Assembly: GCA_037442425.1 (NCBI GenBank)
Contig: JBBIQG010000004.1
Span: forward strand, 20,036 to 84,035
Direction: 5' to 3'
DNA length: 64,000 bases
Source: Acidobacteriota bacterium
GTDB taxonomy: Bacteria > Acidobacteriota > Terriglobia > Acidiferrales > UBA7541
Within the stretch, counting starts at the first letter, position 1, and every line of letters begins with the position of its first letter. A model generated the notes under the pieces. It had not been told where the DNA came from. It worked only from the letters and a program-made list of their open reading frames with translations, and did not search any database. Positions 1 through 64,000 of the stretch are shown piece after piece. Position numbers and translations under genes: made by a program.

Positions 1-447
1 ACGGCGAAGCGCTGGCGAGGTTGCAGGCGATAGGAAGACCATGGCGATCTGTGATCGCCATGATTTTACAGCCTTTTCCGTGGCGAGTCGGGCCGACAGC
101 AGCGCCCCCTTTTTCGCTGCACTGAAGCTGGCGTCGATGAAGGTTTCCGACAGGTCGAGCTTGCCGCAGTCGCGCAAGTCTTCAGCCAGGCGGTTCAAGA
201 AGTGGGTCAGGGTGCCATCGCGCTGCCACTGCTGAAAGCGCCGATGGCAGGTCTGGTAAGGGGGGTAGCGGGAGGGCAGATCGTGCCAGGAAGCCCCGGT
301 GCGCAGAATCCACAGAATCCCGTTCAACACCGTGCGGGCATCCCGCCGCGGTCGCCCACGGCCATCGGGGCGTCGCCTCGGTTCCAGCAGCGGCCTCAGG
401 ATAGCCCACTGGGCATCGGTGAGGTCCAGGCTTTGATTTGAAGCCAG
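1..447 (-). mobile_element. IS5-family (IS427/IS1031-like) DDE transposase gene, 5' portion only (continues past the left edge). Two reading frames are joined at a GAAAAAGGGGG run.
   Basis: The reverse strand reads SNQSLDLTDAQWAILRPLLEPRRRPDGRGRPRRDARTVLNGILWILRTGASWHDLPSRYPPYQTCHRRFQQWQRDGTLTHFLNRLAEDLRDCGKLDLSETFIDASFSAAKK. It then continues in the -1 frame as GGAAVGPTRHGKGCKIMAITDRHGLPIACNLASASP. This is the typical IS5-family N-terminal architecture. There is no ATG/GTG/TTG upstream of SNQSLDL (only CTG at 445-447). It is absent from the ORF track because it has no stop inside the window. Confidence 0.7.
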
Positions 448-555
448 TGGTGGCCAACCGCAACTCCTTCTTGCCTTAATGTGATTTACGAGATAGCTTC
501 TGTCGGGCCTCCACGGTTGGGCTTGAAACACATGGCTGACACCGAAAGGGCCTAT

Positions 556-1641
556 TTAGATCTCCCGACAATCAGTCGAGATGTGCTGTAAAGAAGAGCT
601 CAAATCTGGGCAAACGAGTTCGACGCAAACCTTGAGCAAGTCAAGAAGAAGTCGGCGCTCATTCCCACAGGCCAGAGCATAGCGCTGACCAGCTTCAGCA
701 AATTGATGACGAAACAAGTCATCCTCCCAAGCCCTGCGGATGGCCTGTGCCATGGCTGCTGGGTCCTCCGGCGGGATGATCACGGCCTGGTCCAAAAGAA
801 TCCCTCGGGTTGCCGGACATTCCGTGATGATTACACATTTACCCAGGGCCATCGCTTCGAGGTAGGTCCCGATACCTGCCGCGGTGATGGCAGTCGATTT
901 CACTGGAATGACTACGATTTTTGCTCCAGCTAGGAAATGCAACCAGCTTTCCCATCGTCCATCATCGCGTTCGAGCCTAAGATTACCGGGCAGGACAAGA
1001 CTTTGGATTTCTGTGCCATGCTCGCTCAGTGTGTCGGGGTTTTGCACAAGGAGTATTCCGGGATAGGAAACACGGCCCATCGCTGCGACGAAGGTCTTTA
1101 AATCCCGATAGGAACGGCCTGCGGCGAGTACATAACTGCCAGGCTTTGAAGCCACGCGCACGTGCGGGGCCAAGTCGTAGATATTCGCCTTGAAAGGTAC
1201 ATACCGGGAGCGGGCTGGCGTGATGCCGTAAAATTCTGCATAGCCGCGTAGGTCTTTGAAGTAAAAAGCAAACAAATCTACTCGTCGAAGCAGAAATTTC
1301 TTTACATGGCATACAAGACGACTCCACCTGTTTTCAGGTCGAGTCAGCACCAGATCCACAGAGACCAGAGGACACTGAAAAAAAGGAAAAAGCCACCGTA
1401 GGAAACAGCAGAAAAGTAAAATGCGACTTGCCTGGTTCAGGAGGATCACGTGATGTGTCCAGCCAAGAAAAAAAAGATAAAAACCACTCGTCAAAAAGTT
1501 TCCTTCTCTGAACTGGGTGTATCGAAAGGGAATGTCTTTTGCCTGAAGCTGCGACAGACGGGCAAAGTTTGAAGCAATGCGAAGGCTTGTCTTGGCCATG
1601 ACAGCTCGATGGTGTATTTGTGGGAAGTTTTTGTCAAGCAA
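556..1641 (-). CDS. GT-B fold (GT4-like) glycosyltransferase
   Basis: 361-aa ORF. The C-terminal half carries the GT-B signature ...KIVVIPVKSTAITAAGIGTYLEAMALGKCVIITECPATRGILLD.... It is the last gene of the minus-strand polysaccharide operon, 15 nt after the upstream GT2. The N-terminal half lies in a visibly AT-richer stretch. Confidence 0.6.
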   Translation of the reverse strand: MLDKNFPQIHHRAVMAKTSLRIASNFARLSQLQAKDIPFRYTQFREGNFLTSGFYLFFLGWTHHVILLNQASRILLFCCFLRWLFPFFQCPLVSVDLVLTRPENRWSRLVCHVKKFLLRRVDLFAFYFKDLRGYAEFYGITPARSRYVPFKANIYDLAPHVRVASKPGSYVLAAGRSYRDLKTFVAAMGRVSYPGILLVQNPDTLSEHGTEIQSLVLPGNLRLERDDGRWESWLHFLAGAKIVVIPVKSTAITAAGIGTYLEAMALGKCVIITECPATRGILLDQAVIIPPEDPAAMAQAIRRAWEDDLFRHQFAEAGQRYALACGNERRLLLDLLKVCVELVCPDLSSSLQHISTDCREI

Positions 1642-1656
1642 GTGAGAACCGGAGCG

Positions 1657-2619
1657 TCATCTTTTGTTCGTTCGAAGAAAGTATTTGATGATGGCCAGGG
1701 CTCTGGCAAGAAAATACACGTAGTACAGGAAGAAGCATCGAAACGGCCACCGCACCCGTCTCACCGACCAAAACCTGTAAGTCACTGCCGCTGCTGGAAT
1801 GGGGAGTGTAAGTAAAAAAGCGAACATGAGCCGCTGGGTCATCGAGCCAACCGGAATGAACAACAGCAGAAACGCTGCCACGAGCATTGTGAGTTGCCCC
1901 AAGGAAAGCGTCAGGGTCCGACTGAATCGTGCCCCTTTGGATCTTCCCAGCATCCCGAGCCCGTGCCAGAGCTGTCGCCGGAAGAATTGTCGAACCGACT
2001 TTGGATTGCGCAGGTGAACGACGCAGAGTTCTGGATCGAAAAAGATCTTTTGCCCTTTCGCGATCAACCGCGCGGCCAATTCAGTATCTTCTCCGCTGAC
2101 CAGGCCAGGATTGAAACCGCCAAGAGCGCGAAAAATATCGGTTCGGATGATGAGATTCCCTCCATAGAACGAATTTGCTGTTCCGGCTTGGTTTCGGAAG
2201 TGAAGCACATGCCAGGCCTGTTCGATCCAGTGGGCTGGTTTCGGGGGAACGTAGGCGCAGGTTAGCGCAGCAACCCTGTTTTTAGTCAGGATTTCATTCG
2301 CACGAACAAGAAAATCCTCGTCAACCAAGCAGTCGCCATCGATAAAGCAAAGGAACTTACTCGTGGCCAAACTGGCCCCGAAGTTGCGCACAGCAGCCAC
2401 CGTCTTGCCTCGAAATGAGTAAACTCGAACGCTATCGAGCCATTGCTGTAACAGAAACTCAGACGTCCCGTCGGTCGACTCATGGTCCACCACGATGATC
2501 TCGGCATTTCCCCACCGACGAGTCGCAGTAAGGGCCGCTCGCAGTACTTCCTCGATGACGTCGCGGCAGTTGCGCACTGGCAAGATCAAGGAAAACGATG
2601 TTTTCTTTCCAGTTTCCAT
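1657..2619 (-). CDS. GT2 family glycosyltransferase with C-terminal membrane helices
   Basis: FSLILPVRNCRDVIEEVLRAAL...AEIIVVDHESTDGTSEFL...FLCFIDGDCLVD (DxD-type) is a typical GT-A/GT2 N-terminus. The C-terminus is hydrophobic. Confidence 0.8.
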   Translation of the reverse strand: METGKKTSFSLILPVRNCRDVIEEVLRAALTATRRWGNAEIIVVDHESTDGTSEFLLQQWLDSVRVYSFRGKTVAAVRNFGASLATSKFLCFIDGDCLVDEDFLVRANEILTKNRVAALTCAYVPPKPAHWIEQAWHVLHFRNQAGTANSFYGGNLIIRTDIFRALGGFNPGLVSGEDTELAARLIAKGQKIFFDPELCVVHLRNPKSVRQFFRRQLWHGLGMLGRSKGARFSRTLTLSLGQLTMLVAAFLLLFIPVGSMTQRLMFAFLLTLPIPAAAVTYRFWSVRRVRWPFRCFFLYYVYFLARALAIIKYFLRTNKR

Positions 2620-2774
2620 GGTGTCTTTAAACAGAGATTTTGCCCGCGGTGAACCGTTCTAGTTTTTGTGCTCTCACTAGGCAAAGACAGAAAGAACGAC
2701 TTTTGATTTGAATCGCAATCGAAAATGAAAATCCTTGGAATACCACTCTTTCCACCAAATCATACTTGTTGTGT

Positions 2775-4640
2775 TCATTTGGCGACATGATACACGGCGA
2801 ATGCTTCGTTGGAGTACACGGGGGCTACCGGGTAGGGTACGTCCGCATACTGGACAACATAGGGAAGATGGTTTTCGCGTGCGAGTTTGCTCAGTTGTTC
2901 CCAAGAGAGTTTGCGGTAGGCAGCCGTGATCGCTTCCATATCCACATGACCGGGAACATAAGGGAGTCCGAGTACGGAGATTCGCCGGCGCCATTCCGGA
3001 GCGTAGGATGGGTGAATCCAGAAAATGTCGCCGTCCCGCCAGCTCACCCAGCAACTGCGTTGCGAAAAAACGCGAAAGCCGCCAGGAAACGGAGGCACGA
3101 GGAACACAGTATCCTTGGGTGTGTTTTCCCGGGCCCAGTTCTGCACCTCGCGCCATGCGGCTTCCTCTGAAGTTGGTAGGCGAACAGGACGCCCAAGCAT
3201 CGCCGGTTCCACCAACAGCATCGCAGAGCCGATCAGAACCACCCACGAGCCAAGCACAGCGAGTGTTCGTGCCTGTACGGCCGCTGCACGCAGACGAGAC
3301 GCGTACACTGTCGGTGCGGTTGCTGCCGCGAAGAGGATCGCCCATTTGCCCGGGTCCAAACTACCGCGCCACCAAAGCGTCCCTGCTGCTACAAAGGCAA
3401 AAACAAACAACGCAACTCCGACTGGGATGAGATTCCCGACCAGCCGGCGACAAACGCGGTCGAACCGATGCCGGGGATCTGCGGCCACGACTGTGGCAAT
3501 GGTCAGAAAGGCGGGCAGGGCACGACCCTCGGTCAACGGATAGAGCAACGCCGGCATGCTGACCAGCACGGCTGCAGCCGGAGCTGAATTCCACAACGTC
3601 ACAAGCAGGCGAAATCCGTAAATCGGCACTAGGACAAGGCCGAACAGGATCAGAAAAGTGTCTGCTCGCAGCAACTGGAGCAGCAGCAGCTTGGGTATGC
3701 GCAACCATTCACCCACGACCGTCCCAAGCAGGATAGGAACCAGCATGCTGGCGACCAAAAGTTCTAACCGATGATCACGAATGATTCCGCGTCGGATCGC
3801 CAGCACGACAACGGCGGTCATCCCCACCAGGAAGAAGATCCCAAGCAGCAGCTCATAGGTAGGCCGCGTACTCAACACCAGGTGATAGGGATAGTGTGCC
3901 AGCAGCGCTTCGACGTACCCTTCGGGGTACTCCACCTGCAGAGCACGGCGTGCCAGAGCAAGCCAGCCCACTCCGAAGAGGAACAAGAGGCTACCAGCGC
4001 CGATGATTTGGCGTCGGTGATGACGCCGGTCGAACCAGGCGAACGCAAGAAACGCGAAGCCCAAATAGACAGCCAGCAATACATGGATGTACAGCATGAG
4101 TCCGAGCAGAAGCGTTCCCCCAATCCAGCGACCCTCCAAAAGACAGACCGCTGCCCAGATGGCCAGCCCGCCAGCCAATGTGGTTTGGGTCATCAACCCG
4201 CCGAGGATGCCCCCTCCACCGCCAAAAGGTGCAGCCATGGTGAGAAAAGGGGAAAAGGCGAGTCCTACTAAAATGATCGCCAAAAAACGTAGGTCGGGCA
4301 GATCTCTTGCGATCATCCGGGCCAATCCCCAAAAGGCTAGAAAATGAGAAACAAAAAGCCCGATCAGGAGGATCGTCTCGAGTGCGAACCAGTTGGTGAA
4401 CCAGGCAACCGCGCGCCAGAACATCGAAGGGAAGCCTGCAAACGCTTCCCTCATCGGGTCGCCGGGAAACAGGGTAGGATCGCGCAGCCACGCGACCATG
4501 GGAAGCTGGAATTCATGTTGCCCGCCCCCGTAATAGAAAGGATAAGCGGCTCGATGCAGATATGTGGCAAGCAAAGCCAGCAAGAGTTCGTGGCGGGGTT
4601 GAACGGCGAGTCTTGTCGGAGTGGAAAAGTCGGTTTGCAA
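2775..4640 (-). CDS. Large polytopic membrane protein with a C-terminal soluble domain; candidate polysaccharide polymerase or GT-C-type transferase
   Basis: 621-aa ORF. About 470 aa consist of successive hydrophobic helices, followed by a roughly 150-aa soluble tail (TVFLVPPFPGGFRVFSQRSCWVSWRDGDIFWIHPSYAPEW...). Operon context is between glycosyltransferases. The exact family was not recognised. Confidence 0.55.
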   Translation of the reverse strand: MQTDFSTPTRLAVQPRHELLLALLATYLHRAAYPFYYGGGQHEFQLPMVAWLRDPTLFPGDPMREAFAGFPSMFWRAVAWFTNWFALETILLIGLFVSHFLAFWGLARMIARDLPDLRFLAIILVGLAFSPFLTMAAPFGGGGGILGGLMTQTTLAGGLAIWAAVCLLEGRWIGGTLLLGLMLYIHVLLAVYLGFAFLAFAWFDRRHHRRQIIGAGSLLFLFGVGWLALARRALQVEYPEGYVEALLAHYPYHLVLSTRPTYELLLGIFFLVGMTAVVVLAIRRGIIRDHRLELLVASMLVPILLGTVVGEWLRIPKLLLLQLLRADTFLILFGLVLVPIYGFRLLVTLWNSAPAAAVLVSMPALLYPLTEGRALPAFLTIATVVAADPRHRFDRVCRRLVGNLIPVGVALFVFAFVAAGTLWWRGSLDPGKWAILFAAATAPTVYASRLRAAAVQARTLAVLGSWVVLIGSAMLLVEPAMLGRPVRLPTSEEAAWREVQNWARENTPKDTVFLVPPFPGGFRVFSQRSCWVSWRDGDIFWIHPSYAPEWRRRISVLGLPYVPGHVDMEAITAAYRKLSWEQLSKLARENHLPYVVQYADVPYPVAPVYSNEAFAVYHVAK

Positions 4641-4923
4641 TTTCGATGGCGTCCTAATCAGGGCGCAGCTCTGTCCTGGTTCCGAGGGGCAGTGGACTCG
4701 CGGGACAGCCTACAGCTTGCTGGCTCCTGCGCGCAAGGCGTGGCCTGGATGCGTGAACCGTATGTTATACTGCCCGCGGATTGAGAGTATCAATCGCGTG
4801 CCAACTGCCCGTGGAGCAGAAATGTATTCCACGCTGCCAAAAGGCAGTTCGGTCCATTCGAGGCTTACAAGCAACCGGGTATAGGCCAGCGAGGACACCT
4901 GCATTGCCGTCGTCGAAGGAGTT

Positions 4924-5676
4924 TTGCACAACATGGCGGACTCGATGATCCGTGTGCCCTGGCGAGTCCGATTGCTGTGGATGCATTTCTGGATGTTCTT
5001 CTCCGGACGCGGATCGCTGGGGCGGCTGGCCACTTCTCTCGCCGCATGGGCTTGCCCACCGTACTATGGGCGGATGACCCTTGCGGGGATGACGCCACGC
5101 GGATTCATCTCACCGCGCGCTACGATTTACCACGAGAAGCTAAAACTGGGACGCCATGTGGTGTTAGATGACGGTGTGTTGATCTACCAAGACTCGGACG
5201 GTGGCGAAGTCGAGCTCGGCGATGGCGTCCATATTTGGCGCCACACGGTCATTCAGACCGGACAGAAAGGGCGGGTGAAGGTTGGCAGCCGCACCAGTTT
5301 CCAGAGGCACTGCCAGCTTTCCGCCTACTTGTCTGCCATAGAAATTGGCGAGCACTGCCAGATTGCGCCATTCTGCTGTTTCTTTCCGTATGACCACGGG
5401 GAACAACCGAGCATGCCCATCTACGAGCAGCCACTGGAATCCAAGGGGCCCATCGTCATCGGGAATGACGTTTGGCTGGGCACCGGAGTCATTGTTCTTT
5501 CGAATGTGAGGATTGGCGATGGTGCGGTCATCGCTGCCGGTTCAGTGGTGACCAAAGATGTTCCTGCCGGCGCTATCGCAGCGGGGGTTCCGGCCCGCGT
5601 GATTCGTATGCGCAGCGATCTGGATCGAAACGCAGCCGATCTTTTCTCGAGAAAGACCCCCACCGAAGCCAAGTAA
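4924..5676 (+). CDS. Left-handed beta-helix (hexapeptide-repeat) O-acetyltransferase, WcaF/maltose-acetyltransferase-like
   Basis: [50 protein letters not shown] is a hexapeptide-repeat C-terminus. It is the only plus-strand gene inside the minus-strand operon. The start is uncertain (several in-frame Met). Confidence 0.75.
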
Positions 5677-5726
5677 AGCAAACCGCGCCATTCTGATGCA
5701 GTGAGAACCGCAGGCTTTCTGTTGGA

Positions 5727-7070
5727 TTACTTTTCGAGGGTTTGTGGATGGCCGTGGGGAACCGCCTGCGGTGGGGCAGGGAAGAAGCGTGCATCCTGTT
5801 CGGCCCGCAGCCGGTCGCAGAGCCGCCCGGGTGGAAGTTCCACATCGTCGTAGCTCAGGGCCTGATCTTTTGGGATATCTCGTTTCAGCCGGCAGCCTTC
5901 CGCCAGGCCCATAGGCAGCAACCGTTGTTGCTGCACCACGTCGGAATTTTCTGCGACCCCGTAAGTCATGTAGAAGCCAATACCGTCTAGCACTTCACCA
6001 GCACGCAAGTCTCTTTTTGCCACTGCGATGACGTCTACGCACGGCCCGTCGAGCGGTGCAATCGTGGCATCTCCGAACAGCACTGCGCGCGCCACCGTGA
6101 ACGGCACTTCGAAGTGGCACAAGTGGTAGGGTGTGTAGAAGCAGTACAGCGGCCCCGGTCCGAGCTTGTATAGATTCAAGTAGTGCTTCTGCACCGGGTG
6201 GTCGTGGGTGCCGAGGACGAACACACCTGGACTGGGCTCGGCTCCGACAACATAGTCCACGATGCCCGGCCCGTTCAGCAACGCGTCCTGCGGATACAAC
6301 CCCGTTGCTTCGCGGATGTGGGTACCCGAAGGCACCGTGGGGCCGAACATCCCGCGGCGGGCAACGCGCATACCCGTTGCATTGGCCACAATCGCTTGCT
6401 CGAAAGAGATTTTCGTGCCATCGGCAAACGAGGTGACCATGTGGGCTTTTTGTCCCCACTTCTGAGCGAATTCCTGTTGGGTGGTCGGGTTGCGGTAGGG
6501 GTCGTGCAGACCCTTGATGTTGCCGCACAGCACCGGCCGCACGCCGATTCCCTTCACGAAGCGATAGAGATTCAGAATGACGCCAGGCTGGTCGCCATCG
6601 GCGTTCGTCAGCACCACGCCGGCACGGTCGGCATACACCTTCAGGATAGGCCCGAGCGTGCCATCGAGCTCCGCGTTCATCATCACCACGTGCTTGCCGA
6701 ATTCGACTGCACGCAGGACGACACCTGCGGCGAACTCGACGGATCCGGTCACTTCGATAATGGCGTCAATGCCGCCGGCTTCGGCGAGCAACATGGCGTT
6801 GTCCGTGATGGCGCAACGGCCACGGGCAATGGCTTGCTCCAGTTGTGGCACGCTGTCCACTGCAACCACGTCTTCGATTCCCGCTTCGCGGTAGGCACGG
6901 CGTGCCTCTTCGATGCGCCGGTTCGAGATGGCCACCAAGCGCATCCCGCGCACCACGTTCATCATCTGCAGAGCAATTCCACGTGCCATAAAGCCAGCGC
7001 CCACCATCGCGACACGGACCGGGTTCCCCTGCTGCTCACGTTTTTCGAGGGCACGATCCACCAGAATCAT
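5727..7070 (-). CDS. NAD(P)-dependent oxidoreductase, homoserine-dehydrogenase-like with C-terminal SAF domain (COG4091-type)
   Basis: VRVAMVGAGFMARGIA Rossmann motif. Central GDQPGVILNLYRFVKGIGVRPVLCGNIKG. SAF-like C-terminus DVIAVAKRDLRAGEVLDGIGFY. I use the Met at 7070 (MILVDRALEK) because the longer ORF (to 7226) would overlap the upstream GT2. Confidence 0.7.
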   Translation of the reverse strand: MILVDRALEKREQQGNPVRVAMVGAGFMARGIALQMMNVVRGMRLVAISNRRIEEARRAYREAGIEDVVAVDSVPQLEQAIARGRCAITDNAMLLAEAGGIDAIIEVTGSVEFAAGVVLRAVEFGKHVVMMNAELDGTLGPILKVYADRAGVVLTNADGDQPGVILNLYRFVKGIGVRPVLCGNIKGLHDPYRNPTTQQEFAQKWGQKAHMVTSFADGTKISFEQAIVANATGMRVARRGMFGPTVPSGTHIREATGLYPQDALLNGPGIVDYVVGAEPSPGVFVLGTHDHPVQKHYLNLYKLGPGPLYCFYTPYHLCHFEVPFTVARAVLFGDATIAPLDGPCVDVIAVAKRDLRAGEVLDGIGFYMTYGVAENSDVVQQQRLLPMGLAEGCRLKRDIPKDQALSYDDVELPPGRLCDRLRAEQDARFFPAPPQAVPHGHPQTLEK

Positions 7071-7093
7071 GGGACCATCCTTGCCAGTTTTTC

Positions 7094-7966
7094 TCACACT
7101 GGCGGTTTGCTGCGGAACTTGAGCATACCTGCGGTGTAGCCCATCTGCCAGCCGAAAGACCAGAACCAGTGGCAACGTCCGGTTCGAGTGCGCCAGTCCG
7201 GTATGCGGAGCAACAGTTGCAGCCACCGTTCCGCATACGCGCGCCAGCGCCAGCGATCCCGGTACCCTTTCGGGCGGTAGCGTTTGTAGAGCTGAACGTT
7301 GTACTTCGCGTAGTTTCTTCCCTGCCGATACAAGCCCAGAGCGGTATCCCGGTAGCGGTAGTGCACCACGGCATCCGGGACCGACACCAAGGTGGCGCCA
7401 GCCAGTTGCGCACGGATGCAGAAATCTGCGTCCTCCAGGTAGGCGAGGCTTTCGTCGAATCCCCCGATGCGTTCGTGCAGGGCACGGCGCACCCCGAGGG
7501 TTGCACCCGCGGCATGAGGCAGATGAGGAGGGTACCAGAGGGGCACCTGTGCACCTTCGGGCTGCGGGTTGGCGTGCACGAGCCTCAACCAGGGAGGGTT
7601 CAGCTTGTCAATGTCCATCCGGCACGCGACCAGTTCGTGCGTTTCGAGTGCGTGGGCCATTGCCGCCAACCAGTCGTCGCCCACTTCGTCATCCGCGTCG
7701 CAGTGCAGCAACACGTCACCACGAGCGGCGGCGACTCCCACATTTCTGGCATAGCCCGGCGAGTGACGCTGGTATGCCTCCACTAGGCGAAGGTTGGGGA
7801 GGTGATTGCGAAATTGCTCGACAATAACGCGCGAACGATCGGTGCTGGCATTGTCCGCGACGACGACTTCCCATTCTGCATCGCAGCGCTGGCGCGCCAG
7901 TGCAGCGAGCTGCTGACCGATGGTGCGCTCGGCGTTCCGACAGGGGATAATCACACTGATGCGCAT
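7094..7966 (-). CDS. GT2 family glycosyltransferase
   Basis: MRISVIIPCRNAERTIGQQLAALARQ...WEVVVADNASTDRS...LLHCDADDE is a classic GT2 N-terminal domain. Confidence 0.8.
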   Translation of the reverse strand: MRISVIIPCRNAERTIGQQLAALARQRCDAEWEVVVADNASTDRSRVIVEQFRNHLPNLRLVEAYQRHSPGYARNVGVAAARGDVLLHCDADDEVGDDWLAAMAHALETHELVACRMDIDKLNPPWLRLVHANPQPEGAQVPLWYPPHLPHAAGATLGVRRALHERIGGFDESLAYLEDADFCIRAQLAGATLVSVPDAVVHYRYRDTALGLYRQGRNYAKYNVQLYKRYRPKGYRDRWRWRAYAERWLQLLLRIPDWRTRTGRCHWFWSFGWQMGYTAGMLKFRSKPPV

Positions 7967-8111
7967 GGTTGTCTTACTTCACAACGTCATCGCGGGAGCG
8001 GTGGGCGCCGCGGCGAACGAAAGGACGTTCTGGTTTCGAGCAACCACCTCGCTCGAATCTCGAAAGGGACAACGAAATTTTGTTGCCCTTGAATTCCCTG
8101 GCCTGTGCCGT

Positions 8112-8681
8112 TCATGGCCTCTCAGGGATATAGTCAGGCCAGCTCTGATCTTTCACCGAAACGATCCGCTTCTCGACGGCGGGCCATGCGATCCCAAATT
8201 GCGGGTCGTTCCAGCGCACGCCGCGCTCGGCCTGTGGATGATAAAACTCCGAAACGTGGTAGAAGACTTCCGTATCGTCCTCCAGTGTCTGGAACCCGTG
8301 CGCAAAGCCCCTGGGCACATAGAGCATTTGCCGGTTCGCCGCGGTCAGTTCTACTCCCACCCATTGTCGATAGGTCGGGGAGTCCGGCCGCAGATCGATG
8401 ATTACGTCGAAGATGCTGCCGCGAATGCAGCGCACCAGCTTGACTTCTTCGTGCGGAGGCGCTTGATAGTGCATTCCGCGCAGAGTGCCTTTGTACCGAT
8501 TGTAGGAAAGATTGCTCTGCACGATGCGGGTTTCCAGGCCGTGCTCGGCAAATTCCTTCTGGCACCAGGCGCGCGCGAAAAAGCCGCGTTCGTCTTCGCG
8601 CGGCTCGAGGTCGATCCGGTAGGCGCCTGCCAGTTTTAGTCGGTGGAAGATCAAGGAATCGCTCCTGCTGCTGAAGCCCAC
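8112..8681 (-). CDS. rfbC: NDP-4-keto-6-deoxyhexose 3,5-epimerase (RfbC/RmlC cupin family)
   Basis: EDERGFFARAW...LRGMHYQAPPHEEVKLVRCIRGSIFDVIIDLR...LYVPRGFAHGFQTLEDDTEVFYHVSEFY matches the RmlC family core. Confidence 0.85.
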   Translation of the reverse strand: MGFSSRSDSLIFHRLKLAGAYRIDLEPREDERGFFARAWCQKEFAEHGLETRIVQSNLSYNRYKGTLRGMHYQAPPHEEVKLVRCIRGSIFDVIIDLRPDSPTYRQWVGVELTAANRQMLYVPRGFAHGFQTLEDDTEVFYHVSEFYHPQAERGVRWNDPQFGIAWPAVEKRIVSVKDQSWPDYIPERP

Positions 8682-8742
8682 TCGTTCCCGGTGCGACTGA
8701 ATGAAAAATCAGCTCCCCGGATGCTTCAAGAAAACCGATCCA

Positions 8743-9849
8743 CTAGCTGCGCACCGGAACCGGTGCGTGGACAGAAGTAGCTGCTTCTCGCTGGTGTGCT
8801 GAGGCATGGCTGGTCCACTCCAATTGTTCGTTCAGCAGGCCCTGTCGGCGCAGCTCTTCCAAAACCTTCAACCGCATGAAAGCAGAGTTGCGGAAATCTG
8901 GGTCCTGGAAGCGCATAGCTTCCAGACCCTGTCGCAGCTCTCGCACCGTCGTTTCCAGGTCCATTTGGGGCTGATGGTCGGGGGCAAGTTGCCGAAAGAG
9001 GCTGAAATCCACGCGATAGGAGCGCTTGTCCGGCTGCGCATGGGGATGGATCGAAATTTGGACGCCGGGAATCACTCGGGCCACTGCTTCTGCCAGCTCC
9101 CGAATTTGATAGTTCCATTCGTTCGTGCCGGCATTGACCACCAGATAGTCCTCGCCGGTGGTCCGGTTGAGCGCCCAGTCGAGTGCCCGGGCCATGTCCT
9201 TCACATTGATCAGGGGGCGCCAAGGTGTGCCATCGCTGAGGATGGTGATGCGGTTCGTGGCCACCGCGCTGGCCACAAAGTCATTCAGGACCAAATCCAG
9301 GCGCAGCCGCTCGCTCATCCCGCAGGCAGTGGCGAAACGAAGACAGGTGACGCGGAATCTACTATCGGCCAGGGGCGCCAGATCGCGCTCGGCAGCAACT
9401 TTCGATTGGGCATACGCCGTCAATGGATTCAGTGACGACGACTCCGTGCGTGCACCCTCCTCTGCGAATCCATACACGCTGCAACTGGAGGCGAACACGA
9501 ACGACCGCACACCAGCTTGCTTCGCCAGGGTCGCCAGGCGCACGGTTGCGCGGTGGTTCACCTCCTGGGTCAATTCCTCGAACGCCTTACCCATCGGGTC
9601 GTTGGAAATGGCCGCCAGGTGGATGATCCCGTCCACGCCCTCGAGGATTTTTTCCTGAACTCTCCGCACATCGGCAAAGTACTGGAGGTCGGCGCGGCAC
9701 TCTGGGAGAATGGCTGCTCGAGTCAGGCAGTGGCTGAAGTAGCCCATGTCATAGCCGATCAGCGTGGCCTGGGGCCGCGACTCGCGCAGACGCTGCAGGA
9801 CCCAAGGCCCGACGTACCCCATGTTGCCGGTGATCAGAATGGTCTTCAT
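8743..9849 (-). CDS. Extended SDR NAD-dependent epimerase/reductase (not a 4,6-dehydratase by motif)
   Basis: MKTILITGNMGYVGPWV (GxxGxxG); ASSCSVYG; YAQSK (YxxxK). It lacks the TDE/SDK acid-base motif of NDP-hexose 4,6-dehydratases. Confidence 0.75.
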   Translation of the reverse strand: MKTILITGNMGYVGPWVLQRLRESRPQATLIGYDMGYFSHCLTRAAILPECRADLQYFADVRRVQEKILEGVDGIIHLAAISNDPMGKAFEELTQEVNHRATVRLATLAKQAGVRSFVFASSCSVYGFAEEGARTESSSLNPLTAYAQSKVAAERDLAPLADSRFRVTCLRFATACGMSERLRLDLVLNDFVASAVATNRITILSDGTPWRPLINVKDMARALDWALNRTTGEDYLVVNAGTNEWNYQIRELAEAVARVIPGVQISIHPHAQPDKRSYRVDFSLFRQLAPDHQPQMDLETTVRELRQGLEAMRFQDPDFRNSAFMRLKVLEELRRQGLLNEQLEWTSHASAHQREAATSVHAPVPVRS

Positions 9850-9875
9850 GTCCCTCCAACCTGCGCCCCTGGCGA

Positions 9876-10649
9876 CTACCAGATTTTCCAGGGCGCGTTG
9901 CCGGATTCCCAGAGCTTCTCCAGTACCATTTTGTCTCGCAGTGTATCCATCGGCTGCCAGAACCCGCGATGGCGATAGGCAGAAAGCTGCCCCTGTTTGG
10001 CCAGGGTTTCCAGTGGCTCGCGCTCCCAGACCGTGGAATCATCGGCGATGTAATCCATTACCTGCGGCTCGAGCACGAAGAATCCGCCGTTGATCCAGCC
10101 GCCTTCCCCGTCGGGTTTTTCGTGGAACGTGCTGACCTTGTTTTCTTCCCGGCCCAGGCTGATAGCACCGAAGCGTCCCGGGGGTTGTACGGCAGTCATG
10201 GTGGCCAGTGTTTTCTGGGCGCGATGAAACGCAATCAACTCGGTCAAATTGATGTCGGCAACACCGTCGCCATAGGTCATGCAGAACGTTTCGTTGCCCA
10301 GATAGCGCGCCACCCGTTTCAGTCGACCGCCGGTCATGGTGTTGTCGCCGGTATCCACCAGAGTGACCCGCCAGGGTTCCACCCCGTTCATGTGGACCTC
10401 CTGGCGGTGCTGGCGGAGATCGAACGTCACGTCGGACATGCGCAATGCGTAATTAGCAAAAAATTCTTTGATCAGGTGGCCCTTGTATCCGAGACAGATC
10501 ACGAAATCATGAATGCCATGCGCCGAGTAGATCTTCATGATGTGCCAGAGAATCGGACGGCCGCCGATCTCCACCATCGGCTTTGGACGGACCGCACTTT
10601 CCTCGCTGATGCGCGTCCCGTATCCGCCCGCCAGAATGACCGCTTTCAT
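9876..10649 (-). CDS. rfbF: Glucose-1-phosphate cytidylyltransferase
   Basis: [64 protein letters not shown] closely matches the RfbF family N-terminus; length 257 aa. Confidence 0.9.
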
Positions 10650-10704
10650 GGCCGTCGCTCCCCGAATTTCGTTTGTCTATGCGGTTTCATTTCTCCTATC
10701 AGGG

Positions 10705-12042
10705 TTACTGCACCTGCTGGCCGGCCGGGGTTTCCGCTACCTGAGCCTCCCCCAAATATTCTACCTGCCAGTCGAGCATGGGGCGCAGCACACCGGGCAT
10801 GTTTCCACCGTAGTCGCCACGCGCGGAGCTTCCGTCCGGAGCATCTACGATTTGAAAGGCGACCAGATACCTTTCGTGGCAATGGCAGATGAACGGAGAT
10901 TCGGTAATCAGTGCACCACCACAGAGAATTGTACCCTCGGCGAAGAAATTTCCAGGGATGTGAACGCGGCTATAGTACCGTCCTGCTGGGCGCGGTTTCC
11001 GACGCCAGCGCGGATCCCGCTCGATGGTCACAAACAGAGTGATCCCTTCTTCATTCTCGAAACCGAGCAACGGATAGACGACCGTCCCGGACTGCAGAAC
11101 ATCGAATTCCACTTCGAGATAAAACGGTCGCCGGATGTCGAGGGCACTGGCCAGTTCGCCATACTCGTCTTTGACCCGCACGGCACGCAAACGAACTTTT
11201 TCGTTCCCGGGTGCCTGGTTTCCGTCCGGCCACTCCCGCAGGCAGGTCAGGCCCAATCCGGAGTGGAGATAATTGCTGACCACCTGGCGTGCGGGACCGT
11301 CTTCGTACACCTTCCCTTCGTGAAGCAGGATGGCACGGTCGCACAGCCGGGTGACCGCTTGCATGTTGTGTGAGACAAAGATGACCGTGCGGCCCTCCTG
11401 CCCGACCTCCTGCATGCGGTTCATGCATTTGCGCTGGAAGCCTGCGTCTCCCACAGCCAGAACTTCATCCACCAAAAGTATTTCTGGCTCCAGGTGCGCC
11501 GCCACGGAAAATGCCAGCCGTAGATACATCCCGCTGGAGTAATGTTTCACCGGCGTGTCGATGAACTTCTCGACCTCTGCGAATTCGACGATCTGATCGA
11601 ATTTCCGGCGGATCTCGCTTTTCTGCATCCCGAGGATCGCACCATTCAAGTAAATATTTTCGCGCCCGGTCAACTCGGGATGGAACCCTGTGCCCACTTC
11701 CAGCAACGAGCCGACGCGGCCATAGACGCGCCCAATACCGGTCGTGGGCTCGGTGATGCGCGAGAGGATCTTCAGCAGGGTGCTTTTTCCGGCTCCGTTG
11801 CGACCGATCAGGCCGACGACCTCACCGTGCTTGATTTCCAGCGAGACATCCTTCAGGGCCCAGAACCGTTCTCGCAGGTCAGCAGCCCCGGCCGCTGTCC
11901 CGCGGAGCAACTGGCGAATCCGGCGTGCCGGAGCGGTGCATGCCTCGATGATCGTTTCCCGCAGCGTACGGTAGGGCGCTTTCACATGCCCGATGTGGTA
12001 CATCTTGCCCAGATTTTCCAGTTGTATCGCCAGATTGCCCAT
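10705..12042 (-). CDS. wzt: O-antigen/polysaccharide ABC exporter ATP-binding protein with a C-terminal carbohydrate-binding extension (Wzt-type)
   Basis: Walker A GRNGAGKSTLLK, signature YSSGM, Walker B ILLVDEVLAVGD. A roughly 190-aa beta-rich C-terminal domain follows. It starts 7 nt after the Wzm permease gene. Confidence 0.85.
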   Translation of the reverse strand: MGNLAIQLENLGKMYHIGHVKAPYRTLRETIIEACTAPARRIRQLLRGTAAGAADLRERFWALKDVSLEIKHGEVVGLIGRNGAGKSTLLKILSRITEPTTGIGRVYGRVGSLLEVGTGFHPELTGRENIYLNGAILGMQKSEIRRKFDQIVEFAEVEKFIDTPVKHYSSGMYLRLAFSVAAHLEPEILLVDEVLAVGDAGFQRKCMNRMQEVGQEGRTVIFVSHNMQAVTRLCDRAILLHEGKVYEDGPARQVVSNYLHSGLGLTCLREWPDGNQAPGNEKVRLRAVRVKDEYGELASALDIRRPFYLEVEFDVLQSGTVVYPLLGFENEEGITLFVTIERDPRWRRKPRPAGRYYSRVHIPGNFFAEGTILCGGALITESPFICHCHERYLVAFQIVDAPDGSSARGDYGGNMPGVLRPMLDWQVEYLGEAQVAETPAGQQVQ

Positions 12043-12049
12043 GGTTCAC

Positions 12050-12973
12050 CTAAACCAGGTCCGCGAAAACTTTCTCCACGCGCCGGAAATAGTACATTCC
12101 GCCCACCAGCAGCAGGAATGCTGCCAGCGTAGAAACAACCAGAACAGCCAGTTCAGGACGCGGTGTACCCAAAACCGCCCAGCGAAAGCCCTCCACGACT
12201 CCCACCATCGGATTCAAACCATAGAGCGCACGCAACTGCTCCGGTACCATCGTCGAGGGATACACGATGGGAGAGCCGAACATCCAAAGCTGGGTGATGA
12301 ACGGAATCGTGTAACGCACGTCGCGAAACATCACGTTCATCGCAGACATCCAGTACGTCACGCCGAGACACGTCACCAAAGCCAGAAGGATAAACACCGG
12401 CGCCCAGAACAGGTTCACCGAAGGAAATTGCTGGTGCCAGAACATCATCCCAAACAGCAGCAGAAACGCCAGCAGAAAGTCCACCAGTCCGGAAAGGACG
12501 GTGGCTGTGGGCAATACCAAGCGCGGGAAATACACCTTCTTGACCAGTTCCGGGTTGGTGATCAGGCTGTTGGCTCCTTGCGACAGGCCATTGGCAAAAA
12601 ACACCCACAGCACCAGGCCAGCGTAGCTGAACAAAGAGTAGGGCACACCGCCGGACGGGATCTTGGCCAGCCGTCCGAAAAAAATGGTAAAGATCACCAT
12701 GGCCAGCAACGGCTGCAGGATGGCCCATGCGGCACCCAGCACGGTTTGCTTGTAGCGCACCAGAATGTCTCGCCAGGTAAGGAAATAAAGCAATTCGCGG
12801 TATTCCCACACCTCTGCTAGCTTCAGGGCGGACCACCCCTTCGAAGGTCGCAACAAGGTCATGTGGCGAAGAGAAGTTCTTCCAGACTGGAAGCTTTCGG
12901 CCATGGCGGCAGAAGAAAGCTCCCGGGCTATCGCCGATTGTGCCATCCGCTCTGGTCTCCGGGAAAATTCCAT
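12050..12973 (-). CDS. wzm: ABC-2 type polysaccharide exporter permease (Wzm-type)
   Basis: LAEVWEYRELLYFLTWRDILVRYKQTVLGAAWAILQPLL is the ABC-2/Wzm hallmark; six hydrophobic helices. The start is uncertain (in-frame Met at 12973, 12946, 12904, 12862). Confidence 0.85.
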   Translation of the reverse strand: MEFSRRPERMAQSAIARELSSAAMAESFQSGRTSLRHMTLLRPSKGWSALKLAEVWEYRELLYFLTWRDILVRYKQTVLGAAWAILQPLLAMVIFTIFFGRLAKIPSGGVPYSLFSYAGLVLWVFFANGLSQGANSLITNPELVKKVYFPRLVLPTATVLSGLVDFLLAFLLLFGMMFWHQQFPSVNLFWAPVFILLALVTCLGVTYWMSAMNVMFRDVRYTIPFITQLWMFGSPIVYPSTMVPEQLRALYGLNPMVGVVEGFRWAVLGTPRPELAVLVVSTLAAFLLLVGGMYYFRRVEKVFADLV

Positions 12974-13021
12974 GTTCCCTCAGTCGTCAGGCAAGCAGTC
13001 TCTCTACGTCTGCCAAAGCTC

Positions 13022-13037
13022 CGCAACTTGGCTGCCA
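13022..13037 (-). promoter_or_regulatory. Candidate sigma54 (-24/-12) promoter for the wzm-wzt... operon
   Basis: The minus strand reads TGGCAG-CCAAG-TTGCG. The GG and GC dinucleotides have exactly the consensus spacing (TGGCAC-N5-TTGCW). It lies 49 nt upstream of the longest wzm start, in an AT-rich intergenic region. Confidence 0.45.
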
Positions 13038-13139
13038 GAAGAAAAATTCAGTTGCTGACCTATCTCATTAAAAACAAAAGATTTGCTTTTCCTGGTATCT
13101 TCAATGACTTAATTTCAAATGGGTTGTTTTTCTAAAGTG

Positions 13140-13160
13140 GTGGAAATTTATTTCCCTTTC
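13140..13160. promoter_or_regulatory. 21-nt motif GTGGAAATTTATTTCCCTTTC (contains the inverted repeat GGAAAT-TT-ATTTCC); a second copy is at 21168-21188
   Basis: 17 of 21 positions are identical to GTGGAAATTAGTTTCTCTTCC at 21168-21188. Both copies lie 70-105 bp upstream of a minus-strand sigma54-like element in the two AT-rich intergenic regions of the polysaccharide cluster. Confidence 0.3.
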
Positions 13161-13353
13161 GAAGAATCCAATTTCCACTCTGTAGGAGTGCTTTCGGAGC
13201 CGTGTAAAGCAGAGTTGAAGCAGAGCGAATGGGTATCGGCCAGAGAAAGCTGTCCAATACACTGCAAATAGGACACATACATTTACGGTTTTCGGCGAGA
13301 GAGGGGTCTTCTTTCATTTGAATTCCGAATTGGGGTGTAGGTCAAACTCCACT

Positions 13354-13369
13354 TGGCAAGTAAGTTGCA
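13354..13369 (+). promoter_or_regulatory. Candidate sigma54 (-24/-12) promoter for the GT2/FemAB/regulator operon
   Basis: TGGCAA-GTAAG-TTGCA with exact consensus spacing, 115 nt upstream of the ATG at 13484. Confidence 0.5.
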
Positions 13370-13483
13370 CTTTGCTGGGAGGACAGAGACCGTCACCCGT
13401 GTCTATTGTCTAGAAGTGCGGGCTGTTTTTGTGGATGAGCATAGGACATTTGGTTTTGCATTGAGCCTGCTTCAAGGAGAGCA

Positions 13484-14527
13484 ATGAGTCAGGCAGCAGG
13501 TCCCCTGGTCAGCGTGGTGACGCCGTTTTACAACGCCGAACGGTTCTTGGCCGAGTGTATCGAAACCGTTCTGGAGCAGACCTACAGGAATTTTGAATAC
13601 ATCCTGGTGAACAATTGCAGCACGGATCGTTCCCCCGCAATTGCTCGGCACTACGCGGAGCGGGATCGCCGGCTCCGGTTGATTGAAAACACGGAGTTCC
13701 TCCCAGCGATCGCGAACTGGAATCATGCGTTACGGCAAATCTCTCCGGTCAGCAAGTATGTGAAGATCATCTTTGCGGATGATTGTCTCTTCCCGGAGTG
13801 TCTGCAGCAGATGGTACAGATCGCCGAAGCTCTTCCAGAAGTGGGATTGGTGGGTGCGTATCGGTTGGCCGGGACGGTGGTGAACAATGATGGGTTGCCC
13901 TTCCCGAGCCATTACCTTCCCGGAAGAAAAATTGCGCGCGAGACTCTGTTGGGTGGACCGTATGTGTTCGGTTCTCCTTCGTCTGTGCTGATGCGCGCTG
14001 ACTTGGTGCGCAGCCGGGATCCTTTCTTCCAGAATCTGCCGGGTCTGACCGACATGGAGTCGTTTTACTACCTGCTTCGCCACAGCGATTTCGCATTCGT
14101 GCATCAGGTGCTGACGCGCGAGCGTCCGCGTCCGGATTCGCTGACCTCTTCGCTTGCGTTTCGCGGCACCAATTTTCCTGAAATGCTGCAGATTCTGCGA
14201 GCACACGGCCCTTTCTTTCTGACGCCGGCCGAACTGGCCGAGCGCGAACGGTACTGGACCCGGGCCTATTACTCCTATCTCGGGCAGAACCTGTTTTATT
14301 TCCGGGATCGTTCCTTTTGGAACTACCATCGGTCGCAGTTCAATGCACTGGGCCAGAGGTTGAGCTACTCTCAGCTCGGGTGGGCCGCACTCCGGGAGCT
14401 GGCGCGAGTGCTGTTTCGTCCGTTAGCGACCTTCACCAAGGCGGTGCGCTTTACTTTCCGTGTGCGGCGAAAGTCCGCTGCGGGGAGCCGGCCACTGCCG
14501 CTGCCGAGCGAAAGTCCTCGCAGCTAA
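13484..14527 (+). CDS. GT2 family glycosyltransferase
   Basis: PLVSVVTPFYNAERFLAECIETVLEQTYRNFEYILVNNCSTDRSPAIA; AAGGAGAG Shine-Dalgarno sequence just upstream of the ATG. Confidence 0.8.
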   Translation: MSQAAGPLVSVVTPFYNAERFLAECIETVLEQTYRNFEYILVNNCSTDRSPAIARHYAERDRRLRLIENTEFLPAIANWNHALRQISPVSKYVKIIFADDCLFPECLQQMVQIAEALPEVGLVGAYRLAGTVVNNDGLPFPSHYLPGRKIARETLLGGPYVFGSPSSVLMRADLVRSRDPFFQNLPGLTDMESFYYLLRHSDFAFVHQVLTRERPRPDSLTSSLAFRGTNFPEMLQILRAHGPFFLTPAELAERERYWTRAYYSYLGQNLFYFRDRSFWNYHRSQFNALGQRLSYSQLGWAALRELARVLFRPLATFTKAVRFTFRVRRKSAAGSRPLPLPSESPRS

Positions 14528-14545
14528 CCGCCTTCTCCGATTTCT

Positions 14546-15622
14546 ATGCTGGCAACGAGTGCAGAGCCGAGGATGGCAACTTCAGCGCAGCCCGAAATTA
14601 TCCGCGTGGAACAGACCAGCATCGCACATGCCTGGGAAGAATTTGTTCATCGCGAAACGACAGCCACCAGCTACCATCGCTGGAGTTGGAAACAGGTGAT
14701 CGAGCGAGCCTTCGGGTGGCCGACCTTTTATCTGCTGGCGCGCGAGGGAGAACGGGTGACCGGAGTTCTTCCGCTCGTCTGGCAGAAGAGCCTGCTCTTT
14801 GGAAGTTTCCTGACCTCTCTGCCGTTTTTGAATGGCGGGGGGATTGTTGCGAGCAACCCGGCTGCGGCACGGTCGCTGCTGCAGGCAGCCATCGGCCTGG
14901 CGGATGAGCTCGGCGTTCAGCATCTCGAACTGCGCCAGCGTACTCAGCCGGACTGGGAACTGCCCACTCGAACCCACAAGGTGACCTTGCTCTGTGAGCT
15001 GGAACCCGATGCAGACCGGCGGTTTGCCTCTTTGCCCCACAAAGTGCGGACCGACATTCGAAAATCCAGCTCATATGGTCTCACGGCTGAATTCGGCGGC
15101 CGGGAATTTCTGGAAGCATTCTATGGCGTGTTCAGCCGGAACATGCGCGACCTGGGCACCCCTGTTTACAGTCGCGGCTTCTTCGAACAGATTCTTGCAG
15201 CCTTTCCGCACGAAAGCTTCATCTGTGTGGTTCGACACAACGGCGCGCCCATCGCCAGCTCCTTTCTCACGGCCTTCCGGGACACCGTGGAGGCCGGTTG
15301 GAGCGCCTCCCTCTACGCCTACTTGCACATGAAGCCGAACATGTTTCTGTACTGGAGCATTCTGGCGGAGTTGGGCCGTCGCGGCTATCGTTGGTTCGAT
15401 TTTGGTCGCTCGACCGTCGGCTCCGGTACCTATCGGTTCAAAAAGCAGTGGGGGGCGATGGAACAGCCGCTTTATTGGTCGTACTGGACACGCGCAGGCC
15501 GACCGCTGCCCGCACTCAGCCCGGAAAATCCCCGTTACCGGCTGGCGATTCGTCTGTGGCAGAAATTGCCGCTGGCCGTCACGAACCGCATCGGGCCTCG
15601 CATCGTTCGCTGCCTGCCTTGA
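14546..15622 (+). CDS. FemAB-family acyl/aminoacyl transferase of the type described as PEP-CTERM-system associated
   Basis: SYHRWSWKQVIERAFGW...LPLVWQKSLLFGSFLTSLPFLNGGGI...LPHKVRTDIRKS...FDFGRSTVGSGTYRFKKQWG matches my recollection of the FemAB-related EPS-locus family. Confidence 0.75.
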   Translation: MLATSAEPRMATSAQPEIIRVEQTSIAHAWEEFVHRETTATSYHRWSWKQVIERAFGWPTFYLLAREGERVTGVLPLVWQKSLLFGSFLTSLPFLNGGGIVASNPAAARSLLQAAIGLADELGVQHLELRQRTQPDWELPTRTHKVTLLCELEPDADRRFASLPHKVRTDIRKSSSYGLTAEFGGREFLEAFYGVFSRNMRDLGTPVYSRGFFEQILAAFPHESFICVVRHNGAPIASSFLTAFRDTVEAGWSASLYAYLHMKPNMFLYWSILAELGRRGYRWFDFGRSTVGSGTYRFKKQWGAMEQPLYWSYWTRAGRPLPALSPENPRYRLAIRLWQKLPLAVTNRIGPRIVRCLP

Positions 15623-15745
15623 ACAAACTGATTGGGCTGGTCCATCGCAACCTGCTCCGTAGGTTTCCGGCGGCTAGCGCAGGGATGGCAACAAAATGTT
15701 CAGCAGGCTTGCTCGGCGGATGCGAATTCAGTATCTTGGCATGGG

Positions 15746-16414
15746 GTGAGTGCCAAATCCAAATCGCGGCGCTTTTCTGTCTGCGCCATCTATTCTCATC
15801 CGCTTCTCTGGGAAGAAATCCAACAGTTGCTGGCGCAAGACGGCGTCCAAGTGCGTGGCGTGCGCCTGCAAGCCTTGCAGGGCGAGCTGCGCCGACTTTC
15901 GTTACCGCGCGCGAAAGTGTACGTTCTCGAAGGCAGCGGACCCCACCAGCTCACCTCCACATTGCTGGGTGCGATCCTGGGGAAAAACCCGAAAGCACGT
16001 GTGGTGGTGCTGGCCGAAAAGCTGAATGATGCGAATACGTTTCCATTCCTGCGTCAGGGCGCGAAAGGGTTGCTGACCTATCGCGACTTGCGTGAGCAGC
16101 TCAGTCGGGCTCTGCGAGCGGTCGCCGACGGCGGCTACTGGGTTCCGAGGAGCCTGCTCTCCCGTTTTGTCGAGGGCATACTGAACAGCGCCAGTGGCCG
16201 CAGCCAAACCCTGGCGCGGGGCAACCTCAGCCAGCGGGAGCAGCAGGTGCTCGATTGCCTGCTGGAAAATCTGGCCAACAAGGAAATTGCCGCCAAACTG
16301 TTCATCTCCGAGCGAACGGTGAAGTTTCATGTATCCAATCTGTTGGCCAAATTCGGCGTGCGGCGTCGTGCGGATTTGATCCTCCTCTGCTATCAGCAAC
16401 GTTCGCTGCCATAG
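15746..16414 (+). CDS. LuxR/FixJ-type transcription regulator with a degenerate (pseudo-)receiver domain
   Basis: C-terminal HTH LSQREQQVLDCLLENLANKEIAAKLFISERTVKFHVSNLLAKFGV. The N-terminal CheY-like fold lacks the acidic pocket, the phospho-Asp, and the Thr and Lys. The start is uncertain: GTG 15746 (used here) or TTG 15632 (ORF track). Confidence 0.75.
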   Translation: MSAKSKSRRFSVCAIYSHPLLWEEIQQLLAQDGVQVRGVRLQALQGELRRLSLPRAKVYVLEGSGPHQLTSTLLGAILGKNPKARVVVLAEKLNDANTFPFLRQGAKGLLTYRDLREQLSRALRAVADGGYWVPRSLLSRFVEGILNSASGRSQTLARGNLSQREQQVLDCLLENLANKEIAAKLFISERTVKFHVSNLLAKFGVRRRADLILLCYQQRSLP

Positions 16415-16455
16415 TTCTTCCCGGGCCGGTGAGTGCGCTGGATTTCTCCTAATGG

Positions 16456-18054
16456 GTGGACAGTACGTGCAACATGAACGCGCCTCCCCAGCCGCTACGA
16501 CTTCCCCTGAAACGAACTCTGCTCTGCTTCGCCCTTCTGACTATCCTGCTTGCTACATTGTCTCCATTTTCTTTTCGGCCCTACGATCCTTTGCATACGG
16601 TCCGATTATTCGAAAACCGCTCTTCGATGGGAGGCTGGGATTGGTTGGGTCTGCCGGTCAATGTGCTGTTGTTTTTGCCCTTTGGTTTCGGCGCCTGGGT
16701 AGGTCTGCGGGACAGATTCCGCTCCCCGGTTCGCTTGGCAGTGGTGGGCGTTCTTGGTGGTGGCCTCTCAGCAATGTGCGAACTGCTGCAGCTTTTTCTT
16801 CCCGGGCGGTTGACGTCTCCTCTGGACCTGGCAGCGAACACAACGGGCGCCATACTCGGAGCACTGTGCGCTCGGTGGTGGCAGCAGCCGGTGCTCCATT
16901 GGTTCGAATTGCGCGGACGGAGGCTCGTTCCCGCCCTTGTACCTTCCAGATTGTTGTGGCTTGGTCTGGCCTACCTGCTTGTGGTGAATTCCGTTTTGAT
17001 CCTGCTCTATCCGTGGAGCGGCCGCAGCACCTGGACCTGGGATACAAGTTATCCACTCATGCTCGGCAACGAAGCCGACGGCAGCCGCGCCTGGAACGGA
17101 CGCATCTGGCGTGTCGAATTTGCGGACCGTGCGATCGCCCCGGAACATGTCGAGCAGGTTGTTCACCAGGGCCTGGCAACGGCTGCTGGCCCCGCCTTTG
17201 TCGGCTCCTATTTTTTTTCCCCGGAACTGCCCCTGGGTCGGACCTCGGGGGTGTTGCCTCCACTGCGCTGGCGGGGCAAGGCCTCACCGAAGGTATCCGA
17301 GGGCGCTGTCCTCTTGTCTCGAGAAGGTTGGCTGCAAGCAGCGGGACCTGCTACCGCTCTCACTGGACGAATTCGGCAGACGAATCAATTCACGCTGGCA
17401 GTGCTCTGCCAGCCGGCCCGGCTCGACCAGTTCGGTCCTGCCCGTATCGTCAGCCTGTCGCTCGACCCCGGAGAAAGGAACTTCACTCTAGGCCAATTTG
17501 GCAGTCACGTGGCTGTACGCGTGCGCACACCGCTCACCGGCCAGAACGCCACCGATCCCGAGCTGCACCTACGCGATGCCCTGGCCACGCTTCAGCCGGT
17601 GCACCTGTTGGTAACGTTTGATGGTGCTCGTGTGCGTGCTTGGGTCAACGGCGTTTCCTCTGCGACCGAGCTGGATCTGAGGTTGCGTCCTGGTGCAGCG
17701 CTGTTCAGCCGTGTCTTTTTTGTTTCGCCCTATCGAATCCAGGAATGGGATGCTTGGAGTTCGGTACTTTTGTTTGTACCGACGGGTCTGCTGCTGGGCT
17801 TGGCGAGTGCAGGTTGGGGCGGAGTACGGCGTGTGGTGGTTATCAGCGTAGGAGTGCTCGTGCTGGCGCTTGCGGTGGAAGCCCTGGCCACATGGCTGCT
17901 CGAACATCCGCTGCTGTTGACTCGTATCATACGCGGCGCCGGGCTGGCTATCGCGGGTGTAGTCGTGGGCCTTGTGTTCGCCGGGGATCTGGTTCGATTG
18001 CGGAACATCGAACCAGAGCCGGCACGCACGCATCCTTCCCGGCAGGTCTGCTGA
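16456..18054 (+). CDS. Membrane protein: N-terminal VanZ-like domain, central LamG/concanavalin-like domain, C-terminal TM helices
   Basis: The VanZ-like part is NVLLFLPFGFGAWVG...MCELLQLFLPGRLTSPLDLAANTTGAILGAL. The LamG-type strands are WNGRIWRVEFADRAIAPEHV and FTLAVLCQPARLDQFGPARIVSLS...VHLLVTFDGARVRAWVNGV. Three hydrophobic helices are at the C-terminus. An alternative ATG start is at 16474. Confidence 0.6.
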   Translation: MDSTCNMNAPPQPLRLPLKRTLLCFALLTILLATLSPFSFRPYDPLHTVRLFENRSSMGGWDWLGLPVNVLLFLPFGFGAWVGLRDRFRSPVRLAVVGVLGGGLSAMCELLQLFLPGRLTSPLDLAANTTGAILGALCARWWQQPVLHWFELRGRRLVPALVPSRLLWLGLAYLLVVNSVLILLYPWSGRSTWTWDTSYPLMLGNEADGSRAWNGRIWRVEFADRAIAPEHVEQVVHQGLATAAGPAFVGSYFFSPELPLGRTSGVLPPLRWRGKASPKVSEGAVLLSREGWLQAAGPATALTGRIRQTNQFTLAVLCQPARLDQFGPARIVSLSLDPGERNFTLGQFGSHVAVRVRTPLTGQNATDPELHLRDALATLQPVHLLVTFDGARVRAWVNGVSSATELDLRLRPGAALFSRVFFVSPYRIQEWDAWSSVLLFVPTGLLLGLASAGWGGVRRVVVISVGVLVLALAVEALATWLLEHPLLLTRIIRGAGLAIAGVVVGLVFAGDLVRLRNIEPEPARTHPSRQVC

Positions 18055-18062
18055 GTCGAACG

Positions 18063-18746
18063 ATGCCTGTGGAACATTCGAACCATGCATGTGCAATGCC
18101 GAGTGGCACGCCTGGCGCGACGGCAAGGCGCTGGCTGCGAAGACTGCTACCGCAATGGTTGCAGCGCGTTTTCCGAATCGGCCGTGATCTGGGATTTCGT
18201 GCAGGGGCCATCCATCTTCGCCGACAACTGGCACGGGCCTGGGGCAGCCACCGTAGGCGTGCGGCACAAGCCACTCAGCCGGTGCGCAGTTTGATTTTTA
18301 TCTGTCATGGCAACATCATTCGCAGTCCATTTGCTGCAGCCCTGTTGAGAAAACTGCTGGCTGGCGGCGAGGTGAAGATTCATGTTTCTTCCGCAGGGTT
18401 GCAGGCCAATCCGGCACAAGGCGCTGACCCACGTGTCCGCGCACTGGCGCCACGATTGGGCATCAGCTTGGAAGAGCACCGAGCCACACCCCTGACGGCA
18501 GCCATGGTGGAAGAAAACGATCTGCTGTTGGTCATGGATTACCGCAACGAAGCCGAGTTGCTGGCCCGTTTTCCGAACGCGCGAAGGAAGGTCTGGCTGT
18601 TGCGAGAATACGTCTGGGCCCGCGGAAAAGAACTGGAGATTCCCGACCCGTATCTGGGAGGCGAAACCGAAGTGCAGCGCGTCTGCGAAGAGCTGCATCG
18701 CTGTGTCGTGGAGTTGACCAGACGACTCTACCCTGGTGGTTCATGA
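18063..18746 (+). CDS. Low-molecular-weight protein-tyrosine phosphatase (Wzb-like) with a roughly 70-aa N-terminal extension
   Basis: P-loop LIFICHGNIIRSP (C-X5-R-S) and catalytic Asp in EIPDPY. The ORF-track entry 17640-18746 overlaps the preceding gene; the first Met after that gene's stop is 18063. Confidence 0.8.
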   Translation: MPVEHSNHACAMPSGTPGATARRWLRRLLPQWLQRVFRIGRDLGFRAGAIHLRRQLARAWGSHRRRAAQATQPVRSLIFICHGNIIRSPFAAALLRKLLAGGEVKIHVSSAGLQANPAQGADPRVRALAPRLGISLEEHRATPLTAAMVEENDLLLVMDYRNEAELLARFPNARRKVWLLREYVWARGKELEIPDPYLGGETEVQRVCEELHRCVVELTRRLYPGGS

Positions 18747-19600
18747 GATTCGTGTCCTCTCTGTCTCTTCTTTCGCTTTCTCCAGAACTGCGGTGCAATC
18801 TGGCGTAGTTCGAAGTGCAGTTCGTCTGGGGTGGCATACCAGTTGTTCAGGGGCAGGCGCTGCAGCCGGTAGAGATTATCGCTGAGCTGAACAAATCCTC
18901 CATAGGAGGAACAGCAGCAGCGATAACCGGCTTTGTGCACCAGGGCGCGATTTTCTTCCGTGATGTTCCCGGGCTGACCGAACGGATAGGCAAACAGAGA
19001 AACTTCCACGCCCAGTTTATCCTCGAGTTCTGCTTTGGAAGCGGTCAGCTCGACCCAGGCTTCTGCTGCAGAAAGGCGACCAAGGTCGGCGTGATGGACC
19101 GTGTGGGAGCCGATTTCAAAGCCCTGCCGGTGTAGTTCGCGCACATGTTCCCACTCCATCCACGCGACGCGTCCGCGTAGATGTTCGTCCCAAAACATCA
19201 CCCGCTCGGTTCCCAGCAGACCTGTTGCGACAAAGAACGTTGCCGGCATCCTGTACTCAGCCAGGATGGGTGCGGCAACTTCGAAGTTGTCGCGATAGCC
19301 GTCATCGAACGTGATGGCCACGGCGCGACGCGGCCAGAGCTGTTTTTTCTGCAGGCAATCGAGCAGCTCGGTCAACGAAAGCACCGAATAGTGTTCGTGC
19401 AGAAGTCGAAGAATCCAGCGAAATCGTGCGGTGCTAATGGTCAGCGCGTCCTCGGGAATTTCGTCGGTGACGCGATGAAAAGACAGAATCGCCGCGGGCA
19501 AGCGGTTCTGCGCTGCCCACACACGGTCGCGCAGCCACTCCGCACCTGAATACCCGACACCACGAAGAATCGCCGCCTTGGCCAGTTGCTTGAAGTTCAT
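18728..19600 (-). CDS. Polysaccharide deacetylase (NodB homology domain, CE4)
   Basis: AITFDDGYRDN (motif 1), GSHTVHHADL (motif 2), LFAYPFG (motif 3). Its 3' end overlaps the PTP gene convergently by 19 nt. Confidence 0.85.
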   Translation of the reverse strand: MNFKQLAKAAILRGVGYSGAEWLRDRVWAAQNRLPAAILSFHRVTDEIPEDALTISTARFRWILRLLHEHYSVLSLTELLDCLQKKQLWPRRAVAITFDDGYRDNFEVAAPILAEYRMPATFFVATGLLGTERVMFWDEHLRGRVAWMEWEHVRELHRQGFEIGSHTVHHADLGRLSAAEAWVELTASKAELEDKLGVEVSLFAYPFGQPGNITEENRALVHKAGYRCCCSSYGGFVQLSDNLYRLQRLPLNNWYATPDELHFELRQIAPQFWRKRKKRQRGHESHEPPG

Positions 19601-19632
19601 ATCGCGTGCGCCTCGTGCGCCGCTGCCGTTGC

Positions 19633-20823
19633 TCAGCCGTCGCTCAGTTCTTTACGGTACGGACGGACGCGTCGGTAGGTACGCCGGAAAAATTCCCAAG
19701 CCGAATTCGGAAGATGCGCCCGCATCCATTCCTTTCCGCGCGCGGTGGAGTCCTCCAGTTTCAGGTACATCGCACCACGCGAGCGGCCTGGCGCCGCCCG
19801 CAGGGAAACATACTTCTGCTCGCGTGCTCCCCAGCGCAGCTTGTATTCGTCCCCGCCGCCTAAGAAATCGTAGAAGCGCATGCGACGCTCGATGGAATTT
19901 CGGATGACAAAAGCCCTCAGGAAATTGCCGGGAGAAAGCGCTGCGCACTCTGGGTCGAAGCCGTTCATTAAATTCACCTGGGTATCGGCGTATCGAAATT
20001 CGAGCTCTGCGGCGATGGTGCGGTCATCTGCATCCAGCAGCCAGAAATCCAGCCATCCTCGCTCCAGCATACGCGGAGCAAACCGGTAATAGAAATCACG
20101 CCGCTGGGGTACCGAGAAACTTCCGGATTGCCCGCGCATCTGCCAGAGCTGGGAATTCAATTGGAACATCTGGTTGAGTGCCTCGGGCAGTTGCTCCGGG
20201 CGATCGCAACGCCAGATGCGAACTTTGTGTGCGGATTCCAGTCTGCGGCGTTGCTTTTTCAGGGTCATTCGCATGTTGCTCGAGAGCGAGGCCCAATACG
20301 CCTCCCAGCTCTCAGGCAGTAGAATCCTCCTGTGGGGTGTGTGGTTCGTCTGACAAATCCAACCCCGCCGGGAAAATTCCTGTTGCAGAGCAGGGATCAT
20401 GACCGATTCTTCCACCAACGCGTTCAGCTCCACCAGATCCCAGCACGAGCGGTGCTCTTCCAACCCATCCAGGAACGCTGTGGCTGCCTCCGCCACATGG
20501 TTCGGATCTGCGATGAGGTTCAGGCTGTCGGAGTCGAATGAACCATCTCCAACGAAGCGCAAAACGTTCAGGGTGAAGCCGGGCAGCACCCTGCGCTGGA
20601 CGATCTGCATCGGCGCAATCAGGAACGGTTCGCCATCATTTCTCCGGGCCACCAGGATCAGCAGGTTCGAGCCGTCCGTGTAAGCTTCGCTCCAAGACAC
20701 GAGCCATTCCCAAGTTAGAAAAACAGAGGGATCAGTGCAGTTGGCGACAAACTGATTCCACCGTTCCCCGAGCTTGCCCAGCTTGTCCCAGGATCGGAAT
20801 GTTTCTAGGCTTTGGGTGCGCAT
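19633..20823 (-). CDS. GNAT-fold acyltransferase of the CelD/BcsL / FemAB-related family
   Basis: WDKLGKLGERWNQFVANCTDPSVFLTWEWLVSWSEAY... plus C-terminal FYDFLGGGDEYKLRWG, typical of CelD-like (Acetyltransf_6-type) proteins in EPS loci. Confidence 0.7.
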   Translation of the reverse strand: MRTQSLETFRSWDKLGKLGERWNQFVANCTDPSVFLTWEWLVSWSEAYTDGSNLLILVARRNDGEPFLIAPMQIVQRRVLPGFTLNVLRFVGDGSFDSDSLNLIADPNHVAEAATAFLDGLEEHRSCWDLVELNALVEESVMIPALQQEFSRRGWICQTNHTPHRRILLPESWEAYWASLSSNMRMTLKKQRRRLESAHKVRIWRCDRPEQLPEALNQMFQLNSQLWQMRGQSGSFSVPQRRDFYYRFAPRMLERGWLDFWLLDADDRTIAAELEFRYADTQVNLMNGFDPECAALSPGNFLRAFVIRNSIERRMRFYDFLGGGDEYKLRWGAREQKYVSLRAAPGRSRGAMYLKLEDSTARGKEWMRAHLPNSAWEFFRRTYRRVRPYRKELSDG

Positions 20824-20890
20824 GGCACTCGTTTGCTCAGCAATGCCTTGGGCTAATTGTCATCGTGCGTCGGACTTGTTTTACATTCAC

Positions 20891-20906
20891 TGCAATTATT
20901 TCACCA
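20891..20906 (-). promoter_or_regulatory. Weaker sigma54-like element upstream of the CelD-like gene
   Basis: The minus strand reads TGGTGA-AATAA-TTGCA. Spacing is correct and the -12 box is perfect, but the -24 box has T in place of the conserved C. It lies 68 nt upstream of the start at 20823. Confidence 0.25.
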
Positions 20907-21079
20907 GATGTATTTCCAACCGGTTCGGCTGGCAAGTGTTTTTGCGATGGGGCATTAGCGGCTTTCGGCGATGTTGCCCTAACCTTCTTCTGCCGTAGTT
21001 ATCCCCCGTGGCATCTGGGCGAAACGGCAGGGCTCATCCCAACTGCAAACCATTTCGACTTGTTTTGTTCCACCGCAAC

Positions 21080-21095
21080 CGCAAGCAGCCAGCCA
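21080..21095 (-). promoter_or_regulatory. Candidate sigma54 (-24/-12) element upstream of the CelD-like/deacetylase genes
   Basis: The minus strand reads TGGCTG-GCTGC-TTGCG with exact GG/GC spacing. The leader to the start at 20823 would be long (about 245 nt). Confidence 0.3.
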
Positions 21096-21167
21096 ATTTA
21101 GCCCTAATGTCCCAGGACCTGAGGTTCGTGCTTGAAGGGCATAACCGGAGAAAAGTTTGGGAAAATA

Positions 21168-21188
21168 GTGGAAATTAGTTTCTCTTCC
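21168..21188. promoter_or_regulatory. Second copy of the 21-nt motif (GTGGAAATTAGTTTCTCTTCC)
   Basis: 17/21 identity to 13140-13160. It lies 73 bp upstream of the 21080-21095 sigma54-like element and 134 bp upstream of glmS. Confidence 0.3.
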
Positions 21189-21321
21189 TTCTGTGCCTTT
21201 TATGTATGGATGCTTCCTAATTTATTGGAATTGTTGATGTTGTGTTTTCTTTAATTCGTTCAACGGCGCCTTTCATTTGGAGTGAGAGTTGCAGTCGATA
21301 CTGCGACAACCGGGTTCACAT

Positions 21322-23175
21322 ATGTGCGGGATTGTAGGTTACGTTGGACCGCGGCCCCTGGTGCCGGTGCTGCTGGAAGGGCTCAAACGGCTGGAGTATC
21401 GGGGCTACGACTCGGCCGGTGTTGCCGTGGGTGGCAACGGCAATGGACTCAGTCTGCGTCGGGTTACAGGCAAGTTAGCCAATCTCGAACGGGCCCTTTG
21501 TGCTTCGCCGTTGCAAGGCAGTTATGGCTTGGGCCACACGCGCTGGGCTACTCATGGTCCGCCCAGTGAACGGAATGCCCACCCGCATACGGATTGTTCC
21601 GGACGGTTGGCGCTGGTGCACAACGGGATCATCGAAAATTACGCCGAGTTGAAGGAACGTCTGCTCGCCGCCGGGCACCGCCTGCAGAGTGAAACTGACA
21701 GCGAAGTCGTCGCGCACCTGATCGAATCGCATCTGCGCGACGACCTGGCCGCTGCGGTGCGGGCGATCGTGGGACAGTTGCGCGGTTCGTTTGCCCTAGC
21801 GGTGATTTCCCGCGATGATCCTGAAACCATCGTCGCTGCCCGGTGGGGTGCGCCGGTGGTGCTCGGCCTCGGGGAACAAGAGTATTTCGTCGCTTCGGAT
21901 GTGCTGCCCATTCTGCCCTACACGCGCAAGGTCATCTATCTGGCCGATGGCGAAGTGGCTGTGCTCCGCCCGACAGGGATTTGCATCACCGATTTCGATG
22001 GCACACTGCACCAGCCCCAGCCGCAGACGGTTACTTGGGATGCCGCGCACGCGGAAAAAAACGGTTTCCGGCATTTCATGCTCAAGGAAATCTACGAGCA
22101 GCCGATCGCCATCCGGGAAACCCTCCGCGGTCGGGTGGACTGGCAGCAACAACGGGTCGCCCTCGCCGAACTGGACGTGCTGTTCGACCGGGTGAATCGC
22201 CTGCAGCGGGTTCATCTGGTGGCGTGCGGCACTTCGCTTCACGCCGCGATGGTGGGCAAGTGGATGATAGAAACGCTCGCGCGGATTCCGGTGGAAGTGG
22301 ACTACGGTTCGGAATACCGCTACCGAAATCCGGTGTTGGACGCGGAAACCCTCACCGTGCTGATCAGCCAGTCGGGCGAAACGGCCGATACCCTGGCCGC
22401 GGCTCGCGAAGCGCGCTGCCAAGGTGCGGCAACGCTGGCGATCACCAATGTTCCTGGCAGCACACTGGCGCGCGAGAGTGACGCGGTGCTGCTCACGCGG
22501 GCGGGCCCGGAGATCGGCGTTGCAGCGACAAAAACGTTTTCGGCGCAGCTCACCGCTCTGCTCCTGCTCGCGCTGGATCTGGCCCAGCGCCGCACCTGCT
22601 GGTCGGAGGCGCAGGCTCGTGCGCTCTTTTCTTCTTTGGCTTCGCTTCCCGCGCAAATCGAGCGGGTCCTGGAACGCGACGCAGCCGTCGAAGCACTCGC
22701 CCGGCGCTTCTATCGTGTTCAGAATTGCCTCTATCTGGGCCGCGGCATTCATTTCCCGATTGCTCTCGAGGGAGCACTGAAGCTGAAGGAAATTTCCTAT
22801 ATCCATGCCGAAGGCTACCCGGCCGGCGAAATGAAGCACGGACCGAATGCTCTGATTGACGACCAGCTCCCGGTCGTCTTCCTGGCCACTCGTGACCCCG
22901 GCAATGCGGCCAGCGAACTGCTCTATCAGAAAACCTTGAGCAATATGGAAGAAGTCCGTGCCCGCCAAGGGCGTGTGATCGCAGTGGTGAACGAAGGCGA
23001 CCGGGAAGCCCGCAAACGCGCCGAGGTCGTTCTGGAAATTCCCCGAGCCAGCGAGTTCGTGCTCCCGTTGCTGGAAGTGGTGCCGCTGCAACTGTTCGCC
23101 TACCACATCGCTGTGCTGCGCGGCTGCGATGTGGATCAGCCTCGGAATCTGGCGAAATCGGTCACGGTCGAGTAA
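21322..23175 (+). CDS. glmS: Glutamine--fructose-6-phosphate aminotransferase
   Basis: MCGIVGYVGPR (N-terminal nucleophile Cys), two SIS domains, C-terminal DQPRNLAKSVTVE. The start is moved to the conserved Met-Cys at 21322. Confidence 0.95.
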   Translation: MCGIVGYVGPRPLVPVLLEGLKRLEYRGYDSAGVAVGGNGNGLSLRRVTGKLANLERALCASPLQGSYGLGHTRWATHGPPSERNAHPHTDCSGRLALVHNGIIENYAELKERLLAAGHRLQSETDSEVVAHLIESHLRDDLAAAVRAIVGQLRGSFALAVISRDDPETIVAARWGAPVVLGLGEQEYFVASDVLPILPYTRKVIYLADGEVAVLRPTGICITDFDGTLHQPQPQTVTWDAAHAEKNGFRHFMLKEIYEQPIAIRETLRGRVDWQQQRVALAELDVLFDRVNRLQRVHLVACGTSLHAAMVGKWMIETLARIPVEVDYGSEYRYRNPVLDAETLTVLISQSGETADTLAAAREARCQGAATLAITNVPGSTLARESDAVLLTRAGPEIGVAATKTFSAQLTALLLLALDLAQRRTCWSEAQARALFSSLASLPAQIERVLERDAAVEALARRFYRVQNCLYLGRGIHFPIALEGALKLKEISYIHAEGYPAGEMKHGPNALIDDQLPVVFLATRDPGNAASELLYQKTLSNMEEVRARQGRVIAVVNEGDREARKRAEVVLEIPRASEFVLPLLEVVPLQLFAYHIAVLRGCDVDQPRNLAKSVTVE

Positions 23176-23680
23176 CCGGGTTGCGTCGAAGGGTTTTTCC
23201 CGAAGAAGACAGATTCGCGACCACATTCGGAAACGCAGCGGTTGATGGGTGTTCCGCGCGTGCACTTCTGGTTGTTCTGCAGAGAACGCGAGGTCCGATG
23301 ATCGTTCCCGCTTGAATTCCTGCCTCGGAGTCCGGCCGCGAGGGCGGCCGGTTGCTTCGGGGATTGGTGCAGTGCACACAATGCACGATGCGCCGCTGGG
23401 AAGAGCTCCACTGGGGCGACGGGTTGCTTCTCCGTCGTGATGGCACCGTGGAGCTGCATTGTTCCGGCTGTGGCGAGCGCCGACCGCACCGGTTCGTGCG
23501 CATGAGCCGCTGAACGTGCGCAATGCGCGGGCCGGCGTTTCGTACCCCGCTCTGGTTCGCGGGAGTCCGTCGGAGCTGAACCTTCTGGACGGCACAGGCC
23601 CCCGCAGAATTGTTGCAGGGTGAGCGGCGGCCGCATAAGATGAGCAGGTTGCATTCGCAATCGCACTCGATACGACGCCC

Positions 23681-25051
23681 ATGACGACACCACAGACCAG
23701 CACGGAAAAGCTCCCGCGCCAGCCGGCCGCGTTTGCCGAGCGCAATCTCCGCGTCGGCATCATCGGTTGCGGATATGTGGGCCTGCCGCTGGCGCTTCGT
23801 TTTGCCGAAGCCGGTCATCGCGTGACGGGCTTCGACACCGATCCGCGAAAAGTTGCCAAGCTGAACGCGGGGCAAAGTTATTTGCGCCACATCCCAGCCG
23901 AAAAAATTCAGAACCAGCTCTCCAGTCAGCACTTTCAGGCGAGCGGAGAGTTTTCTCAGCTCCGCGAAATGGATGCCATTCTGATCTGTGTGCCCACTCC
24001 GCTCGATGAGCGCCGCGAACCGGACTTGCGCTATGTGGAGCAGACCGCTCGCGTGATCGCGCAGAATCTGCAACGCGGACAACTGGTCGTGTTGGAATCG
24101 ACGACCTATCCGGGAACCACGGAAGAGCTCGTGCTGCCGATTCTGGAGCGCAGCGGGTTGCGCTGCCCCATCTCCTCTGCGGGGGATGTGGCGACCGATT
24201 TTTATCTGGCCTTTTCTCCGGAACGGGAAGACCCCGGGAACCCACAGTACTCGCTGGCGCAGATCCCCAAAGTCGTTGCTGGAGTGAACCCGCCCAGCCG
24301 GTTGGCGGTGGAACATCTCTACAGTCAGATTGTCACCCAGGTCGTTCCCGTCAGCTCGACACGCACTGCGGAGATGACCAAGCTACTGGAGAATATCTTT
24401 CGCTCGGTGAATATCGCTCTGGTCAACGAGCTGAAATTGCTCTGCCAGCGTATGGGCATCAACATCTGGGAAGTCATCGAAAGCGCTGCGACCAAGCCGT
24501 TCGGCTACATGCCGTTCTATCCTGGCCCCGGCTTGGGTGGCCACTGCATTCCGGTGGACCCCTTCTACTTGTCCTGGAAAGCGCGAGAGTACGACTTCAC
24601 TACGCGGTTCATCGAACTGGCCGGCGAGATCAATGTTTCCATGCCCTACCACGTGGTCGAAACTACCGCGCGGGCTCTGAACGCGCGGCAGAAACCCCTG
24701 AACGGATCGAAGCTGCTAGTGCTCGGCGTCGCGTACAAAAAAGATGTGGACGACATGCGCGAATCTCCTGCGCTGAAAATCCTGCAATTGCTCCAGCAGC
24801 GGGGTGCGCAGGTCGACTACAACGACCCGTACGTGCCCGAGCTCTATGCCATGCGGCACTATGACTTCTCGGGCCTGAAATCGGTTGAGCTGACGGCAGA
24901 GCGGCTGGCCAGCTACGATGGCGTGCTGATTGTTACCGATCACTCTTGCTACGACTTTGCCTTCATCGTACGACACGCCCGCCTCGTCGTGGATACACGC
25001 AACGCAACACGCAACGTCGCAGAACAGCGAGAAAAAATCGTCCTAGCCTGA
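23681..25051 (+). CDS. Nucleotide-sugar 6-dehydrogenase, UDP-N-acetyl-hexosamine dehydrogenase type (WecC/WbpA/Cap5O-like)
   Basis: VGIIGCGYVGLPLALRFA, FSPEREDPGN, catalytic Cys in PGPGLGGHCIPVDP, C-terminal VLGVAYKKDVDDMRESPA. Confidence 0.85.
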   Translation: MTTPQTSTEKLPRQPAAFAERNLRVGIIGCGYVGLPLALRFAEAGHRVTGFDTDPRKVAKLNAGQSYLRHIPAEKIQNQLSSQHFQASGEFSQLREMDAILICVPTPLDERREPDLRYVEQTARVIAQNLQRGQLVVLESTTYPGTTEELVLPILERSGLRCPISSAGDVATDFYLAFSPEREDPGNPQYSLAQIPKVVAGVNPPSRLAVEHLYSQIVTQVVPVSSTRTAEMTKLLENIFRSVNIALVNELKLLCQRMGINIWEVIESAATKPFGYMPFYPGPGLGGHCIPVDPFYLSWKAREYDFTTRFIELAGEINVSMPYHVVETTARALNARQKPLNGSKLLVLGVAYKKDVDDMRESPALKILQLLQQRGAQVDYNDPYVPELYAMRHYDFSGLKSVELTAERLASYDGVLIVTDHSCYDFAFIVRHARLVVDTRNATRNVAEQREKIVLA

Positions 25052-25139
25052 AGCTAAAGCTGTCGTTTTGGCTCGGGGCGCTTGCGGTGTCGCCGGACTC
25101 ACTCTTACGAATTTATCTTTAGTTGAATAACAATTTCGA

Positions 25140-25145
25140 TATAAT
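25140..25145 (+). promoter_or_regulatory. Possible sigma70-type -10 box (TATAAT) for the GT-C gene
   Basis: A perfect TATAAT sits 25 nt upstream of the ATG at 25170 in a short AT-rich gap, with an AGAGG ribosome-binding site in between. The only -35 candidate is weak (TTTAGT, 16-nt spacer). Confidence 0.3.
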
Positions 25146-25169
25146 ACCGCAAACCTTAGAGGTTCCCTG

Positions 25170-26849
25170 ATGCATCCGGGCGCCGTAACCGCTCCCCACC
25201 GCCGTTTCTTCTCGTTTGCAGCGTGGTTCTGGCTACCGGCACTGGCCATTGCCTTCCGCCTGCTGCTGGTGGCCGTGCTGCCCCGCGTGCTTCATTCCGA
25301 CGAACCGATCTATCTGTTGTTGGGCGTCAACGTACTTTCGGGGCGCGGGTATACGACCTGGCTGACACCGGATCTTCATTTTCCTCCGCTCTTTCCGTTT
25401 GTGGCGGGTCTTTTCTATCGTGTGACCGACAACTTGGAGTGGGCCAGCAATTTCGCCTATGCGTTGTTCGGTGGACTGCTCGTCGTGCCCCTGTTCTTGC
25501 TGGCCCGACGAGTCTACGGCACCACAACGGCCTGGGTCACGGCAGTGTTCGTGATGCTGTTCCCGGCGTTGAACATCAGTGTCCTCTACTGGGGCAGCAT
25601 GACCGAACCGCTCTTCTTATTTTTGCTCTACGCTGCCGCAGGGGTACTTCTGGCCGGCTTGGAGGAGCATCGCGGCCGCTGGCTGGTTGTTGCCGGAGGC
25701 CTGCTCGGCCTGGCGTATCTGACGCGGCCGGAAGCTCTCGGTTATTTCGCGGTGGGCTGCCTGCTCGTGCTGTTCTGGCCGTCGGGGGGATGGGCGCTCG
25801 GCTTGCGCCTGCGCCGGTTGGTGGGTTTCGCTGTCATCTTTCTGCTTTTTGCGGCGCCCTATCTTTTCTACCTGAAAGGACAGACCGGGCAATGGATGTT
25901 CAGCGGGAAAGGGTCGCTTTCCTGGGAACTGGGCGGAGAACTTGGGCAAACCGGAAAAGGTTACGACTGGCTGATCGCTCGCCTGGATTCTTCGCAGCAG
26001 GAAATCTACTGGTTCTCGCCGGAGCGCTTTCAGCACCCCGTCGGGATGAAACAGGCACTGTGGAACGACCCGATGCAAGTTTTGAAACGGCTGATGCGCA
26101 ATGCCAGCGACCTGCCGTTCGTGCTGTTCGAATGGCATGTCTTCTGGTTCGGTCTGTTGCCGTTGGTCGGTCTGGGACTGTTCGGGGATGCGTGGGACCG
26201 CGCCCGGTTGTGGCGCGAGTGTTTCCTGTTTGCCTGGCTGCTCCCACTGGCCGGACTGCTGCTGTTTCGTCTGGTGCTGCGATTCTATGCTCCGGTGTTT
26301 CCTTTGCTGTTGCTCTGGACCGCTCATGGCGCGGTGGTGCTCGGAACCCGCTTGCAGCAGACCGCGGTCCTTTGCGGCGCGAACGCCGCTCGGCGAGCCT
26401 GGCCCGCCCATCTGCTGCGTTCAGTACCGGCAGCCTTTGTGGTTTTCTATTTTCTGATCATTTCGTTGAGCCTGGTTGCGAACCATCGCCATGAGCTTTT
26501 CCTGGGCTACAAAAAAGCGGCGGCGTGGCTGGAACAGCATTCGCTTCCTACCGCGCGCGTCATGACCCGCGAGACGGCGGTTGGCCTCTATGCGGCTCGC
26601 GTGCGAGTCCCTTTTCCCAATGCCCCGTGGGAGCAGGTGCGTGACTACGCGCGCCGACACCAGGCCGACTACTTGATCGCCACGGAATTCGAGCTCACCC
26701 AGCTGCGCCCCCAACTGCAACGGCTGGTGCATCGCGAAACCCTGCCGCCGGAACTCCAACTGCTCCACCAGATTCCAGAGCCCGGCGGGCAGGTCTTCAT
26801 CTTCCGCTTCGATTGGAGTCGGTCGGAGCCCGACTCACAGATTCGCTAA
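25170..26849 (+). CDS. GT-C fold glycosyltransferase (ArnT/PMT-like, GT39/GT83-type)
   Basis: About 12 TM helices. The first loop carries HSDEPIYLLLG (the DE motif of ArnT/PMT enzymes). There is a C-terminal soluble domain. Confidence 0.75.
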   Translation: MHPGAVTAPHRRFFSFAAWFWLPALAIAFRLLLVAVLPRVLHSDEPIYLLLGVNVLSGRGYTTWLTPDLHFPPLFPFVAGLFYRVTDNLEWASNFAYALFGGLLVVPLFLLARRVYGTTTAWVTAVFVMLFPALNISVLYWGSMTEPLFLFLLYAAAGVLLAGLEEHRGRWLVVAGGLLGLAYLTRPEALGYFAVGCLLVLFWPSGGWALGLRLRRLVGFAVIFLLFAAPYLFYLKGQTGQWMFSGKGSLSWELGGELGQTGKGYDWLIARLDSSQQEIYWFSPERFQHPVGMKQALWNDPMQVLKRLMRNASDLPFVLFEWHVFWFGLLPLVGLGLFGDAWDRARLWRECFLFAWLLPLAGLLLFRLVLRFYAPVFPLLLLWTAHGAVVLGTRLQQTAVLCGANAARRAWPAHLLRSVPAAFVVFYFLIISLSLVANHRHELFLGYKKAAAWLEQHSLPTARVMTRETAVGLYAARVRVPFPNAPWEQVRDYARRHQADYLIATEFELTQLRPQLQRLVHRETLPPELQLLHQIPEPGGQVFIFRFDWSRSEPDSQIR

Positions 26850-26923
26850 CCGCAGTGCAGCAGGTGTTCCCGCCTTTCGCTTCCCTGTGATATAAGCGTG
26901 CCAATTCACGATGAGGTGAACGA

Positions 26924-27925
26924 ATGCATCAAAGAGATGCTTTTCTTCGGTCGTTGTGCCTGCTCGCCGGAGCAGCGTTGTTGGCCCCTGCACTTTCTAC
27001 CGGACAGCGTCCGGTGAAGCGGTACGAGCCACCTGCTGGGTCAGGCGTGCCCACGTTTGCTGTCCGCGAGCCGGTGCTGCGCCTGCAGCCAGGCGACGTG
27101 GTGGAAACGCAGACCCTCTCGGGTGGCTACTATGAAGTTCCTGGTGGCGCCTGGCCCGGGGAAGTCGGTCCCTTCTACATCGAAGGTGCCACGCCCAATG
27201 ACACGCTGGTGGTGAAAATTCTCCGCCTGCGTCCGAACCGCGATTCGGCGGTCTCGACCCACACGCCCGGTTTCATCAGTGCCGTCGCAGGCGACCGTTA
27301 CACCCGCGTGCTGAACGACCCGATTCCCGCTCGACGCTACGTCTGGCGCTTGGATCGGCAGCGTAACCTGGGAATTCTCGAACTGCCCGCCAGTGCGCGC
27401 CGACTCGAGGTTCCGCTGCGACCGATGCTCGGACGCGTCGCGGTGGCACCCGAAGGCGCAGAAGCCTTCGGGGGACTGTGGCCCGGCAACTTCGGCGGCA
27501 ACATGGATGCAGCAGACGTCACCGAAGGCGTGACCGTCTATCTGCCGATTTTTCACGACGGCGCACTGTTCTATTTCGGAGATTTCCACGCGCTGCAGGG
27601 TGACGCCGAAATCTGCGGTTCGGGTCTGGAAAGCACCGCCGAGGTCACCTTCCAGTTCGACCTCATCAAGGGCAAGCGCATTGCCTGGCCCCGACTGGAA
27701 AACGAGACACACATCATGGTCGTGGGCAGTGCCCGGCCGCTGGATAACGCTCTGCGCATCGCCGCCGTGGAGATGATCGAATGGCTGGTGGCCGATTACG
27801 GCTTCGACAAGTGGGATGCCTACCAGACCGTATCGCAGCTCACCGAGATGCGCATCGCGAACATGGTGGACCCGCTCTACAGTGTTGTGGTGCGGATGCC
27901 GAAGGAGCATTTGCACAGGCCTTAG
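26924..27925 (+). CDS. Acetamidase/formamidase family amidohydrolase with an N-terminal signal peptide
   Basis: GNFGGNMDAADVTEGVTVYLPIFHDGALFYFGDFHALQGDAEICGSGLE matches the FmdA/AmdA family core. The N-terminus is LRSLCLLAGAALLAPALS. Confidence 0.85.
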   Translation: MHQRDAFLRSLCLLAGAALLAPALSTGQRPVKRYEPPAGSGVPTFAVREPVLRLQPGDVVETQTLSGGYYEVPGGAWPGEVGPFYIEGATPNDTLVVKILRLRPNRDSAVSTHTPGFISAVAGDRYTRVLNDPIPARRYVWRLDRQRNLGILELPASARRLEVPLRPMLGRVAVAPEGAEAFGGLWPGNFGGNMDAADVTEGVTVYLPIFHDGALFYFGDFHALQGDAEICGSGLESTAEVTFQFDLIKGKRIAWPRLENETHIMVVGSARPLDNALRIAAVEMIEWLVADYGFDKWDAYQTVSQLTEMRIANMVDPLYSVVVRMPKEHLHRP

Positions 27926-28384
27926 CAGTCCAGTCGGAGCCCACGTCGTGGTTCTGCAAATGGGGGAGCGCAGTGTGCTCGGCATGCACTCCAGCCGAAG
28001 GACGGCGGCTCCGAGCTCGTCAGTCAGCGGCCGTGGTTCGGCTGTATGGGTCGCCCCGCTACGCAGAGCCGTCCGTCATCAACCTGCGCCCGTGGCCGCC
28101 TGAAATCCCAGCAGGGCAGCCAGGAAGAGAAATAGATTCGTGGAGGCGTTGAAACCTGACGAAGAATATTCGTGTCCGGCCAGCACCAATGCCAGCAGCG
28201 CCAGCCCGGCGCGCAGTACGCGGCTGAAGTTGCGTCGGGTCACAACTTCTATTTTAACGGAGTGCTGAAGAATCGGGTAGCGATGTAAAATCGCAGCGAC
28301 ATCGGCACTGTTTTCAAGGGACGCTATGTAGCGGCAACTTTATGCCGCCACTTTTTCAGCACCCTGCTAACCCTCCGGGGGAAT

Positions 28385-29785
28385 TCAGTGCACGAGATGA
28401 TATTTCGTCTGCCGCTCGAGCACCCATTCGATTTTTTCTCCCACGAGCGCGGCGTCTTCCTCCTGGCCGACCCAAAGTTCCTGTCCGCCCCATTCCGGCA
28501 CCGGAGTGCGTGTGGCGAGTTCGATGGAAAACCATGTATCGGGCAGGACCAGCACGTCGCCTTTTCCGGGAATCGGCATCTGGCGGTCCCACAGGCCAAT
28601 CAGAGGTCCGGCGCCATGCCCGTGGTCGCCGATCGGATGCGTGTACACGGAACCGTTGATGCCCGCCGCCCGCATCGCCGCCAGCGTATCGAGCAAGATT
28701 TCGTTGCCCGAACGGCCCGGGCGGATGCGCGCCATCAACAGGTCCTGCAGGCGGTTGGTGTTGGCCAATGCTTGGCGAATGCCGGCTGGTGGTTCGCTTT
28801 CCCCCGGCCGGAGTACGTAGCCCATATGCTGCGTGTCGGTCGCCAGGCCCATGAACACCAGACCATAGTCCACATGCAGCACATCGCCCCGTTCGATGAC
28901 TACGTCGGCGGTTTGCGCGATAGGAGAATCGGGCGTCATCCCTTGCCGCTGCACGCGCACGGTCGGATGAAACCAGGTGCCGAAGCCCAGATCGTGCGTC
29001 TGCTGGCGCAGCCACCAGACCACATCCGTGTTCGTTGTTCGGCCCGGGGTGATCACTTCGCTGGAAAAGGCCCGCTGGAGCAGGCTGTGCACGACGGCCA
29101 TCACCTGCCGGTAGATCGGCAACATCTCCGGCACGCGGATGGAGATGTAGTCGAGCGGTAATCCTTCTGCCCGCACCAGCCGGGCTGTCCACTTCGGTCC
29201 GAGCACATCTTCGAGTTGTTCACGTTCCCCCGCCGAAAGGCCATCGCTGAAAGCGTGCGTGTGCGAAATGTTGACGGCAATCGTCTTTGGATTCCGTTCT
29301 TCGATCAACTTGCGCAGTAGCGCCCACTGGCCCTGTCCCCACAGTTCGCGGCCTTCGACCTCGGGATCGCGGTAGACCTGATAGAGTCCGCCCTGCGAAC
29401 TGCCGCCCAGTGCCAGCCGTTCCACGCCCTGCTCGGGGCCGCGGTCGTAGAAGACGTAAATTGTGCGCCGCCGCGCAGCGAAGGTCGTCGGCGATACCAG
29501 CGAGAAGAACACCGGGTCCTCGTTGTACTCCCGGCAGAGGACCAGCCACATTTCCACGCCATACCGCCGCATCAGTGTGGGCAGCACCTGTTCGAGCCGC
29601 GTGCGCAGCCAGTTCTGCTGGAGCTGAGCCTGCTCGCGGAGTTTGGGCAGGCGGGCGACCAGCGCTTCGGTCCGCTCGGCTGCCGAACGTTCTCCGGGTG
29701 CGCTCGCTGCCTGCGCAAAAAGAAATGCGACCACGACGAGCCCGGCCAAGCCCATTGAACTTCTGCCTGTTTTGCTGCGAAACAT
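28385..29785 (-). CDS. Secreted M24-family metallopeptidase (Xaa-Pro peptidase-like)
   Basis: Signal peptide MGLAGLVVVAFLFAQAASA. Pita-bread-fold segments GDVLHVDYGLVFMGLATDTQH and VYTHPIGDHGHGAGP. Confidence 0.8.
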   Translation of the reverse strand: MFRSKTGRSSMGLAGLVVVAFLFAQAASAPGERSAAERTEALVARLPKLREQAQLQQNWLRTRLEQVLPTLMRRYGVEMWLVLCREYNEDPVFFSLVSPTTFAARRRTIYVFYDRGPEQGVERLALGGSSQGGLYQVYRDPEVEGRELWGQGQWALLRKLIEERNPKTIAVNISHTHAFSDGLSAGEREQLEDVLGPKWTARLVRAEGLPLDYISIRVPEMLPIYRQVMAVVHSLLQRAFSSEVITPGRTTNTDVVWWLRQQTHDLGFGTWFHPTVRVQRQGMTPDSPIAQTADVVIERGDVLHVDYGLVFMGLATDTQHMGYVLRPGESEPPAGIRQALANTNRLQDLLMARIRPGRSGNEILLDTLAAMRAAGINGSVYTHPIGDHGHGAGPLIGLWDRQMPIPGKGDVLVLPDTWFSIELATRTPVPEWGGQELWVGQEEDAALVGEKIEWVLERQTKYHLVH

Positions 29786-29953
29786 TTCACGGCCTCCTCA
29801 TCTGTTCGGTTCGCGCCGGCACTGGTTTTGGGCGCATGTTCGGGCGGGTTATCTCTGCCGTGTTTTTCGGCTCGGGTCAACAGGTTTCTATGCCGAGTCG
29901 GACAAGCAGGTCCGCCCCTCAAAGCTGCTATACTGGTTTGCGTTCGAGCGGAC

Positions 29954-31384
29954 ATGGCCGGGCGTTTCTATATCGAAAATTTTGGCTGTCGCGCCACGCA
30001 AGCCGATACCGCGGCCGTCCAGTGCCAGTTGCGTGCAAAGGGGCTAGAAGCGGTTCCCGCACCGGAACTGGCTGATGTGGTCGTCGTCAACACGTGCACC
30101 GTGACCGCAGCAGCCGACGCGCAGGCGCGCCAAGCCATTCGGAGAATTCACCGGGAAAATCCTCGCGCGCAGATTCTCGTCACCGGTTGCTATGCGCAGC
30201 GGGCTCCGGAGGAGCTGGCTGCCCTGGAGGGTGTCGGCTGGGTGGTAGGCAATTCGCATCTGACTGAGATCGGCGCGCTGCTGACCAGTTCTCCTCCCAA
30301 GATCGGCCCGTCGGATTTTTTCCCTGCAGCGCGCCTGAGTACTGGCGTTCCGCCGGTGGCTGCTGCGTCCGCCCGGATTCTGACGGGTGACATCTTTGCC
30401 CAGACGACGGTGTCCGTGGCTCCGGTGTATGGCGAGGAAGGCGACCGCACGCGCCCGGTGCTGAAAATTCAGGATGGGTGCAACAACCGCTGCACCTTCT
30501 GCGTGATTCCCTTCGTGCGTGGACGCAGCCGCAGCCTGCCGCCCGAACAGGTGCTCGCCGAGATTCGCCGGTTGGTCGCCGCCGGCTACAAAGAAGTCGT
30601 TCTGAGCGGCATCCATTTGGGCAGCTACGGCCGTGACCTGTCTCCACGCGTCGAGCTGACCGAACTGATTCGTCGCATCCTCGAAGAAACCGATCTGCCC
30701 CAACTGCGCCTGAGCTCGATCGAGCCGATGGATGTCACGCAGGATTTCGTCGAGCTGGTGGCCACGAGCGGTCGCATCGCCCGGCACTTCCATATCCCGT
30801 TGCAGTCCGGATCCGATCGGATCTTGGCTGCGATGCATCGCTGGTACCGCGCCGCGCACTATGCGCGCCGTATCGAGCTGATCTGTGAACGCGTGCTCGA
30901 AGCCGGCATCGGTGCCGATCTGATTGTGGGCTTCCCTGGAGAAACCGAAGCCGACCATGACGCAACGATGCGACTGGTCGAGCAGCTTCCGTTTACCTAT
31001 TTGCACGTCTTTCCGTTTTCTGAGCGGCCGGGAACGGCTGCCGCCGCAATGCCAAACCGAGTTCCTCCCGCCACCGTCAAGCGCCGCAGCCGCGAACTTC
31101 GTCAGCTCGCTGCCGAAAAAGCTGCACGCTTCCGTGCCGCGCAGATCGGCCGCTGCCTGCGCGTGCTGACGTTGCAGCACACGGGTCTGACCGAGGGAAC
31201 GAGCTGGACCGAGGCGCTCACCGACCACTACCTCCGCGTTCGACTGGCAGGCAGCTATCCGGCCAACGAGTTTGTCCATGCGTGGGTCACCGGTGTGGAC
31301 GAAACGATGCTGGTGGCCCGGCTGGCTGACCCACACCCCATCGCCCCTGCCGGGGCATCGAAGGCCGCCTCGCCGTGCAGCTAA
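29954..31384 (+). CDS. mtaB: Radical-SAM methylthiotransferase, MiaB-like (MtaB type)
   Basis: FYIENFGCRATQADT (UPF0004 domain), CNNRCTFCVIPFVRGRSRS (radical SAM), C-terminal TRAM-like domain. The start is set at Met 29954. Confidence 0.75.
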   Translation: MAGRFYIENFGCRATQADTAAVQCQLRAKGLEAVPAPELADVVVVNTCTVTAAADAQARQAIRRIHRENPRAQILVTGCYAQRAPEELAALEGVGWVVGNSHLTEIGALLTSSPPKIGPSDFFPAARLSTGVPPVAAASARILTGDIFAQTTVSVAPVYGEEGDRTRPVLKIQDGCNNRCTFCVIPFVRGRSRSLPPEQVLAEIRRLVAAGYKEVVLSGIHLGSYGRDLSPRVELTELIRRILEETDLPQLRLSSIEPMDVTQDFVELVATSGRIARHFHIPLQSGSDRILAAMHRWYRAAHYARRIELICERVLEAGIGADLIVGFPGETEADHDATMRLVEQLPFTYLHVFPFSERPGTAAAAMPNRVPPATVKRRSRELRQLAAEKAARFRAAQIGRCLRVLTLQHTGLTEGTSWTEALTDHYLRVRLAGSYPANEFVHAWVTGVDETMLVARLADPHPIAPAGASKAASPCS

Positions 31385-31399
31385 AGCCAACGCTTTGGC

Positions 31400-31777
31400 T
31401 CATCCTTCGAAGATGACCTGGGCCAGAGCGGTATCGTGGTTGTGAGTGATGGAGATGATGATGTGACGCACGCCCATTTGTTCGGCAATCTGCCGCGCCA
31501 CACCAGAAAGTTGCAGCACCGGCCGGCCGCTGCTCTCGCGCACCACTTCGATGTCCACGAACCGCACACCGCGTCGCCATCCTGTGCCCAGCGCTTTCAT
31601 CGCCGCTTCCTTGGCGGCAAATCGGCCGGCGTAGCGTTCGAACTTGGCACGATGGCTTTCACAGTAGGCGATTTCGCGAGGAGTGAAAATTCGCCTCAGG
31701 AAAGACGTCCCGTGGCGCTCGATGGCGCCGGCGATGCGGCGAACTTCCACGAGGTCCACACCCAACCCGACAATCAC
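31400..31777 (-). CDS. acpS: Holo-[acyl-carrier-protein] synthase
   Basis: VIVGLGVDLVEVRRI...FTPREIAYC...YAGRFAAKEAAMKALGTG...ISITHNHDTALAQVIFE; 125 aa from the GTG at 31777. The 231-aa track ORF is an upstream over-extension. Confidence 0.85.
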   Translation of the reverse strand: MIVGLGVDLVEVRRIAGAIERHGTSFLRRIFTPREIAYCESHRAKFERYAGRFAAKEAAMKALGTGWRRGVRFVDIEVVRESSGRPVLQLSGVARQIAEQMGVRHIIISITHNHDTALAQVIFEG

Positions 31778-32013
31778 ACACCCGCCTTTGCTTTTGCTGC
31801 CCCTCGGCCGCTCCAGCGGTGGTATTTTCGCTCCGCTTCCGGCTGGCGCAGCGGTGGACTGGGCCGTTGCCGCGGGCGCCCCATGTGCCACGCCGCGCAC
31901 CGGAAGCAGGAAAATCCCCGCAGCTCGATTATATACCTTCCGGTAGAATGAAGAGCCGACGCAGCTCCATGAGGCATGCAGAACCACCGCGAAACTGCGA
32001 TGGCAGGATTCCC

Positions 32014-32916
32014 ATGAGGCGGCTTCAGGCTCCCTCCGGGCTTCATCCCGCATGGCAACTTCAGCAGCGTTGCGGGCTCTACGTATTGCAGGCAAGTTCG
32101 TTGACTCATTTCGACTGGCTGGTGCACGGATTCAGCACTACGCCGGGCGGGGTGAGTTCGCTGGCCGGTCGTCAGGTGCTGAACCTGGGCTACACGGAAT
32201 GGGACAGTCCGCAGCGCGTGGCCCAGAATCGCCGACGTTTTCTCACTGCACTCGGCGCTGACGGCTGGCCGCTCGTTACCCTGCGGCAGATTCATTCCGA
32301 CCTGGTGCACACCGTCACCGCACCGCCGCGCACGGCGGCCCGCGGAGACGCACAGATCAGCCGCACGCCGGGCCTGTTGCTGGCCGTGGGCACGGCCGAT
32401 TGCGTTCCGGTCTTGCTCGTCGATCCTGAGTGCCGTGCCGTAGCTGCCGTGCATGCCGGTTGGCGCGGAACCTTGCGGCGCGTGGTGGCGAAAACCGTGG
32501 GTCGGATGCAGATGGAATTCGGCTCGCAACCCGCAAACCTGTTGGCGGTGTTCGGCCCGGCCATCGGGGTTTGCTGCTATGAAGTCGGGCCCGAGGTGGC
32601 TGCAGCATTTGCAGCACAATTTTCCTGCGCCGGAGCCTGGTTTGACGGGCCGTTTGGCGAACTCGCCACCGGGGCGGACCCCACACCGCTACCCTGGCTG
32701 ACGATGGCTCCGCCGGGCCACACACCACCGCCAAAGCGCGTCCGACTGGACCTGATTGCAGCGAATCGCTGGCAGCTCGAAGAGGCCGGTGTGCGTCCGG
32801 AGAATATTTTCTCGAGTGGACTGTGCACAGCGTGTTGTTCCGAGTGGCTGTTCAGTCATCGTCGTGAGCGGCCCCACACGGGGCGTTTGTTGGGTGTGGT
32901 CGGCATCCGGCCTTGA
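32014..32916 (+). CDS. pgeF: YfiH/PgeF family (peptidoglycan editing factor, laccase-domain protein)
   Basis: HGFSTTPGGVS...LNLGY...RQIHSDLV...GDAQISRTPGLLLAVGTADCVPVLL...AAVHAGWRG...GPAIGVCCYEVG...CTACCSEWLFSHRRE. The start is uncertain (Met at 31948, 31969 or 32014). Confidence 0.8.
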   Translation: MRRLQAPSGLHPAWQLQQRCGLYVLQASSLTHFDWLVHGFSTTPGGVSSLAGRQVLNLGYTEWDSPQRVAQNRRRFLTALGADGWPLVTLRQIHSDLVHTVTAPPRTAARGDAQISRTPGLLLAVGTADCVPVLLVDPECRAVAAVHAGWRGTLRRVVAKTVGRMQMEFGSQPANLLAVFGPAIGVCCYEVGPEVAAAFAAQFSCAGAWFDGPFGELATGADPTPLPWLTMAPPGHTPPPKRVRLDLIAANRWQLEEAGVRPENIFSSGLCTACCSEWLFSHRRERPHTGRLLGVVGIRP

Positions 32917-33020
32917 AGGAATCGCGGGCGTGCCGTCCCGCGGCCGGAATTTCGTCACGGGTTCGCGGCTTGGCAGCGAATCGAAACCGCTGCGGCCGAC
33001 TCGGCTGCGCAAGGTGCACT

Positions 33021-34085
33021 TCAGCGGGCCGGAGCGGGCACGGCCGGTGAAATCACGTCGAGGGAGGCCAACTGACCGCAGGCAGCCATCACATCCTGTC
33101 CACGCGAATGGCGCACGGTTGCGAACACACCTTTGTCCACCAGGACGCGCTGAAACTGTTCGACGCGTTCCAGCGCGGGCCGCGCGAACGGCAGCGCCCC
33201 CGGATTCCAGGGAATCAAGTTCACCTTGCACTTCAACGGGCTGACCAGCTTGGCCAGCCGGCGCGCGTCGGCGTCCGAATCGTTGTAGCCGCCGAGCAGC
33301 ACGTATTCGAAGGTGAGTCGTTCCCAGGGTCGCAGCGGATAGCGACGGCAGGCATCGAGCAGCAACTCGAGCGGGTATTTGCGATTGATGGGCATGATGC
33401 GGTTGCGCTGTTCGTTGGTGGTGGCGTTCAGCGAAACCGCGAGCTTGGGCCGCACGGGCTCCCGTCCGAGTCGTTCGATGCCCGGCACGATGCCGCTGGT
33501 CGAAAGGGTCACGCGCCGGGGCGAAAGGCCTACGCCGCGCGGATCGAGCAAGATGCGCAGGGCAACTAGAACCGCCTCGTAGTTCAGCAGGGGTTCACCC
33601 TGTCCCATCAGCACGACGTTGGTCTGTGGCTTCAGCTCAGCCCGGTGGAGTTCGAGCACGCGCAGCACCTGTCCGAGGATTTCTCCAGCCGTCAGGTTGC
33701 GCACCAGACCGAGTGTTGCCGTCAGGCAGAACTGGCAGTTCACTGCACAACCGGCTTGCGTCGAAATGCAGAGGGTCTGCCGGGACTCTTCCGGCATGAA
33801 CACGGTTTCGATGCGCACGGCCGCCGCGTCACGACGCTCGAGCCGAAACAGGTAACGCACGGTGCCGTCGGCTGAGAGGTAGCGGCTCTCCGGTTCCGGC
33901 AACGTGATGCTGGCTTCGCGGGCTAACCGCTCGCGCAGCACCGCGGGCAGATTCGTCATCGCTGCAAAATCAAACCGCCGCTCCGCGTACAGCGCGTGAT
34001 AGATCTGCTGGCCGCGATAGGCCGGCTCGCCTAGCGCAACCACCAGCGCACGCAACTGCTCGAGGGTTTGGCCGAGCAACTCCAT
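33021..34085 (-). CDS. rlmN: 23S rRNA/tRNA adenine-C2 methyltransferase (radical SAM)
   Basis: EPAYRGQQIYHALY..., LCISTQAGCAVNCQFCLT, NVVLMGQGEPLLNY, SLNATTNEQR, ...MAACGQL. Confidence 0.9.
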   Translation of the reverse strand: MELLGQTLEQLRALVVALGEPAYRGQQIYHALYAERRFDFAAMTNLPAVLRERLAREASITLPEPESRYLSADGTVRYLFRLERRDAAAVRIETVFMPEESRQTLCISTQAGCAVNCQFCLTATLGLVRNLTAGEILGQVLRVLELHRAELKPQTNVVLMGQGEPLLNYEAVLVALRILLDPRGVGLSPRRVTLSTSGIVPGIERLGREPVRPKLAVSLNATTNEQRNRIMPINRKYPLELLLDACRRYPLRPWERLTFEYVLLGGYNDSDADARRLAKLVSPLKCKVNLIPWNPGALPFARPALERVEQFQRVLVDKGVFATVRHSRGQDVMAACGQLASLDVISPAVPAPAR

Positions 34086-34329
34086 CGTCCCTGCGCGCCG
34101 CTCCTTTCCTCATGGTAGCATGCCGCGGCTGCAAGATTCGTCAGCAAGCCAAGCGTCCCGGTGAGAGGTTGGTTTTCGCTCTTCGTGTGCTGTTTGAGAA
34201 TTGCGCCAAACAGACAAGAGGCTGGTTGGCCAGTTGGCGCTCGGTGTGCTACAAAAGAAAACAGGCCCTGCACAGTCCTGTACGCCGCAGAGGCCGTGCC
34301 GTGCGCGCACGGGATTCGAAATCAGACGC

Positions 34330-35604
34330 ATGAAGGACGATCGCACGATCCAGCGAGAGGTGTTGCCGAACGGGCTGGTCGTGGTGACCGAGCCGATGCC
34401 ACAGGTGCGTTCGGTCGCCGTGGGCATCTGGGTGCGCACCGGGTCGCGCCGCGAACCGGCCGAGTACAACGGCATCTCCCACTTCATCGAGCACATGGTG
34501 TTCAAAGGCACCGAACGACGCTCGGCCGAGCAGATCGCGCGCGAGGTGGATTCCATCGGAGGCATGCTCGATGCGTTCACCTCGAAAGAAATGATCTGCT
34601 TCAACGTGAAAGTGCTCGACGAGCATCTGGCCCCGGCTTTCGATGTGCTCAGCGATCTGGTGCTGGCCCCGCGCTTCGACGAAGCGGAGATCGCTCGGGA
34701 AAAATCGGTCGTGCTGGAAGAAATCAAAATGGAGCAGGATAATCCCGATTATCTGATCCACGAAATCTTCACGCAGAACTTCTGGTACGGCCACCCGCTC
34801 GGCAAACCGATTCTGGGCACGCGCGAGACAGTCAAGCGCTTCGATCGCGCAGTTCTGTTCGATTTCTTCCACCGCTGGTTTGCCCCGAACAACATGGTCA
34901 TCACCGCTGCCGGACATCTGCGTCACGAACAGTTGCTCGAATTGGTCACCGCTGCGTTCGGTGCGCATGCTCCGGCCGAAGATGGTTTCGCAGACACGAC
35001 GCCGCGACCCCACGCGCGGATCGTCACCCGCGCCAAGCGCGAGCTCGAGCAGGTGCACATCTGCCTGGGCGTGCCCTGCTACCCGATGGGGCATGAGAAA
35101 CGCTACGCAGTGGCTCTGCTGAACACGATCCTGGGTGGCGGCATGTCGTCCAGACTGTTCCAGAATATCCGCGAGCGGCAGGGACTGGCCTATGCCGTCT
35201 TCAGCGAAGTGAATCCGTACCGCGACACGGGACTGTTGTCCGTCTATGCGGGGACTTCGCTGGAAAGTGCGGACCGATTGGTCCGTTCGGTCGCCGAAGA
35301 ATTTCGCAACCTGAAGGAGAAGGGGATCACCGAAGAAGAGCTCCGCCGCGCCAAAGAATATCTGAAAGGCTCACTGATGCTCTCGCTGGAATCCACCACG
35401 GCCCGCATGACCAATCTGGCGCGACAGGAAATCTACTTCGGACGGTTCTTCAGTCTCGATGAAATCGTTGCGGCCATTGAAGCCGTGACCGCCGAAGAGA
35501 TTCGCGAGCTGGCACGTGAGCTCTTCCTTTCCGAGAAGATTGCCGCGACGCTGCTCGGTAACCTGGACGGCTTCCGGCTGACGCGCGATCAACTGGCCTG
35601 CTGA
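34330..35604 (+). CDS. M16 family zinc peptidase (insulinase/pitrilysin-like)
   Basis: GISHFIEHMVFKGT (HxxEH zinc motif). About 424 aa from the Met at 34330. Confidence 0.85.
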   Translation: MKDDRTIQREVLPNGLVVVTEPMPQVRSVAVGIWVRTGSRREPAEYNGISHFIEHMVFKGTERRSAEQIAREVDSIGGMLDAFTSKEMICFNVKVLDEHLAPAFDVLSDLVLAPRFDEAEIAREKSVVLEEIKMEQDNPDYLIHEIFTQNFWYGHPLGKPILGTRETVKRFDRAVLFDFFHRWFAPNNMVITAAGHLRHEQLLELVTAAFGAHAPAEDGFADTTPRPHARIVTRAKRELEQVHICLGVPCYPMGHEKRYAVALLNTILGGGMSSRLFQNIRERQGLAYAVFSEVNPYRDTGLLSVYAGTSLESADRLVRSVAEEFRNLKEKGITEEELRRAKEYLKGSLMLSLESTTARMTNLARQEIYFGRFFSLDEIVAAIEAVTAEEIRELARELFLSEKIAATLLGNLDGFRLTRDQLAC

Positions 35605-35774
35605 CTTCACCCATCCCGAGGGGCCCGCGTCTCTCGGATTTGTCGTAAACGTAATTAACGCGTAAGAACGCAGAGGCCGGCCTGCACCTCGCCGTTTCTT
35701 CGCGCTCATGCTAGAACGGCACTGCCGGCGAATCGGCCGCCGGCCTGTGTTTCGAATCAGCCTTCCCCAAAGCG

Positions 35775-35808
35775 GCGCGGCTCCCGGTGTCTGGATCGGG
35801 AGCCGCGC
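35775..35808 (+). terminator. Perfect 12-bp GC-rich hairpin (GCGCGGCTCCCG - 10-nt loop - CGGGAGCCGCGC) followed by ACCTGTTTCTG
   Basis: Read directly from the sequence. It lies 170 nt downstream of the M16 peptidase stop, inside a 350-nt non-coding gap. The U-tract is imperfect, so terminator function is tentative. Confidence 0.35.
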
Positions 35809-35954
35809 ACCTGTTTCTGCCCGACGGGTCCGGCAGGCCCGACACGGCAGCGCCGTTCGGTTCCCCACAGCAGGGCATTGACGCCCAGCATGCACTTTGC
35901 CATCATGCGGAGCAATCCGTCGCCCTGCATGCGACGACAGCGCGACTGGGGGAG

Positions 35955-36776
35955 GTGCCCATCCCGTTCCGGGTGACGATTCTGGCTTCAGGAAGCGCGG
36001 GCAATCTCGCCTTGCTCGAAACTTCACGCACGCGACTCCTGGTGGATGTGGGTTTGAGCCGGCGCGAGACGTTGCGCCGGCTGGCGGCGGTCGGTGTTTC
36101 CCCGGAGCAACTCGAGGGCATCCTGATTTCTCACGAGCACACGGACCACGTCGGAGGCCTGCCTGCGTTGATGCGGTATTGGCCAGAAAAAACCGTCTAT
36201 CTGACCGAAGGCACCTATGAGGGCATCCGTCGCGCCCTTCCCGCCGAGCAGGTGGAACGCATCCAGCGCGTCGAATACATTCAAGCTGGCCGACCCTTCT
36301 CGATCGGCGATATCGAGGTGAATCCCTTTCGCGTTCCCCATGACGCTGCCGATCCACTGGCTTTCAGTTTCCGCGCCAACGGCACTAAGCTCGCGCTGGT
36401 GACGGACTTGGGCTATCTGCCGGAGCTGGTGAAGCTCCATCTGCGCGATTCCGATTGCCTGATCCTGGAATCCAATCACGACGTCGAGATGTTGAAAGTG
36501 GGGCCCTATCCCTGGCCTGTGAAACAGCGCGTGCTCAGCCGCACCGGCCACCTCTCTAATCATGCGGTCAGTGAATTCTTGGCGGATGCCGAAGGGTTCG
36601 ACGGCCGCGCTCGCTATTTGGTGTTGGCGCATCTTTCCGAACAGAACAACCATCCCGAGGTCGCTCGGCTGTCGGCGGAAGAAGCCCTGTCGCGCCGCCC
36701 GGCGGAGTGCACCCGCTTCCAAGGCCAGATTCTGGTGGCTTCGCAATGGGAGCCACTCGGCCCGATCGAGCTCTAG
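35955..36776 (+). CDS. MBL-fold metallo-hydrolase (YycJ/WalJ-like)
   Basis: FRVTILASGSAGNLALLE...LVDVGLS...ILISHEHTDHVGGL (HxHxDH). I use the GTG at 35955 because the track start 35787 lies inside the loop of the 35775-35808 hairpin. Confidence 0.8.
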   Translation: MPIPFRVTILASGSAGNLALLETSRTRLLVDVGLSRRETLRRLAAVGVSPEQLEGILISHEHTDHVGGLPALMRYWPEKTVYLTEGTYEGIRRALPAEQVERIQRVEYIQAGRPFSIGDIEVNPFRVPHDAADPLAFSFRANGTKLALVTDLGYLPELVKLHLRDSDCLILESNHDVEMLKVGPYPWPVKQRVLSRTGHLSNHAVSEFLADAEGFDGRARYLVLAHLSEQNNHPEVARLSAEEALSRRPAECTRFQGQILVASQWEPLGPIEL

Positions 36777-38188
36777 TGGAATTTCCGCTCATGCCGGCCT
36801 CCATCGGGGATCGAAATCGGTTGCACCGCTTTCCTTGCATCGTTCTGAACCGGACCGTGGTGATGATTCTGGTCGCTGGCTTTGCGACATCCGCCGGTCT
36901 CGATGTTCTGGCGTGTGCCCTCGGCCAGCGGATTCGAGATTCCGCAGAGATTTCTGCCCAATTGCTCTATCACCCCGTACGCGAAATCGAATTCCAGGAT
37001 GCGGTGCTGTTCCGTGCGGAGCGCTTCACCTACCGATGGGATCGACAGTCGCAGCAGTGGCAGGTGCAGGCGGAAGACAATAGCGATCGGCTTCCGGCCG
37101 ACTCGGCGATCGAAGAGTACGAATCGGAGCGGCTGGAGGCGCTGTTTCAGTTTTTTGGCGAGACCGACGAAGAACGAGCAGTGTTGGAAATCCACCGCAG
37201 CCTCGCCCAGGGCGGTTTTGAGGTATTGGCTCGGCTGGCGCTGTGGGACCGCAGCCGACTGGCCGCGGCTTGGCTCGCTTACTTTCGGGAAGACGCGCCG
37301 GACCTCAGCCGGGCTCAACTCGCCGAAGACCTCGTCGTCGCCCGGCCCGAAGTGGCGGCTGTTTTCGAGGACCGCTCGAATCTCTGGCTCGGGATTCGAT
37401 ACGACACCAGCCAGGGCGCATTGGGTCTAGGCACTGTGGTGCGAGTGGACACTGCGACCGGCAAGGCAGAGGTCTTCCAGCCTGAAGCACTGTTGACTTC
37501 TTCCGTCACCCACCTGGCGCATTTTGACGGCCGGCTCTGGCTGGGAGCGCGTCGCTTCGGCGAAGAAGAGCTGGAGCCGACTGTGGGGTTGGCCGAGCTG
37601 GACCCCCGGAGTGGACGCCTTCGTTCCCATCGCTCGGGCAGTGGCTCGGGTTTTCTGGGCCATGTGGTCACCGCGATGGCCGTTGAAAACGGAGCACTCT
37701 GGGTGGGAACCGATGAAGGCATCTGCGTGCTGAACAGGGGCCGAGCGTGGTCGTGCTGGCGCGTAGTTCCAACGGTCACACTGGAGTCTACTGTTGCTGC
37801 CAGCAATTTTCCCCGTGGGCCAGCGGAGCGCCCACTCGCTCCGGGTCGGTACGAAGTTCGCTGGGCCACGGAAGATTTTCTGGAGGTGGTCACGCCCGAT
37901 GCCGTCGAAGGCTGGGCACGCGCCGATGAAGTGGCCGAATTCGAGCAGCGGGATTTCTACGGAGCGGCTTTTGAGCTGGCCAACACGAGTGCGGGTGGCG
38001 CCGGTGTCCTGCACCTGCTGCCGACTCTGGCAGCCAGCCCACTGGAGTCCACACAGGTCGTGCGTATTCCCGTCGAGCGCATTGGCCCGCCGGATTCCGA
38101 CGGCTGGCAGCGCTGCCGCGCGCGGGTCGGCTGGATTTCAGGTCGGGGGATGACCGTGGTGCCAAACATCTCACCCGTCACCCCATAG
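36776..38188 (+). CDS. Hypothetical membrane-anchored protein (N-terminal TM helix, helical region, beta-propeller-like repeats, two SH3b-like C-terminal segments)
   Basis: The GTG at 36776 overlaps the MBL stop (TAGTG); an alternative ATG is at 36791. TM helix VVMILVAGFATSAGLDVLACAL. ALWVGTDEGICVL resembles regulatory-propeller repeats. No family was recognised with confidence. Confidence 0.5.
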   Translation: MEFPLMPASIGDRNRLHRFPCIVLNRTVVMILVAGFATSAGLDVLACALGQRIRDSAEISAQLLYHPVREIEFQDAVLFRAERFTYRWDRQSQQWQVQAEDNSDRLPADSAIEEYESERLEALFQFFGETDEERAVLEIHRSLAQGGFEVLARLALWDRSRLAAAWLAYFREDAPDLSRAQLAEDLVVARPEVAAVFEDRSNLWLGIRYDTSQGALGLGTVVRVDTATGKAEVFQPEALLTSSVTHLAHFDGRLWLGARRFGEEELEPTVGLAELDPRSGRLRSHRSGSGSGFLGHVVTAMAVENGALWVGTDEGICVLNRGRAWSCWRVVPTVTLESTVAASNFPRGPAERPLAPGRYEVRWATEDFLEVVTPDAVEGWARADEVAEFEQRDFYGAAFELANTSAGGAGVLHLLPTLAASPLESTQVVRIPVERIGPPDSDGWQRCRARVGWISGRGMTVVPNISPVTP

Positions 38189-38273
38189 ACGCAGAAGAAC
38201 CCGCCGAGAGCAGCGCCAGCCAGTTGCTCCTGCACACCCGCGGTGGGTGCCTGCTTTCAAAGGGCGAAAACGT

Positions 38274-38753
38274 TCAGGGCCGTGCGAACCATCCGCGCCC
38301 GGCCCAAGCCGGGATGCCCCGGGCGTCGCGGAGCTTTACGACTGCGGAACCCTTTCTCACTTCCCGCGCGATCTCGTACTTCCCCGCGTGGGTAACGGCA
38401 ACCGAGCCGACCACCTCGACACGGTCATCCCTGGCCATCTTCACCTCTTGTTTTTGACGAACCACGTCGTGCCCAGGTGAACTTCTCGATTTCGACCATC
38501 AGGTGGACGCCTCCCTGCCAGCCACGGCCGGAGGGCTCGATTTCGATCGCCGTGATGACTCTGCGCAGCGCAGTAACGGTGTCAGGGTCATATCGCGGGC
38601 CCTGCCGGTCCTGCAGGGCGGGTCCTTTGAACTCATGGCCGGACCCTGGTCCCCAGCCGTGCTCGTGCCAACAGCCGCAGCGGCATCACCCCTGCGCATA
38701 TCCCGCTGGAGCCAGCAACGTCCCGGCAAGCGCCGCCAGGGCGAATGTTTCAC
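38274..38753 (-). pseudogene. Decayed gene for a small periplasmic protein (two-VHL-motif beta domain family). Its pieces lie in three frames and there is an in-frame TGA.
   Basis: Minus-strand frame A reads ...FALAALAGTLLAPAGYAQG-TGA-CRCGCWHEHGWGPGSGHEFKGPALQDRQGPRYDPDTVTALRRVITAIEIEPSGRGWQGGVHLMVEIEK. Frame B reads VHLGTTWFVKNK. Frame C (track ORF 38274-38465) reads EVKMARDDRVEVVGSVAVTHAGKYEIAREVRKGSAVVKLRDARGIPAWAG. Joined, they resemble a family I recall as ...GGVHLTLKT...VHLGPAWY...GDKVEVKGS...AAEVKKG...LRDENGFPLW. The GTG with a ribosome-binding site at 38753 is in yet another frame than the signal peptide. Confidence 0.45.
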
Positions 38754-38798
38754 ACTGACGCTTCCTGATTTTCTCCCTGACGTTGTCCGACGTTCAGG

Positions 38799-39389
38799 TC
38801 ATGGTACGGTCATCTGTTTGTTCATCTCGCGGTACTGCTCTTGCCATGCTTTCATAAGCCGTTCCATTTCGCGGGCACGTTCGGCAATGTGCCTGCCATC
38901 TGGATAGGTATGAGCAAGTTCTCCTTCGATGGAGCTGAGCTGCGCTTCCGCCTGCTCTCGAATCTGTTCCATCTTTCGGATACGCTCCTGCCATGCAGTC
39001 TTCTGCTCCGGCCTCAAGCTTTGCATCAGCCAGTTGTGCTCTTCCTGCATGCTGCGAAACTGCTGGCGGAGCTGCGTGGTCTGCGCACGCATCGGCTCAG
39101 CCTGCGAACCGCTGCGTTGTGCTGTACGGGCCAGATCACGGGCGCGCTGGCGGATCTGGTTAGCGGATTGATCGCAGGCACGAAGTTGGTCGCGCTGCTG
39201 CGCGGTGGCATGGATGCGTGCCTGGTCGCGCTGCATCGTGCCTTTGCCCATCTCAGATCCGCGCTGGCTCTGGCCTTGGTGGCCCTGCGGAGCTTGGTGT
39301 TGCCCGCCGCCCCCGGGCCGGCCCTGGGCTGCGACCGGCAGCACGGCGAGCATGACGAAAAGAAAGGACGCAGTGAATTTGGCTTTCAT
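38799..39389 (-). CDS. Secreted coiled-coil protein, Spy/CpxP/ZraP-like periplasmic stress protein
   Basis: Signal peptide MKAKFTASFLFVMLAVLPVAAQG, a Gly/Gln/His-rich linker, then long Q/R/E-rich helices with LRPEQKTAW-type (LTxxQ-like) motifs. Confidence 0.55.
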   Translation of the reverse strand: MKAKFTASFLFVMLAVLPVAAQGRPGGGGQHQAPQGHQGQSQRGSEMGKGTMQRDQARIHATAQQRDQLRACDQSANQIRQRARDLARTAQRSGSQAEPMRAQTTQLRQQFRSMQEEHNWLMQSLRPEQKTAWQERIRKMEQIREQAEAQLSSIEGELAHTYPDGRHIAERAREMERLMKAWQEQYREMNKQMTVP

Positions 39390-39840
39390 GGTTTCCCCCA
39401 GGGCGCGGCGGGGATTTACTTCGGCGGGATGCCTAACCGGGTGCTGAAAAATGGTGGTATCAAGCCGCCGCTACAGAGCGCGTCTTGAAAACAGCGCAGA
39501 CATAGCGGTGTTCGTGCATCGTCATCCAGTTCTTCAGCCCCGGCTAAGGGCCTTTGGTGCGGCGCGGGCTACTGGGAATACAGCCCTCAGCAATCATCCG
39601 CAGTAATAGAACCCCCGATCCGGTGGAAAGTTGCAGGCAGCAATCCGGAGCAGTTCTGGCAGGGGGAATCTAAAAAGCAAAGGAACATTGTACCGGCCGT
39701 CCATTGTGGTGAAGGGCAGTCAGTGGGTGCAGCGGCGAAACCTGCCAGGCTGAAACCGGGGGACGGCCAGCAGGAAAGCGGCCATCGCCAGCCGGCTCCT
39801 GCAATCACTCGCCAGACTGTTCACACACCGGCTGGATTTG

Positions 39841-40878
39841 TTAGAACGTGGAACGCTGGGTGCGTCCAGCCGCGTCCAGTTCCTGGAAGGCGAAGCGTGT
39901 CTTTACCTCGGAGAACACTTTGCCTCCCAATTCCGCATGGGGATAGATAAAGAAGTTGAGTGGCCCCGCCTGCGGTGCCGGGTCGAACTGCAAGTCGCGG
40001 CCAATGCTGAACAGGACGCGGTGCGGGTCGTGTGCGCCGAAGAAGTACTCTCGCAGTTGCGGATACTTCCAGGCTTCGGAGGCATCTACCGGCACCCAAC
40101 CGAATTGAGGGAGATAGAACTGGGCCCAGCAGTGGTAGCCCGGAATTTCCCCCGCGGTCTGGTCCTGAGGGATAGAAAAGCCGATCTCGAACCGTGCGGG
40201 GACCCCTGCAGCACGCAGCATGCCGATGAACATGGAATGGAAGTCGGTACAGTTGCCGCGACGGACCGTGCAGGCGAACACGGCGTCACCGCGTCCCCAG
40301 CCTTGTCCGGATTTGTCGTACCGCATCGTGTTCACGACATAGTCATACACAGCACGGGCCTTGGCCAGCGGGTCGTCGAGGCCCTCGGTGACTTGTCGCG
40401 ACAGCTCGCCGACCACGCCATCGAGGGGCACCAGCCGATCCGGCCCCAGAAAGGGCGCCAGCGCCGTTTTCAGTTGTGGGTCAGAGAACGCATACCGGAT
40501 GGCGCGAAGGTTGACCCGGTGCTCGGAGCGCACGGCGCGAAACCGGATCTGGATCGTATGCGGCGTGGCCAACTGAGCAGGGGTGAACTCCAAATAGGCG
40601 TACGGGTTCTGAAACTTCAATTCCTTCAGAATCTGGTATGATACGCCGCTGCGGATTTCTAGATTTTCGATCTGCTGCTGGGCATTCGTGGGAGGCAGCG
40701 GAATCCAGAGGCGGAGGTTGTCACGTGCATCTTGAACCGCTGGGATGTACGCTTCATAGGTGAACAGGAAAGATCGTTTCGTGGAAGCCGGTTGAGATTG
40801 AGCCTGAGCCAGCCAGAATACAGAAAGGGAGAGCAGGAAAAATACTACTAGGGCGAGGTAATGCCTCACTCGTTGCAT
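39841..40878 (-). CDS. Transglutaminase-like cysteine protease superfamily protein, secreted
   Basis: Signal peptide VVFFLLSLSVFWLAQA. Cys-His-Asp triad context RRGNCTDFHSMFIGMLRAAGVPAR...GYHCWAQFY...WVPVDASE. Confidence 0.85.
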   Translation of the reverse strand: MQRVRHYLALVVFFLLSLSVFWLAQAQSQPASTKRSFLFTYEAYIPAVQDARDNLRLWIPLPPTNAQQQIENLEIRSGVSYQILKELKFQNPYAYLEFTPAQLATPHTIQIRFRAVRSEHRVNLRAIRYAFSDPQLKTALAPFLGPDRLVPLDGVVGELSRQVTEGLDDPLAKARAVYDYVVNTMRYDKSGQGWGRGDAVFACTVRRGNCTDFHSMFIGMLRAAGVPARFEIGFSIPQDQTAGEIPGYHCWAQFYLPQFGWVPVDASEAWKYPQLREYFFGAHDPHRVLFSIGRDLQFDPAPQAGPLNFFIYPHAELGGKVFSEVKTRFAFQELDAAGRTQRSTF

Positions 40879-41075
40879 CGAGATTCCCCTCCAAAATTTG
40901 CGGCGGGGCGCTGTAGGTTTCGGGATCCGGATCGGTCCAGAAACAAAGTGAAGTATACTAACTCTTAAATGATGTCAAGTCTTTTTACACGCACAAGGAT
41001 CTGTGCCGTTGTTAATTTCCGGCGCTGACGGCGAGGTTGGAACACGGCCGTTCCGAGAAAATTTCGGAGGTACGC

Positions 41076-42374
41076 TTGATTCCACGGTACACGCGAGCGG
41101 AGATGGGCCAGGTCTGGAGCGATGCAAATCGGTTCCAGAAATGGCTCGAGGTGGAGCTGGCCGTCGCGGACGTGCTGGCGGAAGCCGGTCTGGTGCCGGC
41201 CGAAGCCGCCCGGCGACTGCGCGAGCGTGCACGGATCGATGTCGCGCGCATCGCCGAACTGGAAGCCCGAGTCAAACATGATGTGATCGCATTCACCCTG
41301 GCTGTCAGCGAATCCATTGGCGACCCGCAGGCGGAGCGGTGGTTGCACTTCGGGCTGACGTCGAACGATGTCGTGGACACGGCCCAAGCACTGCTGGTGC
41401 GACAGGCGTCGCAGTTGATTGAACAGGGCCTGCTGAATTTTGCCGAGGTGCTGAAGCAGCGTGCCTTTGAGTTCAAAGATACGCCGCAGATCGGCCGCAC
41501 CCATGGCGTTCACGCCGAGCCCATCACCTTCGGACTCAAGCTGGCCAACTGGTATGCGGAAAACCAGCGCAACCTGGAACGCTTTCGTGCGGCAGCCGCC
41601 CAGATGGCCGTGGGCAAGATTTCCGGTGCGGTGGGCAACTGTGCGCACCTCGGTCCCGAGATCGAGGAGAAAATTTGCCGGCGCCTGGGTCTGGCGGTGG
41701 CGCCGATCTCGACACAGGTGATCCAGCGAGATCGTCACGCACACTATCTGTCCACCCTGGCCCTGATTGCGGCGACGCTAGAAACGGTGGCGCTGGAAAT
41801 CCGCCACCTGCAGCGCACCGAAGTGCGCGAGGCGGAGGAACCGTTCGGCAGCGAGCAGCGCGGCAGCTCGGCGATGCCACACAAGCGCAACCCGGTTTCC
41901 TGCGAGCAGGTTTGCGGTCTGGCGCGACTGGTGCGCACGAATGCGCTGGCCGCGATGGAAAACATCGCACTGTGGCATGAGCGCGATATTTCGCACAGCT
42001 CGGTCGAACGCGTCATCCTGCCCGATTCGACGATTCTGGTGGACTACTTGCTGGCGCGGATGACCGACATTGTGGCCCAGCTGCGCGTCTATCCCGAACG
42101 AATGCGACAGAATCTGGAGCTGACGGGCGGACTGATTTTCTCGGGTCAGTTGCTGCTCGATTTGGTCGAGGCGGGCGCCCCGCGGGACGAAGCCTATCGC
42201 TGGATCCAGGAGCACGCCCTGGCAGCCTGGGATGCCGCGCCGAGCTTCCGGGAACGTGTCGCTGGCGATGCGCGCATCTTGCGTTATCTCGATGCCCAGG
42301 GCATCGCGCGTGCCTTCGATCTCCACCGGCAGTTGCGTTATGTCGACGCGATCTTCCGCCGCGTCTTTGGCTGA
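41076..42374 (+). CDS. purB: Adenylosuccinate lyase
   Basis: (M)IPRYTRAEMGQVWSD..., signature GSSAMPHKRNP. TTG start at 41076 preceded by GGAGG; the track start 41037 adds 13 unlikely residues. Confidence 0.9.
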   Translation: MIPRYTRAEMGQVWSDANRFQKWLEVELAVADVLAEAGLVPAEAARRLRERARIDVARIAELEARVKHDVIAFTLAVSESIGDPQAERWLHFGLTSNDVVDTAQALLVRQASQLIEQGLLNFAEVLKQRAFEFKDTPQIGRTHGVHAEPITFGLKLANWYAENQRNLERFRAAAAQMAVGKISGAVGNCAHLGPEIEEKICRRLGLAVAPISTQVIQRDRHAHYLSTLALIAATLETVALEIRHLQRTEVREAEEPFGSEQRGSSAMPHKRNPVSCEQVCGLARLVRTNALAAMENIALWHERDISHSSVERVILPDSTILVDYLLARMTDIVAQLRVYPERMRQNLELTGGLIFSGQLLLDLVEAGAPRDEAYRWIQEHALAAWDAAPSFRERVAGDARILRYLDAQGIARAFDLHRQLRYVDAIFRRVFG

Positions 42375-42602
42375 GCGGTTCGCTGCAGCCTCGTTGCCCC
42401 TGCGTTTCCCGGGGGGTCGTCCTCAGGAAACATTCCGGTCTCCCTCTTGGCCACTTCCTGCCCCGTTCCGGGGGACGGACGCCGCTTCCTTCGCCGTAAG
42501 GCTGCGCGAGTAGGAGCTGCAGCATCGAAGGACGTCGTTCCGGTGCCTGTCCCGCGGGCAAAGTTTTCCGCACCGGTTCGGTACGGCGTGCAGCCGATGC
42601 CG

Positions 42603-43163
42603 TTAGGTGGCGCGCTGAATGTACCGGCCTTCGGAGGTGTCTACTTTCACTTTGTCCCCGATGTTGATGAACGGGGGCACTTGGATCACCAGACCGGTTT
42701 CCAGTTTGGCCGGTTTCATCACGGCGCTAGCGGTGGCTTTCTGCAGGCCGGGTTCGGTTTCGACCACAGTCAGATCGACCGTGTCGGGCAGGGAGACGCC
42801 GATGGGTCGGCCTTCGTAGAACTCCACTTTGATCACGGTGTTGGGCACCAGATAGTCTGTGCTATCGCCCAGCACGTCTTTGCTCAGCGCAATCTGTTCG
42901 AAGGTCTGTGTGTTCATGAAGTGATAACCTTCGGCGTCGCTGTAGAGGTATTCCATTTCGACTTCGTCCAGAATGGCCCGCTCGACGAAATCCTCGGCGC
43001 GGAACCGATAGTCGATGATGGCTCCGGTGCGCAGGTTGCGAAGTTTGGTTTGCATCGAGCCACGTTTGTTGCCCGGCGTGCGGTGTTCGACGCTGAACAC
43101 CACGTACAGGTCCCCCTCGTGCTGGATGACCATTCCGGGACGCAGTTGCGTTGCCTTCACCAT
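42603..43163 (-). CDS. efp: Elongation factor P family protein
   Basis: 186 aa with three OB/KOW-like domains. [52 protein letters not shown]. The loop sequence is non-canonical (see findings). Confidence 0.9.
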
Positions 43164-44665
43164 CGTCGTTCACTCCTGATGCGAATCGGAAGCGGCCGGC
43201 TGGAAGAAAGTCCGCCCGGCAGGAACGTGCCGCAAGCTGTGTGCGCGGCGCAGGGATTTATTATAGAGATGACAGCGGGCAGGCGCAAACGTGCGGCGGC
43301 ATCGCGCGCGGGGCAGGCGGGGTCGGCATCGGGGCGAGCCATTTCCTGTTCGATGGCCTCTACGGTGCGCGGCAGCCGCGCGGTGAGCAGCTGGTAGCCG
43401 TCTTCGGTGATCAGCACGATATCTTCGATCCGTACTCCCAGATTTTCTTCCGGGATGTAGATGCCCGGCTCGATCGTCACCACCATGCCGGGCTCGAGCG
43501 GGCGGCCTGGGTCGCCGGCATCGTGCACATTCAGCCCGATGTGGTGGCCCAGGCCGTGGATGAAGTAGCGTCCCAGCGAGCGGCCCTGCCGGTCGGTGCC
43601 ATGGGAATTGATGTAATCGTAGGCGATCTGAAAGAGGCTGTTCGGACCCGTGCGAGAAAGGCGCATGCCAGGCTTCAGCGCAGCGAACACAGCATTCTGG
43701 GCGCCCAGAACAATTTCATAAATTTCGCGCTGCCGTGGAGAAAATTTTCCATTCGCGGGCAGTGTGCGGGTAATATCGGCCACGTAACCATCGCACTGCG
43801 CACCGACGTCGAGCACGACGATGTCGCCCTCCTCGATGCGCCGCTCCAGCTTGTTGTAGTGCAGCACGGTGGAGTTGAACCCGGCACCGACAATCGGTGC
43901 GTACCCTTCTCGTTCGCAGCCCGCGAATTTGTGAACATACTCCATCCGTGCCGCCACCTGATACTCATGCAGCCCGGGTCGCAGCAGGCGCATGGCGGCC
44001 AGATGGGCGTCCATGGAGACCTCGATAGCCTTTTCGAGCAGCTGCAGCTCGGTGGGGGCCTTCACTTGGCGCATGGCGCCTAGCGTCGCACGAAGGTCCA
44101 CCAGCGGAACATCTCCCAATCGCGCCTTCAGCCAGTCCCGCCAGATGCGGGTGTGGGGATAACCTTCCTCGTTCTCTCGCGGCAGCAGCGTATAGAACCG
44201 CGGAAAGGTGTCCGCCAGCCGTTTCAGTTCTCCCTCCAGTTCGGCGAAAGCGCGCACGGCGGTGAAGCCGGTGCGTGCAGCGGCGTCGGCGTCCTCGGCG
44301 GCGAGCCGCGGACCATCCCAGCGTTCGGCGTTGGCATTGCGTGGAGGCAGGAACAGAACCTCGCGGGGCCCGTCCCAACGCCGACCTGCCGGTGGCTCGG
44401 GAACGAGCAGCAGGGCAGCGCCTTCTTCATTGTGACCGGTCAGATAGTAGAAATTCTCTTCCTGGTTGAACACGTAGGAAGGCGAGGCATCTTCCCGGCC
44501 GGTGTAGCCGAACAGAACCACCGGTCCGTCTACCTTGGCGCGCAGTGCCTGACGGCGTGCAGCGTAGGCCGAGTTCGGCTCACGCTCGCGCGCCTGACCC
44601 AGCCAGAGCGGCAGCAGCACCGCAGCCAGCAGACTCAGAATCGAAAACCGCAAACGGTTTCTCAT
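43157..44665 (-). CDS. pepP: Secreted Xaa-Pro aminopeptidase (M24B, PepP-like)
   Basis: Signal peptide [67 protein letters not shown]...[12 protein letters not shown] roughly 58-aa low-complexity tail overlaps the efp start by 7 nt. Confidence 0.85.
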
Positions 44666-44787
44666 AAGTTTTCACCTGTGGAATTTTCGTGTTTCTGCCC
44701 TGTGCGGGCTTCCCGTGGCTCTGTGCGTGCAGAGCGCGTCCGCACCGGAGCACACTCCCTGCAGCCGGTGGCAGCAAAGCCCGAATC

Positions 44788-45417
44788 TCATGGTGCCGCG
44801 GGTGGAGCGGAAGCCTGAGCACGCAGCGCGAGTAAAAAATCACGCACCGGTGCGGTGTCCCATTCGGCCATTCCGATGTGCTTGAAGACCACGCGGCCGG
44901 CTCCATCCAGGATGAACGTGGCCGGCAGGCCGGAGGTTTCCAGCTCCGCGGGCAACCGGGTTTCGGAAACGTACACCGGGAGGCTCAGCTTCTCCTGCTG
45001 CACAAATTTCCGCACGGTTTCCCGATTTTCTTCCGAGACCACCAGGAAGGCCACGCCGGATTCCTGCAGACTGGCATGGAGACGAGCGATGGTCGGCATT
45101 TCTTCGATACAGGGTCCGCACCAGCTCGCCCAAATGTTCACGAACACCGGCCGGCCAAGCAGGTCTCCGAGCCGGATGACTGTCCCATCGAGTCCGTGCA
45201 CCGTCCAGTGCAGGTCCGGTACGCCGTAGGAGGGCAGGTCTGCCGGGTCGGGCAGCGTAGGTGCTGGAGAAAAGCGAAGTCCGCCTTTGCGCAGCACCAG
45301 GTACCCCGTCAGGGAAGCAACGGCTACAGCCAGTGCAAGCCACAGCACTATGCTGCTGGATTCTCGCCGAAGAACGCCCATAGCCGTCTGTCCGTCTGCG
45401 CGCAGAGAACGCTGCAC
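44788..45417 (-). CDS. TlpA/ResA-like membrane-anchored thiol:disulfide oxidoreductase
   Basis: N-terminal TM helix, then GRPVFVNIWASWCGPCIEEMP (thioredoxin CxxC). Confidence 0.85.
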   Translation of the reverse strand: MQRSLRADGQTAMGVLRRESSSIVLWLALAVAVASLTGYLVLRKGGLRFSPAPTLPDPADLPSYGVPDLHWTVHGLDGTVIRLGDLLGRPVFVNIWASWCGPCIEEMPTIARLHASLQESGVAFLVVSEENRETVRKFVQQEKLSLPVYVSETRLPAELETSGLPATFILDGAGRVVFKHIGMAEWDTAPVRDFLLALRAQASAPPAAP

Positions 45418-45490
45418 TGTTTGAGGAACGCGCTCGTTGCCATGCTAGCGCACCACAACGGTCGAGACAAGCAGCTGCAAGACGTCGCGG

Positions 45491-45905
45491 TCAGCCGATC
45501 GTTTCCGGTACATACGCTTCGGCTTCGATTTCCACCAGCATCTCCGGCAGCACGAGCCGGCCGACTTCGACCCTGGGAGTTGCCGGGCGGATCGCGCCGA
45601 AATACTCCCCGTGAGCACGGCCGATTCGCTCCCAGTTCTCGATGTCGGTTGCATAAATGCGCGTTCGCACATCATGCTTGAGCCGCGCGCCGCAGGTGCG
45701 CAGCGCAGCTTCGATCTTGCGGAGGGTCTGAACCGTCTGCCCGCGGGGATCGCCGTTAGCCATGACGGTGGAATCCGTGGCGGTAGTGCCTGCAGTGTCC
45801 GTGCGATCCCACACGCACGGCGCGGGAGTAGCCCACGATCGGCTTCTACGGCGTGCTGGTCGAGACTTTCTTCAGAATGGACACGGAGCGTTTTCCCTTC
45901 TCCAA
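45491..45905 (-). pseudogene. RidA/YjgF-family gene disrupted by a premature TAG and a frameshift in a G-run
   Basis: Track ORF 45491-45814 reads ...DRTDTAGTTATDSTVMANGDPRGQTVQTLRKIEAAL...TRIYATDIENWERIGRAHGEYFGAIRPATPRVEVGRLVLPEMLVEIEAEA, which is a Rid-family C-terminus. The conserved preceding segment KPIVGYSRAVRVG is in another frame; the frames join at CGTGTGGGAT. It is preceded in-frame by ...ILKKVSTSTP-TAG, where relatives as I recall them have an aromatic residue. Confidence 0.55.
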
Positions 45906-46035
45906 AATTTTCCCCAGGCGCTGGCAGATAGCATAGAATCGTGCAGGCAGCAACGGGCTCCGCAACCAGCGCGGGAAGTGCCGCGTCCAATGAGGCGGAA
46001 CGCTCGGAACCTTTCGCTGCACAGGAGAAATCCAA

Positions 46036-47028
46036 ATGCGCACAAAACCGCTACTCGTGCTCGCTGCGCTGCTGGTTCCGACGCTGGCTGCTGCGGGCAC
46101 GCTGGTCGTGCTGAACAAATCGGATCACGAGGCGGCGCTGGTGGATGCACAGACCCTGGAAGTCATCGCTCGGTTGCCGACCGGTCAGGGTCCGCATGAA
46201 GCGGCTGCTTCGCCGGATGGCCGCTACGTGTATGTGGCCAACTACGGCGCGTTTGCTGTTTTCCGGGAAGGCGAACGACCGCGTATGCAGCCCGGCCATA
46301 CCATCACCGTGCTCGACCTGCAGACCCAGTCGGTCAAAGCCACCTGGGACCTGGGTGAATACCGCCAACCCCACGGCATCTGGGTCAGCCGGGATGGTAC
46401 CCGGGTCTGGGTGACCTGCGAGGGCAATCAGGCGGTGCTCGAACTCGATGCAGCCACGGGCAAAATCCTGAAAGCCTGGACCACCGGCCAGCAGACCAGC
46501 CACATGGTTGTGCCCACACCCGATGAGCGCAAGCTCTACGTAGCGAACATCGGTTCTGGCAGCGTGACCGTGATTGACCGCACTAACGACACCGTGAAGT
46601 CCATTCCCACCGGTGCGGGTGCCGAAGGCATCGACGTGCTACCCGACGGTCGCGAAGTTTGGGTCACCAACCGGGCCGCAAACACCATTTCGATCCTCCG
46701 TGTGGCCGACGACTCCGTCGTGGCCACCGTGCCGAGCGGCGGCGAAGTTCCGATTCGACTGAAATTCACTCCCGATGGCCGGCAGGCCTGGGTGTCCAAC
46801 GCGCGCAGCAACACGATTACGGTGTTCGACGTGGCCACGCGGAAGCTGCTGGATACGATTGCGGTGGGTGCGGTCCCGGTCGGTCTGCTGATGACGCCGG
46901 ACGGTCGGCGGGTGTTCGTGGCGAACACGAACGCGAACCAGATCACCGTGGTGGATATCGCCGAGCGCCGCGTTCTGCGCAGTTTCACGACCGGCAACGA
47001 GCCGGACGGGATGGCCTGGGCCGAGTGA
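46036..47028 (+). CDS. Secreted YVTN-family beta-propeller repeat protein (YncE-like)
   Basis: Signal peptide LLVLAALLVPTLAAAG. Repeats SPDGRYVYVANYG, TPDERKLYVANIGSGSVTVID, LPDGREVWVTNRAANTISIL, TPDGRQAWVSNARSNTITVFD, TPDGRRVFVANTNANQITVVD. Confidence 0.8.
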   Translation: MRTKPLLVLAALLVPTLAAAGTLVVLNKSDHEAALVDAQTLEVIARLPTGQGPHEAAASPDGRYVYVANYGAFAVFREGERPRMQPGHTITVLDLQTQSVKATWDLGEYRQPHGIWVSRDGTRVWVTCEGNQAVLELDAATGKILKAWTTGQQTSHMVVPTPDERKLYVANIGSGSVTVIDRTNDTVKSIPTGAGAEGIDVLPDGREVWVTNRAANTISILRVADDSVVATVPSGGEVPIRLKFTPDGRQAWVSNARSNTITVFDVATRKLLDTIAVGAVPVGLLMTPDGRRVFVANTNANQITVVDIAERRVLRSFTTGNEPDGMAWAE

Positions 47029-47064
47029 GGACTCCCGCGTCGGGGTGGTGGTTCCGGAGGGGTC

Positions 47065-47994
47065 ATGCACCTGGAAGCCTGGCGGGCAGCGGGCCGCTGG
47101 TTCCGCTATCGCGGCCACGCCGTTTTCTATCGCGACGAAGGTCACGGCGACGCGCTGCTGTGTCTGCATGGCTTCCCGACCGCTTCCTGGGATTGGCACC
47201 GGCTCTGGCCGGAACTGACGCAGCACTTCCGTGTGATCGCACCGGATTTTCTGGGTTTCGGCTTCAGTGACAAGCCGCGCCATCATCCATACTCCATTTT
47301 TGATCAGGCCACCCTGGTGGAATCTCTGTTGTGCGCGCTGCGTGTTCGGAGCTGCCATCTGCTGGCCCACGATTACGGCGATACAGTGGCGCAAGAACTG
47401 CTGGCACGTTTTCTCGAACGCCGACAGCAGGGGCTCGACTGCATTGCGATGGAGTCCATCTGCTTGCTGAACGGAGGACTCTTCCCGGAAACACATCGCC
47501 CGCTGCCCATTCAGCGGTTGCTGCACAGTCCGCTGGGTGGTTGGGCGTCCCGGCTGGTGTCCCGTGCTGGATTTCGCAGGAGTTTTTCGCGCATCTTCGC
47601 GCCGCCGAATCGGCCTTCCCCGGCAGAGCTGGAGAATTTCTGGACGCTGGTGCGCCACGGCGGAGGAAGACGCGTGGTTCATCGCGTAATTCGATATCTG
47701 GAGGAACGCCGCCGTCACCGCGAGCGCTGGGTGAGTGCCCTGCAGCACGCGACTGTGCCGGTACGATTGATCTGGGGTCTGGACGACCCGGTCTCCGGGG
47801 CCAGTGTAGCTGCACGGTACCGCCAGCTCGTCGCTGCCCCCGACTCGATCGAGCTGTCCGGTGTCGGCCATTATCCTCAGCTCGAAGCCCCTGCGGTTGT
47901 TCTGGCAGGTCTGCAGGAACTGGTGGAGCGGTGTCGCCGCTCGACCGCAGCCGGTGCGGCTGGCGCTGACAACGCGCGTCCCACCTCGGGTTGA
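47065..47994 (+). CDS. Alpha/beta hydrolase fold protein (epoxide hydrolase/haloalkane dehalogenase-like)
   Basis: LLCLHGFPTASWDWHRLWPEL...VIAPDFLGFGFSDKP...HLLAHDYGDTVA (Asp nucleophile elbow)...GVGHYPQLEAP. Confidence 0.8.
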   Translation: MHLEAWRAAGRWFRYRGHAVFYRDEGHGDALLCLHGFPTASWDWHRLWPELTQHFRVIAPDFLGFGFSDKPRHHPYSIFDQATLVESLLCALRVRSCHLLAHDYGDTVAQELLARFLERRQQGLDCIAMESICLLNGGLFPETHRPLPIQRLLHSPLGGWASRLVSRAGFRRSFSRIFAPPNRPSPAELENFWTLVRHGGGRRVVHRVIRYLEERRRHRERWVSALQHATVPVRLIWGLDDPVSGASVAARYRQLVAAPDSIELSGVGHYPQLEAPAVVLAGLQELVERCRRSTAAGAAGADNARPTSG

Positions 47995-48064
47995 CTTCGC
48001 TGTGGGTGGTGCTAGGCTGCCCCTCCAGGCTTACGAAGACGAACGCATCCCGCGGGAGGAGTCT

Positions 48065-48511
48065 ATGGCGGACCGACTGGCCCTGCTATTTGCCGACTAT
48101 GCCGAACACCACCGGCATCCGCGAAACCGGTGGTGTCATCTGATCGGCATCCCGATGATCGCATTCTCGCTGCTGGGTTTGCTGGCCGTGGAAGCTTTCC
48201 CGGTGGGCGGCGTGCGCCTGGACTGGGCCGTGGTGCTGGTCGTGCTGCTGGCTCCGGTCTATCTGCGGTTGGACGCGCGCTTGGGCGCGGTGCTGATTCT
48301 GGCCTACCTGCTGCTGTACGGACTAGCACGCCAGTTGAGCTGGCCGGTGCATCTGATACTGTTTGTGCTGGGCTGGGGTTTCCAGTTTGTCGGTCACGGG
48401 GTGTACGAGAAACGTTCGCCGGCGTTTTTCAAAAATCTCATTCACCTCGTGGTGGGCCCGCTCTGGGTAGCGAATCACCTGGTGCGTCTGCGGCCAGAAG
48501 CGAAACCTTAG
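48065..48511 (+). CDS. DUF962/Mpo1-like membrane protein
   Basis: YAEHHRHPRNRWCHLIGIPMI...LGWGFQFVGHGVYEKRSPAFFKNLIHLVVGPLWV. ATG at 48065 preceded by GGGAGGAG. Confidence 0.75.
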   Translation: MADRLALLFADYAEHHRHPRNRWCHLIGIPMIAFSLLGLLAVEAFPVGGVRLDWAVVLVVLLAPVYLRLDARLGAVLILAYLLLYGLARQLSWPVHLILFVLGWGFQFVGHGVYEKRSPAFFKNLIHLVVGPLWVANHLVRLRPEAKP

Positions 48512-48636
48512 AAATTTAGCCGGCACGAACAGAGCCGGCTGGGGTTTTGGCCGGGGCAACCGCAGACCGGCTGCGACTGGACAGCCAGCCAGCAAATGCC
48601 TATGCTGGCCCAAAAAACGCACCGAAAGAGGCAGGT

Positions 48637-50028
48637 ATGCGTTGTCGAAATATTCTGGAGGCGGTCGGCAAAACCCCTTTGATTCGTCTAAACCGTCTCA
48701 CTGCCGATATCGCCGCCGAGGTGTACGTCAAGGCGGACTATTTGAACCCGGGGGGATCGGTAAAAGATCGCATCGGCATCACCATGATCGATGAAGCCGA
48801 GCGCACCGGGAAACTGAAACCCGGCGGGACGATCATCGAAGGGACCAGCGGCAACACCGGCATGGGCCTGGCCCTGGTGGCGGCGGTGCGCGGCTACAAG
48901 GTGGTCTTTACGATCAACGACAAGCAGTCGAAAGAAAAAATCGATCTGCTCAAGGCACTGGGCGCGGAGGTGATTGTCTGCCCGACGGCGGTCGAACCCG
49001 ACGACCCGCGCAGCTACTATTCGGTGGCGCGCAAGCTGGCCCAGGAGATCCCCAACTCCTACTATCCGAATCAATACGAAAACCCGATGAACCCGGAAGC
49101 ACACTATCGCACGACCGGCCCGGAGATCTGGGAAGACACCGAGGGGAAAATCACCCATTTCGTCTGCGGCATGGGCACCGGCGGCACGATCAGCGGAGTG
49201 GGTCGCTACTTGAAAGAAAAAAATCCCCGGGTGCAGATCATCGGAGTGGATCCGATCGGCTCGCTTTACTACGACTACGTGAAGACGGGCAAAGTGGGCA
49301 AGGCCCGAACCTACGTCGTCGAAGGCATCGGCGAAGATTTCTTCCCCTCGACGATGGATTTCCGCTATCTGGACGATGTGATTCAGGTGACCGATGAAGA
49401 ATGTTTCGTCATGGCGCGCCGGTTGGCTCGCGCCGAAGGCATCTTCACGGGTGGCTCGGGCGGCGGCTGTGTTTCCGCAGCGTTGCGGGTGGCGCGGCAA
49501 TGTGGTCCGAACGACCTGGTCGTGGCGTTTTTGCCGGACAGCGGCATGCGCTACCTGAGCAAAATTTACAACGATGAATGGATGCGCGATCACGGCTACT
49601 CGGATGCAGCCGTGCCGCTGACGGCAGAAGATATCGTGCGCGTCAAACACCAGCGCAGCAAAGTGAAAGAGCTGCTCACGGCACGGCCGGATCAGACCGT
49701 TTTCCACGCCCTGCGCACGATGCAGGCCCAGGACATTTCCCAGTTACCCGTTTTTGAAAATGGCAACTTGATCGGCACTATCTACGAAGACCAGATCCTG
49801 AACCTGGCGTTGCAGGGCAAGGACCTGCGGAAGCTGGTCATCCGCGAGGTCATGGGCAAGCCATTGCCCATCGTGCCGAAAGACGCACCGGCAGACCGCA
49901 TCACCTATCTGCTCAGCCACGAAGGCCCGGCCGTGTTCGTGGACATGGGCAACGGTCGCTATGAAATTCTCACCAAATACGACCTGATGCACACCATCGC
50001 CGGCATGATCGAACAGATACGGCAATAG
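48637..50028 (+). CDS. Cystathionine beta-synthase (PLP fold type II domain plus tandem CBS domains)
   Basis: TPLIRLNRL...NPGGSVKDRIG (PLP lysine)...GTSGNTGMGLA...GMGTGGTISG. The C-terminal CBS pair is VFHALRTMQAQDISQLPVFENGNLIGTIYE... The start is set at Met 48637. Confidence 0.85.
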   Translation: MRCRNILEAVGKTPLIRLNRLTADIAAEVYVKADYLNPGGSVKDRIGITMIDEAERTGKLKPGGTIIEGTSGNTGMGLALVAAVRGYKVVFTINDKQSKEKIDLLKALGAEVIVCPTAVEPDDPRSYYSVARKLAQEIPNSYYPNQYENPMNPEAHYRTTGPEIWEDTEGKITHFVCGMGTGGTISGVGRYLKEKNPRVQIIGVDPIGSLYYDYVKTGKVGKARTYVVEGIGEDFFPSTMDFRYLDDVIQVTDEECFVMARRLARAEGIFTGGSGGGCVSAALRVARQCGPNDLVVAFLPDSGMRYLSKIYNDEWMRDHGYSDAAVPLTAEDIVRVKHQRSKVKELLTARPDQTVFHALRTMQAQDISQLPVFENGNLIGTIYEDQILNLALQGKDLRKLVIREVMGKPLPIVPKDAPADRITYLLSHEGPAVFVDMGNGRYEILTKYDLMHTIAGMIEQIRQ

Positions 50029-50154
50029 CCAGTCTGTGGGACGCTCGCCTCTGGTTGGTTTTCTTCCGGGCGCTGCCGACCCGTCGGACGCAATGTTATA
50101 CTGTGCGCCTTGCGGTCACGTGTGGCGGCCGCACGTAGGCTGGCTACGTCCCGA

Positions 50155-51996
50155 ATGAAGATTGACGAATTCGTCGAGCGATTGCGCAACGGCGTGCTGG
50201 TGGCCGATGGGGCCATGGGCTCGATGATCTACGAAGCCACCGGCCCGCAGCGCTCCTTTGACGAAGTCAACCTGACCCAACCGGAAGTTGTCTTCGGCAT
50301 TCACCAGGCTTACATCCAGGCCGGAGCGCAGATCATCGAAACGAACACGTTCGGCGCCAACCGTCACCGACTGGCGCAAATCGGTCTGGGCGACGAGGTG
50401 GTGCGGATCAACCACCGCGCTGTGAAAATTGCGCGCGAAGCACGCGAGGCTGCACCGCACGAGGTCCTGATCGCCGGTTCGATCGGGCCGCTCGGCCTGC
50501 TCCGGCAGGGTCGCGCGCTTCCCGACGAGGAAATCCGAGCGATTTACACCGAGCAGGCCGCGGCACTCGAAGAGCGCGGAGTGGATTTCTTCCTGCTGGA
50601 AACATTCACGGACCTCGATCAGCTCCTGCTGGCGATCGCGGCGATCCGTTCGTTTTCCTCGCTCCCGATCGTGGCCTCGCTGACGTTCAGCGAAGAAGGC
50701 ACCACCTTCGGAGGCACGCCGGCCGCCGAGGCAGCCTGGCGCCTGGCTCAGCAGCCGGTGCAGGCCATCGGGGCCAACTGCACGCTCGGACCGCAGCCGC
50801 TGCTGCCCGTGCTTCGCGCGATGGCCACCAGTGGCCTGGACCTCTCCGCCATGCCGAACGCTGGCTTTCCGCAGCGGATGGGGGACCGGATCGTCTATCC
50901 GAAATCTTCCCCGGAATATTTCGCTGCGTTCGCGCGCGAGGCCGTCGAAACCGGCGCACGCCTTGTGGGTGGTTGCTGTGGTACCACGCCCGAGCACATC
51001 CGGGCCATCGCAGAAGCCGTCCGCCACCTGCGCCCGGCTCCGATGCGCACCGCGCGCAGCGTGCAGGTCGAAACGCCGTCGCTGCAACCGCCTCCGGCGG
51101 TCTCCCCCGCGCGCGAGCCCGAAAGCCGGCTCTGGCGGAAGCTGCAGTCGGGTCAGTTTGTCATCTCGGTCGAAATCGACCCGCCGAAGGGAGTGGCCCT
51201 GGAGCGCATCTTCGAACAGGTAGACCGCGTGATGGCCTCCGGACGCGTGGATGTGGTGGACATCAACAGCGGCACGCTGGCGCGGGTCGGCATGGACGCC
51301 ATGATGTTGGCCGGTGCGCTGGAAGCCCGCGGCATCGAGACGATTCCGCATCTGACCACGCGCGATATGAACATCATCGGCTTGCAGGCGACTCTGCTGG
51401 GCGCCTGGTCGGTTGGCGGTGTGCGCAACGTACTGGCCCTCACCGGAGATCCGCCCTCCCTCGGCGACCATCCGGAAACCAGCGGGGTTTACGAGGTGGA
51501 TTCGATTGGTCTGGTGCGGGTACTGGCGCGGCTGAACGCCGGTACCGACTGGGCTGGCAAGCAACTGGGCGGGGCCACGAATTTCACCATCGGGGTCGCC
51601 CTGAATCCTGTCGCCGAGGACCTTGACTATGAAATCGAACGCTTCCGCCGCAAGATCGAGGCCGGAGCTCATTTTGCAATGACCCAGCCGCTGTTCGATC
51701 CTGCCTTCTGGGAAGCATTCGTAAAGAAACTGGGTGCCCGTCCGCCGATTCCGGTCCTGGTGGGCATCTGGCCGCTGACCAGCTTCAAGCAGGCAGTGCG
51801 CCTGCACAACGAAGTGCCCGGCATGGTCATCCCCGCCTCCGTGCTCAGCCAGCTCGAGCAGGCCGGAGCGGCCGCACGCGATTGCGGCTTTGCCCTGGCC
51901 CGTCGCCTGCTTGAATGGGCCCGTGGAGAATTCGCCGGAGCCTACCTGATTCCTCCTTTCAAACGCTACGAAGAGGTGCTCGAGCTGCTCGTCTGA
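50155..51996 (+). CDS. Bifunctional homocysteine S-methyltransferase / 5,10-methylenetetrahydrofolate reductase (YitJ-like fusion)
   Basis: The N-terminal Hcy-binding domain is VLVADGAMGSMIYE...IIETNTFGAN...GGCCGTTPEHI (zinc Cys pair). The C-terminal MetF domain is FVISVEIDPPKG...HLTTRD...LALTGDPP. Confidence 0.85.
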   Translation: MKIDEFVERLRNGVLVADGAMGSMIYEATGPQRSFDEVNLTQPEVVFGIHQAYIQAGAQIIETNTFGANRHRLAQIGLGDEVVRINHRAVKIAREAREAAPHEVLIAGSIGPLGLLRQGRALPDEEIRAIYTEQAAALEERGVDFFLLETFTDLDQLLLAIAAIRSFSSLPIVASLTFSEEGTTFGGTPAAEAAWRLAQQPVQAIGANCTLGPQPLLPVLRAMATSGLDLSAMPNAGFPQRMGDRIVYPKSSPEYFAAFAREAVETGARLVGGCCGTTPEHIRAIAEAVRHLRPAPMRTARSVQVETPSLQPPPAVSPAREPESRLWRKLQSGQFVISVEIDPPKGVALERIFEQVDRVMASGRVDVVDINSGTLARVGMDAMMLAGALEARGIETIPHLTTRDMNIIGLQATLLGAWSVGGVRNVLALTGDPPSLGDHPETSGVYEVDSIGLVRVLARLNAGTDWAGKQLGGATNFTIGVALNPVAEDLDYEIERFRRKIEAGAHFAMTQPLFDPAFWEAFVKKLGARPPIPVLVGIWPLTSFKQAVRLHNEVPGMVIPASVLSQLEQAGAAARDCGFALARRLLEWARGEFAGAYLIPPFKRYEEVLELLV

Positions 51997-52061
51997 GCAG
52001 ACTGCCCGCCGAAGTAGCCGGACTGTTGGCGTTCCTGGGTCTTCCCCATTTGCGCCGAACC

Positions 52062-52856
52062 TCAGAAAAACCAGAACCGTTTGCGACGCCGACTCTGAGC
52101 TGCTCCGACCGCGCCTACGTGTGCTGGGTCGGGCGGCTCCGGGACCCAGGGCAGGGGACGGCCTTCGAGTGCCGCCAGCGGATTTTCTCGAAACAGGGCG
52201 TCGGCGACTGGTTCACCGTGCTGCTTGCGGACGGCAGCATAGGCCTCGCTGAGCTGAATCGGCCGACTGTGGAGATTGTGGGCATCGGAGGCCACAAAGT
52301 GCACCAGCCCCTCGGCCAGCCACTGCTCGGCGGCACGCTGGGCGGCAGGACCGAACCGACCGAGGAATGAGCCCGCGGTCACCTGTACATAGCAGCCCCG
52401 TTGTACCCAGTTGGCCAAACGCTGGGGCTGCCGGCAGATCAAACCGTTCCGCTCCGGGTGCGTGATTACGGGAACAATGCCGTGCAACTGCAACTGATGC
52501 AGCGCGTCATCTACGGAAGGCGGAATCGCAAAATCGGCAAATTCCACCAAAAGATAATTCTTCTGGTTCAGTGTGTACTTGGAGGGGTGTGCGCGCGCAT
52601 CGCGCACGTTTTCATAGGTCAGATGGAAATCACAGCCCGTGGCAAGAAACAATCGGTCGCCTACAACGCCAGCGATTTCATCTCGGCGCTGGCGCACCAA
52701 ATCGGGAAGGAAAGTGTAGCGGTCATTGGCGTGCGGCGTGGCGACCACGTGGGTGATGCCATCGGCGATGGCTGCTTCGGCCATCCGCAAGGACTCCTCC
52801 AGGGCATCGGGACCGTCGTCCAGTCCGGGCAGCAAATGACAGTGAATGTCGATCAT
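52062..52856 (-). CDS. PHP-domain (CpsB/YwqE-type) protein-tyrosine phosphatase
   Basis: MIDIHCHLLPGLDDGP...VVATPHAN...VITHPERN...FVASDAHN are the metal-binding motifs of CpsB/YwqE. The start is set at Met 52856 (alternative 52877); the track ORF over-extends to 53186. Confidence 0.8.
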   Translation of the reverse strand: MIDIHCHLLPGLDDGPDALEESLRMAEAAIADGITHVVATPHANDRYTFLPDLVRQRRDEIAGVVGDRLFLATGCDFHLTYENVRDARAHPSKYTLNQKNYLLVEFADFAIPPSVDDALHQLQLHGIVPVITHPERNGLICRQPQRLANWVQRGCYVQVTAGSFLGRFGPAAQRAAEQWLAEGLVHFVASDAHNLHSRPIQLSEAYAAVRKQHGEPVADALFRENPLAALEGRPLPWVPEPPDPAHVGAVGAAQSRRRKRFWFF

Positions 52857-52943
52857 CGGATGGGCAAGATAACGCATCTCGGTCAGGCAGGCAATTGGCG
52901 GACCATTCGCTGTGCGAAACGTTTGCAGGCAAGTGTGAGAGAT

Positions 52944-52959
52944 TGGCCAGCATCTTGCA
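52944..52959 (+). promoter_or_regulatory. Candidate sigma54 (-24/-12) promoter for the FecR-like/wza/wzc operon
   Basis: TGGCCA-GCATC-TTGCA with exact GG/GC spacing, in the 370-nt divergent intergenic region, 270 nt upstream of the ATG at 53228. Confidence 0.45.
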
Positions 52960-53227
52960 ATGTTCATCTCTCGATGGAGTACTTTGAGTTTCATTTCGGA
53001 AGTGAAAAGAAAATTGGTTGTCGAAACGGCGCGGCAGGGTTTCGAGCAACGGGGAGTGATTGTTTGGAAAATCCGCTTGACACTCAGCGGATCCCGCGGG
53101 GTACACTGCCGCCGTTCTGGGCCCGCCGTCTCTCCCTTCCCGCGGGTTCCCTGCATTCCACCCCTTCCATGGAGCAACCAGGACAAGCTTGTGGCGAAAG
53201 CAAATCTATTTTGTCAGGAGGGGTTCG

Positions 53228-53902
53228 ATGAGCAGGAAAAGCTTGCTGGCCGTGGTCGTGTCGCTGCTGCTGGTCTATGCGGGCGTGGCGCCGGCGTATC
53301 CCCCTGCAGCGGTGGGCACCATCCAGGCCAAGGGACGCGTGGAAGTCAACGGTGTGGTTCTGCCTTCTGAAGGAACTCTCTATGCCGAGGACCGCATCGT
53401 CATCGGAAAAGATGCAGCCGGGTCACTGATGCTGGCCGGGCGCGACCAGGTGTTTCTGCCTGAGTTGAGTGTTGCCGCAATCCGCCAGGCGGGTGAACGG
53501 TTGCGCGTGGTTCTCGAGCAGGGTTCGCTGGCCGTAGTCAGCCGTGCGGAACGGCCTCTGCAGGTGCAGGCGCTCGGAGCCCAGATCTCGGCCGCCGGTG
53601 GTGCAGCTATTTTCGAGGTGGCCGTGCGCGGCCGCGCGCTCGAGGTGCTTAGCCGGCATGGAACCGCGACGGTGGTAGCCGCAGATCGCACCATCGAGGT
53701 TCCCGCAGGAATGAAGCTGGAGGCTACGGTGGCTCCGGCGCCGGTGAACGGGCTGAGTGCGTTCGACAAATTTGTCTTGGTCACGGCCGTCGGCTTGGGC
53801 GTCGCTGGGTTTGCGGTAGCCCTGGCTGCCTTCTTGCGGGATGAACCGCAGGAGTGCCGAGTGGTCGGCTCGGCCACACCGTTCACGATTAGCTGTCCGT
53901 AG
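53228..53902 (+). CDS. FecR-domain-like secreted/membrane-anchored protein
   Basis: Signal peptide SLLAVVVSLLLVYAGVAPA. The beta-rich core follows the FecR pattern (GRVEVNG..LPSEGTLYAEDRIVIGKDAAGSLMLAG..VFLPELS...VVLEQGSLAV...). C-terminal TM helix FVLVTAVGLGVAGFAVALAAFL. GGAGG lies upstream of the ATG at 53228. Confidence 0.5.
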   Translation: MSRKSLLAVVVSLLLVYAGVAPAYPPAAVGTIQAKGRVEVNGVVLPSEGTLYAEDRIVIGKDAAGSLMLAGRDQVFLPELSVAAIRQAGERLRVVLEQGSLAVVSRAERPLQVQALGAQISAAGGAAIFEVAVRGRALEVLSRHGTATVVAADRTIEVPAGMKLEATVAPAPVNGLSAFDKFVLVTAVGLGVAGFAVALAAFLRDEPQECRVVGSATPFTISCP

Positions 53903-54065
53903 GCCGCGGCCAGCAGAGTCGTTCGGAAGCCTTCTCGAATGCGAGCCGTGCCCACAGGACGGCTCGCCCCCTTCCTTCGAGAGTCTTTCCTCTGTTCGTG
54001 CGTGCAGCCGGTGTGCGCCGTACGCAGCCGGCTCGCTAGCAGGCGACAAGAGGGGAGCATACCCA

Positions 54066-55106
54066 ATGAGGTACAACACAGGCTTTCTCCGCAGAGCGCC
54101 ACGAGTGGTCCTCGGGTGGCTACTGGGCACGGTCGGCGCGCTCAGTGCCCACCCGCCCCAGACCCAAGAGCCTACGAAGGAAGAGAAGCTGGTACTCGAG
54201 ACGACCCGAGATTACAACCAGCGGCTGGCGCAGCTCGAGCAGAGCCTTCGCGGCACCGCCGATGCTGGGGAGGGGCAGATCGGTCCGGAGGATCTGCTGG
54301 AGATCACGATCCTCGGTGCCGAGGAACTGAACCGTACCGTGCGCGTGAACAACGCCGGAGAGATTTCCCTGCCGCTGATCGGTCCGCTCGTCGCCGCCGG
54401 CCGAACGGCACGCGAGCTGGAGCAAGAGATTAGCCGGCGCCTGGCCGAGCGGTACATGCGCGACCCGCAGGTGAGTGTGTTTGTGAAGGAACTGAACAGC
54501 CGGGGAGTGGCGGTGTTCGGGGCCCTGGCCCGGCCGGGTGTCTATCAATTGCGCAGACGCAGCTCGGTGGTCGAGGTGCTGTCGCTGGCCGGTGGGTTGG
54601 CCGAGGACGCTGGTGACCGCGTGGTGATCACGCGCAGTCCGGAACGGGTCCTGGCCAGCGAGCTGGCGCCGGTAGCCGAAATCCAGCTGAAGGATCTGTT
54701 GCAGTCGGGCAGTCCAGAGCTGGATCTGCCAGTCTGGCCTGGCGACGTGGTGCGGGTGCCCCGCGCGGGCGTGGTCTATGTCGTGGGCGAGGTGCACAAG
54801 CCCGGGGGTTTTCTGCTGCGGAGCAACGAAAGCATCAGCGTGCTCCAGTCGCTGGCGCTGGCCGAGGGCCTGACCCGCACGGCGGCGCGCAGTCGCGCCC
54901 GGATCATTCGCACCGATGCCAGCACCGGTGCGCGGCAGGAGATTCCCATCGATCTGGGTCGCATCCTGGACGGCAAGGCTCCGGACCTGTTGCTGCAGTC
55001 CCGCGACATCGTCTTTGTGCCCAACTCGGCGGCGCGCGGGGCGTTCTATCGCAGTGCTGAAGCCGCCATCGGGATCGTCAGCGGGTTGATCGTGTTCCGG
55101 AGGTAG
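54066..55106 (+). CDS. wza: Outer-membrane polysaccharide export protein (Wza/EpsE-like: Poly_export plus SLBB domains)
   Basis: DLLEITILGAEELNRTVRVNNAGEISLPLIGPLVAAGRTARELEQEISRRLAERYMRDPQVSVFV; SLBB-like GVAVFGALARPGVYQL and VYVVGEVHKPGGFLL. The start is set at Met 54066 with a GGGGAG ribosome-binding site. Confidence 0.85.
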   Translation: MRYNTGFLRRAPRVVLGWLLGTVGALSAHPPQTQEPTKEEKLVLETTRDYNQRLAQLEQSLRGTADAGEGQIGPEDLLEITILGAEELNRTVRVNNAGEISLPLIGPLVAAGRTARELEQEISRRLAERYMRDPQVSVFVKELNSRGVAVFGALARPGVYQLRRRSSVVEVLSLAGGLAEDAGDRVVITRSPERVLASELAPVAEIQLKDLLQSGSPELDLPVWPGDVVRVPRAGVVYVVGEVHKPGGFLLRSNESISVLQSLALAEGLTRTAARSRARIIRTDASTGARQEIPIDLGRILDGKAPDLLLQSRDIVFVPNSAARGAFYRSAEAAIGIVSGLIVFRR

Positions 55107-55107
55107 G

Positions 55108-57435
55108 ATGAGCGAAGCGCATCAGTTGGTTCCCCGCCGCCCGGCGGGTGCGGTCGTGCGCGGCCCGTTGCCAGCTCCACGAGCAACCGACAGCCAGCGC
55201 GAAACGCCGGTGGATCTGGTGGCCTACTGGCGGGTGCTGCGCAAGCGTCGCTGGACGGTGCTGACGCTGTTCTGCATCGTCTGGCTGCTGGTGCTGGTCG
55301 GTACGCTGAAGATGCGGCCGGTGTTCGAAGCCCGCGGCTTGATCGAAATCGAAAAAGAAAATCCGAATTTCCTGACGATGAAGGAACTGTTTGAGCTGGA
55401 AACGGTCTCGGATGCTTATCTGGAAACCCAGTACAAGGTGCTCCGCAGCGATGCCTTGGCGCGACGAGTGATCCAGCAGTTGCGCTTGGACCGCATCCCC
55501 GAGTTCAACCCGACCGCCTCCTCGGCCGGCACAGTGTCGGCGGCCAGCGTGCCGGATTCGGTGCCGGGGCCGGAAGCGCTGGAGGCCACGCTGGCCAGCT
55601 ATCACCGGCGGCTGACCATCGCTCCGGTCAAGCGTAGCCGACTCGTGGAAATCAGTTTTCAGTCGCACGATCCAGAACTGGCCGCTGCCGTGGTCAATGC
55701 GCTTGCCGACAACTACATCGACCAGAGTTTGGAGGTGCGCTGGCAAGCTACCCAGAAGGCCAGTGAATGGCTCGGTCAGCAGCTCGACGGGCTGAAAGTG
55801 AAACTGGAACGCTCCGAAGAAGAGCTGCACCGGTACGCCCAGGAAAACGGCCTGGTGTTTCTGGAAACCAGCGACGGGCAGCCCGAGCACATTCTGGATG
55901 AGCGGCTGCGGCAGTTGCAGGAGGAGCTGACGCGGGCGCAGGCCGAGCGGTTCGAGCGGGAATCTCGCTATCGGCTGGTCGAGGCTGGGCATTTTTCGGC
56001 ATTGCCCGGCGGCGAGAGTAAGGTCATCGAAGACCTGCTCGTGCGGCTGGCCGATCTGCGGCGCGAACGGGCGGAGCTGGCCACGTTGTTCACCGGGGAA
56101 TATCCCCGCGTGCGCCAGCTCGACAACCAGATCGGTGAGCTCGAACAGTTGCTGGCCGCCGAACGTGCGCGCATGGCCGAGCGCGTCGGCAATGAGTACC
56201 GCGCGGCACTGGCACGGGAGCAGATGCTGGTCCGCGCCTTTGCCGAACAGCAACGGCAGCGGAACCAGGTGGCTGAACGCTCGGTGCAGTACAACATCCT
56301 CAAGCGAGAAGTGGAAACCAACCGACAACTCTACGAAGCCCTGCTGCAGCGGTTGAAGGAAGTCGGCGTTTCTTCGGGCATCAAATCCTCCAACATTCGC
56401 GTGGTGGATCGTGCCACGCCGCCGCGACGTCCCGCAAAACCGAACCTGCTGCTGAATCTGATCTTGGGAACCCTCTTCGGGCTCGGATTGGGAATCGGGA
56501 CGGCACTGCTGGTCGAGCACGTCGACAGTTCGATCAAAAGCTCGGAGGAAATCGAACGCTATCTGCAGATTCCCACGCTGGCGTTCATCCCGGCAGCCGA
56601 TTCGCTCATCGGGCGGCGCGGTGCCGTCTACGGTCGGCGGCCACAGATTTCGGGCGGTGTCTTGGCCGGGCGTCGGACGCAGAAGCCCAACGGGAAGCCG
56701 GCACCGGGGCTGAACATCTGGATGCGCATTGACCGACTGGAAAAAGAGCGTTCGGCGCTGGTGGAGGCCTTCGCCAGTCTGCGCACCTCGGTCCTGCTTT
56801 CTGCGGCCGACCGTCCCCCGCGGACTCTGTTGGTGACCAGTGCGCAGCCGGGCGAGGGGAAATCGACCATCTCCACCAACCTGGCGATTTCGTTGGCCCA
56901 GCTCGGTCAGCGTGTGCTGCTGATCGACGGAGACATGCGTCGGCCTTCGGTCCATCTGGTCTTCGGACTCGGACGGCAGCAGGGGTTGTCTGGCTATCTG
57001 TCCGGGCGGGTCGAGTGGAGGGAAGTGGTGCAGCCGACCGGCGTGCTGGGTCTGGATGCGCTGGTCTGCGGGCCGATTCCGCCGAACCCGGCGGAGTTGC
57101 TGAGCGGCGAGCGCATGTCCGCGCTGCTGCAGGAAGCTGCGCGCCACTATCACGTCGTGATTGTGGATTCGCCGCCCGTGCTGCATGTTTCCGACAGCCG
57201 CGTGCTGGCCACGCAAGTCGAAGGCGTCGTGCTGGTCGTCCAAGCAGGAACCACGCCGCGCGAGCTGGCGCAGCGGGCTCTTGCTGGAATCGAAAGTGTG
57301 GGCGGGCATGTGCTCGGCGTAGTGCTGAATCAGCTCGATGCTCGTTCTGCCGACGCGTATGCCTATTCCTACTATCACTACTACGAGCGGCGCGAGGTCG
57401 AGACGGCGGAAAGCGCCGCCAGCCCGGACCGTTGA
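55108..57435 (+). CDS. wzc: Polysaccharide co-polymerase / BY-kinase tyrosine autokinase (Wzc/GumC-like)
   Basis: N-terminal Wzz-type domain with TM helix, then a long coiled coil. Walker A SAQPGEGKSTIS, A' LLIDGDMRRP, B VVIVDSPP. C-terminal Tyr cluster DAYAYSYYHYYE. Confidence 0.9.
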   Translation: MSEAHQLVPRRPAGAVVRGPLPAPRATDSQRETPVDLVAYWRVLRKRRWTVLTLFCIVWLLVLVGTLKMRPVFEARGLIEIEKENPNFLTMKELFELETVSDAYLETQYKVLRSDALARRVIQQLRLDRIPEFNPTASSAGTVSAASVPDSVPGPEALEATLASYHRRLTIAPVKRSRLVEISFQSHDPELAAAVVNALADNYIDQSLEVRWQATQKASEWLGQQLDGLKVKLERSEEELHRYAQENGLVFLETSDGQPEHILDERLRQLQEELTRAQAERFERESRYRLVEAGHFSALPGGESKVIEDLLVRLADLRRERAELATLFTGEYPRVRQLDNQIGELEQLLAAERARMAERVGNEYRAALAREQMLVRAFAEQQRQRNQVAERSVQYNILKREVETNRQLYEALLQRLKEVGVSSGIKSSNIRVVDRATPPRRPAKPNLLLNLILGTLFGLGLGIGTALLVEHVDSSIKSSEEIERYLQIPTLAFIPAADSLIGRRGAVYGRRPQISGGVLAGRRTQKPNGKPAPGLNIWMRIDRLEKERSALVEAFASLRTSVLLSAADRPPRTLLVTSAQPGEGKSTISTNLAISLAQLGQRVLLIDGDMRRPSVHLVFGLGRQQGLSGYLSGRVEWREVVQPTGVLGLDALVCGPIPPNPAELLSGERMSALLQEAARHYHVVIVDSPPVLHVSDSRVLATQVEGVVLVVQAGTTPRELAQRALAGIESVGGHVLGVVLNQLDARSADAYAYSYYHYYERREVETAESAASPDR

Positions 57436-57483
57436 AGTCGGTGCCGGGGCGGCGCCGGCCCGCTCGGGATGTGAGGGTGTGTG

Positions 57484-58176
57484 ATGCAAATCTTTCTCGA
57501 TAGCGCCAATCGCCAGGAAATCGCGCGATGGCTTGCGCATGGCTTGGTAGACGGAGTCACCACGAATCCGTCGATTTGTTTGCGAGACGGTGTCTATGAC
57601 CTGGAAGAGGGCACGCGAGCGCTATGCCGATTGCTCGACCCGCGCCCGGTTTCGGTCGAAGTGACCAGCAATGATCCCGAGCAGATGCTGCGCCAGGGAC
57701 GCGCCATGGCCCGCTGGGCGCCGAACGTGGTGGTCAAGATTCCCGTGATCAACCAGGACGGCCTTTCCTGCCTCGATGTCGTGCACCGGTTGGCTCAGGA
57801 AGGCATTGCGGTCAACTGCACTGCGATCCTTTCCTTCAATCAGGCTCTGCTGGCCGCGAAGGCGGGCGCGAGCTACGTCAGTCTGTTCGCTGGCAGGATT
57901 GCGGACGAAGGTGGCAATCCGTCCGAGGTCATCGGCCATGTGCGCGGCTGGCTGGATCGCTGGGCCCATCCGGCGCGAATCATCGTCGGCAGTATTCGCA
58001 CCGTGCTGGACGTGCAGTGGGCAGCAATGGCGGGAGCCCACATCATCACCATTCCGCCGCCGTTTCTGCCGCGCATGGTGGATCACAAGTACAGCCGGGA
58101 GACCGTGCGCGGCTTCAACGCCGATGCGGAACGGGCGCTGGCAGAACTCGCTGCGCGCACCGCCGACCGCGGTTAG
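57484..58176 (+). CDS. Short-form transaldolase / fructose-6-phosphate aldolase family protein (TalC/FSA class)
   Basis: MQIFLDSAN...DGVTTNPS...VVVKIPV (Schiff-base Lys)...GIAVNCTAILSFNQALLAAKAGASYVSLFAGRI. About 230 aa. Confidence 0.85.
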   Translation: MQIFLDSANRQEIARWLAHGLVDGVTTNPSICLRDGVYDLEEGTRALCRLLDPRPVSVEVTSNDPEQMLRQGRAMARWAPNVVVKIPVINQDGLSCLDVVHRLAQEGIAVNCTAILSFNQALLAAKAGASYVSLFAGRIADEGGNPSEVIGHVRGWLDRWAHPARIIVGSIRTVLDVQWAAMAGAHIITIPPPFLPRMVDHKYSRETVRGFNADAERALAELAARTADRG

Positions 58177-58197
58177 GCAATCCGGCAGGGGAACGCG

Positions 58198-59658
58198 ATG
58201 CGACAGTCCTATGCTTTCACCGGTGGATGGACCACCCGGCATCTGCTGCTGGGAGCCGATCTGCTCTGGGTGACGGCCAGCTTCTATCTCTCCTACCGCC
58301 TGCTCCCGGTCTACCGCCCGTGGCTGCGTGCCGGGACTGCGGACCCGGGCCATTTCTCCGCGCACGCCTGGCTGCTGCTGTTGATTCTGCCGCTCTGGAT
58401 TGGTCTGGCCGCGCAGGCCGGGTTGTACGCGCGCACGCGACTGGCCTGGCGGCTGGTGCTGCAGCGGACGTTGCGCACGTCAGCGTTCGGACTGGCCGGT
58501 TTGGCCGTGGTGATCTTTGCCGCCAAGCTGGTCGAAGTGAGTCGGCTGATCCTGTTCGGTTTCTGTCTGCTCTACATTCCGGTTTCGCTCGCCGGTCGCT
58601 GGCTGGTGCTGGGACTGCTCGCGCTGCGCCGCACACACATCTACAACGTGCCGCGAGTTTTGGTGGTGGGTACGCGGGAACGGGCGCGCGAATTCATCCG
58701 CCGCGCACGGCACGCCGACGAAGCCGACTACTGCGTGGTCGGTTGTCTCGACCCGGAACCGCTGCCGGCCCGCGCTACGGTCGAAGGCGTTCCGGTGCTG
58801 GGCGGCACCGATGCGCTGGCTTCGATCCTGACCCGCGAGGCGGTGGATTGGGTGGTGTTCGCCATGCCGCTGACTCTGGTGCCGGACGCCAACCAGCAGA
58901 TTGCTGCCGCGGTCGAGCTCGGACTGCGGGTGGTGGTGCTGCCGGATTTCCAGTTGCACCGGGCGGGTTACTCGATGGCCGATCCGCAGGTTTCGCTGGA
59001 ATTTTTCCTCGGCCTGCCCGTGGCCGTGATTTCCAACGTCCGCTGGAGCGGTGGCTATCGATTGGTCAAACGGGCCATGGACTTGGTCGGAGCCGCGGTG
59101 CTGCTGGTGCTGTTGTCGCCGTTGCTGGCGGCCATTGCGGTGGCGATCAAGCTGAGCGATCCGCGCGCACCGGTCCTCTACCGCTGGCGGGTGCTCGGGC
59201 GCAATCACCGACCGATCACGAGCTGGAAATTCCGCACCATGGTGACCGATGCCGACCGCCGCAAGGCCGAGCTGGCGGCGGCCAACGAGATGAACGGGCC
59301 GGTCTTCAAGATGCGCAACGACCCACGGGTGACGCGGCTGGGCCGCTGGCTGCGCAAGTACAGTCTGGATGAGCTGCCGCAACTGGTCAGCGTGCTGCGC
59401 GGCGACCTGAGCCTGGTCGGGCCGCGTCCACCGTTTGCCGAAGAAGCGGAGCGGTTCGCATTCTGGCAGCGGCGGAAGCTTTCGGTCAAGCCGGGCTTGA
59501 CCTGCTTGTGGCAGGTGAACGGTCGCAACGAAATCCGCGACTTCGACCACTGGGTGCAACTGGACCTGGAATACATCCGCCGGGCCTCGCTGGGCTTGGA
59601 CTGCTGGATTTTGTTGAAGACGATCCCTGCGGTGCTGCGCGGGCGCGGGGCCTACTAG
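58198..59658 (+). CDS. Polyprenyl-phosphate hexose-1-phosphate transferase (WbaP/EpsB-type priming phosphoglycosyl transferase)
   Basis: Four or five N-terminal TM helices, a central linker domain, then the C-terminal catalytic domain KRAMDLVGAAVLLVLLSPLL...WKFRTM...GPVFKMRNDPRVTRLGRWLRKYSLDELPQL...LSLVGPRP. Confidence 0.9.
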   Translation: MRQSYAFTGGWTTRHLLLGADLLWVTASFYLSYRLLPVYRPWLRAGTADPGHFSAHAWLLLLILPLWIGLAAQAGLYARTRLAWRLVLQRTLRTSAFGLAGLAVVIFAAKLVEVSRLILFGFCLLYIPVSLAGRWLVLGLLALRRTHIYNVPRVLVVGTRERAREFIRRARHADEADYCVVGCLDPEPLPARATVEGVPVLGGTDALASILTREAVDWVVFAMPLTLVPDANQQIAAAVELGLRVVVLPDFQLHRAGYSMADPQVSLEFFLGLPVAVISNVRWSGGYRLVKRAMDLVGAAVLLVLLSPLLAAIAVAIKLSDPRAPVLYRWRVLGRNHRPITSWKFRTMVTDADRRKAELAAANEMNGPVFKMRNDPRVTRLGRWLRKYSLDELPQLVSVLRGDLSLVGPRPPFAEEAERFAFWQRRKLSVKPGLTCLWQVNGRNEIRDFDHWVQLDLEYIRRASLGLDCWILLKTIPAVLRGRGAY

Positions 59659-59691
59659 TTCGCGTGCAGGCACACCGCACGCAGAGGGAGG

Positions 59692-60843
59692 ATGGAGTTG
59701 GCGGAAACGATTTTAGTGACGGGTGGTGCTGGGTTTATCGGCTCGCACACGGTGGATCTGCTGCTTGCCCGTGGTTACCGCGTGCGCGTGCTCGACAATC
59801 TCCAGCCGCGGGTGCATCCGCACGGCTGGCCTGCTTGGCTGCCGGCCGAGGTGGAACGGATGGCGGGCGATGTGCGCGATGCGACAACCTGGGAGCGAGC
59901 TCTGGACGGGGTGCGTGGCGTATTTCACCTGGCGGCTTACCAGGACTACCAGCCCGATTTCTCCACTTTCGTGCAGGTCAATGCGGTTTCGACCGCGTTG
60001 CTGTTCGAAGTGATCGCAGCCCGGCGGCTGCCGGTCGAAAAGGTGGTGCTGGCATCTTCACAGGCCGTCTATGGAGAGGGCAAATACCGCTGCGCCGAGC
60101 ACGGCGTGTTCTATCCGGCCGCGCGTTCGCTGGCGCGGCTGCGGGCCGGCCAGTGGGAACATCCCTGTCCACAATGCAGGGCCGATCTGGAGCCGGTTCC
60201 GTTGGAGGAATCGGTTGTCCACCCGCACACCGCCTACGGCATCTCGAAGTACGCCGCCGAACTGCTCGGCTTTCAGCTCGGCCGACGGCTGGGCATCCCC
60301 GTCGTGGCCATGCGGTATTCGATTGTGCAGGGACCGCGGAACTCGCTCTGGAACGCGTATTCGGGCATCTGCCGGATCTTCGTCAAACGGCTACTGCGCG
60401 GCCAGCCCCCCGTGGTGTTCGAAGACGGTCGCCAGTTGCGCGACTACGTGCACGTGGCCGACGTGGCCCGTGCCAATCTTTTGGTTTGGGAGCGTCGAGA
60501 GGCGGAGTTTCAGGCCTACAACGTGGGCGGTCAGCAGGCAACCAGCGTGCTCGAGTTCGCCACCCTAGCGGCACGGGCCTGTGATGCGGCGATTGCTCCG
60601 ATCGTGCGCGGCGAGTTTCGCCTGGGCGATGCTCGTCACACGATCTCCGATTCGGCAAAGCTGCGCGCACTCGGCTGGGCGCCGAAGCACGGTGTCGAGC
60701 AAATCCTCCGCGATTATGTGGCCTGGGTGCGCGAGCAGGGCGAGCCGCCCGACAACGCTGAGCAAGCCGCCGAGGAAATGAGGCGCGCTGGTGTGCTGGT
60801 GACTGCCACACCATCGGCACAGGAGGTGCGGGCCGGATCATGA
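59692..60843 (+). CDS. Extended SDR NAD-dependent sugar epimerase/dehydratase with a Cys/His-containing insertion
   Basis: ILVTGGAGFIGSH; SSQAVYGEG; YGISKYAAE (YxxxK). A roughly 40-aa insert KYRCAEHG...HPCPQC lies between them. Confidence 0.8.
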   Translation: MELAETILVTGGAGFIGSHTVDLLLARGYRVRVLDNLQPRVHPHGWPAWLPAEVERMAGDVRDATTWERALDGVRGVFHLAAYQDYQPDFSTFVQVNAVSTALLFEVIAARRLPVEKVVLASSQAVYGEGKYRCAEHGVFYPAARSLARLRAGQWEHPCPQCRADLEPVPLEESVVHPHTAYGISKYAAELLGFQLGRRLGIPVVAMRYSIVQGPRNSLWNAYSGICRIFVKRLLRGQPPVVFEDGRQLRDYVHVADVARANLLVWERREAEFQAYNVGGQQATSVLEFATLAARACDAAIAPIVRGEFRLGDARHTISDSAKLRALGWAPKHGVEQILRDYVAWVREQGEPPDNAEQAAEEMRRAGVLVTATPSAQEVRAGS

Positions 60844-61916
60844 TCGTCACACGCACACCGTTTCGCATCACGCTCGGAGGCGGCGGCACCGATCTGCCTG
60901 CGTACTACCGCCAGCGGGGCGGGTTTGTTTTCGCCGCCGCGATCAACAAATACATGGTGATCAACCTGAACCGGCCGGTCGTCGACGATCTGGTGCGGGT
61001 CAAATACACGCGCACGGAGATCGTTCCACACCGGGACCAGCTCGAGCACGATATCGCGCGCGAAGCCCTGCGGCTGGTCGGGATCGAACGCGGCGTGGAG
61101 ATTGTCTCCATGGCCGATGTGCCGGCCGGAACCGGACTCGGCAGCTCGAGCTGCTACGCGGTGGGGCTGCTGAACGCTCTGCACACGCTGCAGCGCCGTC
61201 CGCTGGGCCCGGCCGATCTGGCCGAGGAAGCCTGCCATCTGGAGATCGAAATTCTGGGCAAGCCCATCGGCAAGCAGGATCAGTACTTGGCGGCCTTCGG
61301 CGGGTTGACCGTACTGGAGATTGCCCCGGATGGTTGCGTCGCTGTGCGCCCGGCACGGGTTTCCGAGGAAACCCTCGAGGAGCTGCGGCGCAATATGCTG
61401 CTGTTTTACACCGGCACCGAACGCAACGCACTGGACATTCTGGCTGAACAGAGTCGCGCGGCGGCCGCGGCCAGCGACGGCGTGCTCAGCAGCTTGGACC
61501 GCATCAAGGAGATGGGCTGGCAGATTCTGGAATGGATCGAGGCGGGCGACCTGACCAGCTTCGGGTTGGCGCTCGACCGGCACTGGCAGTTGAAGAAGCG
61601 GCTCTCGACCAAGGTGACCAACCCGCGCTTCGATGCCCTCTACGAACTGGCCCGTGCCCACGGCGCGCTGGGCGGCAAGCTGTCCGGTGCTGGCGGCGGC
61701 GGTTTCTTTCTGTTCTACACCGAACGGCGACACCAGCAACTGCGCGAAGCGATGCGCGCTGCCGGGCTGCGCGAAATGCGATACGGCTTCGACTTCGAAG
61801 GTTCGAAGGTGCTGGTGAACTTCCTCGATGGGGGCTTCTCGGCTGCGGTGCAGGCGCTGTCGGCTGTGCCCACCGGTGTGGAGACATCCGCACGGAGCGA
61901 ATCATGGCCCGCATAG
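60840..61916 (+). CDS. GHMP-family sugar kinase of the D-glycero-D-manno-heptose-7-phosphate kinase (HddA)-like group
   Basis: TRTPFRITLGGGGTDLPAYY, VPAGTGLGSSSCYAVG, GKQDQYLAAFGG, LFYTGTER, GGKLSGAGGGGFFLFY. The ATGA overlaps the upstream SDR stop. Confidence 0.8.
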   Translation: MIVTRTPFRITLGGGGTDLPAYYRQRGGFVFAAAINKYMVINLNRPVVDDLVRVKYTRTEIVPHRDQLEHDIAREALRLVGIERGVEIVSMADVPAGTGLGSSSCYAVGLLNALHTLQRRPLGPADLAEEACHLEIEILGKPIGKQDQYLAAFGGLTVLEIAPDGCVAVRPARVSEETLEELRRNMLLFYTGTERNALDILAEQSRAAAAASDGVLSSLDRIKEMGWQILEWIEAGDLTSFGLALDRHWQLKKRLSTKVTNPRFDALYELARAHGALGGKLSGAGGGGFFLFYTERRHQQLREAMRAAGLREMRYGFDFEGSKVLVNFLDGGFSAAVQALSAVPTGVETSARSESWPA

Positions 61917-63259
61917 CCGTTTTCGGTCTGTGGCATCTCGGCTGCGTCGTGGCTGGTTCTCTGGCCCGACTCGGGCACCAGGTCTGCGGCACCGATTTGG
62001 ATAGCGCGGTGGTCGCTCGGCTGGCGGCCGGCGAGCCGCCGCTGTTCGAGCCAGGGTTGCAGGAGCTGCTGACCGGCGAGCTCAGCACCGGTCGGCTAGC
62101 GTTTACTGCCGACGCGGCTCGTGCCCTTGCCGGCGCGGATGCAGCCTTCATCACGTTCGACACGCCGGTCGACGCCGCCGATGGCAGCGACCTTCGTCCC
62201 ATCGAACGTGCAGCACTGGCTATTGCTGCGCATGCGCGCACGCCCCTGACGGTAGTGCTGATGAGTCAGGTGCCGGTCGGCACCACGCGCCGGCTGGCGG
62301 CCGAGATGGCTGCACGTGCCCCGGAGTTGCAGTTCACCCTGCTCTGCCAGCCGGAAAACCTGCGGCTCGGACAAGCGCTGGAAACGTTCATCCGGCCCGA
62401 CCGCATCGTGGTGGGCGCAGAAAACCGCGCAGCGGCCGAGAAATTGGAGCCGCTCTATCGCGGGGTTCCGGGCCCGCGGTTGATCATGAGCTGGGAGAGT
62501 GCTGAGTTGGCCAAACACGCCACCAACGCCTTTCTGGCCACCTCGGTCAGCTTCGCCAACGAGCTGGCTGCGCTGGCTGAAGTTGTCGGAGCCGATATCC
62601 GCGACGTCGTCGGTGTCCTGCGGGCCGATCGGCGGATCGGTCCACAGGCCTTTCTCAGCCCCGGGCCCGGTTTCGCCGGCGGTACGCTGGGTCGCGATGT
62701 CCAGACGCTCCGACAGCTCGGTGCGCGCAGTGGCCAGCCAACCTGTCTGCTCGATGCGGTACTCGCCGTCAATCAGGCACGATTGCCCATGTTGGTGGAG
62801 AAGCTGCGGCGATTGCTCGGCGGGGAACTGGCGGGACGACGGATCACTCTGCTCGGCTTGGTCTACAAACCCGGCACGAGCACCTTGCGTCGTTCGCACG
62901 CCTTGGAGCTGGCTCGGCGACTGGCCGATGCCGGCGCGATGCTGCAGGCCTACGATCCCCGGGTGACGGGTTCTGCCGGTACTGAACTGGATGGCAGCGG
63001 AATCGTGCTCGGTGCGGACCCTTACCAAGCGGCCGCCGGTGCTGATGCCGTTTTGCTGGCTACGCCTTGGCCTGAGTTTCGCACCCTCGACTGGGTACAG
63101 ATGCGCCGGGTGATGCGCGGCGCGGTCGTTTTGGATGCGCACAATCTGCTCGACCCAGTGGAACTGGCTCGTGCGGGATTGGTCTGGGCCGGAGTCGGAG
63201 TTCCGCAGCCCGGCTCGACCCAGTCGAAAGCAGGTTCGATGGCAGGAGTGGGACGATGA
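61904..63259 (+). CDS. UDP-glucose/GDP-mannose dehydrogenase family protein lacking the catalytic cysteine
   Basis: MARIAVFGLWHLGCVVAGSLA (Rossmann), ELAKHATNAFLATSVSFANE, LGLVYKPGTSTLRRS. The active-site motif reads PGPGFAGGTLGRD where family members have GFGGSC(F/L)PKD. It overlaps the GHMP kinase by 13 nt. The track ORF start 61532 is an over-extension. Confidence 0.8.
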   Translation: MARIAVFGLWHLGCVVAGSLARLGHQVCGTDLDSAVVARLAAGEPPLFEPGLQELLTGELSTGRLAFTADAARALAGADAAFITFDTPVDAADGSDLRPIERAALAIAAHARTPLTVVLMSQVPVGTTRRLAAEMAARAPELQFTLLCQPENLRLGQALETFIRPDRIVVGAENRAAAEKLEPLYRGVPGPRLIMSWESAELAKHATNAFLATSVSFANELAALAEVVGADIRDVVGVLRADRRIGPQAFLSPGPGFAGGTLGRDVQTLRQLGARSGQPTCLLDAVLAVNQARLPMLVEKLRRLLGGELAGRRITLLGLVYKPGTSTLRRSHALELARRLADAGAMLQAYDPRVTGSAGTELDGSGIVLGADPYQAAAGADAVLLATPWPEFRTLDWVQMRRVMRGAVVLDAHNLLDPVELARAGLVWAGVGVPQPGSTQSKAGSMAGVGR

Positions 63260-64000
63260 GCCGACCACTGCGCGGAGAAGCGGTACTGATCACCGGAGCC
63301 GGCCAAGGCATCGGTGCGGCGACGGCGCTGGCCTTTGCCCGCGCCGGTGCCCATCTGACGTTGGTGGCGCGCACGATGGCTGATCTGGAACGGGTTGCGC
63401 GACAAGCAACCGAAGCTGGGGTGGAGGCCGTGCCGGTGGCCGGAGACGTCTCGGACGCGCGCGATGTGGACCGGTTTGTCCGCATCGCGCTGCAGCGCTA
63501 TGGACAGATGGACGTGGTGGTGAACTGCGCCGGGATCTACGGGCCGATCGGCCCGCTGGTCGAAAATGACATGGAGCAGTGGGCCCAAGCCGTAGCCGTC
63601 AATCTGGTGGGCACGGCGCGCGTGCTCCATCGTACCCTGCCCGTCATGATCGCTCGGCGCAAAGGCGTGGTGGTGAATTTTTCCGGTGGCGGCGCAGTGG
63701 CACCGTTCCCCAGGTTTTCGGCCTACAGCGCGAGCAAAGCGGCGGTGGTGCGCCTGACGGAGACCCTGGCCGAAGAGGTGCGCGAGTACGGCATCCGGAT
63801 CAACGCCATTGCCCCCGGAGCCGTGAACACCCGGCTGCTCGATCAGGTGCTGGCGGCCGGAGAGCGGGCCGGGGCGGCGTTCTATGCCAAGGCACTCGAG
63901 CAGAAACGAACGGGAGGCACGCCCGCTGAATGTGCCGCCGAGCTGGCCGTGTTTCTGGCGACGCCGGCGGCTGCCGGAATTACCGGCCGGCTGATCAGCG
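63256..64000 (+). CDS. Classical SDR oxidoreductase (FabG-like), 3'-truncated by the window edge
   Basis: AVLITGAGQGIGAATA (TGxxxGxG), NCAG, YSASKAAVVRLTE (YxxxK), INAIAPGAV. The ATGA overlaps the upstream stop. It is absent from the ORF track because there is no stop in the window. Confidence 0.8.
   Translation, partial: MSRPLRGEAVLITGAGQGIGAATALAFARAGAHLTLVARTMADLERVARQATEAGVEAVPVAGDVSDARDVDRFVRIALQRYGQMDVVVNCAGIYGPIGPLVENDMEQWAQAVAVNLVGTARVLHRTLPVMIARRKGVVVNFSGGGAVAPFPRFSAYSASKAAVVRLTETLAEEVREYGIRINAIAPGAVNTRLLDQVLAAGERAGAAFYAKALEQKRTGGTPAECAAELAVFLATPAAAGITGRLIS

Follow-up and report, generated by a model that had tools for sequence, protein, structure and literature searches.

In Streptomyces lincolnensis, LmbR, LmbN, LmbP, LmbK and LmbO make GDP-octose, which LmbM, LmbL, CcbZ and CcbS then convert to GDP-lincosamide (PMC12945683, PMC4351081). 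The documented reaction of LmbL and CcbZ is a 6,8-dehydration. Among our loci, L175 is the genuine lincomycin cluster, encoding the exact 'LmbL [Streptomyces lincolnensis]' sequence, with the gene order TAL-DegT-NTase-GHMP-GFO-SIS-extSDR-UGDH-HAD. A related route, the GDP-D-glycero-alpha-D-manno-heptose pathway of capsules and S-layer glycans (GmhA, HddA, GmhB and HddC; for example Burkholderia WcbL, Campylobacter, Aneurinibacillus), in its canonical version contains no transaldolase and no LmbL-type or LmbZ-type gene.

We analyzed a 64,000-nucleotide stretch of DNA (the window) from an Acidobacteriota (Terriglobia-like) genome, in which the region considered here covers the 5' portion of a Wzx/Wzy-type exopolysaccharide (EPS) locus. 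We propose, with a probability of about 0.5, that this locus contains a dedicated Lmb-like NDP-higher-sugar branch, probably for an octose, drawn from the same enzyme families and subfamilies as the lincomycin GDP-octose route. Gene content, synteny, sequence relationships and active-site substitutions are established below, while the enzymatic steps are inferred by homology. Because an EPS cluster here carries relatives of the lincomycin octose enzymes, an unusual C7 or C8 sugar probably enters the polysaccharide.

Every gene that the initial annotation had named is present where it was placed and on the + strand, and the gene content, order and three overlaps it listed all held (Table 1). 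The extended SDR, kinase, UGDH-family and classical SDR genes are translationally coupled: ATGA overlaps at 60840 and 63256 join the first and the last pair, and the middle pair shares 13 nt at 61904. As the remaining intergenic gaps are 21-48 nt, the whole run looks like a single transcription unit. The syntenic counterparts of the tyrosine phosphatase gene in L001, L004, L008 and L009 carry the PF19567 CpsB_CapC domain. The conserved protein encoded before wza has no Pfam or NCBIfam match, and a gene of 224-225 aa occupies the same position in L001, L004, L007, L008 and L009. The true start of Wza is probably internal, later than 53841, because its orthologues are ~340-346 aa long. Both Wzc (TIGR01007, 185 bits versus a cut-off of 108) and the priming transferase (TIGR03025, 369 bits versus 296) score above threshold. 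The transaldolase starts with MQIFLDSAN at the ATG at 57484, with a GTG at 57481 listed by the ORF tool as an alternative.

Table 1. Features of the EPS locus, in window coordinates
Feature	Coordinates	Strand	Remarks
CpsB/CapC-type (PHP) tyrosine phosphatase	52062..53186	-	Marks upstream edge of EPS locus
Conserved protein, ~225 aa, unknown function	53189..53902	+	Before wza
Wza-type outer-membrane polysaccharide export protein	53841..55106	+	Pfam Poly_export, SLBB, SLBB_2
Wzc-type polysaccharide co-polymerase / tyrosine autokinase	55108..57435	+	Pfam Wzz, GNVR and P-loop
Transaldolase, TAL_FSA, 230 aa	57484..58176	+	Pfam PF00923, E = 5e-43
Priming polyprenyl-phosphate glycosyl-1-phosphate transferase (WbaP/WcaJ class)	58198..59658	+	Pfam Bac_transf and CoA_binding_3
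Extended SDR, GalE-like epimerase	59692..60843	+	Pfam Epimerase
GHMP sugar-phosphate 1-kinase, HddA/LmbP type	60840..61916	+	Pfam GHMP_kinases_N, GHMP_kinases_C
LmbL-type NDP-sugar dehydrogenase, UGDH fold	61904..63259	+	All three UGDH Pfam domains
Classical SDR, cut by window end	63256..64000	+	Pfam adh_short, E = 2e-53

Past the window end, syntenic contigs run on into genes for a Gfo/Idh/MocA oxidoreductase (GFO), a SIS isomerase and a HAD phosphatase. Ten contigs (L001, L004, L007, L009/L010, L091, L092, L094, L099 and L105) share the order Tal-PGT-extSDR-GHMP-UGDHlike-SDR-GFO-SIS-HAD, which L002, L008 and the window show in truncated form, and the contigs that continue through SDR-GFO-SIS-HAD encode proteins 70-96% identical to those of the window. 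In loci centered on the SIS gene, the transaldolase is found in all five that have enough upstream sequence, and the UGDH-like, SDR and GFO genes occur together in six of six. The initial annotation had noted that the window lacks the SIS isomerase and HAD phosphatase and had held that their absence downstream would refute the proposed branch; both lie directly downstream in the syntenic contigs, and the proposal survives on this point. The nucleotidyltransferase that it also sought downstream did not appear, as none lies within ~10 kb of any acidobacterial copy of the module. A nucleotidyltransferase HMM found nothing in 14 related loci, though it readily picked up RfbF (window 9876-10649). 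The module contains no aminotransferase.

The transaldolase (Tal) resembles the short TalC/MipB-type transaldolases and fructose-6-phosphate aldolases (FSA; Thermotoga maritima 1vpx, Thermoplasma acidophilum 3s0c) in its ~220-230-aa length and TIM-barrel fold. The catalytic Asp, Glu and Phe and the Schiff-base Lys are all retained, marking it as Tal-type and not FSA-type, as are the canonical phosphate-binding residues. It differs from the short types in that it is only 37% identical to T. maritima Tal (140 bits), scores 164 bits against TIGR00875, below the NCBIfam equivalog cut-off of 246, has a loop of 12 residues in place of 8 after the Schiff-base Lys, carries S[LIV]F for SPF, and has its gene within sugar-nucleotide or EPS operons. 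Genuine LmbR is closer (45% identity, 174 bits) and shares the 4-residue loop insertion as well as the motifs S[LI][FL] (replacing SPF), DEGG, PP and DHxY. The long loop is present in the nearest ~70 representatives (1.84 billion library), and LmbR and the module transaldolases are monophyletic in 100 of 100 bootstraps, in a tree whose outgroup comprised only two canonical sequences. Close homologues are named only 'transaldolase family protein' in their sources. We infer that the enzyme is a long-loop LmbR-type transaldolase that would make octulose-8-P from ribose-5-P, or sedoheptulose-7-P. Because it keeps the canonical Glu and Phe at positions where LmbR has Gln and Leu, however, it could be an ordinary transaldolase in activity.

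Related transaldolases are linked to similar genes elsewhere. In a second clade, a Tal 58-64% identical to ours belongs to a compact NTase-GHMP-SIS-HAD-Tal operon, its gene overlapping the HAD gene. Among NT-type loci, Tal is present in 10 of 18 with enough downstream sequence, the other 8 having no adjacent copy, and the nucleotidyltransferase in 12 of 16 with enough upstream sequence; NT-type relatives also have LmbO-like (30%) and LmbM-like (43%) genes. L164 and L165 display a third order, Tal-SIS-GHMP.

An alternative view is that Tal is the organism's ordinary pentose-phosphate enzyme, whose gene merely keeps a fixed place behind the export genes, much as gnd adjoins O-antigen and capsule loci in Enterobacteriaceae; it would have no role in the sugar branch, and the rest would be a heptose-type pathway. 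Consistent with this view, acidobacterial members of this Tal lineage (68-72% identity) come after Wzz or Wzc in EPS loci L005/L006, L171, L172 and L173, where kinase, SIS, HAD and LmbL-type genes are all absent within 10 kb, and these copies are interspersed with module-linked ones in the tree; the retained catalytic and phosphate-binding residues, and the lack of any second transaldolase in the 64-kb window, also fit. Against it stand the sub-threshold equivalog score and membership in the long-loop LmbR subfamily. Moreover, outside Acidobacteriota members of the subfamily are translationally coupled with HAD in operons of the order NTase-kinase-SIS-HAD-Tal and also occur as Tal-SIS-kinase, which passive synteny does not account for. 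We therefore regard a housekeeping role as unlikely. The earlier suggestion of a dedicated transaldolase is favored by its subfamily, TIGR00875 score and operon linkage, although a genome-wide count of transaldolases is lacking.

The kinase, isomerase and phosphatase relate to both Lmb and heptose enzymes. The kinase matches LmbP (35.5%, 144 bits) about as it does its best PDB matches, the heptose kinases 3k85 (30%, 140 bits), WcbL (33%, 134 bits) and 4n3o. Its E values of 1e-41 to 1e-44 for heptose kinases and LmbP compare with 1e-10 for galactokinase, those for the PDB heptose kinases alone (7e-42 to 2e-38) compare with 3e-10, and clustering with hexose-1-kinases, which would have counted against the initial annotation, is not observed. 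The SIS protein is closer to LmbN (47%, 162 bits) than to E. coli GmhA (32%, 80 bits), and its phosphate loop reads SVHGG plus an insertion, as in LmbN (9 residues in the module protein), where GmhA has STSGN. Likewise, the HAD protein is closer to LmbK (50%, 136 bits) than to E. coli GmhB (33%, 82 bits).

These data bear on the strongest rival, a divergent NDP-heptose pathway in which the three enzymes would act on sedoheptulose-7-P as GmhA, HddA and GmhB do. Tal would merely boost that pool during heavy EPS synthesis (F6P + E4P to S7P + GAP), and the LmbL/LmbZ-type enzymes and SDR would modify heptose C6/C7, for example by way of a 6-keto intermediate or by 6-epimerization. In support, the best NCBIfam names for the SIS, kinase and HAD proteins are gmhA, HddA (NF049969, 160 bits) and GmhB, heptose enzymes are the closest proteins of known structure, and Tal keeps the Glu and Phe altered in LmbR. 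Not every NT-type operon has a Tal beside it, so the core four enzymes evidently can use a precursor made elsewhere. In addition, a Gmd (GDP-mannose 4,6-dehydratase) gene after HAD in L007, L098, L099 and L105 suits the GDP-sugar chemistry typical of heptose loci. Conversely, scores fall short of the GmhA, HddA (cut-off 600), GmhB and HddC equivalog cut-offs by a factor of about two or more in every case, and the SIS, HAD and Tal proteins share insertions with, and lie nearer to, their Lmb counterparts. To our knowledge, no transaldolase has been described as part of a heptose cluster, S7P being already provided by transketolase, and the LmbL/CcbZ 6,8-dehydration requires a C8 chain. On balance the evidence leans slightly away from this rival, but no sequence feature separates a C7 from a C8 substrate, and the choice is not settled in silico.

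The UGDH-family assignment held, but with a change at the active site. The catalytic Cys is replaced by Thr (GGTLGRD, compared with GGSCFPKD in 4a7p and GATLRRD in genuine LmbL), and this Thr is found in the window protein and eight aligned relatives (six module-type orthologues, an LmbL-like protein from L014 and genuine LmbL). Without that Cys, the standard mechanism cannot yield a uronic acid. Because the substitution is common to both proteins, the case for an LmbL analogy goes beyond what the initial annotation knew. A normal UDP-glucose 6-dehydrogenase, supplying UDP-glucuronate for acidic EPS apart from the kinase branch, would fit the passed TIGR03026 threshold (325 bits versus 190), the nearest solved structure, Sphingomonas UGDH 4a7p (37%, 280 bits by blastp and 285 by phmmer, versus 40% and 197 bits for LmbL), and the presence of glucuronic acid in acidobacterial EPS (PMC5259719). 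We consider this very unlikely, given that the missing Cys is needed for the second oxidation and that the gene's ends overlap those of the kinase and SDR genes, with the SDR and an LmbZ-type GFO invariably alongside. The window's other UGDH-family gene (23681-25051) retains the Cys.

The GFO protein is 42.5% identical to LmbZ (211 bits), compared with 103 bits for its best PDB entry. L011 and L087 each carry the UGDH-like, SDR and GFO genes as a set, and L012 and L013 have the SDR-GFO pair; because L087 carries LmbM/L/Z-like genes without precursor genes, the tailoring enzymes are not limited to this precursor route. The classical SDR (286 aa in orthologues; full length at L001 15778-16638) is inferred to be a ketoreductase in place of the lmb aminotransferase LmbS. 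The proposed LmbM analogy for the extended SDR failed, with only 26% identity. This protein has a Cys/His-rich insertion of ~35 aa, its nearest PDB entries are the UDP-hexose 4-epimerases 4zrm, 6wjb and MoeE5, and a 57% orthologue adjoins the priming transferase in EPS loci without the kinase module; it is likely tied to the priming sugar.

In our preferred reading, the LmbR-type transaldolase would use fructose-6-P or sedoheptulose-7-P as donor of a dihydroxyacetone unit and ribose-5-P as acceptor, giving octulose-8-P, which the LmbN-type SIS isomerase would convert to the aldose. The GHMP kinase would phosphorylate C1, the LmbK-type HAD phosphatase would remove the terminal phosphate, and a nucleotidyltransferase encoded elsewhere would form the NDP-sugar. 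The Cys-less LmbL-type dehydrogenase and LmbZ-type GFO may then remodel the exocyclic chain, by analogy with the lincomycin 6,8-dehydration, and the classical SDR would reduce the remaining keto group. The predicted product, an 8-deoxy-octose-type sugar, would be used by the locus glycosyltransferases, MurJ-like flippase, Wzy, Wzc and Wza. The higher-carbon nucleotide-sugar branch first suggested on the HddA/Lmb model is thus supported.

With the GDP-heptose pathway, the module shares three folds (isomerase, then C1 kinase, then terminal phosphatase) and a setting in surface-polysaccharide loci. Unlike the lincosamide pathway, it lies in a Wza/Wzc/Wzy locus of a Gram-negative soil bacterium and not in an antibiotic cluster, follows another gene order, has a SIS protein without the carrier-protein domain, and has no local nucleotidyltransferase. 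Nevertheless, it shares seven of nine enzyme families with that pathway (Tal, SIS, GHMP, HAD, UGDH-like, Gfo/Idh/MocA and extended SDR). Six module proteins have an Lmb protein as best or co-best characterized relative (35-50% identity), and three subfamily signatures are common to both systems: the Cys-less LmbL, the LmbN SVHGG loop and the long-loop Tal.

Upstream of the PHP tyrosine phosphatase gene that bounds the EPS locus lie housekeeping genes, namely a PALP+CBS enzyme and an S-methyltransferase/MTHFR fusion. Within the EPS stretch, neighboring genes that do not overlap are separated by 21–48 nt, and the gene overlaps proposed in the initial annotation (ATGA at 60840, 13 nt at 61904, and ATGA at 63256) held. 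A scan of 52–64 kb for consensus promoters and terminators gave no signal above chance. Just before wza, positions 53189–53902 encode a ≈225-aa protein that is conserved in every syntenic contig and has no Pfam or NCBIfam match.

Coordinates, strand, and predicted products of the two glycan loci in the window
Feature	Position	Strand	Remark
DRL_cat+SAF oxidoreductase	5727-7226	-	
GT2	7094-7966	-	
Extended SDR	8743-9849	-	
RfbF glucose-1-P cytidylyltransferase	9876-10649	-	TIGR02623, 463 bits
ABC ATPase	10705-12042	-	
ABC-2 permease	12050-12973	-	
GT2	13484-14527	+	
FemAB/GNAT-like protein	14546-15622	+	
LuxR regulator	15632-16414	+	
PHP tyrosine phosphatase	52062-53186	-	Upstream boundary of EPS locus
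Wza	53841-55106	+	
Wzc	55108-57435	+	
TAL_FSA protein	57484-58176	+	230 aa
Priming transferase	58198-59658	+	WbaP/WcaJ class
Extended SDR	59692-60843	+	
GHMP kinase	60840-61916	+	
UGDH-family protein	61904-63259	+	
Classical SDR	from 63256	+	Truncated at window end

Looking up homologues by exact protein sequence gave a set of syntenic contigs (L001, L002, L004, L007, L008, and L009/L010, and later L091, L092, L094, L099, and L105) whose proteins are 70–96% identical to those of the window; the exact sequence of the window's kinase itself returned no entry on record. By the names that their sources give them, the homologues assign the lineage to the Acidobacteriota, class Terriglobia (Candidatus Acidiferrales, Terriglobales). 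Past the classical SDR, these contigs encode a Gfo/Idh/MocA oxidoreductase (GFO, ≈355 aa), a SIS_2 isomerase (210 aa), and a HAD-IIIA phosphatase (≈212 aa). In two of them, L091 and L092, the HAD gene is followed by a MurJ-like flippase, a double GT4, a Wzy-like protein, another GT4, a methyltransferase, and a further SDR, and in L007, L098, L099, and L105 by a bona fide Gmd (TIGR01472 passed). With Wza, Wzc, and the priming transferase in the window and the flippase and Wzy-like protein downstream, the components of a Wzx/Wzy-dependent EPS locus are present. The isomerase, phosphatase, and nucleotidyltransferase required for a higher-carbon sugar branch had been reported as absent from the window; the first two are thus accounted for by the syntenic contigs, and the nucleotidyltransferase was not found.

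Scanning GTDB with the GFO alignment brought up a Streptomyces contig (L014) carrying nine families in the order TAL-DegT-NTase-GHMP-GFO-SIS-extSDR-UGDH-HAD. When its UGDH-like protein served as the query, a homology search retrieved "LmbL [Streptomyces lincolnensis]," and the contig encoding exactly that protein (L175) is the genuine lincomycin (lmb) cluster, with the order LmbR-S-O-P-Z-N-M-L, LmbK on the opposite strand, and gene functions that agree with the tables in PMC4351081 and PMC12945683. We dropped L014 as a stand-in for lmb, given only ≈41% identity to genuine LmbL and an apparently frameshifted LmbR-like ORF, and used L175 instead. As a separate observation, L014 (Streptomyces cyaneofuscatus NZ_JBHXOX010000056.1, 1139–9203) carries a sub-cluster of nine sugar genes that keep the exact lmbR-S-O-P-Z-N-M-L-K order; because its LmbL homologue is so distant, this sub-cluster may direct synthesis of an undescribed amino-octose natural product. 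Its LmbR-like frame decays after ≈145 aa and continues into the DegT gene, so that a frameshift or an assembly error is suspected.

By pairwise BLASTP, the module SIS is 47% identical to LmbN (162 bits) versus 32% to Escherichia coli GmhA (80 bits), and the module HAD is 50% identical to LmbK (136 bits) versus 33% to E. coli GmhB (82 bits). The module GFO is 42.5% identical to LmbZ (211 bits), as against 103 bits for its best PDB entry. LmbN-, LmbK-, and LmbZ-type enzymes are therefore represented by orthologues outside the window, the LmbN-type gene lying directly downstream in the syntenic contigs. The kinase, at 35.5% identity to LmbP (144 bits) and 30 to 33% to the heptose kinases 3k85 and WcbL (134–140 bits), appears about equidistant from the two. 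Two Lmb functions are not matched: the extended SDR of the window is only 26% identical to LmbM and is not LmbM-type, and a DegT-family gene that could encode an LmbS-type aminotransferase occurs in no module locus, the corresponding slot being taken by the classical SDR.

Signature residues were also compared. The SIS phosphate loop reads STSGN-S in canonical GmhA, SVHGGxGRDxAGxWS in the module SIS, and SVHGGSRGGEVS in LmbN; the SVHGG loop with its insertion is a derived character common to the last two. The UGDH-like protein is 40% identical to LmbL (197 bits) and 37% identical to the UGDH 4a7p (280 bits), but the nucleophilic Cys of the latter (GGSCFPKD) is replaced by Thr in the window protein (GGTLGRD), in genuine LmbL (GATLRRD), and in all module-type orthologues. 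Because the catalytic Cys for the aldehyde-to-acid step is absent, the protein does not qualify as a UDP-glucose 6-dehydrogenase and is not a uronic-acid synthase; such a Cys-to-Thr substitution in a UGDH-family protein instead marks an LmbL-type side-chain dehydrogenase, which corrects the annotation. A second UGDH-family gene of the window (23681–25051), unlike this Cys-less paralogue, keeps the catalytic Cys (GGHCIPVD); it lies between GlmS (21289–23175) and a PMT_2/ArnT-like membrane glycosyltransferase (25170–26849).

The transaldolase (Tal) of the module is 45% identical to genuine LmbR (174 bits) and 37% identical to Thermotoga maritima Tal (140 bits) by pairwise BLASTP. LmbR and the module Tals share a loop of 12 rather than 8 residues after the strand bearing the Schiff-base Lys, an S[LI][FL] sequence in place of SPF, and DEGG, PP, and DHxYxRxTV motifs, and they are monophyletic in 100 of 100 NJ bootstraps, albeit against two canonical short transaldolases only. 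Nearly all of the ≈70 nearest clusters among 1.84 billion representatives have the long loop, and the long-loop Tals split into a Glu+Phe flavor, to which the window protein belongs, and a Gln+Leu flavor typified by LmbR. The window Tal thus differs from LmbR in keeping the canonical Glu and Phe at two catalytic-site positions. Its residues align with D6, E60, K86, and F132 of the Thermoplasma acidophilum enzyme, so that, from sequence alone, it is predicted to be a transaldolase (class I aldolase, EC 2.2.1.2), with the Schiff-base Lys, Asp, Glu, and a Phe at the position where FSA has Tyr. With this caveat about Glu and Phe, the module contains the LmbR-type transaldolase expected of a lincosamide-type NDP-octose pathway.

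To survey linkage, we scanned metagenomes with the SIS alignment, which gave two groups comprising 16 acidobacterial-type and 59 second-clade loci. Where enough sequence was available, the acidobacterial-type loci contain Tal upstream (5 of 5) and the UGDH-like, SDR, and GFO genes (6 of 6). The second clade (SIS 47–59% identical, GC ≈50%, sediment and subsurface samples) carries a compact NTase-GHMP-SIS-HAD-Tal operon (NT-type) within glycan loci, often with an LmbM-like SDR (43%) just upstream. Its Tal, 58 to 64% identical to that of the window and overlapping the HAD gene, was found in 10 of the 18 loci with enough downstream sequence. A third gene order, Tal-SIS-GHMP, occurs in two further loci, L164 and L165. 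In two unrelated contigs, a B12-binding radical-SAM gene adjoins the NTase-kinase-SIS(-HAD-Tal) module (L013, 13717–15171, minus strand; L114, 11873–13285, plus strand), a neighbor that hints at a radical modification of the same sugar, such as C-methylation.

An LmbO-type nucleotidyltransferase (30% to LmbO) is present in 12 of 16 NT-type loci with enough upstream sequence. A nucleotidyltransferase HMM derived from related operons had no hit in 14 related loci or around any acidobacterial module when ±10 kb was covered, although it readily detected the window's only nucleotidyltransferase, 47 kb off. We rejected the latter as the missing partner since it is the RfbF equivalog of a separate glycan locus. 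We conclude that the nucleotidyltransferase for the acidobacterial branch must be encoded elsewhere. A remote enzyme would not be unusual here, because the loci with gmd likewise have no detectable nucleotidyltransferase such as ManC. The separate locus (5727–16414) is of the ABC-transporter type, and its content probably indicates a CDP-hexose-derived sugar.

Some evidence cuts the other way. Tal-centered look-ups revealed a second acidobacterial context (L005/L006, L171, L172, and L173; Tal at 10001 in each) with the order LuxR, NusG paralogue, ≈1200-aa Poly_export protein, PAP2/Wzi fusion, kinase-less Wzz, and Tal, then a variable set of GT, methyltransferase, and Wzy genes, and finally the extended SDR and priming transferase. 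No kinase, SIS, HAD, or LmbL-type gene lies within 10 kb of these Tals, which are scattered among the module-linked Tals in the tree. Tal therefore behaves as a constant component of EPS loci in Acidobacteriota, and passive synteny, like that of gnd beside enterobacterial O-antigen loci, remains possible for this phylum. We found no explanation for the retention of Tal in loci without the kinase module. The occurrence of the linkage in three distinct gene orders speaks for a common function. A merely hitch-hiking housekeeping Tal seems unlikely and ranks behind the heptose rival discussed below.

The extended SDR (383 aa) comes after the priming transferase in both Tal contexts, and a 57% orthologue lies beside the priming transferase in L005, L171, and L172, which lack the kinase module; it thus probably serves the priming sugar rather than the higher-sugar branch. 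Residues ≈132–165 of this SDR form a Cys/His-rich insertion (YRCAEHG...HPCPQC), conceivably a metal-binding ribbon, that splits the match to solved GalE-like epimerases into two stretches. A glycan locus of a Dehalococcoidia MAG (L087, CAYGYF010000003.1, 9151–16384) encodes an SDR, a GFO, an LmbM-like protein (50% to the L014 copy), a Cys-less LmbL-like protein, an LmbZ-like protein (44%), and a Gmd-like protein with no transaldolase, kinase, SIS, or HAD gene within 10 kb, so a tailoring set can exist apart from the precursor set.

Together, these comparisons make it very likely that the EPS locus has a dedicated branch for an NDP-higher-carbon sugar, formed by the kinase, LmbL-type, SDR, LmbZ-type, SIS, and HAD genes. 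There is good support, too, for subfamily-level homology of this branch to the lincosamide sugar pathway, as opposed to the canonical GDP-D-glycero-D-manno-heptose pathway, whose curated equivalog cut-offs the module proteins do not reach (gmhA, 105 bits versus 209; HddA, 160 versus 600; GmhB, 121 versus 178); no HddC-type protein occurs in the module, and its NT-type relatives score 100 bits against a cut-off of 300.

The sequences contain no feature that discriminates a C7 from a C8 substrate, and a modified heptose, with Tal supplying S7P, is the main rival and remains possible. We favor an octose, at a probability of roughly 0.5, because the precursor-forming Tal belongs to the LmbR subfamily; because the LmbN-, LmbK-, LmbZ-, and LmbL-type enzymes have octose-pathway enzymes as nearest relatives or show the substitutions typical of them; and because the 6,8-dehydration reported for LmbL/CcbZ (2020 PNAS abstract) requires a C8 chain. 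GDP-octose is converted to GDP-lincosamide by LmbM, LmbL, CcbZ, and CcbS (PMC12945683), although the 6,8-dehydration itself was not confirmed there. With an SDR where the aminotransferase would be, the logical octose product would be an 8-deoxy-octose. A bolder reading, to which as a whole we give slightly less than even odds, is that abundant soil Acidobacteriota and sediment NT-type bacteria form an NDP-aldo-octose along a route that starts with a transaldolase and incorporate it into a cell-surface polysaccharide, the acidobacterial sugar being an 8-deoxy-octose, the hydroxy analogue of lincosamine.

In the literature searched, we found no polysaccharide locus with a heptose or octose pathway that includes a transaldolase and no GDP-octose outside the lincosamides, and the repeated coupling of a special Tal subfamily to sugar-nucleotide operons, of value even if the product is a heptose, was likewise not described. 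The only acidobacterial EPS composition study we found used just seven standards, all of them hexoses, pentoses, or uronic acids (PMC5259719), and would have missed an octose. The new LmbR, LmbL, and LmbZ homologues are also available for glyco-engineering. To our knowledge, aldo-octoses are not known in polysaccharides and occur only in a few antibiotics (lincosamides, apramycin, and octosyl nucleosides); if one is made here, it would be a new monosaccharide class for bacterial glycans, from a phylum that ranks among the most abundant in soil. We see the pathway as an Lmb-like route recruited to, or originating in, surface-glycan synthesis; it would be a plausible evolutionary source of the lincomycin sugar enzymes. 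Were the bolder reading true, the lincomycin sugar pathway would have branched off, by recruitment, from a widespread glycan pathway that has gone unrecognized so far.
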